From Gammaproteobacteria bacterium (GTDB lineage Bacteria > Pseudomonadota > Gammaproteobacteria > SZUA-229), in contig JACPVK010000437.1 of NCBI GenBank assembly GCA_016191795.1, positions 1-29,753 on the forward strand: a stretch of DNA of 29,753 nucleotides, given 5' to 3'. The position numbers were made by a program, and so were the translations under genes. Shown one piece after another: positions 1 to 29,753 of this stretch; positions within the stretch are counted from its first letter, which is position 1, and every line of letters begins with the position of its first letter. A model generated the notes under the pieces. It saw nothing but the letters and a program-made list of their open reading frames with translations. It was not told where the DNA came from and did not search any database.

Positions 1-2
1 CT

Positions 3-296
3 ATTGATACACTCAAGATTGACCGCAGTTTTGTGACACCCTTGCGTGAAGGCGATGATGTCATGGTGCGAAGTATCATTCGCCTTGGTCGTGAACTAGG
101 TATAAATATTATTGCAGAAGGTGTTGAAGTACAGGAAGAAATCGATCAATTACTGGCGCTGGGATGCAACCAGATGCAGGGATATTTTTATGCACGCCCC
201 ATGTCATTTGCTGATTTATGTGAGTGGTTAGCGCAGCACTACCCATCACAAACCAGCCAATATACCGTCTCGGATACCCAGGAAAGCTCTGATTAA
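3..296 (+). CDS. EAL-domain protein (c-di-GMP phosphodiesterase family), C-terminal fragment; gene starts before the window
   Basis: Frame is open from base 3: IDTLKIDRSFV...IIAEGVE...LGCNQMQGYFYARP, the standard C-terminal EAL motifs. Confidence 0.9.
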   Translation: MDTLKIDRSFVTPLREGDDVMVRSIIRLGRELGINIIAEGVEVQEEIDQLLALGCNQMQGYFYARPMSFADLCEWLAQHYPSQTSQYTVSDTQESSD

Positions 297-328
297 GTCA
301 AAAAATTATGCATGCAGGGCGGATAAGC

Positions 329-399
329 GTAGGTACGAATAGCACAGCGTATTCGTATGCATGAAAATCCTCCGATTAGGCTGCGCTAATCGGAGCTAC
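329..399. repeat. Pair of inverted GTAG-type REP-like hairpins (BIME-like)
   Basis: GTAG-GTACGAATAG-CACAGC-GTATTCGTAT (329-358) and, on the minus strand, GTAG-CTCCGATTAG-CGCAGC-CTAATCGGAG (399-370). Same layout, between convergent genes. Confidence 0.65.
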
Positions 400-424
400 A
401 GTTCTGCATCTGGCTCTGCAAATT

Positions 425-452
425 TCCCCGGCCTGGATGCCGGGGATTTTTT
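425..452 (+). terminator. Intrinsic terminator
   Basis: TCCCCGGC-CTGGAT-GCCGGGGA stem-loop followed by T6, between convergent genes. Confidence 0.75.
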
Positions 453-459
453 GCCCGGT

Positions 460-1131
460 TTATTCCTTTGGTTGATGTGTGCGTCGACGTGCCACGCTGA
501 TTAAACCCACCAGACCCGAACCAAACAACCAGACCGCTGCTGGTAATGGCACGGCACTGGGAGCAAAGGTTGGATACAGCGATGAAATACAACCCGTGTT
601 TGCACACAATAAATCAAACTGGCCGGTTAATGCATAATGAGTCGCCTGGGTATCCAGAAAGAAAAAGTTTGATGATTGACCTATACCCACTTCATTACTA
701 AACAGAAAGTTGACTGCACCATCAACACTCCCAAAATAGCGAGCCACATCCGGCGCTACTGTTCCCAGTCCATCGATACGAAAATCGGCATCGAGTGTAT
801 AACCAGCAAATCCATCCACACGAAAGGCAGATATATCGCCCGTGCCCGATAACGGCATGATGCGCCAGTAAAAATCCAGTGTGCCATCAATGCTGCGCAC
901 GACACGATTTTGAATCTGGCCGGTAAAAGTTTCACCTGCACCGGTAATACTGAAATTGCTGATCATATCTTCCAGTACTGTCCCGGCCAGTTCCGGGCGT
1001 GCCGCAACGGTGGTTCCGGTGATAGCAAAATCGGCAAATGTGCCCACCGGCTCGGTAAGGCTAACGGCGTGGGCATGGCTGGCAATAAACAGGGCACAGC
1101 CCAGAGTCAGTATTGATACGCGTGTATTCAT
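460..1131 (-). CDS. Exported protein with VPLPA-CTERM (PEP-CTERM family) exosortase sorting signal
   Basis: N-terminal signal peptide (...ASHAHA); C-terminal AVPLPAAVWLFGSGLVGLISVARRR (motif, TM helix, basic tail); GGGAG RBS. Confidence 0.9.
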   Translation of the reverse strand: MNTRVSILTLGCALFIASHAHAVSLTEPVGTFADFAITGTTVAARPELAGTVLEDMISNFSITGAGETFTGQIQNRVVRSIDGTLDFYWRIMPLSGTGDISAFRVDGFAGYTLDADFRIDGLGTVAPDVARYFGSVDGAVNFLFSNEVGIGQSSNFFFLDTQATHYALTGQFDLLCANTGCISSLYPTFAPSAVPLPAAVWLFGSGLVGLISVARRRTHQPKE

Positions 1132-1296
1132 TTCATTCTCCTTGAAATTAACCGGGATGGTTTACGCGCACTCAATGTACGGTATCGCTACGCCATATGA
1201 TGTAGGAAAGAGCTGAAACAAAAGTAAGAAATAAAAGCCATGAACTGTCCGCATAAAATACCGAACTGAAGTTATTTGCTGCCACTCACTATTACC

Positions 1297-1317
1297 GTAG
1301 GGTGGGCATTGCCCACC
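1297..1317 (+). repeat. GTAG-type REP-like hairpin
   Basis: GTAG-GGTGGGCA-T-TGCCCACC, intergenic. Confidence 0.65.
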
Positions 1318-1372
1318 TGCAACTGTGAACAACAACGTCGACCTGAAGCCCGGCCGTTAACTGAAACCGGTT

Positions 1373-1996
1373 TTATTTACGCTTGAGCAAACCGTGTAAA
1401 ACCATGTCGGCTACGTTGGCGCAATAGCTGCGCACTTCCTTTGTGGTTAACACACTGTCTTTAAGATGGCCAGCCAGGGCAAACTGCGACAGGCCATGCA
1501 CAGCCGATAAGGATGCCAGCGCCATTTGCTCGGCCGGTCGATCCTGATACAAACTGGCTGCCTGGCCGTTTTCAATAATACGAACCAGCGCCATAACCGC
1601 TTTGTGTGCGGCCTGTTTTAACTCCACACTCGATGCGCTGGATTTGATATTGGCGCCAAACAACAAATTATGCAGCTCCGGGTGTTTGATGGCATGCAAT
1701 ACATAGCGTGTACCGGCTTCAACCAGTTGCTGTATGGGGTCGCGTGGATAGTCCTGAGCTGCCTGATGACAGATCGCTTCAATTTTCTGGTAACCAATCA
1801 CCGCCATGGCCTCGAGTAACGCATCCTTACCCTTGAAATGCCGGTAAGGCGCATTGTGACTAACACCTATAGCAGCAGCCACTTCCCGCAAACTTAATCT
1901 GGCTACCCCGTTTTTTTCCAGGTACTCGATGGCGGCTTCTACAAACGATTCTTTTAAAAATCCATGATGGTACGGCGCCCTGGTGGTTTTAGGCAT
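1373..1996 (-). CDS. TetR/AcrR-family transcriptional regulator (WHG-type C-terminal domain)
   Basis: YHHG..L...AA......G...LSLREVA...GVSHNAPYRHF HTH; C-terminal SAVHGL. Confidence 0.93.
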   Translation of the reverse strand: MPKTTRAPYHHGFLKESFVEAAIEYLEKNGVARLSLREVAAAIGVSHNAPYRHFKGKDALLEAMAVIGYQKIEAICHQAAQDYPRDPIQQLVEAGTRYVLHAIKHPELHNLLFGANIKSSASSVELKQAAHKAVMALVRIIENGQAASLYQDRPAEQMALASLSAVHGLSQFALAGHLKDSVLTTKEVRSYCANVADMVLHGLLKRK

Positions 1997-2045
1997 GATT
2001 AAACAGAACCTTTAAGAAATGGACCCGGGTTATTAGACAATATTA

Positions 2046-2094
2046 TGTTGACACTGTAAACATCCGATGCTAGCTTTTGTTGACACTGTCAACA
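2046..2094. promoter_or_regulatory. Two TetR-type operators overlapping divergent sigma70 promoters
   Basis: TGTTGACA-C-TGTAAACA (2046-2062) and perfect TGTTGACA-C-TGTCAACA (2078-2094). Plus strand: TTGACA(2048)-17 nt-TAGCTT(2071). Minus strand: TTTACA-17 nt-TCTAAT toward tetR. Confidence 0.8.
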
Positions 2095-2114
2095 TTACTC
2101 GCACAGGGGGAAAC

Positions 2115-3065
2115 ATGACGAAACCCAACCGGCTGGTTAAGGTAATTATTGGTTTTGCGCTTTACGTTGTTACAGCGCCACTGCAGGCGAACCTGATTGA
2201 ACAGGACGTGGAACTCGCCACCTGTCATCTTCATATACACAAAACCAATGCAACCATTGATAACCATGGACCCCTGTTTGTGATGATCGAGGGCGTGCCC
2301 TTATCTGCGCTGATATATCGCAAACTGGCATTATCACTGGCAGATAATATGTCTGCACAATCCATACTGATTGATTTTCCAGGTGTCGGTAAATCATTTC
2401 TGAAAGGCGAAAGTTATACCTGGTCAGATCATCGCCAGTGCATAAAATCGTATTTGTTAACCTTGCCACCGCATATTGTTATGACCAGTGATTTATCGAC
2501 ACCGGTGGTGGCACCGCTTATGCGTCAGTCTGTGCCGATTCGCGGCATGATAATCAGCAACGGTGTGATTAAGCCAAGTATTGCCGAACCACCTTTCCCA
2601 ATGAGTTTTTTTAGATGCTGCCCGCAAGCAGCCTTAAATGCCAGCACATGGATACCCAATGCCGTATTAAGAAATCGTATAAAAGAAATTGGTATAGGAC
2701 GTGAAGCCACAGCCGATCATGCAGAAATAGATACGTTGGCAAAAGAAATGGATGTCAACGGTTATACCGGGCTGGCAAACATCATGCCCGGCTTCACCCT
2801 GGATGCAGCGGCTGACATGGAAGTGAGCGAGGCGCTAACAACCACCCTGCCCTTACTCTATTTATGGGGAACACTGGACCCGGTACTGGGCGAACACTAT
2901 AAATATCTGCCCGCCCTGCAGGCCAACCAGCAACTGGTTTTATATCCACAGGCCAGTCATTACCCGATGCTGGATCATCACCGCGAAATGGCCCGTGACA
3001 TTGAGATCTGGTACAAAAAACAATTTGTTATTGAAATGAATGCGTATAACGCCAGTGAAAAATAA
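2115..3065 (+). CDS. Alpha/beta-fold hydrolase, divergent haloalkane dehalogenase/epoxide hydrolase-like, probable signal peptide
   Basis: EGVP (HGxP-like), IDFPGVGKS, MTSDLS (possible Asp nucleophile elbow), LYLWGTLD, ASHYP (catalytic His). Start moved to ATG 2115, which follows an AGGGGG RBS. Confidence 0.75.
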   Translation: MTKPNRLVKVIIGFALYVVTAPLQANLIEQDVELATCHLHIHKTNATIDNHGPLFVMIEGVPLSALIYRKLALSLADNMSAQSILIDFPGVGKSFLKGESYTWSDHRQCIKSYLLTLPPHIVMTSDLSTPVVAPLMRQSVPIRGMIISNGVIKPSIAEPPFPMSFFRCCPQAALNASTWIPNAVLRNRIKEIGIGREATADHAEIDTLAKEMDVNGYTGLANIMPGFTLDAAADMEVSEALTTTLPLLYLWGTLDPVLGEHYKYLPALQANQQLVLYPQASHYPMLDHHREMARDIEIWYKKQFVIEMNAYNASEK

Positions 3066-3099
3066 TTTTATCAACACCCGTGCGCATCAGCATACAACC

Positions 3100-3834
3100 A
3101 TGAAACTGCTGGAGTTTCCACATTCACATTATTGTGAAAAAGCCAAATGGGCACTGGATCATAAAGGCCTTGCCTATAAAACTGTGCCAATTATTCCAGG
3201 CCTGCACATGATAACAGTACGCTACTATGCGCCAGACACATCGGTTCCGGTTTTGCTTGATCATAAAACCGTCGTACAGGGCTCCAGTGAAATTATTAAT
3301 TATCTGGAACAACATTTTCCACAGCACAGTTTAACGCCCGTCGAGCCTGAGGAACGCCAGGCCTGCCTGCAACTGGAAACAGCCATGGATAAAGAACTGG
3401 GGGAAAATATTCGGCGGATTTTATACCATCGTTTATTGGCCTACCCGACCTTTGTGCGTTACTGTTTTACACACCCGATGGCAGCTTATAAACAATGGTT
3501 GTTTACCTTGAGTTACCCGATTTTGCGCTACAAAATTTATCACAATTATGTGATTTCCGATCAGGCCGCAAAACTGGCACTGCATGAGTTTGACGAAGCA
3601 ATGCAAACTCTGGCCAGACAACTGGAAAATCGTCAATATTTTATTGGCAACAAATTTAGCCGATGTGATTTAACGGTTGCATCCATGCTGGCATTTATTT
3701 TTATGCCCAGACAACATCCCTTCCCGTGGATTGAAATACCCGACCCGGAAGTGCGCGCCTTTTACGCACGTTATCAAAACCATCCGGTGATTGTGTGGGC
3801 TAACAATATTTATCTTAAGCATCGTCAACGGTAG
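3100..3834 (+). CDS. Glutathione S-transferase family protein
   Basis: SHYCEKAKWALDHKGL...SVPVL...VQGSSEIINYL N-domain; YFIGNKFSRCDLTVASML C-domain. Start moved to ATG 3100. Confidence 0.9.
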   Translation: MKLLEFPHSHYCEKAKWALDHKGLAYKTVPIIPGLHMITVRYYAPDTSVPVLLDHKTVVQGSSEIINYLEQHFPQHSLTPVEPEERQACLQLETAMDKELGENIRRILYHRLLAYPTFVRYCFTHPMAAYKQWLFTLSYPILRYKIYHNYVISDQAAKLALHEFDEAMQTLARQLENRQYFIGNKFSRCDLTVASMLAFIFMPRQHPFPWIEIPDPEVRAFYARYQNHPVIVWANNIYLKHRQR

Positions 3835-3882
3835 CCGGCCTGGACATAAAAACTCCAAACGGATTGGCACTTACTTAAAAAT

Positions 3883-3904
3883 GTAAGAGCGGGCCATGCC
3901 CGCG
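3883..3904 (+). repeat. REP-like hairpin (GTAG-family variant)
   Basis: GTAAGA-GCGGGC-CAT-GCCCGC-G between convergent genes. Confidence 0.5.
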
Positions 3905-3983
3905 CAAAGCTGGCGAGTTGAAACCAGCACATCACTGCGCGAATGCGCCAGTACATGTTCAGTAGATTGTATAACGATAGAAT

Positions 3984-6809
3984 TCAGGCTGACAAACGGG
4001 ATTTTTTATGTATGTTAGCCACGGCATTCTGCAAATCACCGAGTTGCAAACAAATCTGATCTTTCAGGGTGAGTAATTCAACACACAATGCCCTGGCCTG
4101 TTCGAAATCACCCGTTTCGCGCAGGCGAATAATTTCTGAACCAAGCTGATGCACTTTAACATGCACGGGCTCAATGGCACTAAATTCGGGCAAATGTCCA
4201 TAATTCTGTTTGCCCGGACCGTAACACCAGTGACCAAAACTGCAATGATGATGATCGACCAGCTGGGTATCGTTAACCGGCTGATCATTCTGTTCAACGG
4301 TGAGTAATACATTTTTAACCCAGCCGAGATGATCGTGCTGCGCCACCAGCAAGGGTAAATCACACAGTTCCCATTTTAAATCTGACCACATTCTCCATTG
4401 TGGTTCAGGTTGATACTGTTGCGCCCATAAAACAACTTCTTGCGCCGGCATGGGACGTGCAATACCAAAGCCCTGTGCAATATCGCAACCCAGTCGCATT
4501 AACAACACACCGTGATCAGACGTTTCCACACCTTCGGCAATCACATCACGGGCAAATAACCTGGCCATGCTGATAACCGCCTCGACCAGTGCCAGATCAT
4601 CTTCATCAACCAGCATGTCGCGCACAAATGACTGATCAATTTTAAGTGTGTTAACAGGCAAATGACGCAGATAGTTAAGTGATGAATAACCGGTACCAAA
4701 ATCATCCAGCGAAAATGTCACACCCAGGCCCTGGCATGCCGCAATAACCTTGCTGACCTGTGCCACATCGCCCAGCGCAACGGATTCAACAATTTCGATT
4801 TCCAGCAGTCGTGGCGCAACATTATTGTGCCGCGTCAGCAACATATTTAATCGATCAAAAAAATCATCGTTCTGAAAATGGGGCGCCGCAATATTCACAC
4901 TCACTGGCCATAGCATGCCCTGTTCTTGCCATAGCCCGATTTGCTGCAAGGCCTGATCAATAACCCACTCACCAATTTCAACGATCAGTTCAGATTGTTC
5001 TATCAAGGGGAGAAAATCGGGCGGCAACACCTGACCATCGTGCGGATGTTGCCAGCGTAGCAAGGCCTCAAAGCCAACAACCTGCCCGCTGCGCATATTC
5101 ACCTTGGGCTGGTAATGCAAACTCAATTCACCCTGCAACATGGCGGTGCGTATACGTTCCAGCGTCTGGTGACCGGCGCGGGTTTCTTCGTGCAATGTCA
5201 CATCAAACATTTGATAACGATTGCTGCCAATTTGTTTTGCCTGATACATGGCCTGATCGGCATGACGCATCAGTGTGTCGGCATCGGCATTATCCACAGG
5301 ATAAAGCGTCACCCCGATACAGGCAGATATATGTATCGTCACGCCTTCAATTGTATAAGGTGCTGCAATGGCATTAAGGATGCGTCGCACGGCGTGGTGT
5401 ACTTCTTCTTCCTCACCCACGTCATTAAGTATTAACACAAACTCATCACCACCCAGACGCGCCACGGTATCTTCGGCCCGCATGGATTTACGTAATCGAG
5501 TGCTCACTTCAATGAGTAACAAATCACCCACTGCATGCCCGTAACGATCGTTCACCGGCTTAAAGGCATCCAGATCCACCAGACAAACGCCAAGTAATCG
5601 ACGGTGACGTTTTGCCACAGCGATGGCCTGCTCGAAACGATCGGTTAATAAAATGCGATTGGGTAAACCGGTTAGCGCATCGTGACCCGCCTGCCATTGC
5701 ACCCTGCTCAACAGGCGATGTTTTTCGGTAACATCGTGAAACACCAGCACACATCCGGCAAGCGAACCGTCTGGCAAATGAATGAGTGCGGCGGAATCTT
5801 CAATATTAAAGTTTTCGCCATCACGACTGATTAACACACTGTGATTGGATAACTTTACGGTATTACCATGACGCAACGCCTGTTCAACCGGGGTTTCCAT
5901 AGGCTCACGCGTGGATTCCTCAATAACATGAAATATTTCACTAACAGGTTTACCCAATGCTTCTTCCAGAGGGTAGCCGGTAAGATGGCTGGCCACCTGA
6001 TTTAAAAAAGTGACCCGGGATTGCGCATCGGTGGTTATTACCGCATCGCCAATAGATGACAGGGTGACTTCTGCCAGTTCTTTTTCGGTGTGCAAACGTT
6101 GAATTAAATCGCTGATTTTTTGTGCCATGGCATTGAACGATTCGGACAACGCACTGATTTCTGCCGAATCACCCGGCGGTAAACGCGTACCCAGTTTGCC
6201 CTGTTGAAAATCCAGTGCGGCCGATTGCAATTCACGCATGCCACGCAAGGTGCCACGAAACAGCAGGAACGTCATCAAGGCGACCAGTAAAATCACCATG
6301 CCCAGTGCGCGCATCTGATTAGTAACTTGCTGCCAGCCTGGATATAAAACATGGTCCAGATCGTATGTCAGTGTCAAACTGCCATAGTTGACGCCACCCA
6401 GTTCCAGTGGAATGAAAAACTCTGATTGAATAATTCCGAGTTGCTCGCGAAACCACACGGGTGCATGGTTAGCCCCGACATCATCATCGACAACGCTGAG
6501 CTGACTGTTTTGATTTTGCCAGCTGATACGTTGCAAATCGGAACTGGCATTTACCTGATTTTGCAATATTGGTTTGATGGAGGAATAATCGCCACGTATC
6601 AAATAATCAATCAATACCGGCGGCATGGCCTGACGCACAATATTCGTTTCATCGGACAGGCGGGTATTCACCAGGTCCCTGATTTCCTGAATCAACATCA
6701 GGGTTCTTACGGTAGCCGCCATCAACACCACCAACGTAACGACACTGATCAGGCGAATCAGCAATGGTACCCGGCGCCAGCGTAATCTCATATAACCTAT
6801 GACATTCAT
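3984..6809 (-). CDS. Membrane-bound diguanylate cyclase/phosphodiesterase: TM-periplasmic-TM-HAMP-PAS-GGDEF-EAL-CZB
   Basis: Two TM helices, HAMP (EISALSESFNAM), PAS, RAED I-site five residues before GGDEF, EALLR, DDFGTGYSSL, AEGVE; C-terminal HLGW...CSFGHW...HVKVH (CZB 3His/1Cys). Confidence 0.93.
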   Translation of the reverse strand: MNVIGYMRLRWRRVPLLIRLISVVTLVVLMAATVRTLMLIQEIRDLVNTRLSDETNIVRQAMPPVLIDYLIRGDYSSIKPILQNQVNASSDLQRISWQNQNSQLSVVDDDVGANHAPVWFREQLGIIQSEFFIPLELGGVNYGSLTLTYDLDHVLYPGWQQVTNQMRALGMVILLVALMTFLLFRGTLRGMRELQSAALDFQQGKLGTRLPPGDSAEISALSESFNAMAQKISDLIQRLHTEKELAEVTLSSIGDAVITTDAQSRVTFLNQVASHLTGYPLEEALGKPVSEIFHVIEESTREPMETPVEQALRHGNTVKLSNHSVLISRDGENFNIEDSAALIHLPDGSLAGCVLVFHDVTEKHRLLSRVQWQAGHDALTGLPNRILLTDRFEQAIAVAKRHRRLLGVCLVDLDAFKPVNDRYGHAVGDLLLIEVSTRLRKSMRAEDTVARLGGDEFVLILNDVGEEEEVHHAVRRILNAIAAPYTIEGVTIHISACIGVTLYPVDNADADTLMRHADQAMYQAKQIGSNRYQMFDVTLHEETRAGHQTLERIRTAMLQGELSLHYQPKVNMRSGQVVGFEALLRWQHPHDGQVLPPDFLPLIEQSELIVEIGEWVIDQALQQIGLWQEQGMLWPVSVNIAAPHFQNDDFFDRLNMLLTRHNNVAPRLLEIEIVESVALGDVAQVSKVIAACQGLGVTFSLDDFGTGYSSLNYLRHLPVNTLKIDQSFVRDMLVDEDDLALVEAVISMARLFARDVIAEGVETSDHGVLLMRLGCDIAQGFGIARPMPAQEVVLWAQQYQPEPQWRMWSDLKWELCDLPLLVAQHDHLGWVKNVLLTVEQNDQPVNDTQLVDHHHCSFGHWCYGPGKQNYGHLPEFSAIEPVHVKVHQLGSEIIRLRETGDFEQARALCVELLTLKDQICLQLGDLQNAVANIHKKSRLSA

Positions 6810-7669
6810 GGGGATGGTTTCGTCACCAGCGTGTTACGATAAAACACTCGGTAATTCTCATAGTCGGCATCATTTGCAGGAACAAAAGCCAGCACTTTTT
6901 CACTTTTGATTTTAGCACTTACAAATTGCAGAACTTTTTGCCCTTCCTCATCTTTCGACATATCGATTAATACCTGACGTACTTTTTTCACGGTGGCGGC
7001 CGGCACACGCGGATGCGCCATGACAGCCAGATCCATATAAGGATCGGAAGACCACAGCACACGATATTTTAGCCCTTCGCGTCGTGAATACTGCGCCATG
7101 ACGTGATCATTAACCCCGGCTGCCGCTACATTGCCCAGGGCCAGATGTGTCATGGCTGATTCCTGATTTCCGGAAAACACCGGCGTCACCTTGACATGAT
7201 TTTGCAACAAGGTATCCATTGGCACCCAATAGCCGGTAAAGGCATCCGAATTGGCGAACGCCACCTGCTTGCCAGCAAGATCGGATAATGTTTGATAAGG
7301 TGAAGTGGTCAGCGTGACAATCTGACCGCGTATGCCTGAGGTATTAAAACGCGCCAGTAATTTAAAACCCAGCTTGTCGCGTTCGGGGGTGAACAGATGA
7401 TTGGTATAGACAAAATCGAAATCACCTCGTACCGTCATCGCGGTGGTTTCTTCTGCCACACTGCCCATTTTTAGTGCGAGTGGTACACCGGCTTTATGGC
7501 TGACATAAGTCAGTATGGGATTCCAGATTTCTGCGGTGGCAATGACCGAGCGTTGATTAAGCACACCGAAAAGCAAAGGCTCACCAGCATGAGCAATGCC
7601 GGCAAACAGCAAGCAGTACAGCGATAACAGAATTTGGCAGGTAGATCCCGTAACACGGCGGAACAACAT
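6806..7669 (-). CDS. PhnD-like (phosphate/phosphite/phosphonate-type) periplasmic substrate-binding protein
   Basis: Signal peptide; FGVLNQRS...WNPILTYVS, DFVYTNH, LSDLAGKQVAFANSDAFTGY. Stop overlaps the next start (ATGA). ATG 7669 follows a GGAG RBS. Confidence 0.85.
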   Translation of the reverse strand: MLFRRVTGSTCQILLSLYCLLFAGIAHAGEPLLFGVLNQRSVIATAEIWNPILTYVSHKAGVPLALKMGSVAEETTAMTVRGDFDFVYTNHLFTPERDKLGFKLLARFNTSGIRGQIVTLTTSPYQTLSDLAGKQVAFANSDAFTGYWVPMDTLLQNHVKVTPVFSGNQESAMTHLALGNVAAAGVNDHVMAQYSRREGLKYRVLWSSDPYMDLAVMAHPRVPAATVKKVRQVLIDMSKDEEGQKVLQFVSAKIKSEKVLAFVPANDADYENYRVFYRNTLVTKPSP

Positions 7670-8079
7670 GAATACTCCCCCTATAAACACAGCAATAGAT
7701 ACAGCTCTTGCAAATCCGTGCTGCCATTTAAACTCGCAAGCTCTGGTATAAATCGGCTAATTTATAGAGTTACGGCTAATTAACACTCCCTGATACACCA
7801 TCGCCTGATGAAATACCGGAATCCATTCAGATGGATTTCTCTTGCATGCCCGCCTGGCGTTGGCGCCAATAAAATACTTACCACAACAAATCGCAACAAC
7901 ATGAGACAGTGTGTATGTACAATGCCTCAGCCCTGCCATATTTCAGCTGGCTTTATACAGCTACGGGTAACTATAACATTCTGTGTAAATTTTGCATGTG
8001 ATCATGCTATCAACTTACCCGGCAAGAGTGAGCAGCCATGACATATGGCCAGTTGATTACGGGTCCTGTTTGTATCCTG

Positions 8080-8274
8080 TCAGTCACTATCCTGCTGGTG
8101 AGCATATCGTTTAATCATTTCCCGTGCCGGCTCACCGTAACGTTTGATCCATTGAGCCAGCACCAGAGGACTGATATGGCCTCCTCGCATTAACTGCTGC
8201 TCCAGTCTTTGCAGGCCTTCATCAGAAATACGCGCCTCGCGAGAAACACCTGGAGCTGGTGGTTTTTTGATCAT
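8080..8274 (-). CDS. Small hypothetical protein (64 aa)
   Basis: AGGA RBS before ATG 8274; helical, protein-like composition (RISDEGLQRLEQQL...VLAQWIKRYGEPAREMIKRY); 44 bp downstream of the methyltransferase on the same strand. Confidence 0.6.
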   Translation of the reverse strand: MIKKPPAPGVSREARISDEGLQRLEQQLMRGGHISPLVLAQWIKRYGEPAREMIKRYAHQQDSD

Positions 8275-8318
8275 ATGTCCTGTCAAAAGAATTTAGACAC
8301 AACTTAATATAGTCTGTT

Positions 8319-9122
8319 TTATTTTTTTACTGCCAGTACGCCATCACCATTGAGTTCTGCAACAAACCCGGCCTGCCTTAACCGTGTTGCCACTTCGTTT
8401 GGCACATCGCGACCACTGGTAAGCCTGTTGGGCGTGCCGGTATAGTGAAACAACTTGCCCTTGCGCCGGATGACTCTGGCCAGGTGATTATAAAAGTTTT
8501 GTGAATACAACTCACCGGCAATACCAAAACGTGGCGGGTCATGCAAAATAGCGTCTACCGATTCATTAGGCAACGCAGCAATCTGTTCCGCTATATCTGC
8601 ATTGGTTAAACTAAAATTATCAGCAACTGCCGGTGACCAGGGGTTTAAACTGCGCAACCAGATAACATCCGGGTTTTTTTCGTATGAGATCACTTGCCTG
8701 GCCTGCCCCTGCAAACACCACGCCGCAAAATAACCCAGGCCACCACAGGTATCCAGAATCACCTTGCCTTGCGGCTGAATTAAATTAACTTTACGTTGCG
8801 CATCGGCATACGGCGACACTGTTGCCGTGGGTAACATTTTAATGCCATCAATTTCAAATGTGGGCGCACCCCACTCGGTGGGTACTAATTTGATTAGCGA
8901 ATTGCTGTAACGCGATACACCCTGAAACGACTCGCCATCCCAGTAATAAATCGTTCTGTCCTTGCAGTTTTCCATGAATGGATAATGCCGGCCTTGCCAG
9001 ATCCAGCCTGTACTATCGACCTCGACAGTGGTTTTTGTACGATCCAGATCCAGTGAGCACTCAACACGGGCAGTAGCCGACTGTAATGCCTTGTGCACAG
9101 TTAAAGTTAATAGCGGCCCCAT
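8319..9122 (-). CDS. Class I SAM-dependent methyltransferase (COG2521-like)
   Basis: ILDTCGGLGYFA (motif I), DAILHDPPRF (DPP motif), KLVPTEWGAPTFEIDGIKM. Confidence 0.85.
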   Translation of the reverse strand: MGPLLTLTVHKALQSATARVECSLDLDRTKTTVEVDSTGWIWQGRHYPFMENCKDRTIYYWDGESFQGVSRYSNSLIKLVPTEWGAPTFEIDGIKMLPTATVSPYADAQRKVNLIQPQGKVILDTCGGLGYFAAWCLQGQARQVISYEKNPDVIWLRSLNPWSPAVADNFSLTNADIAEQIAALPNESVDAILHDPPRFGIAGELYSQNFYNHLARVIRRKGKLFHYTGTPNRLTSGRDVPNEVATRLRQAGFVAELNGDGVLAVKK

Positions 9123-9152
9123 AATGCCCTGACCGCATGGCGGTTATAAATA

Positions 9153-9341
9153 GGGCACCTCTAAAAACAGTCTTTTTCCGCGATAGCGGCGTCAGCTCCG
9201 TGCTCGAATCCTCATGTATTCCCACATACACTGCGGTTCTCGGCTCGGGCTTCCTGCTTCGCTCTACCTCCTTCATCCATGCAGTCGTGCGCGCGGTGCT
9301 TCCTTGCTCTCGCGAAAAAATCCAGGTTTTTAGAGGTGCCC
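9153..9341. mobile_element. MITE-like element, 189 bp
   Basis: Perfect 16-bp terminal inverted repeats GGGCACCTCTAAAAAC (9153-9168 / 9326-9341) with further imperfect subterminal similarity; AATA on both flanks (9149-9152, 9342-9345); no transposase. Confidence 0.7.
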
Positions 9342-9397
9342 AATAGAAGATATGCACATATTGAACTGAAAATTGAAAAAATCAACAGCTCAGCCCC

Positions 9398-9413
9398 TGG
9401 CACTGTTGTTGCA
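9398..9413 (+). promoter_or_regulatory. Candidate sigma54 (-24/-12) promoter with no downstream same-strand gene
   Basis: TGGCACTGTTGTTGCA matches TGGCAC-N5-TTGCW with exact GG-N10-GC spacing. Confidence 0.35.
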
Positions 9414-9468
9414 TTTTTAAACACTGTGATTTTTAATTCCGCAGGTAATCTCAGCAATATTTCACGAA

Positions 9469-9497
9469 GATTCCCGACAAAAGCATTCGGGAATGAC
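9469..9497 (+). repeat. ATTCCC...GGGAATGAC-type REP-like hairpin
   Basis: GATTCCCGA-CAAAAGCAT-TCGGGAAT-GAC. Confidence 0.55.
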
Positions 9498-9548
9498 GCT
9501 GAATTATTTGTGTTTATACTTGTTCAGCGGTTCCCTGGCTTGATGAAT

Positions 9549-9740
9549 TCAGGCTGTTTTACTTAACTTGTCACGTAACAGGCTTATCAGTTTCTCGGCA
9601 TTATCCTGCAACTCGGGCGGTATGACTTCGAACAAATATTCCACTTCATCCAGTGCTTTTTCAATATCATCCCGCGACTGAAGCTGAGGCAGTTTCATGG
9701 CAATTTCTTCCATCGAAACATAAGGATTGACACCTTTCAT
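9549..9740 (-). CDS. Small acidic helical hypothetical protein (63 aa)
   Basis: GAGGA RBS; amphipathic pattern (DIEKALDEVEYLFEVIPPELQDNAEKLISLL); directly downstream of the peroxidase gene. Confidence 0.65.
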   Translation of the reverse strand: MKGVNPYVSMEEIAMKLPQLQSRDDIEKALDEVEYLFEVIPPELQDNAEKLISLLRDKLSKTA

Positions 9741-9791
9741 AAGAAGATCCTCTTTAGAATAAAAATCACAACAGGCTTCTGCGCTTGCAGC

Positions 9792-10355
9792 TTATTTTTG
9801 CAGAAGCTGTTTTTTAATTTCGCTGATGATCGGTTCCTGCATGGGATTATTGGCACTCTTGTAATCAGCCACCAGATTACCCTTGCGATCAATTAAATAT
9901 TTGTGAAAATTCCATTGTGGATAACGCCCGGCTTTGGTCGCCAGTGCGACATAAAACGGATCAGCATTATTTTCCTTAACTTGCGTCTTTGCAAACATTG
10001 GAAACTCGACGCCATATGTCATTTTACAAAAAGTTTTGACCTCTGCTTCTGTTCCCGGCTCCTGCTGGCCAAAATCATTTGATGGAAAACCCAACACCAC
10101 CAGACCCTGGTCCCGATACTGCCCATATAGTGTTTCCAGTGCACTGTACTGACTGGTATAGGCACATTTACTGGCCGTGTTTACCACCAGTATCACTTTG
10201 CCCTGATAAGCCTCGCAAAGATTGACAATGGTATTTCCGTTGAGCGTTCTAACCTCAAAATCCAGCAAGGGTGAACACTCTTTGGCGGTCGCTTCGCTGC
10301 TAACTAACAAAGCCAGTAATACCATAACCGTTTTCATATCCATGACCTCTTTCAT
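9792..10355 (-). CDS. Glutathione peroxidase family protein (Cys-type) with N-terminal signal peptide
   Basis: GKVILVVNTASKC, VVLGFPSNDFGQQEPG, WNFHKYLID; MKTVMVLLALLVSSEATA leader (start may be 10337). Confidence 0.93.
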   Translation of the reverse strand: MKEVMDMKTVMVLLALLVSSEATAKECSPLLDFEVRTLNGNTIVNLCEAYQGKVILVVNTASKCAYTSQYSALETLYGQYRDQGLVVLGFPSNDFGQQEPGTEAEVKTFCKMTYGVEFPMFAKTQVKENNADPFYVALATKAGRYPQWNFHKYLIDRKGNLVADYKSANNPMQEPIISEIKKQLLQK

Positions 10356-10403
10356 TGTGAATAATTAAATTGTTTGCAGCTCTGATTGAAATACATATCA
10401 AAA

Positions 10404-11282
10404 CTATAAAGGCAACGTTTCCAGTGAAGTGAATTTAGTAACGCCGTCCGGCAATTTACGTAACCGGCGCACGCCTTCACCACCGGCCCAGATATCGACA
10501 TCGTCGGCAATTAATTCGCGCAACTCAAGCAAATGTGAACGAATGCTGCTGTAGGCATAGGCACCACTGAAGGTAATACCTACTACATCTACATTAAATT
10601 GTTTTACGGCGTAACCTATTTGCTCCATCGGTACTTCGCCACCCAGATTAACAATTGAAACACCATGTGATGCCAGCATGGCGGCCACCATTAACAAACC
10701 CAGGGTATGTTCTTCACCGGGCAGTGTGGCCAACATCACCAAGGGTTTGCCGGCATTTTTTTGCATGCTGGCAATTTCGGCATTTAAAAAACGAATCAGT
10801 TGTTGTGACAAAAAATGTTCCTGAAATATTTGCAGCTGACCCCTCGCCCAAAATTCACCCACTGCATGCAACAACGGGTTAACCGTCTGCAATACAAACG
10901 CCTGCATGCCCTGACGGCTGTATTGCTCCCGCAACAGCAATTCGATACGTCCCGCATCGACCGACCGTATGGCAGCCAGCATGTCCGTCACAATGGGATC
11001 AAGGGTCTGCGCTGTCGTTGTTGTTTGCAGACCGGCATCCAGCTCATCCAGGGATGCCTCACTCAGGGGCAGCAACTTACCGGGGCGCATACCCTGGTCC
11101 AGTAACCGGCGAATACGCTGCAAACGCCGTAACTGCGATTCGGAATAGACGCGCTCGCCTTTTTCGTTACGCAAGGGCTCGGGAAATCCGTATCGGCGCT
11201 CCCAAACCCGCAGCGTGTCGCGGCCTATGCCGGTATCGCGCTCCACCACACCGATTGAATACAGACCCTGAATATCAGCCAT
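10404..11282 (-). CDS. carH: CarH/LitR-family B12-dependent light-responsive repressor (MerR HTH + B12-binding)
   Basis: MerR HTH (YSIGVVERDTGIGRDTLRVWERRYG); W-x9-EH (WARGQLQIFQEH) and E-x-H-x2-G (GEEHTLG) cobalamin-binding signatures. Confidence 0.85.
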   Translation of the reverse strand: MADIQGLYSIGVVERDTGIGRDTLRVWERRYGFPEPLRNEKGERVYSESQLRRLQRIRRLLDQGMRPGKLLPLSEASLDELDAGLQTTTTAQTLDPIVTDMLAAIRSVDAGRIELLLREQYSRQGMQAFVLQTVNPLLHAVGEFWARGQLQIFQEHFLSQQLIRFLNAEIASMQKNAGKPLVMLATLPGEEHTLGLLMVAAMLASHGVSIVNLGGEVPMEQIGYAVKQFNVDVVGITFSGAYAYSSIRSHLLELRELIADDVDIWAGGEGVRRLRKLPDGVTKFTSLETLPL

Positions 11283-11323
11283 TGAATCTCACCCTGTAGA
11301 CGATGGATGGAATAATAACACGT

Positions 11324-11358
11324 TTTGTCCTAGACAAACAAGATTATTTATGTATACT
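11324..11358 (+). promoter_or_regulatory. Putative sigma70 promoter of the small-gene operon with a dyad over the -35 (candidate CarH operator)
   Basis: TTTGTC-CTA-GACAAA (11324-11338) overlapping TAGACA(11331)-16 nt-TATACT(11353). Confidence 0.5.
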
Positions 11359-11414
11359 GGACCCATGAGCCATACAGCCTCATACCCATTCTTCACCCCC
11401 ACAGGAGAAGCGCC

Positions 11415-11579
11415 ATGAGTAAATATGAACAGCAAATCCAGAACACCGAGAAGTTTTACGATGCCGCCATGCGTGCTGTCGAGCTGGAAGATGTCGAAAT
11501 CCTGAGCTCAGTGGTACCGGGCAGCACACTTCACGACAAGATTACCAACCCTTATGTGAGTGGCATTGACGAAGGTTAG
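11415..11579 (+). CDS. Small acidic protein, 54 aa (MSKYEQQIQNTEKFYDAAMRAVELEDVEILSSVVPGSTLHDKITNPYVSGIDEG); not in ORF track
   Basis: AGGAG RBS at 11403-11407, upstream promoter, downstream terminator; translated by hand. Confidence 0.7.
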   Translation: MSKYEQQIQNTEKFYDAAMRAVELEDVEILSSVVPGSTLHDKITNPYVSGIDEG

Positions 11580-11589
11580 TCGTGTCATT

Positions 11590-11618
11590 GGGAGGCCACC
11601 CCCTGGCCTCCCCTTTTT
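11590..11618 (+). terminator. Intrinsic terminator inside the small-gene cluster
   Basis: GGGAGGCCA-CCCCC-TGGCCTCCC followed by CTTTTT. Confidence 0.8.
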
Positions 11619-11637
11619 ATAGCTGCGAGGCATCTCT

Positions 11638-11787
11638 ATGCAAAAACCCGTTGCCAAACCAGCAGATATCACACCGGGCGTAGATACACCGCAACAACAA
11701 CGCCTGCCTTGCCGCGGGTGTACCCGTCACTGTGCCAATTATGGCCGGTGCGACGGCAAGCCCTGGCGTTTGATTCAAAAAAGCTAA
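11638..11787 (+). CDS. Small Cys4 protein, 49 aa (MQKPVAKPADITPGVDTPQQQRLPCRGCTRHCANYGRCDGKPWRLIQKS); not in ORF track
   Basis: GAGG RBS; C-x2-C-x3-C-x5-C motif; fills the gap between the terminator and the next RBS (19 bp to the next ATG); translated by hand. Confidence 0.7.
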   Translation: MQKPVAKPADITPGVDTPQQQRLPCRGCTRHCANYGRCDGKPWRLIQKS

Positions 11788-11806
11788 TCCATACGAGGAC
11801 CCGATC

Positions 11807-12031
11807 ATGCGCATTTCAACACTCGATCCGATTTCCATGCACGATGTACACAATATCGATAGCGCCCCCTACGTCATTGAAGGCACCGGCCCCAATGCAC
11901 TGAAAATATATTTCGAAAGCGAAACCAATAAAGCCGAGTATCTCGACATTCCGTTGCACACCGCCAATTCAACCATAACAGCTGCCTATGCCCAATGTGC
12001 CGATTCAGACATTACTGGCAGCATTAACTAG
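11807..12031 (+). CDS. Small hypothetical protein (74 aa), YHS/TRASH-like pattern without cysteines
   Basis: GAGGA RBS; DPISMHDV...KIYFESETNKAEYL resembles the DP..G..V....YF.SE....F layout. Confidence 0.7.
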   Translation: MRISTLDPISMHDVHNIDSAPYVIEGTGPNALKIYFESETNKAEYLDIPLHTANSTITAAYAQCADSDITGSIN

Positions 12032-12038
12032 CACGGGT

Positions 12039-12455
12039 ATGACTGTGCAAAACAATTTAAAACTCACCATCTTCTATGACAGCCAATGCCCGCTTTGCCT
12101 GGCCGAAATGCAACAATTAAAAAAGCTAGATAAGACCGGATCATTGGGTTTTGCCAATCTGCATGATGCTGACTTTGAAGAGCGCTATCCGCATATCGAT
12201 AAAGTCTATGCCAATCGCATTTTGCATGGCCAGCTTGATACGGGTGAAATATTGCTGGGTCTTGATGTGACATGCAAAGCCTGGTCACTGGCAGGCAAGC
12301 ACAGGTGGCTGGCCATATTACGCTGGCCTGTTATTCGAATACTGGCAGACAGCATTTACCTTTTGTTTGCACGTCATCGTTATCGTATTTCCTATTGGTT
12401 AACGGGCAAACCCCGCTGCAACACTTGCATGCTGGACAGCTCGTTAAAACCATAA
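12039..12455 (+). CDS. DUF393 / DCC-family thiol-disulfide oxidoreductase-like protein
   Basis: LTIFYDSQCPLC (DxxCxxC), GLDVTCKAW, YLLFARHRYRIS; start moved to ATG 12039. Confidence 0.9.
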   Translation: MTVQNNLKLTIFYDSQCPLCLAEMQQLKKLDKTGSLGFANLHDADFEERYPHIDKVYANRILHGQLDTGEILLGLDVTCKAWSLAGKHRWLAILRWPVIRILADSIYLLFARHRYRISYWLTGKPRCNTCMLDSSLKP

Positions 12456-12469
12456 ATTCGGCCAGCCTG

Positions 12470-12751
12470 ATGAATCTACGTTTACAGCAGCTCATACAAA
12501 ACAACAGCGTTCAGGATGAAACCAGTGAATGCTGGTTATGGACCGGTCAAATATCCAATAGCGGTTATGGCAGAATGATGATTAAGAATGACAACAACCA
12601 GACGCAAATGGAAAGCGCCCAGCAAATCAGTTACCGGGCGTATATCGGTGAAATCACAACGGGTATGCTGAGTCGCCAAACCTGTCACAATCGTTTGTGT
12701 GTTAATCCGGCGCATCTGGAATTATTTGATCCGGATGCCTGGTGCAAATGA
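12470..12751 (+). CDS. HNH (His-Me finger)-like small protein, probably catalytically degenerate (93 aa)
   Basis: ECWLWTG...SGYG...ISY...IGEI..G...TCHNRLCVNPAHL. Start moved to ATG 12470 because the upstream extension overlaps DUF393. Confidence 0.75.
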   Translation: MNLRLQQLIQNNSVQDETSECWLWTGQISNSGYGRMMIKNDNNQTQMESAQQISYRAYIGEITTGMLSRQTCHNRLCVNPAHLELFDPDAWCK

Positions 12752-12757
12752 TATGGA

Positions 12758-13669
12758 TTATATTTTGTCGCGGTAAAAATCAATAAACGCTTTTACCTTT
12801 GCCGGCAAATGTTTGCGGTTAGAATACAGTACAAAAACTTCTTTCACATCCAGCTGCGGATAGAAAATGGTGTAGTCGGGAAATATCTCCACCAGTTCAC
12901 CACTGGCCAGCTGCTCTCGTAACAGCTGAACCGGTAACAATGTGATACCCATATGCTGCATTGTCATGGCGATCATCACTGCCACCATATTGGTGTTAAC
13001 CTTACCACTGACTTCTATTACCTGCTCTGTTTTCTGATCTTTAAATGCCCACTGGAAGCTGTGATCAAACACAATGCAATTATGCTCAAGCAAGTCTGTT
13101 GGCACTAATGGCTTGCCATGTTTTTTAAAATATTCGGGGGTTGCACACAATACCAGAACAACCTTGCCTAACGATTGCGCGACATAACTACTGTCATGCA
13201 GGGCGCCTACGCGCAACACCAGATCAAGCCGTTCTTCGACGATATCCTGCATATCATCGGTTGCGACTATATCCAGCTCTATTTCCGGATGCGCCGCCAT
13301 AAATTCGCTGATATAAGGTGCAATTTTTATTTCTGTCCAGCCGATGGGTGCCCCTATTTTCAGCAAGCCTGATGCGCTTTTTTTAAAATCCGAAATCGCA
13401 TTACCGGCCTCGATGACTTCGCGTTGAATTTTCCGCGCTTTTTTATAATAAATTTCCCCGGCTTCGGTAAGGCTGATGCGCCGGGTTGTGCGTTGCAATA
13501 ATCGCACACCCAGATTCTCCTCCAGCGCACCGATCTGGCGTGACACCGAGGGCTGGGAGACACCCAGTCTACGGGCCGCTTCCGAAAAACTGCGACTGTC
13601 CGCCACCGCGATGAACACTTCCATACAGGCCAGCAGGTTGGTATTGTCGGTCATATTTATACGCTCCAT
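12758..13669 (-). CDS. LysR-family transcriptional regulator (CrgA/DmlR-like)
   Basis: SFSEAARRLGVSQPSVSRQIGALEENLGVRLLQRTTRRISLTEAG HTH; PBP2 effector domain (start may be 13654). Confidence 0.95.
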   Translation of the reverse strand: MERINMTDNTNLLACMEVFIAVADSRSFSEAARRLGVSQPSVSRQIGALEENLGVRLLQRTTRRISLTEAGEIYYKKARKIQREVIEAGNAISDFKKSASGLLKIGAPIGWTEIKIAPYISEFMAAHPEIELDIVATDDMQDIVEERLDLVLRVGALHDSSYVAQSLGKVVLVLCATPEYFKKHGKPLVPTDLLEHNCIVFDHSFQWAFKDQKTEQVIEVSGKVNTNMVAVMIAMTMQHMGITLLPVQLLREQLASGELVEIFPDYTIFYPQLDVKEVFVLYSNRKHLPAKVKAFIDFYRDKI

Positions 13670-13679
13670 GAATAAATGC

Positions 13680-13696
13680 TATGCATAATATGCATA
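13680..13696. promoter_or_regulatory. LysR recognition site
   Basis: Dyad TATGCAT-AAT-ATGCATA containing T-N11-A (13682/13694) in the divergent LysR/SDR spacer. Confidence 0.7.
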
Positions 13697-13754
13697 TTAT
13701 CTTTTATGTACAAATGAATAACATGGGCGGCACCCCAACAATGGAGAGTTAAAA

Positions 13755-14492
13755 ATGATCAAGTTTGATGTAAAAGAAAAAACCGCTCTGGTAACAGGTG
13801 CTAACCGTGGCATAGGCCTTGCCTATGTAGAACACCTGATTAAACGTGGTGCCCGTAAGGTGTATGCCGGCGTACGCGATGCCAGTACATTTGCCAGCCT
13901 GAAAGCTATCCATGAAAACGTTGAACCCGTTTTACTCGATGTCACCCGAACCGACCACATACAGGCACTGGCAAAAAAAATAGCGACGCTGGACCTGTTA
14001 ATCAATAATGCCGGCATTATTCATCCGTGTTTTAACGGCGCCGACAATGCCGCAGAGATTGCACGGACCGAAATGGAAGCCAATTATCTTGGCCCGCTCA
14101 ATTTAACACTGGCACTGTTGCCAGCACTAAAAAAATCCAGAGGCGTCATTGTTAATGTTTCATCCATTGCCGGTATCAGTAACTTCCCCAGCCTGGGCCC
14201 CTACTCTGCCACCAAAGCGGCACTGCATTCACTCACTCAAGGCTTAAGAGCTGAATTACAACGCGATGGCATGATGGTAGCCGGTGTCTACCCTGGCCCT
14301 ATTGATACCCGCATGACTGAACATTTTGAAATGGAAAAAGCACCAACCAGCCAGGTAGCAGAACGCACCTTCGCGGCTCTCGCCAAAGGTGAAGTGGATA
14401 TTTTTCCGGACAGTTTTTCGGAGCAAATGTACGGTATGTTTCTCGCCAACCCGAAAGAGCTGGAAAAAACGTTTGGCGGGATGATTCAATAA
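13755..14492 (+). CDS. Short-chain dehydrogenase/reductase (SDR)
   Basis: TGANRGIG, NNAG, NVSS, YSATK (YxxxK), PGPIDT; GGAG RBS. Confidence 0.95.
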   Translation: MIKFDVKEKTALVTGANRGIGLAYVEHLIKRGARKVYAGVRDASTFASLKAIHENVEPVLLDVTRTDHIQALAKKIATLDLLINNAGIIHPCFNGADNAAEIARTEMEANYLGPLNLTLALLPALKKSRGVIVNVSSIAGISNFPSLGPYSATKAALHSLTQGLRAELQRDGMMVAGVYPGPIDTRMTEHFEMEKAPTSQVAERTFAALAKGEVDIFPDSFSEQMYGMFLANPKELEKTFGGMIQ

Positions 14493-14534
14493 CGCCATAC
14501 AACGATCTTATATAAACGTAAAACATAAGATAAG

Positions 14535-14562
14535 AAAAGCCCATTCAATTGAATGGGCTTTT
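14535..14562. terminator. Bidirectional intrinsic terminator
   Basis: Perfect 28-bp palindrome AAAAGCCCATTCAA/TTGAATGGGCTTTT between convergent genes. Confidence 0.85.
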
Positions 14563-14580
14563 TATTATGCGAATTGATGA

Positions 14581-14976
14581 TTAAACGCGGCTCATCACAC
14601 CAAAGCTTTTAACAAACGGCGATGCCATGCGTGGATCTTTTAACATGGACGTGTAATCACCTTTTATAAATTTGAGTTTACCGGTTGTAAAGGCAATGCC
14701 CAGACCCGTCATACCGGGTTCCTTGCTAAACCAGCTTTTCCACTGGCTATCGGATGCGCGCAAATCCCAGTTCAGAGTTTGATTACTGTATTCACCGGCC
14801 TCAACCACATGACCATTTTCCACTTTAATGTAGCCTACCGGTGCATCAGCACCTTCAAATCCGTAACCAATCACAGAATTAAACGATATTTTATTCAGCG
14901 CAGCTGAAAGTTCCGGCTCCTTGTTCCATTCTTCTTTATATTTATTCATCCAGTCGGCTTTAAACAAGTTACTCAT
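14581..14976 (-). CDS. SCP2 (sterol carrier protein-2)-like lipid-binding domain protein
   Basis: LFKADWMNKYKEEWN...WDLRASDSQWKSW...AFTTGKLKFIKGD pattern; GGGGA RBS. Confidence 0.7.
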   Translation of the reverse strand: MSNLFKADWMNKYKEEWNKEPELSAALNKISFNSVIGYGFEGADAPVGYIKVENGHVVEAGEYSNQTLNWDLRASDSQWKSWFSKEPGMTGLGIAFTTGKLKFIKGDYTSMLKDPRMASPFVKSFGVMSRV

Positions 14977-15113
14977 ATCTATCCCCTGTTGGTTTTTATG
15001 ATTTCATTTTGTGCTTGCCAGGCAGAAGGTAACGGCAAGCGGCGGTAGATTGAGATATGTTTAAGACAGGGTCAAGCCAGGCAGATCTTATATTTGGAAC
15101 ACTTCACGTTTTT

Positions 15114-15139
15114 TATAAATCAGTACGTACTGATTTATA
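15114..15139. promoter_or_regulatory. Perfect 26-bp palindrome, candidate operator
   Basis: TATAAATCAGTAC/GTACTGATTTATA, upstream of the SCP2-like gene; no U-tract after it on the minus (gene) strand. Confidence 0.5.
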
Positions 15140-15180
15140 TTGCAAGAACTGTTGATGCGGATGTGACAACAATAAAAAGA

Positions 15181-15735
15181 TTATCGAGCATCTAATAAAA
15201 CGATTGCATCACCTGAATTCATTGTCCCATTGACAGATTCACTACTTAACACGGTAGATTGCCCATTCTTTATATCAATATATTTCGCTTCAACAGAATC
15301 ATGATTATTAACCTGCCCGGCTTGCTCGTACAAGCCGCCACCATTATTGTCATTCAAAATAATCTCATAATAAGCCATGTTCTGTTTCAGAAGCATCTGA
15401 TCATTGTCGACTTTTATGATTGCTATACCTGGCAATATCTCAGTTCCCTGATAAAACCAGCGTGCTGGTTCATTATTCACCCTTATCAGGGCACTGGCTG
15501 TTTTACTATCGGCTAATAGCGTTCCCTCCAAACTTAATGCAGGGAAGGCTATTTTGGCAGATTCTGACTGGCTTGATTGAAGGGTGTTATTTTCTGTTTG
15601 ACGGGATATGTCGGCCGCTACAATTTCCTGTGTCGCAGGACTTAAACGATCATGCCCTGTCATATACAACATTATTATGGCACCAAAAATTAAAATAATT
15701 AGAGCAATTCTGGCATTACGATTATTTATTATCAT
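15181..15735 (-). CDS. Type II secretion GspC/PilP-like protein (N-terminal TM + HR domain), stand-alone
   Basis: Single N-terminal TM, linker, then LSLEGTL....ASALI.......F..G.EI.PG..I.KV..DQ.LL.......I.L. Confidence 0.7.
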   Translation of the reverse strand: MIINNRNARIALIILIFGAIIMLYMTGHDRLSPATQEIVAADISRQTENNTLQSSQSESAKIAFPALSLEGTLLADSKTASALIRVNNEPARWFYQGTEILPGIAIIKVDNDQMLLKQNMAYYEIILNDNNGGGLYEQAGQVNNHDSVEAKYIDIKNGQSTVLSSESVNGTMNSGDAIVLLDAR

Positions 15736-15908
15736 AAGTGGCCTTGCCTGAATAACACCTCAACAAACTGAATTAACTTCAATATACAAAGCATCAGACC
15801 GGTCGAATAAACAATTCGAAATTACTGATAATCTATCGTGCATCCGTATAATCAAAAATCAAGACCGACAACACAACGAGATGATATAAATCAGTGCCAT
15901 TTATATAT

Positions 15909-16811
15909 TTAATATTTCGTTGCAAAAAATTGTGCAATCAATGGCTGAAAATCAGTTAACCCATCTACACCACTGGCGGATACACACCCCTTAAGGTAAT
16001 ACGTATAATTCCCTGCGGCATTGACAGGATAAATAACCTGCATGCTATAAGGCGCATATTGACCTATTGAACAAGGCTGGTTCACTGCTGTATAAAAATA
16101 TGATATTCGATCAAATGTACTACCAGCGGATGCATCATCCAATGCAAGTCGTGCTTGTGTACTAGCGTCATACAAACACATTAATCCGGCTGCTGACACT
16201 AATACATAACCACTACTTGGAGCTGCTACAGTAACCGATGTAATATTACTAAAATTGTATGTACTACCGCTGCAAATACCCGTCATATAGCTGGATACCT
16301 GGCCAAAGATAGCACTCGCGTATTCTATCCCTGGCTCATTACTTGTGTGAGTACTGGTAATACCCGCGTTAGACACATCGATGGTTACATATCCTGTCGT
16401 ACCTCCACCAGTCAGGCCAGACCCTGCCGTTACACCTGTAATATCACCACCGGAATTATCATCCAGCTCACATACCACCGATCCATCAGCATTAACAGTA
16501 CGTATTGCGTAACCGGCAGCACAACTGCCGGTTACACGATTCTGTTTGGCTGTATCGAGATTAGTAATGGCGACCGAATTGGATGTAATAGCTGCTGCGT
16601 TACTATTAATATCACTGGTATTGGTAGTGATGCGCGCATTGTTATCATCTACGGCTGCTTTGACAGCTGCGAAATTGGCATTGACATCGGCTGCAATAGC
16701 CGGTGTACCGGCCGTGAATGTATTGGGCACAGTGAGACTGTCGGCCAGCAACGCATCAGCCATGATTGTCATTAAAATTGTTGTTAAAAAATATTGGGTT
16801 GAAGTTTTCAT
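15909..16811 (-). CDS. Exported fibre/adhesin-like hypothetical protein (300 aa)
   Basis: Signal peptide; NTFTAGTPA.AADVNANF; Asn-rich heptads; CAAGYAIRTVNADGSVVC; Gly-rich GDITGVTAGSGLTGGG; beta-rich C-terminal domain; GGGAG RBS. Confidence 0.8.
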   Translation of the reverse strand: MKTSTQYFLTTILMTIMADALLADSLTVPNTFTAGTPAIAADVNANFAAVKAAVDDNNARITTNTSDINSNAAAITSNSVAITNLDTAKQNRVTGSCAAGYAIRTVNADGSVVCELDDNSGGDITGVTAGSGLTGGGTTGYVTIDVSNAGITSTHTSNEPGIEYASAIFGQVSSYMTGICSGSTYNFSNITSVTVAAPSSGYVLVSAAGLMCLYDASTQARLALDDASAGSTFDRISYFYTAVNQPCSIGQYAPYSMQVIYPVNAAGNYTYYLKGCVSASGVDGLTDFQPLIAQFFATKY

Positions 16812-16823
16812 GATATTTCTCCC

Positions 16824-17003
16824 TTATTGCCAGTTTTTTTCATCCCAGTTAGCCTGATCCCACACAGCCTCTGTCGAAGGCGCAGGGTTTGGTGCAGGCG
16901 GTGCCGAATCGCCACCGCCGCCGCAGGAAACCAGAAAGAAGCTGCATAGCAACATGATGGGCAATATAAAAGCGGCTGACCTGATGTGTCGTTTGTTTTC
17001 CAT
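16824..17003 (-). CDS. Small lipoprotein, 59 aa (MENKRHIRSAAFILPIMLLCSFFLVSCGGGGDSAPPAPNPAPSTEAVWDQANWDEKNWQ); not in ORF track
   Basis: AAGGAG RBS; lipobox LVSC (Cys27) + GGGG; Pro-rich linker; WDxxxWDxxxW tail; stop 12 bp before the next gene; translated by hand. Confidence 0.8.
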   Translation of the reverse strand: MENKRHIRSAAFILPIMLLCSFFLVSCGGGGDSAPPAPNPAPSTEAVWDQANWDEKNWQ

Positions 17004-17072
17004 CCTGGCGACTCCTTCATATACAAGTTAAATTGTGGTTTTCAACTGCCCTGTCCATAGCAAATGCCGTAT

Positions 17073-17124
17073 ATGAAAACTAACCCTATAGAAGGACATT
17101 GCCTATCCCGTAAATACGGTACAA
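17073..17124 (-). promoter_or_regulatory. Conserved promoter/operator module, copy A
   Basis: ATGAAAACTA-N21-TATCCCGTAAATACGGTACAA; matches the copy at 20302-20353 in 10/10 and 18/21 positions of the two blocks. Confidence 0.65.
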
Positions 17125-17319
17125 ACGGGATGTGACCAGGGCATGCGCATCATCTTATTGATATATGTCATGAATATTGATGAGTAATCTCGCTTATTGT
17201 CATATCACCTTTCCAGGTGACTACCCATGTCACGCCAATTCATCCAGAATAAAACGATATCTGAATATTCAGCATAAACCGTGTAAATTTCCGTAATAAC
17301 CGCCGAATTGGAGATCACA

Positions 17320-17973
17320 ATGTATTCGGTATTATTAGTTGAGGACGAAGACAGTACTCGCGAGCGTCTGGCACAGGTGATAGAAAATCACCCGGATCTC
17401 AAACTCATTGAAAAAGATGCCACCGTAGCAGACGCCATGGCCTGTTTAAAACGTGAACAGCCGGATGTATTGTTGTGTGATCTGGGTTTACCCGATGGTA
17501 ATGGCATTGAACTCATCAACGAAGTTCGTAACCGAAAATATAAAACCGAAACCATGGTTATTACCGTGTTTGGTGATGAACAGCATGTGGTATCTGCCAT
17601 TGAAGCGGGGGCAACTGGTTATCTTCTAAAAGATGGACGCGCAGATTATATCGCTGAGAGTATTATACAAATGATGGCAGGTGGCTCACCTATTAGCGCA
17701 TCGATTGCCCGCCACTTGTTAAAACGTTTCAAGATCAGCTCACACGATAACTATCAGGATGAAATACAACAAAAACTCAGTAAACAGGAAATCACCGTCT
17801 TGAGTTATCTGGCCAAGGGCTTTAGCTGCGCGGATATTGCCGGTTTTCTGGATATTTCATGCCATACAGTTACGACACATGTTAAACGTATTTATCGTAA
17901 GCTGGCTGTACACTCACGTAGTGAGGCGGTATACGAAGCCCATAAAATGGGAATTATCAGCCTGGATGAATAG
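17320..17973 (+). CDS. NarL/LuxR-family DNA-binding response regulator
   Basis: LLVEDE, PDVLLCDLGLPDGNG (phospho-Asp), GATGYLLK; C-terminal LuxR HTH (LSKQE..VL..LAKG...TVTTHVKRIYRKLAVHSRSEAV); GGAG RBS before ATG 17320. Confidence 0.95.
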   Translation: MYSVLLVEDEDSTRERLAQVIENHPDLKLIEKDATVADAMACLKREQPDVLLCDLGLPDGNGIELINEVRNRKYKTETMVITVFGDEQHVVSAIEAGATGYLLKDGRADYIAESIIQMMAGGSPISASIARHLLKRFKISSHDNYQDEIQQKLSKQEITVLSYLAKGFSCADIAGFLDISCHTVTTHVKRIYRKLAVHSRSEAVYEAHKMGIISLDE

Positions 17974-18034
17974 TACCGATATACACACCGCATCGTATTA
18001 ATACGCCGTTAACTACACACAATTTTTCATAATC

Positions 18035-18058
18035 AAAAGGCCCGCTATTTGCGGGCCT
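18035..18058 (-). terminator. Intrinsic terminator of the FN3 lipoprotein gene
   Basis: AGGCCCGC-TATTT-GCGGGCCT stem with a U-run on the minus strand. Confidence 0.7.
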
Positions 18059-18086
18059 GTGCTTTGTGTTTTTGTGAAACGTCAGG

Positions 18087-20225
18087 TTATCGTCCAATAT
18101 ATTCAATTATCGGCCAATCCGCTGGACCATTCCTGTAATAAAAACTTCCAAAAGGATAATTCAACTGAATATTTTCACAAGTATTGCATAACCTGAATGT
18201 AATAATTGACGCATAATTCGGCCATGAAACCAGTGTTGCTGTTCCTGAGCCTACATAAGCCCCATCATCATAGAATGTCCAGCCACCACTACTGGTGAAA
18301 TTAAAACGCGCAGTATGCACCAGCGTTGAGCACGAATAACAATAGTAGACGCCATCCCATGAGCGTGAACTCGAAAATCCACTCAACATATTACCTAACG
18401 TTGGATTATTAACTGTCAACGTATAGGTTTGCCCTGCTGTCACCGTTACATTGCTGGTACCGAGAAACCAGATATCACGAGTTGTACTGGAATTGTAGAA
18501 TCCCACACCCCAGGCCACGCTCACACTGCCGCCGGAAGTAAATACATAATCCGCACTACCCGATGGCAAAATGACATAGGGATAATTGATTTTCTGTACG
18601 GAGTTTAACCTCAGATCTATCATGTCATACTTGGTGTTATTGATAATTCTCAGTGTAGCCGTAGTATCTCTGGCCACTGTTATGCACACTGGCGCACTCC
18701 ATACACTCGCCAAAGACACACGATAGCAGTACGTGCCATTAGCCTTGTTACTGAACGCATATTGATAAGGCACTGTCGTGTCATACGATAAGTATGAAGT
18801 AGGGCTGGAAAAACTGGTGTCAGAATCTTCCTGAATTGGCCAGTTTGAAGCCGCCAGGCCTGTTACCGACCAGGACAAGGTATAACTACCCGTCGTGCTT
18901 GTTGTTGGCAAACTCAAAGTGATTGATGTTGAAATTACCGTATTGAATATAGCGGTAACAGTCATATTACTACCCAGACTTACTGTGCAGTTACTTCCTG
19001 AGGTGCTGGTGCAACCACTCCAGCTTACAAATGTAGAACCTGAACTGGCCACTGCCGACAAGACAATGCTGGTGCCACTTGTTGCGACATGCGTACAGTC
19101 AGATCCACAGTTAATACCGGTACCGGTTACCGTACCTGATCCAGTACCGGATTTGTTCACGGTTAAGGTGTAATTAACTACGGCAGATTGTGTTGTTGCA
19201 TTTGCGGTTGCAGCGATACTGGGCCCTGCATTGTTATACGCAAGTACACGATAATAATACGGCGTTGAAGCCTGCAGCCCTGATGAATCAGTATACGTTG
19301 TACTATTCGCTGCAATTTGTGCTACTTGTGAATAACTGTTTGTATTTAATCCACGCTCAATCCGATAACCACTTTCATTGGTTGCCATATCTGTCCAGTT
19401 GAGTCGAATGCTTGAAGCTGAAAGCGCCGTTGCACTCAAACCTGCTGGTGCAGCAGGCAGGGTTTGTGAAGCAGCCGAGGTTGTGGCCTGTACCATACCT
19501 GAATACGCAGAGTTGCCATAGGCATTGCTTGCCCGCACCTGGTAGTAATACGTTGTTGATGCATTCAGATTCATATCGGTATATGACGTTACATTCGTTG
19601 TCACATTACCTATCTGGGAAAAATTATTTGGTGAGCCAATAGCACGCTCAATCAGAAAACTGGATTCATTATTCGAATTATCCGACCAGGACAAACTGAT
19701 ACTGCTTGATGTGTAACTCGTTACAGACAGACCAGTAGGTGCATCAGGCGCAACGGAAGAACCACCGCCTGTGCGAGTACCGCTTACTACTGTCGAACCG
19801 CTACACAATAGCGTTCCATTTTGCGTATTACGTGCCTCCCAATAGGCAGTACCTGTAAACGTATCGCCACTGATAGTCAGTGAACTACTGGTTATAGTGA
19901 TCCATAATCCGTCGTAATTATCATAATATTGCCCTGTCCATGACAAGCTATTACCGGTTACGGTACCGCTAAACGTACCGTCATTAGTCACCACAGATAT
20001 ACTACTGCCAGACTGCGATATCGTTACCGTATATTGATCTGTATCACCCGAGCCGCCGCATTGTGTGTTGTTGATATCCTCATAAACTGACCAGGTACCC
20101 GTGACATCAGCTGGTGTCACACTTCCACCACCACCTCCACCACCGCAGGCAACCAGAAACAAACCAAGTGATATGAAAAATGGCAGCAGGATAAGATGCT
20201 TGAAGACTTGCAGATATTTTTTCAT
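18087..20225 (-). CDS. Ser/Thr-rich surface lipoprotein with fibronectin type III repeats and an InlB-B-like bacterial repeat (712 aa)
   Basis: Lipobox LVAC (Cys27) + Gly run; two clear FN3 (APDAPTGLSV...WSD...YYYQVRASN; PAAPAGLSA...WTD...YYYRVLAYN); YTLTVNKSGTGSGTVT...CGSDC...FVSWSGC. Confidence 0.88.
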   Translation of the reverse strand: MKKYLQVFKHLILLPFFISLGLFLVACGGGGGGGSVTPADVTGTWSVYEDINNTQCGGSGDTDQYTVTISQSGSSISVVTNDGTFSGTVTGNSLSWTGQYYDNYDGLWITITSSSLTISGDTFTGTAYWEARNTQNGTLLCSGSTVVSGTRTGGGSSVAPDAPTGLSVTSYTSSSISLSWSDNSNNESSFLIERAIGSPNNFSQIGNVTTNVTSYTDMNLNASTTYYYQVRASNAYGNSAYSGMVQATTSAASQTLPAAPAGLSATALSASSIRLNWTDMATNESGYRIERGLNTNSYSQVAQIAANSTTYTDSSGLQASTPYYYRVLAYNNAGPSIAATANATTQSAVVNYTLTVNKSGTGSGTVTGTGINCGSDCTHVATSGTSIVLSAVASSGSTFVSWSGCTSTSGSNCTVSLGSNMTVTAIFNTVISTSITLSLPTTSTTGSYTLSWSVTGLAASNWPIQEDSDTSFSSPTSYLSYDTTVPYQYAFSNKANGTYCYRVSLASVWSAPVCITVARDTTATLRIINNTKYDMIDLRLNSVQKINYPYVILPSGSADYVFTSGGSVSVAWGVGFYNSSTTRDIWFLGTSNVTVTAGQTYTLTVNNPTLGNMLSGFSSSRSWDGVYYCYSCSTLVHTARFNFTSSGGWTFYDDGAYVGSGTATLVSWPNYASIITFRLCNTCENIQLNYPFGSFYYRNGPADWPIIEYIGR

Positions 20226-20301
20226 GGCAACACCTTCCTTAGAGATTTATATTTATTGCTGCCAGAGCAAATAGCAAAACAATAAATTGGAATTGATTGG
20301 C

Positions 20302-20353
20302 ATGAAAACTACCCTAAATGATGTATTCCAGGTATCCCCTAAATCCGGGACAA
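20302..20353 (-). promoter_or_regulatory. Conserved promoter/operator module, copy B
   Basis: ATGAAAACTA-N21-TATCCCCTAAATCCGGGACAA, plus a second 7-2-7 dyad TACCCTA-AA-TGATGTA (20310-20325). Confidence 0.65.
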
Positions 20354-20576
20354 GAATTGTTATCTGCATAATAAATATGAAAATTTGTTGCTATATATCA
20401 AATTAACAGGTGTTAACTAATTACATAGCTGTAATCATGGCACGAGTGGTACACACCCCCGATAAAGCTGTATATTTGGTTCATAACATCAACATCATCA
20501 GATCGGACTAATATAAGTCACCCTGTTTAATAACTTTGTAATTAACTGTGAATACAACCCAACTAAAAAAACAATA

Positions 20577-22451
20577 ATGCCCATCATTTCCATTCAGCTA
20601 TCAATGATCTTACGTGGTGTAGCCCTGGTTCTTTTATTTATTACTCAAACAGTCATGGCAAATGAGTTGGGCGCGCCTGTTATTAGCTTCCAACAAGCCT
20701 GGTTTAATGATTCACAACACGACACACCGCCGCCCCCTTATTTGGCTAGCTGGCGGCAAGTTTATTTACCTGACAACTGGTATCGATCCCATCGAAAGGA
20801 TGCCTCGCCTGCCTGGTATCGCCTGCAATTCGATATAGCTGATGCAACTGAAACCTGGGGTATATATTTGTCCGCTGTTAATACCAATGCAGAAGTCTGG
20901 CTAAATGGTGAATACATAGGTAATGGTGGCAGCATGCATGACCCGGCTGCGCGTAACTGGTATCGCCCGCTGTATTTTACCGTACCCAAAAATCATCTGC
21001 TGTATGGTAGCAACTCTCTCTTTATCCAATTGCTGCCAAAAAAATCCGGTTTTGGATTTTTAGGGCAGGTTTATATTGGCCCGGATGTTCTACTTCGGCC
21101 TGTTTACGAACATCGTATGCTGCTCAAACAAACCGTTACCGGTGCCTCAACATTATTGCTACTCAGCATCGGCGCTTTTACTAGCTTAATCTGGTTTAAA
21201 CGCCGCAAGGAAAGCCTCTATGGCTGGTTTGCAGCAGGCTGTTTCTCCTGGGCATTTTTTGTATTTGATATGTATGCACAACATATTCCAGTGCAGGAGC
21301 GATTATGGGATACGCTGGTTTTCTCCGCTGTTGGCTGGCTGGTTATATTTATGACAATATTTTTTTATCGATTCTGGAATATACATTACCCGCGCTATGA
21401 ACGTTTTTTAATATCTTTTGGATTAATCGGCACGACCATACTCTATCTCGTGGGTGACAAATATTTTTATTTTGTTTCATCCTATATCTGGGATAATTTG
21501 CTAATCATTTTTTCTACCTACATGACCTGGTTTATTATCACCCAATGCCTGAAGTGGCCATCCAAAGAAGCCTGGTTACTGGCGATAGCACTAGGCCTCG
21601 TCGTGTCTTTTGGCGGCCACGACAATCTGGTACAAATGGGCATACTTGAAGTTGACAGCATTCGATTACTGCCCTATGGCGCACCCTTCTTTCTTGGTGT
21701 AGTTGTATGGATGCTGGTAAATAGATTCGTAACAGCCCTGGATGAGAAAGAGCAGCTCAATTACGAACTGGACCGGCGCGTACAAACCAAAAGCCTGGAA
21801 CTGGAAGAATATTACACGCACATTAAAAAAATAGAACGCGAAAAAATACTGGCTGAAGAACGAGAACGCATTATGCGCGACATGCATGATGGTACCGGCG
21901 GGCTACTGGTTGCGGCATTGGCTCAGGTTGAAAAAGGCAATATAAACAAATCCGTATTGAGTGAGATACTGCAAAATGCCCTGGATGACATCCGCCTGAT
22001 GATTGACTCACTGGATCCGGTTGATGAAGACATTGTAGCCGTGCTGGCTATGTTTCGCTCCCGTATGGAAGCCAGGCTACATTACAGTGGTATCAGAATT
22101 GTATGGAATATAAAAGATGTACCTGTTATACCTGAATTGGGTCCGGAAAGAGTTTTACAACTGACTCACATTCTTTATGAAGCTGTAACCAATATTATCA
22201 AGCATGCCAACGCGGATACCATAACATTTCGTACTGGCATAACCACCGAAGAGAATAATCATAAAAATATTTTTATTGAAATTGAAGACAATGGCACAGG
22301 CCTCGGCACCGACATAGAAGAAGGCAACGGCATCGCTAACATGTATTACCGTGCAGCGACAATAAGCGCACGCCTGGAAATATCAAACACTGAAAATGGC
22401 GCTGTTGTTCGCATTCTACTACCGCTGTCGTACTCAACAATAGAGCCTTAA
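20577..22451 (+). CDS. 7TMR-DISM sensor histidine kinase (sugar-binding-like periplasmic beta-sandwich, 7 TM, HisKA_3, HATPase)
   Basis: WYRLQF...AEVWLNGEYIG...GSNSLFIQL extracellular domain; seven hydrophobic segments; ERERIMRDMHD, EAVTNIIKHA, IEDNGTG, GNGIANM. Confidence 0.9.
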   Translation: MPIISIQLSMILRGVALVLLFITQTVMANELGAPVISFQQAWFNDSQHDTPPPPYLASWRQVYLPDNWYRSHRKDASPAWYRLQFDIADATETWGIYLSAVNTNAEVWLNGEYIGNGGSMHDPAARNWYRPLYFTVPKNHLLYGSNSLFIQLLPKKSGFGFLGQVYIGPDVLLRPVYEHRMLLKQTVTGASTLLLLSIGAFTSLIWFKRRKESLYGWFAAGCFSWAFFVFDMYAQHIPVQERLWDTLVFSAVGWLVIFMTIFFYRFWNIHYPRYERFLISFGLIGTTILYLVGDKYFYFVSSYIWDNLLIIFSTYMTWFIITQCLKWPSKEAWLLAIALGLVVSFGGHDNLVQMGILEVDSIRLLPYGAPFFLGVVVWMLVNRFVTALDEKEQLNYELDRRVQTKSLELEEYYTHIKKIEREKILAEERERIMRDMHDGTGGLLVAALAQVEKGNINKSVLSEILQNALDDIRLMIDSLDPVDEDIVAVLAMFRSRMEARLHYSGIRIVWNIKDVPVIPELGPERVLQLTHILYEAVTNIIKHANADTITFRTGITTEENNHKNIFIEIEDNGTGLGTDIEEGNGIANMYYRAATISARLEISNTENGAVVRILLPLSYSTIEP

Positions 22452-22467
22452 AATGATGCGCCAACAA

Positions 22468-22494
22468 AAAAGCCAGAGATGTTCTCTGGCTTTT
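22468..22494. terminator. Bidirectional intrinsic terminator
   Basis: AAAAGCCAGAGA-TGT-TCTCTGGCTTTT between convergent genes. Confidence 0.85.
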
Positions 22495-22517
22495 AATCAC
22501 TATACTTTCAAATCGCT

Positions 22518-23699
22518 TTACAAACCATATTTCACAATCAGATTGATCATGGTCACCTGCGAAGAAAGCAATGCAGACTCGGTAGCCACTATATTGGTGC
22601 TTTGCAACTGCTGGGTGAGTACGATTTGATCAGCCTGCAGACCAATGTTATCCGCCATTTCCAGAATCAAATCCGCTTCTTCACCAATGCTGTTGGCCAT
22701 TAAGCCAATATCGCTGGACATGTTCAGAATACTGTCTACAGAAGCGGCCAGTGTTGGCGTGGCAGTAACTGAATTAATACTATTTAGCGCTACGGTATAA
22801 CCCTTGAGTGCCGTGGCCAGTGCGGCGACTTTTCCACTGAGATCAGCCAGCGTAATCATGGATTGCTGGTTAACGGTCATGGTGCTCATAACGGCGTTCA
22901 CATCAATCAGGCTGTTTAAACTCGTAACCGTGCTTTTCAGCGAGGCCACACTGGTTTCAATACGCGCCAGTTCTGTCGCGGAATTAACGGCCGTTAACAC
23001 CACGGCGTTCATATCAGTTTCGAGGAGTGTGGAAATACTCAGCTGATTGAGCAAATCCGTGTTGTAAACAGACGTGTCTATTTGTGACACCAGATTGATC
23101 ACATTAGTCTGTGCAGTGAGCGTGTTTTGCAAGGTTAAATTAAGATTGCTGCTCTGGATATTCTGCGTGGTGATAATGCGATCTGCCATCAAGCCGATGT
23201 TATCCGACATCACCAGAATACGATCAGCCATCTCGCCAATACGATCCGCCATGGTGCCAATATCATCGGACAAGGCAAGCATCAAACTAATGCCTTCCGC
23301 TGTATTGAGCTGATCCACTGAAGCGGACAAGGTATTCAGACTGGTAGACAAACGTACAGCTTCACTACCAATACCAACATACACACTGCTGAGACTGTCC
23401 AGCGTTGTCAGCATACCGGTATCCAGTGTAATCGGTGACGCCAGCGATGAATTAACTGTGGCGATATTATTTATATGCGTTGAAGACGCGCTTTTAGCGC
23501 TTTTCAAAGGACCGCAAATATTATCCGCCGTGAGTGTGGTACCGGCCAGTTTGGTTTTAAGGCTGTTGGCTTCGGTGAGCAAGGCCTGTAAATCAGTTGC
23601 CAGTGTTGCCTGCGCGTTGCCAGAAAATGCAACACTTGTAAGAAACAGGCTCATTATAACCAGTGCATGCGCCATCTGTTTATGCATAAAATTTTTCAT
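22518..23699 (-). CDS. Exported helical protein with MADRI heptad repeats, paralogue A (393 aa)
   Basis: Signal peptide (...SGNAQA); IGTMADR-IGEMADR-ILVMSDN-IGLMADR at about aa 147-174 with a degenerate second copy at about aa 331-358; ends KYGL. Confidence 0.85.
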   Translation of the reverse strand: MKNFMHKQMAHALVIMSLFLTSVAFSGNAQATLATDLQALLTEANSLKTKLAGTTLTADNICGPLKSAKSASSTHINNIATVNSSLASPITLDTGMLTTLDSLSSVYVGIGSEAVRLSTSLNTLSASVDQLNTAEGISLMLALSDDIGTMADRIGEMADRILVMSDNIGLMADRIITTQNIQSSNLNLTLQNTLTAQTNVINLVSQIDTSVYNTDLLNQLSISTLLETDMNAVVLTAVNSATELARIETSVASLKSTVTSLNSLIDVNAVMSTMTVNQQSMITLADLSGKVAALATALKGYTVALNSINSVTATPTLAASVDSILNMSSDIGLMANSIGEEADLILEMADNIGLQADQIVLTQQLQSTNIVATESALLSSQVTMINLIVKYGL

Positions 23700-23726
23700 T
23701 AAATATTTCTCCAGATAAAACTCGGC

Positions 23727-24908
23727 TTACAAGCCGTAGGTTTTTATAACAGTAACAGTGGTATTGGTAGCCGTCGTGAGTGAACCTTGCGTTAACGAAA
23801 CATTACTTTGTTGCAGGTCTTGAGTTGTCACGATGCGTGTAGACATTTCACCAATGTTATCGGTCATGATGATGATACGATCCACCATTTCCATAATGCG
23901 GCCACTCATAATGCCAACATCACGGGTGAGCACCAGCATGCTGGCTGATGCATCTTTTAATATGGTTTTGTTTGTTTTAGGCGCCAGTTTCTTAACGCTG
24001 TCCGCAAACTTGTTCAGCGATGCTGCCAGGGCCTTGTTAATATTCGATAAATCGCCGGCCATGGTGAGGGTGTCAGCATTGGTGTACTGGCTGGCTATTG
24101 CACTGTCATTCATTATCAAAACGTAGAGTGCATTTACCTGCGTCAGATAAGCTGTCGTCTCTGATTTAATGCGCGCCAGTTCAATACTCATGTTCAGTGT
24201 TGTTAACACGGTGAGATTCATTGACGTTGATGACGCATTGCCCTGGGTCACCAGACTGGCCAGTGACGGGTTGTAAACCAGTGTGCTGATAGTGTCGCTT
24301 AAAATAACGGCATTCTGCTGTGTTGCCAGCATCGCATTTTGTACACTCGCAAGGTTAGTACTTTGCAATTGCTGCGTAACCAGAATGCGATCCGCCATCA
24401 GACCAATATTGTCAGCCATGACCAATATACGGTCGGCCATTTCACCAATGCGATCCGCCATGGTGCCAATGTCGGTAGATAAACGTAACATCGCCGACAA
24501 CATGGCTGTGTAATCAATCACATTAGCTGATGTAGACAACGTGTTCAGACTCAATGACAAATTTTTAATATTGTTAGCAATACTTACATTGATGTTTGAC
24601 AAATCATTCAATGAAGTCAGGCTTGCCGCCTCCACACTAAACGGCGAGGTGATACTGGCCTTTACCGTTTCAGTCGACGCGATAAAAGCTCTCAGCGACT
24701 TGCTGGCATTGCCAAGATCGGTACAACCGGTTGCGGTGGTTAAGTTGATGCCGGCAAGTTGTGTATTAACGGCCTGCCCCTGAGTAACCAGTGCAGCGAG
24801 ATCAGTGGAAAGTTGTGATGCAGAAAAAGCCGAAGGCGAAACCACCATCAAACCCAATGCTAATAACATGGCATTTAGCCAATGGAGAAAAAAACGATAA
24901 CCAGACAT
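23727..24908 (-). CDS. Exported helical protein with MADRI heptad repeats, paralogue B (393 aa)
   Basis: Signal peptide (...PSAFSA); IGTMADR-IGEMADR-ILVMADN-IGLMADR with a second copy VGIMSGR-IMEMVDR-IIIMTDN-IGEMSTR; ends TYGL; ungapped against paralogue A. Confidence 0.85.
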   Translation of the reverse strand: MSGYRFFLHWLNAMLLALGLMVVSPSAFSASQLSTDLAALVTQGQAVNTQLAGINLTTATGCTDLGNASKSLRAFIASTETVKASITSPFSVEAASLTSLNDLSNINVSIANNIKNLSLSLNTLSTSANVIDYTAMLSAMLRLSTDIGTMADRIGEMADRILVMADNIGLMADRILVTQQLQSTNLASVQNAMLATQQNAVILSDTISTLVYNPSLASLVTQGNASSTSMNLTVLTTLNMSIELARIKSETTAYLTQVNALYVLIMNDSAIASQYTNADTLTMAGDLSNINKALAASLNKFADSVKKLAPKTNKTILKDASASMLVLTRDVGIMSGRIMEMVDRIIIMTDNIGEMSTRIVTTQDLQQSNVSLTQGSLTTATNTTVTVIKTYGL

Positions 24909-25192
24909 GACGTACCCTTAATCTATTTAGTAACAGCCACGCACACCAGACGGCACACGTAAGCCAAAAATCCAGCTATTAAGGGTAAAACGGCGATAGA
25001 TAAGTGAATGGGTGATGTACAGCCCCGAAGTTACCAGCCACTCCAATTGACTACATTTCTACATGAAATTTCATGGATGACATCACGACACCATCCACGA
25101 CAACTATTGCTCATACACTAGCCACTCCGTTATCCACAACAGGTTTTACCCCTGCTGCCCTTCCCGTGGCTGCATAAAACTTCATATTTGTT

Positions 25193-25218
25193 AGTATATT
25201 ATTATTTAATAATATACT
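25193..25218. promoter_or_regulatory. AT-rich inverted repeat, candidate operator
   Basis: AGTATATTATTA-TT-TAATAATATACT (perfect 12-bp arms). Confidence 0.4.
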
Positions 25219-25470
25219 TCTGATTATTATTTGTCCAGCAGGAAGGATGAAAATGTCCTTACAGATTAGGGGCTTAGGCTGTATCCATGGGTAAAACGAG
25301 AATCGAAATGTCATTGGAATCAAGGGAGTAACCCTGACTTTTGGAAAGACTGTCAGGTTCTGGCAACCCGGATTTGTTATGAAATGAACCGCAGCGACAA
25401 GCCATCGATCACTGTCTCCCGGGGCAAGTCCAGGCCACTGGCCGAAGGTGTTCAGGTGTTTGAAGTCTCA

Positions 25471-25508
25471 CCCTCTCCCCGACCCTCTCCCGCCAGCGGG
25501 AGAGGGAG
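25471..25508 (+). repeat. CCCTCTCCC-type REP-like element
   Basis: CCCTCTCCCCGA followed by the hairpin CCCTCTCCCGC-CA-GCGGGAGAGGG. Confidence 0.65.
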
Positions 25509-25847
25509 ATTTTTGTTTTTTCTTAACTTAACGGCATGGGGCCAGCCTGCTTTGTGTTTAAAGCCATCAACAAAAGCCCACTATCACGAACTGGCTTTTG
25601 GCATGGATGTGTCATCAGCTTTAAAAACTTTCGTGTGCCTGTATAAAGACCGCACCCAACCCGTTCGGCGACTATCCCGCCATTTATGTTCTATAAACTG
25701 TTACTCGTCTGAATGGAATGTGCACATCCATCACCGCGTGAAGACACCGAACAAACAGCCTCAAAAAACATACGCCCATGAAACCGCCACCCTTCAGGCA
25801 CAACATGAATAAATTTCTACATACTCTTTTGCCCGGGCCGTAAACAT

Positions 25848-28814
25848 ATGCAGCCCCCACTGTTCCCGGCTAACGAATCTGAACGCCTGCTGGCGCTCTA
25901 TGAACACGCGTTGCTCGACACACCCGCCGAGGAACGCTTCGACCGTATTACCCGCCTGGCACAACACATATTCGGCGTGGAAATTGCGCTGGTCTCGCTG
26001 GTAGATGCCGAGCGCCAGTGGTTTAAATCACGCCAGGGACTGGATGCCTGCGAAACCGGGCGTGACATTTCCTTTTGTGGCCATGCCATTCTGGGTAAAG
26101 ATATTTTCCATATAGCCAATGCCAGCCTGGATCCACGTTTTGCTGATAATCCCCTGGTCACTGGCGCGCCCAACATTCGTTTTTATGCCGGTGCACCACT
26201 TAAAACCAGCGATGGCCAAAGCATTGGCACCTTATGCATTATTGACAGCCAGCCACGCCAGCTCAGCCCGCAGGAACTGGCAACGCTACGCGATCTGGCG
26301 GATGTTGTTGAATCGGAAATTAACCGCCGCCAGCAGGAGCGCCAGCACAATGCATTGCTGACACTGGCTGAAATCGCCTCACTCAACGTATCCGAACCGC
26401 AGGCACTGCTGCGCACAGCACTCACACTCGGTTGCCGATATCTGGGCCTGCCCTTTGGCATCATCAGCCGTATTCAGGATGATAACTACACCGTACAGGT
26501 ACAGGTTTCGCCACCCGGTACCTTGAGTGATAACCAGCATTTTCCGCTGGGCCAAACCTATTGCAGCCTGACGCTTAAAAACGATGATGTACTGGCCATT
26601 AATCACATGGGTGAAAGTGAATACGCATCGCACCCCTGTTACCAGTCATCTGGTCTGGAAAGCTATATCGGTGTTGCCCTGCGCATGGAGAGCATGACTT
26701 ATGGTACGTTGAATTTTTCTTCCCCTGAACCGCGCAGCCCGCGCCATTTCACCGAAGCCGAAATCGAATTTGTGCGCCTGCTAGGACGCTGGGTAACCAC
26801 CACCTTGCAGCGCTGGCAACTGGATCAAACATTACAACAAGAACAATATTTGAGTGACACCATCTCCCGTGCACAAGATAAATTCATCAGCACGGTTGAT
26901 CGCCAGCTTGCCTTCGATAGCCTGCTAACAGACTTGCTGGCACTGACTCACAGCGAATACGGTTTTATCGGCGAGGTATTACATAACGCAGCGGGTGAGC
27001 CGTATCTCAAAACCTACGCCATCACCAATATCGCCTGGAATAATGAGACGCGCGCATTTTATGATGCGAATGCACCTAAAGGCATGGAGTTTTACAACCT
27101 CAAAAGTTTGTTTGGCAGCGTAATGACCAGTGGTGAACCGGTGATAGCCAATGATCCCTGTCACGACCCTCGACGCGGCGGCCTGCCCGAAGGTCACCCC
27201 GCACTCAATGCCTTTTTGGGCATTCCCATTCATCACGACAACGACATGGTCGCCATGATTGGCATTGCTAATCACCCGGGTGGTTACGATCGTGACTTGA
27301 TTGCCTTTTTACAACCGCTGTTAATGACCATTGGCCAACTGGTTAAAGCCACGCGCATCCAGCAACAAAATCGTGTTAACGAACGCCGCCTGGCTGATGT
27401 CATTGAAAGTACGAATATTGGCACCTGGGAATGGAATGTGCAGACCGGCGAAATCATTTTAAATGAACGCTGGGCAAACATCATTGGTTACACCCTGAAC
27501 GAACTGACACCTGTGAGCATTCTAAACTGGCTGGAGCGGCTACACCCGGATGATCTCAAGTTAACCGAAGAGTTGCTGCAACAGCATTTTGCCGGCGAAC
27601 TGGCGTTTTATGATGCGCAATACCGCATGCGCCACAAGAATGGCCACTGGGTATGGGTGCACGACCGCGGCCGTGTTGTGAGCCGAACTGACGATGGCAA
27701 ACCACTGTTAATGTCCGGCAGCCATGCCGACATTACCAAACGCAAGCTGGCGGAAAATGAAATTAACCAGTTCAAAAACACACTCGACCGTACACTGGAT
27801 TGTGTATTCATGTTCGACGCACAGAACTTAAAATTTTTCTATTTCAATGAAGGTGCGTTACAACAGGTAGGTTACAGCCGCGACGAATTGCTCGCCATGC
27901 ATCCATTCGACATCAAACCGGATATTTCTGAAACCCGATTTCGCGAGCTCATCAAACCCCTGCTGACCGGGCAGCAACCCTCAATCACCTTCGAAACCGT
28001 GCATCAGCACAAACACGGCCAACGCATTTCAGTGGAAATTTTTCTGCAATATATTGCTCCGCCAGATGAAGCACCCCGCTTTGTTGCCATTGTCCGCGAT
28101 ATCACTGAACGTAAACGTATCGATCGCATGAAAAGCGAATTTGTTTCCATTGTCAGCCACGAACTGCGCACTCCGCTCACATCGATTTCCGGTGCTTTAG
28201 GATTACTCAATGGCGGTGCACTGGGGACGTTACCCGAAAAAGCACAAGCAATGATCGACATCGCGCATAAAAACAGCCAGCGGTTAACCTTTTTAATTAA
28301 CGACCTGCTCGACATGGAAAAACTCATTGCCGGAAAAATGGAGTTCGATATACAACAGCAACCGCTGCAGCCATTAATCGAACAATCACTCGAAACCCAC
28401 CGTGCCTATGGCGTACAACGCCAGGTTAACCTGGCACTTGTCAGCACCGTGCCGAAAATCGATGTGTCTGTAGACAGCCAACGCATGATGCAGGTGATGT
28501 CCAATCTGTTATCCAATGCCATCAAGTATTCACCGGAAAAAGGCACCGTGGAAATCACTGTCACAACCCGAAACGAATCGGTACGCGTCACCATCACCGA
28601 TCATGGCCCAGGCATCCCTGCCGCCTTTCACAACCATATTTTTCAAAAATTCGCTCAGGCCGATTCGTCCGACACTCGCCAGAAAGGCGGCACCGGGCTG
28701 GGGCTGGCCATTACCCGTGAACTGCTGGAACGCATGGGTGGGCAGATCGGGTTTGAATCGGTTGAAGGCCACGGTGCCAGCTTCTTCTTCGACTTACCCT
28801 TTAGCCATCACTGA
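25848..28814 (+). CDS. Soluble sensor histidine kinase: GAF-GAF-GAF-PAS-PAS-HisKA-HATPase
   Basis: ESERLLAL...LLDTPAEERFDRITRLA GAF; second GAF (GQTYC...HPCY); third GAF (DPRRGGLPEGHP); PAS-PAC x2; SHELRTPL, NLLSNAIKYS, DHGPGI, FAQAD, GGTGLGL; no TM and no REC seen. Confidence 0.92.
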   Translation: MQPPLFPANESERLLALYEHALLDTPAEERFDRITRLAQHIFGVEIALVSLVDAERQWFKSRQGLDACETGRDISFCGHAILGKDIFHIANASLDPRFADNPLVTGAPNIRFYAGAPLKTSDGQSIGTLCIIDSQPRQLSPQELATLRDLADVVESEINRRQQERQHNALLTLAEIASLNVSEPQALLRTALTLGCRYLGLPFGIISRIQDDNYTVQVQVSPPGTLSDNQHFPLGQTYCSLTLKNDDVLAINHMGESEYASHPCYQSSGLESYIGVALRMESMTYGTLNFSSPEPRSPRHFTEAEIEFVRLLGRWVTTTLQRWQLDQTLQQEQYLSDTISRAQDKFISTVDRQLAFDSLLTDLLALTHSEYGFIGEVLHNAAGEPYLKTYAITNIAWNNETRAFYDANAPKGMEFYNLKSLFGSVMTSGEPVIANDPCHDPRRGGLPEGHPALNAFLGIPIHHDNDMVAMIGIANHPGGYDRDLIAFLQPLLMTIGQLVKATRIQQQNRVNERRLADVIESTNIGTWEWNVQTGEIILNERWANIIGYTLNELTPVSILNWLERLHPDDLKLTEELLQQHFAGELAFYDAQYRMRHKNGHWVWVHDRGRVVSRTDDGKPLLMSGSHADITKRKLAENEINQFKNTLDRTLDCVFMFDAQNLKFFYFNEGALQQVGYSRDELLAMHPFDIKPDISETRFRELIKPLLTGQQPSITFETVHQHKHGQRISVEIFLQYIAPPDEAPRFVAIVRDITERKRIDRMKSEFVSIVSHELRTPLTSISGALGLLNGGALGTLPEKAQAMIDIAHKNSQRLTFLINDLLDMEKLIAGKMEFDIQQQPLQPLIEQSLETHRAYGVQRQVNLALVSTVPKIDVSVDSQRMMQVMSNLLSNAIKYSPEKGTVEITVTTRNESVRVTITDHGPGIPAAFHNHIFQKFAQADSSDTRQKGGTGLGLAITRELLERMGGQIGFESVEGHGASFFFDLPFSHH

Positions 28815-28842
28815 GCCACCGGATGTCATTGTCACACCCCCC

Positions 28843-28871
28843 TTGAAAGTTCTCTATTTGTTCTCTATGAT
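28843..28871 (+). promoter_or_regulatory. sigma70 promoter of dinB with a GTTC-N7-GTTC LexA-type box in the spacer
   Basis: TTGAAA(28843)-17 nt-TATGAT(28866); GTTC-TCTATTT-GTTC at 28849-28863. Confidence 0.7.
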
Positions 28872-28903
28872 GATCTCACCCTATGTTTTTAAGGCAGGCC
28901 ATC

Positions 28904-29753
28904 ATGAGCTTCTACCCCGTCACTCCCCAACCCAAAGCCCATTGGGACCGCGCCATTATCCTGATGGATATGAACGCCTTTTTTGCCTCCATTGAGCAGG
29001 CTGATCACCCCGAATGGCAGGGCCGCGCCATCGGCATTACCAACGGCAAAACCGGCACCTGTATCATTACCTGCTCTTACGAAGCCCGCATGCGTGGCAT
29101 TAAAACCGGCATGCGCGTCAAAGACGCCAAAAAGCTGTGCCCGGATTTCATTCAGGTAGCAGCGCGGCCGGAACGCTATGCCGCCGTGTCGTCGCGCATC
29201 ATGCGTGCACTCGAAGACATCACACCGGATATTGAAATTTTCAGTGTTGACGAAGCTTTTCTGGATATCACCACCGTACAGCCATTACTCGGCACACCGG
29301 CAGAAATTGGCCAGCTGGTGAAACGTAAAGTGTTTGAAGTCTCGGGTTTATGCTGCTCCATTGGCGTTAGTGGCGACAAAACCACCGCCAAATACGCCGC
29401 CAAATTAAACAAACCCAATGGCCTGACCGTGATTCCACCCTGGCAGGCACGTGAGACTTTAAAGAATGTACCGGTCACAGAACTGTGTGGCATAGCCGAC
29501 GGCATTGGTGCATTTCTCGCACAACGTGGCGTGCATGTTTGTGGCGACATGGAACACATGCCCATCAGCGTGCTGGCACAGCGCTTTGGTAATCTGGGCC
29601 GACGCATCTGGCTAATGTGCCAGGGGCTGGACCCGGACGGTTTGCATCAGGATGTGCCACAACCCAAATCCATTGGCCACGGCAAAGTCATGCCCCCCAA
29701 CACCCGCGACATTGAGGTGCTCGAAACCTATTTAATGCACATGGCGGAAAAAG
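28904..29753 (+). CDS. dinB: DNA polymerase IV (Y-family), 5' part; runs off the window; not in ORF track
   Basis: Hand translation from ATG 28904: IILMDMNAFFASIEQ, CSYEAR, FSVDEAFLDIT, CSIGVSGDKTTAKYAAKLNKPNG. Confidence 0.93.
   Translation, partial: MSFYPVTPQPKAHWDRAIILMDMNAFFASIEQADHPEWQGRAIGITNGKTGTCIITCSYEARMRGIKTGMRVKDAKKLCPDFIQVAARPERYAAVSSRIMRALEDITPDIEIFSVDEAFLDITTVQPLLGTPAEIGQLVKRKVFEVSGLCCSIGVSGDKTTAKYAAKLNKPNGLTVIPPWQARETLKNVPVTELCGIADGIGAFLAQRGVHVCGDMEHMPISVLAQRFGNLGRRIWLMCQGLDPDGLHQDVPQPKSIGHGKVMPPNTRDIEVLETYLMHMAEK

Follow-up and report, generated by a model that had tools for sequence, protein, structure and literature searches.

CarH/LitR proteins are the textbook photoreceptors built on vitamin B12 and are used as an optogenetic tool, and the genes known to be under their control are mostly ones for carotenoids or photolyases. 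In class I of this family a W-x9-EH motif caps the adenosyl group of adenosylcobalamin (AdoCbl), and an E-x-H-x2-G motif gives the lower axial histidine. Thermus CarH has an operator of three tandem 11-bp repeats, and its His132 ligates cobalt after photolysis, forming the bis-His adduct of the light state; it is uncertain whether this histidine is a defining feature of class I as a whole. The module that we describe here overlaps in content with two further kinds of regulon, the sigmaE/RpoE2-ChrR regulons of Rhodobacter sphaeroides and Shewanella oneidensis (PgpD, PMC4336711) and the class-II LitR regulon of Pseudomonas putida (PMC9758184), sharing with them a periplasmic glutathione peroxidase (GPx), an SDR, a cfa/furan-fatty-acid cluster, DUF1722 and several genes of unknown function. 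The Shewanella RpoE2-ChrR regulon includes periplasmic GPx, SDR, cfa and photolyase (PMC4336711). The regulators differ, with a B12-type CarH here and an ECF sigma/anti-sigma pair or a B12-independent LitR there. We know of no named members of the ChrR or class-II LitR regulons that correspond to the three unannotated proteins described below (ORF1, ORF2 and ORF3). In a third set of systems, Myxococcus xanthus CarS (PMC2926617), SoxR-soxS and LitR-litS, a small acidic protein or a secondary regulator is the main direct target of a MerR-family sensor.

We analysed a 29,753-nucleotide stretch of DNA (the window) from an uncultured sulfur-oxidising gammaproteobacterium, in which five ORFs of 54, 49, 74, 138 and 93 aa on the plus strand lie divergent from a carH gene. 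The features of the locus are as follows.

9792..10355, minus strand: glutathione peroxidase with an N-terminal signal peptide; Pfam GSHPx (PF00255), 1.3e-33
10404..11282, minus strand: carH/litR, with a MerR-type HTH, a four-helix B12-binding_2 domain and a Rossmann B12-binding domain
11312..11320, minus strand: putative extended -10 of the carH promoter (TGTTATTAT on the minus strand), back-to-back with the operator
11324..11338, no strand: operator, the perfect dyad TTTGTC-CTA-GACAAA, an inverted repeat overlapping the -35 of the rightward promoter
11331..11358, plus strand: predicted sigma-70-type promoter of ORF1, TAGACA-16-TATACT, 10/12 matches, -35 at 11331-11336
11365..11383, plus strand: short stem-loop (ATGAG / CTCAT) at the predicted 5' end of the ORF1 mRNA
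11415..11579, plus strand: ORF1, 54 aa, acidic (pI 4.3), Cys-free, an N-terminal helix and a conserved C-terminal tail ending ..SGIDEG
11590..11619, plus strand: intrinsic terminator 10 nt after the ORF1 stop, stem at 11590-11612 followed by a T-run
11638..11787, plus strand: ORF2, 49 aa, basic (pI 9.7), a variable N-terminus and a Cys4 core LPCRGCT-x2-C-x2-Y-x2-C-x-GKPWRL
11807..12031, plus strand: ORF3, 74 aa, acidic, invariant start MRISTLDP, a weak YHS/TRASH-like fold without cysteines
12039..12455, plus strand: ORF4, 138 aa, DCC1-like (DUF393/YuxK) thioredoxin-fold thiol-disulfide oxidoreductase with D-x2-C-x2-C
12470..12751, plus strand: ORF5, 93 aa, HNH_3-like/His-Me-finger-like, CW-x-W-x-G ... 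C-x4-C-x-NP-x-HL

The gaps ORF2-ORF3, ORF3-ORF4 and ORF4-ORF5 measure only 19, 7 and 14 nt. A preliminary description made from the letters alone had read the locus as a CarH-controlled operon of five very small genes, and its ORF sizes, promoter, dyad and first-gene terminator all lie where it had put them, as do the ribosome-binding sites it had seen before the first three ORFs (AGGAG at 11403-11407, GAGG at 11627-11630 and GAGGA before 11807). Our reading, to which we give a probability of about 0.65, is that the locus is a light-switched stress module under a class-I (adenosyl-B12) CarH/LitR photoreceptor-repressor.

The regulator has the three-domain build of the class-I proteins of Thermus thermophilus, Myxococcus (CarH) and Bacillus megaterium (LitR), with Pfam matches to MerR_1 (4.5e-15), B12-binding (PF02310, 7.5e-14) and B12-binding_2 (PF02607, 1.1e-5), and its closest match in the PDB is T. 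thermophilus CarH (5C8D/3WHP, ~3e-26, aligned from residue 24 of 5C8D on). It also shares both motifs with them: W-x9-EH aligns to the Thermus motif and E-x-H-x2-G to PGERHEIG of 5C8D, and W145, E155 and H156 of the first and E190, H192 and G195 of the second are invariant in 21 orthologues. As in the known class-I systems, the regulator gene and its presumed target point away from each other, with the operator over the -35 of the divergent promoter. The comparative evidence thus supports an AdoCbl-type CarH/LitR of class I, in agreement with the preliminary description. The locus differs from those systems in its single 6-3-6 palindromic operator, its host and its cargo, which consists of microproteins, the DCC1 oxidoreductase and GPx in place of carotenoid and photolyase genes; neither of the latter is present in the window, as had been noted before. 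It differs further in that the equivalent of Thermus His132 is an alanine, Ala146, nearly invariant in the clade, so that its chemistry may be different once AdoCbl has been photolysed.

Some CarH homologues, such as CarA and the AerR-type co-regulators, have no photosensory role, and it is conceivable, albeit improbable, that the present regulator senses the availability of B12 or redox state rather than light, in which case the module would respond to B12 or oxidants in the dark. The alanine in place of His132 would fit such a sensor and counts against a light switch, and the same holds for the habitats, as the metagenomes that contain the window's DNA come mainly from groundwater, sediment and soil, largely dark environments, and for the absence of any photolyase domain from a domain search of the source genome assembly (74% complete). 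Against it stand the full conservation of the residues that hold AdoCbl in the photoreceptors, the occurrence of the window's DNA in freshwater and wetland metatranscriptome libraries as well, and the genes for UV and light damage at related loci, which include Pyr_excise, DUF1722, TspO and the cfa/furan-fatty-acid cluster.

The 15-bp operator is what would tie the regulator to the neighbouring genes. More than 25 loci from several genera have it without any change, more distant lineages (L017, L020, L059 and L060) show one or two changes, and it is near-identical even where CarH is not adjacent or is just 38% identical. There is one copy per locus; the 2.8-Mb assembly holds no other exact or one-mismatch copy, its sites with two or three mismatches fall within genes or unrelated contexts, and none was found on the contig that carries its cfa cluster. 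That a single palindrome does not fit the Thermus repeat pattern speaks against the light-switch reading. The promoter match is by itself not significant (3 found against 3.2 expected), but its -10 and the distance of that element to the operator are kept in relatives, and since more than 25 loci of several genera share the operator, the promoter spacing, ORF1, the terminator and the gene order, the arrangement is more than chance. On the carH side different genera have kept the block AATAATAACA between flanks that have diverged, and we infer that it is a promoter element of carH. The 5' stem-loop is predicted singly in nearly all of 23 loci with differing stem sequences; on the alignment it keeps just four pairs, one with a GC/AU exchange, which is weak evidence. 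A search of Rfam with positions 9000-14000 gave nothing above threshold and one chance snoRNA match below it. We found no earlier description in the literature of the operator sequence, of DCC-family genes with photolyase or of CarH regulons with GPx.

Could the small ORFs be chance frames, or annotation noise, beside a genuine carH and DCC1? Public protein sets seldom call ORF1 or ORF2, and a word-based search returns only one to four close clusters, which would fit such a view. The conservation analysis refutes it and leaves it a negligible probability. Third codon positions in ORF1, ORF2 and ORF3 vary three to four times more than first and second positions, pN/pS is 0.22, 0.29 and 0.20, respectively, and start codons and ribosome-binding sites are conserved. 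Of the 29 intact loci tabulated, 28 have an ORF1 of 54 aa and one has 56 aa, a single further locus carries stops, and the length of 54 aa recurs in most of its 103 clusters at 50% identity in large collections, where ORF3 forms 141 protein clusters. Judged by their sequences, all five ORFs are real genes, and ORF1, ORF2 and ORF3 are unrecognised families under purifying selection.

The association with CarH is close. Among 97 genomes of the order, ORF1 is found in 22, a CarH orthologue in 25 and both in 21, and in the sole ORF1 genome without CarH the upstream sequence is masked. The four CarH genomes without ORF1 carry the identical operator directly before ORF2-(ORF3)-DCC1-(HNH-like). ORF1 nearly always adjoins this clade of CarH, in loci from several genera, and its distant homologues (41-57% identity) are likewise divergent from a MerR/B12 gene; by this comparison ORF1 is the constant partner of the clade. 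On the other side, GPx begins 48 nt downstream of carH and the two are likely to form one operon. By inspection its sequence has the catalytic cysteine in NTASKC and a hydrophobic, signal-peptide-like N-terminus ending ATA-K, which together with the GSHPx domain makes it a GPx with a predicted export signal of the periplasmic PgpD-like type. GPx occurs at nearly every related locus, in most of them downstream of carH and in L017, L020 and L060 directly after ORF1, while TspO, SDR, an OvoA/EgtB-like enzyme, DCC1 and DUF1722 adjoin ORF1 or carH at other loci. One distant CarH-ORF1 pair is followed by GSHPx, lipocalin, Pyr_excise (a pyrimidine-dimer glycosylase) and DUF1722. Comparative evidence thus supports a conserved module, ORF1-5, joined to CarH through one invariant operator, and a gene content around it that in many lineages is related to photo-oxidative or UV stress; the photo-oxidative theme put forward in the preliminary description fits the GPx, DCC1, TspO, DUF1722, Pyr_excise and cfa clusters of these loci. 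An SDR at 13755-14492 in the window was excluded from the module, as it is just 28% identical to the SDR that follows DCC1 in L051.

Within the module ORF1 stands apart. Its terminator has a 9-bp stem with 7 GC pairs (RNAfold -18.5 kcal/mol), and one of similar kind follows ORF1 in 22 of 30 loci, in most relatives ~100 nt from the stop codon; relatives also have an additional hairpin in between. Only ~25 nt, without a promoter-like site, separate the terminator from ORF2. On this layout ORF1 is a self-contained unit of promoter, 5' hairpin and strong terminator, solitary in some genomes, and ORF2-5 are reachable in the window solely through terminator read-through, so that their co-regulation hinges on this putative step; the separation weighs against the light-switch reading. 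The five-gene operon proposed earlier therefore stands as a conserved module tied to one operator, and not as a plain operon. Contigs from the RNA libraries of three studies cover ORF1, one of them spanning 11385-11625, from just past the predicted start to just beyond the terminator; this hints at expression, though such contigs prove neither transcription nor transcript ends. Gaps in this cover, as over most of carH, and differences in depth between genes are not interpretable.

A terminator so close behind a short frame recalls attenuation of the TnaC/SpeFL type, in which ORF1 would be a leader peptide and a ribosome stalled at its C-terminus would set the read-through into ORF2-5. The most conserved part of ORF1 is indeed its last ~25 residues, right up to the stop codon, the stem begins 10 nt past that codon in the window, and the extra hairpin of the relatives could allow alternative pairings. 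We nevertheless hold this to be very unlikely, for in most relatives the terminator lies beyond the reach of a stalled ribosome, the N-terminal helix of ORF1 is conserved as well, nothing follows ORF1 on its strand at several loci (L014/L024 and L059), and four genomes keep the operator before ORF2-5 without having ORF1.

Given that the layout and the operator recur in dozens of uncultured sulfur-bacterium relatives, a light-triggered stress-protection kit appears most likely. Its mechanism can be sketched by analogy with the CarH family, from which we infer the dependence on B12 and light, the repression, the read-through and every biochemical role. In the dark, AdoCbl-CarH would sit on the single operator, which covers the rightward -35 and abuts the extended -10 of carH, and we propose that it thereby represses both directions. 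In the light, AdoCbl would be photolysed and CarH would leave the DNA, and two transcripts would increase: a leftward one encoding CarH and the periplasmic GPx, and a rightward one, a short, abundant ORF1 mRNA that stops at the strong terminator. Read-through would then supply smaller amounts of ORF2 with its four cysteines, the Cys-less, YHS-like ORF3, DCC1 and the degenerate HNH-like zinc protein. The module would most likely protect or repair the cell in photo-oxidative stress, in parallel to the sigmaE-ChrR/LitR regulons of other proteobacteria. That neither ORF1 nor ORF3 has a redox, thiol or metal motif speaks against such a role.

What ORF1 does may be sought in its shape. It matches nothing in Pfam, NCBIfam or the PDB, and an Atlas feature search was uninformative, the nearest entries being SnoaL/NTF2-like fragments at 0.79, below chance level. 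In the AF2 model residues 3-24 form a helix (pLDDT ~90) and the remainder scores 53-67, and this combination of a confident helix with a conserved but unstructured tail suggests that ORF1 acts by binding another protein. A prediction of the complex of CarH (21-row alignment) with ORF1 (50 rows) gave a score of 0.00 with a partner pLDDT of ~30 and is counted neither way. The source genome also carries a second CarH paralogue and a cfa cluster, with an ECF sigma gene beside them; an ECF sigma/anti-sigma pair lies on contig C132.

Such a protein might be a light-induced second-tier regulator and not protective at all, either a CarS-like antirepressor of CarH, which would create positive feedback, or a binder of an anti-sigma factor, a sigma factor or an adaptor; we regard this as possible but rather unlikely. 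ORF1 would then itself be the true output of the switch, comparable to SoxR-soxS or LitR-litS. It concerns the role of ORF1 only and is compatible with control by CarH and light. ORF1 is at times the sole gene behind the operator, the one good operator copy of the assembly stands at its promoter, and an acidic protein whose most conserved half is predicted to be unstructured would fit folding on a partner. The M. xanthus CarS is likewise a small acidic antirepressor, of CarA/CarH (PMC2926617), and the ECF sigma gene next to the second CarH paralogue also counts in favour of such a role. However, CarS has 111 aa and an SH3-like fold, whereas ORF1 has 54 aa arranged as helix and tail, without likeness in sequence or fold to CarS or to any known regulator, and a small, constitutively linked stress protein fits the data equally. 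We speculate, with a similarly low expectation, that ORF1 is a light-signalling microprotein and the near-obligate primary target of this CarH clade, its C-terminal tail docking on CarH, a sigma/anti-sigma factor or an adaptor, and that ORF2 and ORF3 are light-stress effectors alongside DCC1. If so, a B12 photoreceptor would stand at the head of a cascade of two tiers, with a 54-aa protein as the link.

The ORF2 core, conserved in 15 sequences, spaces its cysteines as C-x2-C-x3-C-x5-C; 15 members have no match in Pfam or NCBIfam, nothing relevant was found in the PDB, and no profile of a known Cys4 family (ferredoxin, radical SAM, DUF1289, zinc ribbons) fits. The Atlas feature search was again uninformative, with unnamed nearest clusters at 0.85. 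ORF2 is the first gene behind the operator in the genomes G110, G106, G107 and G077. ORF3 matches nothing among Pfam (none at E<=1), NCBIfam and PDB sequences, and Foldseek with its AF2 model (pLDDT 60) finds nothing in the PDB. Its residues 1-50 repeatedly match YHS/TRASH proteins among AFDB clusters (TM 0.42-0.51, weak E-values), and JGI annotates two of the homologues as 'YHS domain'. In its pattern DP-x3-M-x-V ... IYF-x-S-E a serine and a glutamate stand where the metal-binding cysteines of that family (PF04945 and relatives) would be, so that ORF3, as far as the model goes, looks like a YHS/TRASH fold stripped of its cysteines. Homologues of ORF3 are the last gene of cfa-DUF1295-lipocalin-amine-oxidase-DUF1365-cfa (furan-fatty-acid) clusters, and others are divergent from another CarH.

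What appears to be new here, going by sequence comparison, is a CarH clade with a 54-aa protein as its constant presumed target, behind which lie genes of two more unrecognised microprotein families and of a thioredoxin-like enzyme. Three conserved, unannotated families thereby gain a concrete regulatory context, and ORF3 is tied to widespread furan-fatty-acid and singlet-oxygen gene clusters. Gene callers routinely miss the parts on which non-phototrophic bacteria of sediments and groundwater would rely in a putative response to light. The 15-bp operator and its repressor also make a compact pair for engineering.

The last two genes bear on the idea, raised in the preliminary description, of thiol/metal microproteins, which holds for ORF2, DCC1 and the HNH-like protein and fails for ORF1, which is the best conserved of the set and has no cysteine, and for ORF3, which appears to have lost them. 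With 86.9 bits, the cut-off being 27.8 (PF04134, 3e-24), ORF4 clearly belongs to the DCC1/YuxK family, and the D-x2-C-x2-C motif seen earlier is present as DSQCPLC. Most related loci have DCC1 after ORF2/ORF3; our literature search found no description of it behind a CarH operator in the company of Cys4 and YHS-like microproteins. For ORF5 the HNH-like zinc knuckle proposed before finds some echo in weak matches to HNH_3 (E 0.11, 12.5 bits against a cut-off of 24.8) and zf-His_Me_endon (E 0.14), but the sequence reads SAQ and RQTC where the histidines of AHR and H-x-C-D-N would normally be, and the protein falls outside the HNH_3/His-Me-finger endonucleases. On sequence it is HNH-like only, and it is a facultative last gene of the module: proteins of this type come last after DCC1 in G110, G107 and G004, lie beside GPx in G019 and are found elsewhere in G012 and G024.

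The carH gene of the window and the five small genes divergent from it (ORF1 to ORF5) appear to form one unit around a 15-bp operator, in the following layout.

9792-10355, minus strand: glutathione peroxidase (GPx) gene with a signal-peptide-like N-terminus, 48 nt downstream of carH
10404-11282, minus strand: carH, with Pfam MerR_1, B12-binding_2 and B12-binding domains
11324-11338: perfect dyad TTTGTC-CTA-GACAAA, the operator, in the 132-bp gap between carH and ORF1
11331-11358: promoter-like site TAGACA-16-TATACT, whose -35 is the right half of the dyad
11415-11579, plus strand: ORF1, 54 aa
Starting 10 nt past the ORF1 stop codon: terminator, a 9-bp GC-rich hairpin with a T-run (-18.5 kcal/mol)
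11638-11787, plus strand: ORF2, 49 aa
11807-12031, plus strand: ORF3, 74 aa
12039-12455, plus strand: ORF4, 138 aa
12470-12751, plus strand: ORF5, 93 aa

Shine-Dalgarno sequences are clear for ORF1, ORF2 and ORF3, and the gaps after ORF2 measure 7-19 nt. Since carH, the dyad over the -35, the promoter, the five ORFs with their ribosome-binding sites and the terminator were all re-found, the preliminary description of the sequence is accurate throughout. Just downstream of GPx, on the carH strand, lies a sixth conserved small ORF (9549-9740, 63 aa), which has no match in a Pfam search, is about 60% identical in loci L002, L009 and L012, and may be part of a leftward carH-GPx transcript. On the other side, a LysR regulator (12758-13669, minus strand) is convergent with ORF5 and divergent from an SDR gene (13755-14492, plus strand). 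Orthology of this SDR to the one that follows DCC1 in locus L051 is ruled out by their 28% identity, so the LysR-SDR pair (12758-14492) looks like a separate unit.

All the organisms compared are uncultured, the relatives including MAGs labelled Thiotrichales, Thiotrichaceae and Chromatiaceae, and the window's DNA comes up chiefly in metagenomes from groundwater, sediment and soil. More than 25 loci of five genera share the operator letter for letter, with divergent flanks and in a single copy per locus; the window's own 2.8-Mb assembly, 74% complete, contains no second exact or one-mismatch copy. ORF1 occurs in 22 of the 97 genomes of the order, a CarH orthologue in 25 and both in 21, counts that come from related genomes and not from independent samples. 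In the sole genome with ORF1 and no CarH, the upstream sequence contains masked bases. Most informative are the four CarH genomes that lack ORF1: there the operator directly precedes ORF2-DCC1-HNH-like (G110, G107), ORF2-DCC1 (G106) or ORF2-ORF3-DCC1 (G077), DCC1 and HNH-like being the ORF4 and ORF5 genes. The linkage of the small ORFs to carH proposed earlier is thus borne out and, because the same operator stands directly before the genes from ORF2 onwards, ORF2 to ORF5 are, judged by gene order, members of the CarH-operator unit independently of ORF1. Distant ORF1 homologues (41-57% identical) likewise diverge from a MerR/B12 gene; ORF1 loci without an adjacent carH (L017, L020, L060) retain the promoter element TGT-N-CT-R-GACA, and genome G440 has a 38%-identical CarH 7 kb from its ORF1 locus. 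Beyond this group the ORF1 family is scarce, with 3 further genomes among 400 sampled gammaproteobacterial genomes.

The two adenosylcobalamin-holding motifs of the regulator, W-x9-EH of the helix bundle and E-x-H-x2-G of the Rossmann domain, align with Thermus CarH and are invariant in 21 orthologues. The closest solved structure is that of Thermus thermophilus CarH (5C8D/3WHP, about 3e-26), although the residue aligned with its His132 is alanine in the window; every other checkable feature of the known family was found. The regulator is classed from its sequence as a member of the CarH/LitR family, and as class I in the scheme in which a LitR carrying both B12 domains is an AdoB12 photosensor (PMC9758184).

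The same genome encodes a second CarH/LitR paralogue on contig C132, 29% identical to the first (MerR, B12-binding_2 and a weak B12-binding domain), in the following arrangement (coordinates of locus L053).

7177-8094: second CarH
249-7158: cluster headed by it, cfa-DUF2878-DUF1295-DUF6134-lipocalin-amine oxidase-DUF1365-cfa
9716-11542: nearby genes, namely DoxX, an ECF sigma gene and an SDR

This content is the classical gene set linked to singlet oxygen and light. A search of C132 found no copy of the window's operator.

That the small ORFs are conserved was confirmed. ORF1 has 12 loci in a species-representative genome collection and forms 103 clusters at 50% identity among 1.8 billion proteins, most of them of 54 aa; read from ATG it is exactly 54 aa in 28 of 30 tabulated loci and 56 aa in one. 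The remaining locus (L041, genome G080) keeps ORF2, ORF3 and carH and has two TAA stops inside the ORF1 frame, which is thus probably a pseudogene. Third codon positions of ORF1 are 3-4 times more variable than the others (pairwise pS 0.84 vs pN 0.19). ORF2 combines a variable N-terminus with a conserved core, LPCRGCT-x2-C-x2-Y-x2-C-x-GKPWRL (pN/pS 0.29), and ORF3 (141 clusters; pN/pS 0.20) has an invariant start, MRISTLDP. Pfam, NCBIfam and PDB sequences gave no match to any of the three; by their pattern of conservation, all are real genes. ORF4 is clearly a DCC1-like (DUF393) thioredoxin-fold protein with D-x2-C-x2-C, and ORF5 weakly resembles HNH_3/His-Me-finger proteins and lacks their usual histidines. 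A 173-aa metagenome protein, P0209, runs in one frame from an ORF1-like N-terminus into an ORF2 core; whether it arose by fusion or by loss of a stop, it shows ORF1 and ORF2 side by side in a further lineage.

ORF1 gives the impression of a highly expressed unit that is complete in itself: its promoter and operator are conserved, a short stem-loop stands at the predicted 5' end, and a strong terminator, found in 22 of 30 loci, closes it. The stem-loop (11365-11383), looked for at the corresponding position of 23 loci, is predicted in nearly all of them, with CATG opening the stem in most; its stems vary (ATGAGC/GCTCAT, ATGGGT/ACCCAT, GTGATC/GATCAC and others), and alignment-based covariation is weak. 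In several genomes ORF1 stands alone, the following genes being on the opposite strand. Because the next ORF begins within about 30 nt of the terminator in the window and many relatives, ORF2 to ORF5 would need terminator read-through, giving much ORF1 and little of the rest; the interval of about 25 nt between terminator and ORF2 contains no promoter-like site. The block AATAATAACA to the left of the dyad is invariant too and on the minus strand would read as an extended -10, TGTTATTAT, for carH, so that transcription both ways may be governed by a single operator. Between the ORF1 stop and the terminator, about 100 nt past the stop, most relatives have an additional long hairpin that is absent from the window (for example L024 1665-1775, L028 1665-1775). 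Its stem letters vary by lineage, whereas the terminator stem CCGGAGAG...CTCTCCGG is conserved in sequence; the additional hairpin could act as a stabiliser, as a protein site or as an attenuator element. Three separate studies yielded RNA-library contigs that cover ORF1 at 97-99% identity, one spanning 11385-11625, from just past the predicted start to just beyond the terminator, and others cover parts of ORF2, ORF3/DCC1 and ORF5. This is only a hint of transcription, since DNA may have been carried over and transcript ends cannot be proven from contigs.

GPx is found at nearly every locus, after carH or directly after ORF1; further neighbours are TspO, SDRs, an NmrA-like epimerase, DCC1, DUF1722 and a DinB/FGE-type (OvoA/EgtB-like) enzyme with a methyltransferase. 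One distant CarH-ORF1 locus runs on into GSHPx, an epimerase, CbiX, a lipocalin and a Pyr_excise/DUF1722 protein of the UV-dimer glycosylase type. Upstream of the carH-less ORF1-GPx pair of L017 (4131-6309, minus strand) stand a DinB_2/FGE-sulfatase protein and a methyltransferase; ovothiol/ergothioneine-type sulfoxide synthases are built in this way, so the stress set at that locus may also include a thiol-histidine antioxidant pathway. In another lineage, cfa/DUF1365/amine-oxidase/lipocalin clusters end with an ORF3 homologue, and in a third such homologues are the first gene divergent from another CarH. This content overlaps the Shewanella RpoE2-ChrR regulon, which includes the periplasmic GPx PgpD, an SDR, cfa, ybgA and phrB (PMC4336711), and the Pseudomonas LitR regulon as far as it is summarised in PMC9758184. 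Because of these overlaps we accept, by analogy, the reading of the CarH-ORF set as a light/photo-oxidative stress module; of the response through thiol/metal microproteins proposed earlier, the stress role gains support from gene content, and the microproteins' own functions we infer.

Literature searches on the operator, on DCC-family proteins with photolyase and on CarH regulons found nothing relevant, and cargo and operator are new as far as could be found. The question of real interest is the role of CarH's 54-aa partner. The AlphaFold2 model of ORF1 has a confident helix (residues 3-24) and low confidence in the most conserved half (..LSSVVPGS-x-LH-x3-NP-x3-GIDEG), as is usual for a region that folds on a partner. 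Together with the strict link to CarH, this suggests that ORF1 may be a protein-binding modulator; one prediction of an ORF1-CarH complex returned no answer. ORF2, being basic with four close cysteines, may be a zinc or iron-sulfur knuckle or a redox-active peptide, and might serve the DCC1 oxidoreductase as client or partner. The model of ORF3 is poor (pLDDT 60), its first 50 residues giving repeated matches to YHS/TRASH models (TM 0.42-0.51); the sequence keeps the YHS pattern, but with the cysteines replaced. A diverged ORF3 paralogue on contig C430 of the same genome (L054 1737-2126, minus strand; 39% identical over 51 residues, DPMSGHDI ... TIYFESE) retains the DP-x2-G form and is nearer the YHS pattern than ORF3; it is the C-terminal part of a 129-aa frame adjoining a SulP/STAS-type transporter fragment.

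Follow-up and report, generated by a model that had tools for sequence, protein, structure and literature searches.

A candidate accessory island linking a NarL-type two-component system to envelope-protein genes in an uncultured gammaproteobacterium

Introduction

When a two-component system is interleaved with genes for exported proteins, which of those genes belong to it? The question is raised by a locus in a stretch of 29,753 nucleotides (here called the window) from an uncultured groundwater/sediment gammaproteobacterium, represented by a metagenome-assembled genome (MAG) that is 74% complete (471 contigs, 2.8 Mb). An earlier note on this DNA had described eight genes, with a response regulator (RR) and a histidine kinase (HK) both on the plus strand and split by a lipoprotein gene, and had taken the six minus-strand genes to encode exported or membrane-anchored proteins. 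The open reading frames (ORFs) agree with this layout in coordinates and strands, and lipoboxes, signal peptides and a transmembrane (TM) helix, all read by eye, bear out the second point. From sequence comparisons we lean towards the reading that 15174-22465 is a compact accessory island, i.e., a self-contained envelope-remodelling circuit, and that the two remaining genes, the MADRI pair, are an independent cassette.

Results

Regulator and kinase

RR (17320..17973, plus strand, within an ORF that opens with TTG at 17308) is a NarL/FixJ-type response regulator, with matches to Response_reg (5.6e-22) and GerE (1.5e-17), i.e., a receiver domain and a GerE/LuxR helix-turn-helix (HTH). Its true start is likely to be the ATG at 17320, which lies behind a GGAG, and the receiver motifs VEDED, DLGLPD and LLKD can be read in the sequence. 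RR reached none of the NCBIfam equivalog cut-offs, scoring 134.5 bits against MadR (cut-off 300) and 125.6 bits against NarL (NF007935), far under the cut-off of 250.

HK (20577..22451, plus strand) combines a periplasmic beta-sandwich, seven TM helices, and HisKA_3 and HATPase_c domains, as judged from Pfam and an AF2 model. The H-box histidine of HisKA_3 and the N and G boxes of HATPase_c are present, and H437, N539, D571, G573, G575, G583 and G585 were invariant across nine orthologues. The seven-helix module of the 7TMR-DISM_7TM family is also present: Pfam matched PF07695 at 29.0 bits (cut-off 29), and the AF2 model (residues 1-400, pLDDT 86.5) placed seven helices in the stretch 170-399, matching a GPCR-like bundle with Z 13.5. 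Within residues 31-171 of the model, ~130 positions could be superposed on the sugar-binding N-terminal domain of GH2 (Z 15, rmsd 2.2-2.6), in line with the carbohydrate-binding-like fold that the earlier note had expected of the sensor. In the predicted structure, the seven TM helices thus come after a beta-sandwich of the GH2 sugar-binding type, and the ligand of HK is probably a carbohydrate or a surface ligand.

Surface and biofilm functions are associated with 7TMR-DISM receptors, RetS and LadS among them. Like HK, these two Pseudomonas aeruginosa receptors have a kinase output behind seven TM helices and a periplasmic carbohydrate-binding-type beta-sandwich. However, Pfam detected neither 7TMR-DISMED1 nor 7TMR-DISMED2 in the HK sensor at E <= 0.01, and the best fold matches of residues 31-171 were GH2 N-terminal domains, with RetS and LadS absent among the matches listed. 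RetS and LadS are also, unlike HK, hybrid HisKA kinases acting via GacS/Rsm, without a dedicated NarL partner or a local operator. With NarX-NarL and NarQ-NarP, the HK-RR pair shares a HisKA_3 H-box kinase core and a regulator composed of a receiver and a GerE HTH, although NarX and NarQ have as sensor a periplasmic four-helix bundle with HAMP, whereas that of HK is a beta-sandwich with seven TM helices. The predicted targets of HK-RR, unlike those of NarX-NarL and NarQ-NarP, are envelope proteins.

The pairing of HisKA_3 kinases with NarL/LuxR regulators, which the earlier note had invoked, was found again in 16 other loci where orthologues of RR and HK are adjacent, and the view that the two are a cognate pair is supported by such comparisons. 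The neighbours of these orthologous pairs nearly always encode lipoproteins, PEP-CTERM proteins or proteins with signal peptides.

A predicted operator for RR

Two promoter modules, both directed to the minus strand, carry predicted RR operators. Module 1 (17073..17124) contains op1 (17106-17121, TCCCGTAAATACGGTA on the plus strand), 103 nt 5' of the ATG of a 59-aa lipoprotein, and module 2 (20303..20353, conserved in the gammaproteobacterial MAG locus L138) contains op2 (20335-20350, TCCCCTAAATCCGGGA on the plus strand), 110 nt 5' of the ATG of an FN3 lipoprotein. Module 1 was delimited by alignment to module 2: the two promoters share a module of 52 bp, with a local alignment score of 23, whereas 500 shuffles scored 13.7 on average and never more than 22. 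The palindrome itself is 16 bp long with the core TCCC-N8-GGGA, one half-site of op1 being degenerate (GGTA), and it lies ~100 nt 5' of both lipoprotein genes in the window and in L138, where a TTGTnCC...GGGATA core stands upstream of the same two genes. Its centre is ~38 nt 5' of a -10-like TAGGGT, as read from the sequence. NarL binds 7-2-7 inverted heptamers, and the predicted operator has this geometry with a different half-site sequence.

The 2.8-Mb genome of the window has only 8 TCCC-N8-GGGA sites, op2 among them. Across 15 orthologous loci (L138 aside), 9-10 exact sites fell within 300 bp of the RR-HK pairs (9 kb in all) and only 4-5 in the remaining 234 kb, three of the latter being upstream of neighbouring exported-protein genes. 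The palindrome flanks orthologous pairs in nine other loci; it was not found in recognisable form at L036, L031 and L032 (L019 ends at a contig edge). The longer form ATCCC-N8-GGGAT occurs genome-wide at two to four sites in G013, G016 and G023 and at none in G057. Regulators with the recognition helix HTV..H.K.IYRKL pair with TCCC-N8-GGGA, and for a subgroup with YYTVTTHIKNIY(T/N/S)KL, TACCAAG-NN-CTTGGTA is found upstream of RR in three of five loci. In the sequences compared, the palindrome changes together with the recognition helix of RR, and it is probably the RR operator.

The same palindrome might serve solely for autoregulation of RR and HK, or belong to another regulator, the exported-protein genes being uncontrolled passengers of a variable region. 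Because many sites sit in divergent intergenic regions beside RR, autoregulation alone could explain them, and the cassette of lipoprotein and fibre genes described below works elsewhere without this circuit. We nevertheless consider this explanation unlikely. Several sites lie 3' of HK or 1.6-6.7 kb off, directly 5' of exported-protein genes and away from RR (L029 at 11048, L037 at 9818, L040 at 9739, L034 at 13872 and 18922, L035 at 14859, and L138 at 8734); in the window and in L138, it is the spacing from the lipoprotein ATGs that the sites preserve rather than that from RR or HK; and where a genome has no such kinase, its cassettes have no such site. From the conserved palindrome we infer probable control of the envelope genes by RR.

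Envelope proteins encoded beside the pair

Beyond op1 lie three genes on the minus strand. One (16824..17003) encodes the 59-aa lipoprotein, with the lipobox LVSC, Cys27 and then GGGG (by eye), and a C-terminal tail W-D-x3-W-D-x2-N-W defined by homologue alignment; C27, W48, W53, D54, N57 and W58 were invariant in the four sequences aligned. Its gene stands directly 5' of a fibre gene in seven loci, i.e., the window, G004, G005, G023, L138, L139 and L140. The fibre-like protein of the window (300 aa, 15909..16811) has a signal peptide (by eye) and, from stalk comparison, a variable head on a conserved stalk formed by the N-terminal residues 1-129: the stalk is 59% identical to that of the L138 fibre, the two heads are unrelated, and members of the stalk family bear C1q, FGE-sulfatase or phage Collar heads. 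The fibre matched coiled-coil stalk fragments of trimeric autotransporter adhesins weakly (E 0.02). Assignment to those adhesins was rejected, no YadA-type beta-barrel anchor and no Pfam family having been found on the protein. Separately, Atlas gave a lead from the fibre to C1q-like heads.

Lipoprotein-assisted fibre display is known, e.g., from SadB with the trimeric autotransporter SadA, and the present arrangement is similar in that a small lipoprotein gene lies immediately 5' of a coiled-coil fibre gene. Unlike SadA, the island fibre has no detected autotransporter beta-barrel anchor, and its family carries heads of C1q, lectin or collar types; unlike SadB, the 59-aa lipoprotein has a mature part of only ~33 aa with a Trp-rich tail.

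The third gene (15181..15735) encodes mini-GspC, a 184-aa bitopic membrane protein with one N-terminal TM helix (by eye) and a GspC-HR-like (T2SSC) periplasmic domain, for which the match is weak (21 bits, under the cut-off of 27). Only 10 homologues were found among 1.84 billion representatives; three pass the T2SSC cut-off, and P0125, P0127 and P0132 score 30.6-67.6 bits. In L138, L142 and L141 the gene directly 5' of the homologue encodes a fibre or a secreted protein, namely a fibre in L138 and L142, as in the window. Mini-GspC has an N-terminal TM anchor, and may have an HR-type domain, like the GspC/PilP HR proteins that serve type II secretion and type IV pili. However, it and its homologues are only 125-184 aa long and always lie 3' of a fibre or secreted-protein gene, and mini-GspC lacks a PDZ (no Pfam match) or coiled-coil C-terminal domain and is encoded outside the gsp operon; identity as a full GspC was rejected on the C-terminal domain and the gene's position. 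The canonical GspC and GspD secretin genes of the same genome are on another contig (C394).

The interval between the genes for fibre and mini-GspC showed neither a terminator nor an operator, and we therefore assumed that they are co-transcribed. Judged by gene order, the trio of lipoprotein, fibre and mini-GspC is a conserved cassette in its own right. In G004, G005, L139, L140 and L142, cassettes of lipoprotein and fibre are also seen with neither this kinase nor the operator; therefore, such cargo would need no circuit of this kind.

Are the fibre and its neighbours really a surface module of the cell, or could they be remnants of a prophage, tailocin or contractile-injection system? The fibre family does include phage-type heads (Collar, C1q), L038 has a fusion of the stalk motif with a VgrG-like Phage_GPD protein, and the nearest Atlas feature clusters are viral (scores 0.86, a lead only). 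Against this, the fibres have Sec signal peptides and a lipoprotein gene directly before them, there are no phage structural, integrase or lysis genes in the window or L138, and the cassette stands among ordinary chromosomal genes, so that we attach very little credence to a phage origin and treat the trio as a surface module.

Op2 precedes the gene for the FN3 lipoprotein (712 aa, 18087..20225, minus strand), which comprises an N-terminal domain, two FN3 domains (fn3 5.4e-16, in two stretches) and further Ig-like domains. Its lipobox is LVAC with Cys27 followed by GGGG (by eye); in both this and the 59-aa protein the lipobox conforms to L-x-[AS/G]-C, with the Cys invariant in homologues. Identity to the L138 counterpart is 45% over residues 24-349, the C-terminal parts differ, and no full-length orthologue was found in 40 relatives. 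A strong bidirectional intrinsic terminator (18038..18058; 8-bp stem, 7 GC pairs, T-runs on both strands) lies between RR and the FN3 gene.

Extent of the island

The six genes considered so far, i.e., those for mini-GspC, fibre, 59-aa lipoprotein, RR, FN3 lipoprotein and HK, occupy 15174..22465, as delimited by GC content and synteny. The earlier impression that 15181-22451 is more AT-rich than its flanks held up in a composition scan: the island has 43.2% GC, compared with 47.3% to the left, 51.0% to the right and 48.7% in the genome, and ranks in the lowest 1.6% of 7.3-kb windows of its own genome. The GC drop stops at 22465, before the MADRI pair, and the right edge is marked by a bidirectional terminator between HK and MADRI1 (22466..22495, GCCAGAGA/TCTCTGGC stem with an A-run and a T-run), a hairpin read from the sequence and missed by the terminator scan.

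A contig of metagenome run X2 joins 15173 to 22466, i.e., at this terminator, and skips exactly the six-gene block, although this is weak evidence (a single contig at depth 2.2, with one side of 30 nt and 90% likeness). The junction has microhomology of 5 nt only, and no flanking direct repeats beyond it. Searches of two genomes from the same genus, G001 (88% complete) and G002 (58% complete), did not turn up the block. Deviant composition and presence/absence between close relatives (with the X2 junction weak) are thus both as in a genomic island; Pfam scans of the island genes and most larger flanking ORFs revealed no integrase or transposase families.

The six-gene set, including the tiny lipoprotein gene, recurs within 7 kb in L138 in another genomic context, flanked, unlike the island in the window, by flagellar genes and a GGDEF-EAL gene. 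The identities are 68% for HK, 84% for RR and 41% for mini-GspC, besides those given above for the fibre stalk and FN3 lipoprotein. In addition, G023:C241 carries HK, RR, a tiny lipoprotein and two fibres. These comparisons support the regulator, the kinase and the four envelope-protein genes as a conserved, heritable unit. The proposal of inheritance as a unit therefore stands for the six genes and the two operator-bearing promoters, which recur together in L138, but not for the MADRI pair, which is separate.

MADRI1 and MADRI2 (22518..24908, minus strand) encode secreted all-alpha paralogues of 393 aa, both with signal peptides (by eye), and the two genes are separated by a weak 5-bp stem only. 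At least 934 homologues of ~390 aa exist and belong to no Pfam family; against DUF7162 (gathering cut-off 27) MADRI2 scored 25.3 bits and MADRI1 had no match. Sulfurimonas is among the unrelated contexts in which such tandem pairs are seen. That all eight genes form one two-component-controlled module, inherited together, would suit the adjacency of the MADRI genes, their common strand with the other exported-protein genes and their secreted products, but is already contradicted by synteny and can hardly be right: MADRI pairs stand without the kinase in G001 (same genus), G012, G024, G021, L116, L117 (Sulfurimonas) and L118, in the first four also without the island, the L138 set has no MADRI gene, MADRI2 has no operator upstream, a terminator separates HK from MADRI1, and the GC drop ends short of both. 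By the same comparisons the pair is an autonomous, widespread cassette outside the six-gene unit.

Discussion

In the circuit that we propose for the island, the periplasmic beta-sandwich of HK would sense an external ligand, and HK would, as is usual in its family, phosphorylate the NarL-type RR. A dimer of phosphorylated RR would then bind the 16-bp inverted repeat T(C/A)CC-N8-GGGA, as its conservation suggests, and would activate two units: the first comprising the tiny Trp-tail lipoprotein, the modular fibre and, probably, mini-GspC, and the second the FN3 lipoprotein gene. RR and HK may be autoregulated as well, given that each of the two sites is in a divergent intergenic region. More speculatively, the fibre might be exported by a secretin to which mini-GspC couples it, and might be tethered at the outer membrane by the tiny lipoprotein. 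The FN3 gene would have moved with its promoter to a place between RR and HK, splitting what is usually an RR-HK operon.

As for the MADRI proteins, residues 207-381 of the MADRI1 model, which make up its C-terminal half, resemble the lipid-binding five-helix bundles of fungal Mp1p/AfMp4p (150/152 residues, rmsd 2.6, Z 14.4), with a Z barely above the level common for helical bundles and no sequence similarity. Unlike the fungal proteins they are bacterial, are duplicated twice (two halves, two genes) and have Met-rich heptads. Fungal HsbA and cell-wall proteins were also listed for MADRI by Atlas and AFDB.

Gene Content and Composition of the Island

The source metagenome-assembled genome is 74% complete and consists of 471 contigs, one of which, in its entirety, is the 29.8-kb window. 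All eight open reading frames lie at exactly the coordinates that the earlier note had given them, and its naming of a NarL-type regulator and a 7TMR-DISM histidine kinase was borne out by Pfam and NCBIfam searches. The regulator (RR; 17308-17973) is of the NarL/FixJ type, with Response_reg and GerE domains in Pfam, and reached no NCBIfam equivalog cut-off. The kinase (HK; 20577-22451) matched HisKA_3, HATPase_c and 7TMR-DISM_7TM in Pfam, the last at 29.0 bits, i.e., at the cut-off. The 712-aa lipoprotein contains two fn3 domains, and the 184-aa protein (mini-GspC) gave a T2SSC match below threshold; the 300-aa (fibre), 59-aa and first 393-aa (MADRI1) proteins had no Pfam or NCBIfam match. The proposed export features could all be seen by eye in the translations, as lipoboxes and signal peptides plus one single-TM anchor, and in both lipoproteins Cys27 of the lipobox (LVSC and LVAC) is followed by GGGG. 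The first codon of the RR open reading frame is a TTG at 17308; there is also a GGAG 6 nt ahead of an ATG at 17320, from which the product would be 217 aa, the same length as its orthologues.

The block had been described as partitioned by terminators and AT-rich by eye. There are indeed two bidirectional terminators, a strong one between RR and the FN3 lipoprotein gene and a second, at 22466-22495, between HK and MADRI1. A GC scan gave 43.2% for the island (15174-22465) against 48.7% for the genome, which places it within the lowest 1.6% of the genome's 7.3-kb windows.

Six Genes Form a Conserved Unit

When the fibre stalk was used as a query, it led to a locus in another gammaproteobacterial MAG (L138) that holds counterparts of all six island genes within 7 kb. 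There, HK (68% identity) and RR (84%) are adjacent, on the strand opposite to the remaining genes. They are followed by op1 (the predicted RR operator that in the window lies upstream of the 59-aa lipoprotein gene), a 54-aa lipoprotein sharing the Trp tail of the 59-aa one, the fibre (59% over the stalk, with an unrelated head), a 130-aa T2SSC protein (41%), op2 (the predicted operator of the FN3 lipoprotein gene) and the FN3 lipoprotein itself (45% over residues 24-349, with a different C-terminus). All four promoters, from the window and L138, have TTGTnCC...GGGATA in common, and the L138 flanks bear no relation to the window's. Judged by sequence comparison, the six genes are a conserved unit. 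Relative to L138, the window has the FN3 gene and op2 relocated between RR and HK, which explains the unusual split of the RR-HK pair.

An independent freshwater-sediment study supplied run X2, in which a single contig joins 15173 to 22466, omitting exactly the six genes. Because this contig has a depth of 2.2 and a side of 30 nt, it is only a hint of an empty-site version of the locus; contigs from runs X1 and X2 otherwise cover the six-gene block.

The MADRI Pair Is Separate from the Unit

The earlier note had claimed a unit of eight genes, with conservation of the gene neighbourhood as one of its tests. The six genes do recur together, being kept in L138; the two MADRI genes (22518-24908, minus strand) are separate, the pair being found independently of the kinase and having no operator. 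Adjacency alone had over-called the unit by two genes. In G001, a genome of the same genus, the MADRI pair (73% and 72% identity) lies beside dinB and a 131-aa gene (95%) that in the window is the left neighbour of the island; neither the other six genes nor the GAF-PAS kinase is present there. Three further genomes (G012, G024 and G021) have MADRI pairs with no related kinase alongside.

At least 934 proteins of constant length (~390 aa) make up the MADRI family, each being an internal duplication. The genes nearly always occur as tandem pairs in unrelated neighbourhoods, including that of a complete Sulfurimonas genome, with pairs at loci L116, L117 and L118, and members are seen under Sulfurimonas, Acidiferrobacterales and Desulfurivibrionaceae labels. 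The pair is very widespread; it has no Pfam or NCBIfam family, and literature searches found no description of it. An AF2 model of MADRI1 (pLDDT 75) is all-alpha, and its C-terminal half is similar in fold to the five-helix lipid-binding bundles of fungal Mp1p type (Z 14.4, rmsd 2.6 over 150 residues), at a level barely above that common among helical bundles. Foldseek against the PDB returned only designed helical repeats (TM <0.3), comparison with AFDB clusters only family members and generic helical proteins, and phmmer against the PDB no match. The likeness to Mp1p bundles points, as a lead, to a Met-lined cavity that would hold a hydrophobic ligand.

A Palindrome Associated with the RR-HK Pair Is a Predicted Operator

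Several genera of the family, as well as other Gammaproteobacteria, have full-length HK relatives (28-38% identity); in a contig scan for kinases with a generic H-box pattern, they made up 7 of 80 loci. The RR gene adjoins the HK gene in all 15 loci read, mostly in the order RR then HK with a gap of 0-190 nt. Literature searches on 7TMR-DISM kinases found nothing on this subfamily.

The window's two divergent intergenic regions have in common a 52-bp element (local score 23; shuffles, mean 13.7, maximum 22) that holds a 16-bp inverted repeat. Orthologous RR-HK pairs are flanked by this same palindrome, with the core TCCC-N8-GGGA and often ATCCCATA-NN-TATGGGAT. Exact core sites number 9-10 in the 9 kb within 300 bp of these pairs, against only 4-5 in the other 234 kb of the same loci, and three of the distant sites lie upstream of further exported-protein genes in the same clusters. 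The palindromes precede, by 43-140 nt, the start codons of genes for lipoproteins, PEP-CTERM proteins or signal-peptide proteins. The window's own genome has eight core sites in 2.8 Mb, op2 among them, and the longer form ATCCC-N8-GGGAT occurs 2-4 times genome-wide in three other genomes (G013, G016 and G023) and not at all in a fourth (G057). Extra genome-wide sites fall among toxin-antitoxin-like genes or within a coding region in contigs G013:C7 and G023:C93.

In an RR subgroup with the recognition helix YYTVTTHIKNIY(T/N/S)KL, in contrast to the HTV..H.K.IYRKL type, TACCAAG-NN-CTTGGTA precedes RR at three of the five loci; at the sequence level, the palindrome co-varies with the regulator's recognition helix. 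From this distribution and co-variation we read the palindrome, by phylogenetic footprinting, as the predicted operator of RR. No description of the operator or of its co-variation was found in literature searches. Within the window, a search allowing three mismatches found only op1 and op2, and none upstream of the MADRI2, fibre or mini-GspC genes. A looser motif, CCnnATTTAnnGG, had 33 patternless matches in the genome and was abandoned.

Conserved beside many RR-HK orthologues is a small secreted protein ending in C-x-[YF]-V-[ST]-x-[GQ]-G-M-x-x-[KR]-x-C-D (loci L031, 1811-2491; L032, 8950-9660; L037, 12653-13396; L041, 3566-3985). It has no Pfam family, its gene lies between RR and HK in the Y-type subgroup, and it may act with the kinase as an accessory protein in the periplasm.

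The Predicted Sensor Domain Resembles a Sugar-Binding Fold

In an AF2 model of HK residues 1-400 (16-row alignment; pLDDT 86.5, pTM 0.81), residues 31-171 form a beta-sandwich resembling the sugar-binding domain found at the N-terminus of GH2 glycosidases (Z 14-15, rmsd 2.2-2.8, ~130 residues), and seven TM helices show GPCR-like packing (Z about 13.5). Pfam DISMED domains were not detected in the sensor; the predicted fold agrees with the 7TMR-DISM concept. We propose that this sugar-sensor-type 7TM kinase, whose ligand would probably be a carbohydrate or a surface ligand, transfers phosphate to the NarL-type regulator, which would bind op1 and op2 and activate two local promoters from a portable island, one serving the fibre-display cassette and the other the FN3 lipoprotein.

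Little is known of the ligands and direct outputs of 7TMR-DISM receptors, common as these are. This subfamily would be a very simple case, in which a single kinase and a single NarL-type regulator would serve a local regulon of two promoters through a predicted 16-bp operator, and the circuit could be reconstituted in a laboratory host for ligand screening and signalling tests.

The Lipoprotein/Fibre Cassette as Captured Cargo

In the tiny lipoprotein the Cys is invariant and the tail reads W-D-x3-W-D-x2-N-W; its gene lies directly 5' of the fibre gene in the window, in L138, in three other genomes (G004, G005 and G023) and at loci L139 and L140 (Mariprofundus). The fibre family keeps its stalk (PNTFTAG..A.AA.VNANF, then a coiled coil), and the heads differ among members, being C1q, FGE-sulfatase or phage Collar domains. 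Among 1.84 billion representatives, mini-GspC matched only 10 relatives, and the T2SSC cut-off is passed by three of these. At loci L138, L142 and L141, genes of relatives lie directly downstream of a fibre or secreted-protein gene. The window's genome encodes a canonical GspC and GspD elsewhere, as well as further secretins. Further neighbours in L138, L140, L141 and L142 yielded no useful Pfam result.

The upstream regions of the cassette in G004 and G005 gave no alignment to the promoter module. Since the lipoprotein/fibre cassette also occurs without kinase and without operator, it is, to judge from its neighbourhoods, cargo captured by the circuit and not a dependent part of it. The lipobox and Gly-linker DNA of the two lipoprotein genes (16912-16940 and 20134-20162) is 83% identical over 29 nt, and this likeness, with the common promoter module, suggests that a promoter-plus-signal-peptide segment was duplicated.

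The conserved trio of tiny lipoprotein, fibre and mini-GspC has fast-changing heads, which suggests that diversifying selection acts on a surface structure; the cassette has no Pfam or NCBIfam family, and no description of it was found in literature searches. In a speculative working model, mini-GspC would couple the fibre to a secretin for export and the lipoprotein would hold it at the outer membrane. A further speculative reading, which we consider improbable, is that the trio, with swappable C1q, lectin or collar heads on its fibre, is an undescribed secretin-dependent pathway by which Gram-negative cells display receptor-binding fibres, different from both pili and autotransporters, here captured with the FN3 lipoprotein under a portable 7TM sugar-sensor/operator platform whose surface cargo differs between lineages. 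Complex predictions with three copies each of fibre residues 24-110 and lipoprotein residues 27-59 had a median score of 0.02, with one run at 0.60. At another locus (L038, 4721-6877), divergent from an RR-HK orthologue, a gene encodes a 718-aa protein with a signal peptide, an N-terminal fibre stalk motif, and VgrG-like Phage_GPD and Phage_base_V domains.

Repeats and Rearrangement around the Island

A MITE-like repeat of ~190 bp, with terminal inverted repeats GGGCACCTCTAAAAAC ... GTTTTTAGAGGTGCCC, occupies 9152-9341; about five copies in the genome are full or near-full and some 20 others are partial, and copies also flank the MADRI/131-aa-gene segment in G001. A GC-rich hairpin at 25469-25508, CCCTCTCCCGCCAGCGGGAGAGGG, is a widely repeated element, at which contig depth rises abruptly to 15-113 in all four runs, with many contigs ending loose exactly at its borders. 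In a G001 contig (L023; G001:C73) compared with 14530-15112 and 28839-29001 of the window, the flank of the 131-aa gene runs almost straight into dinB, so the segment 15112-28839, which carries the island, the MADRI pair and the GAF-PAS kinase, is arranged differently in two species of one genus.
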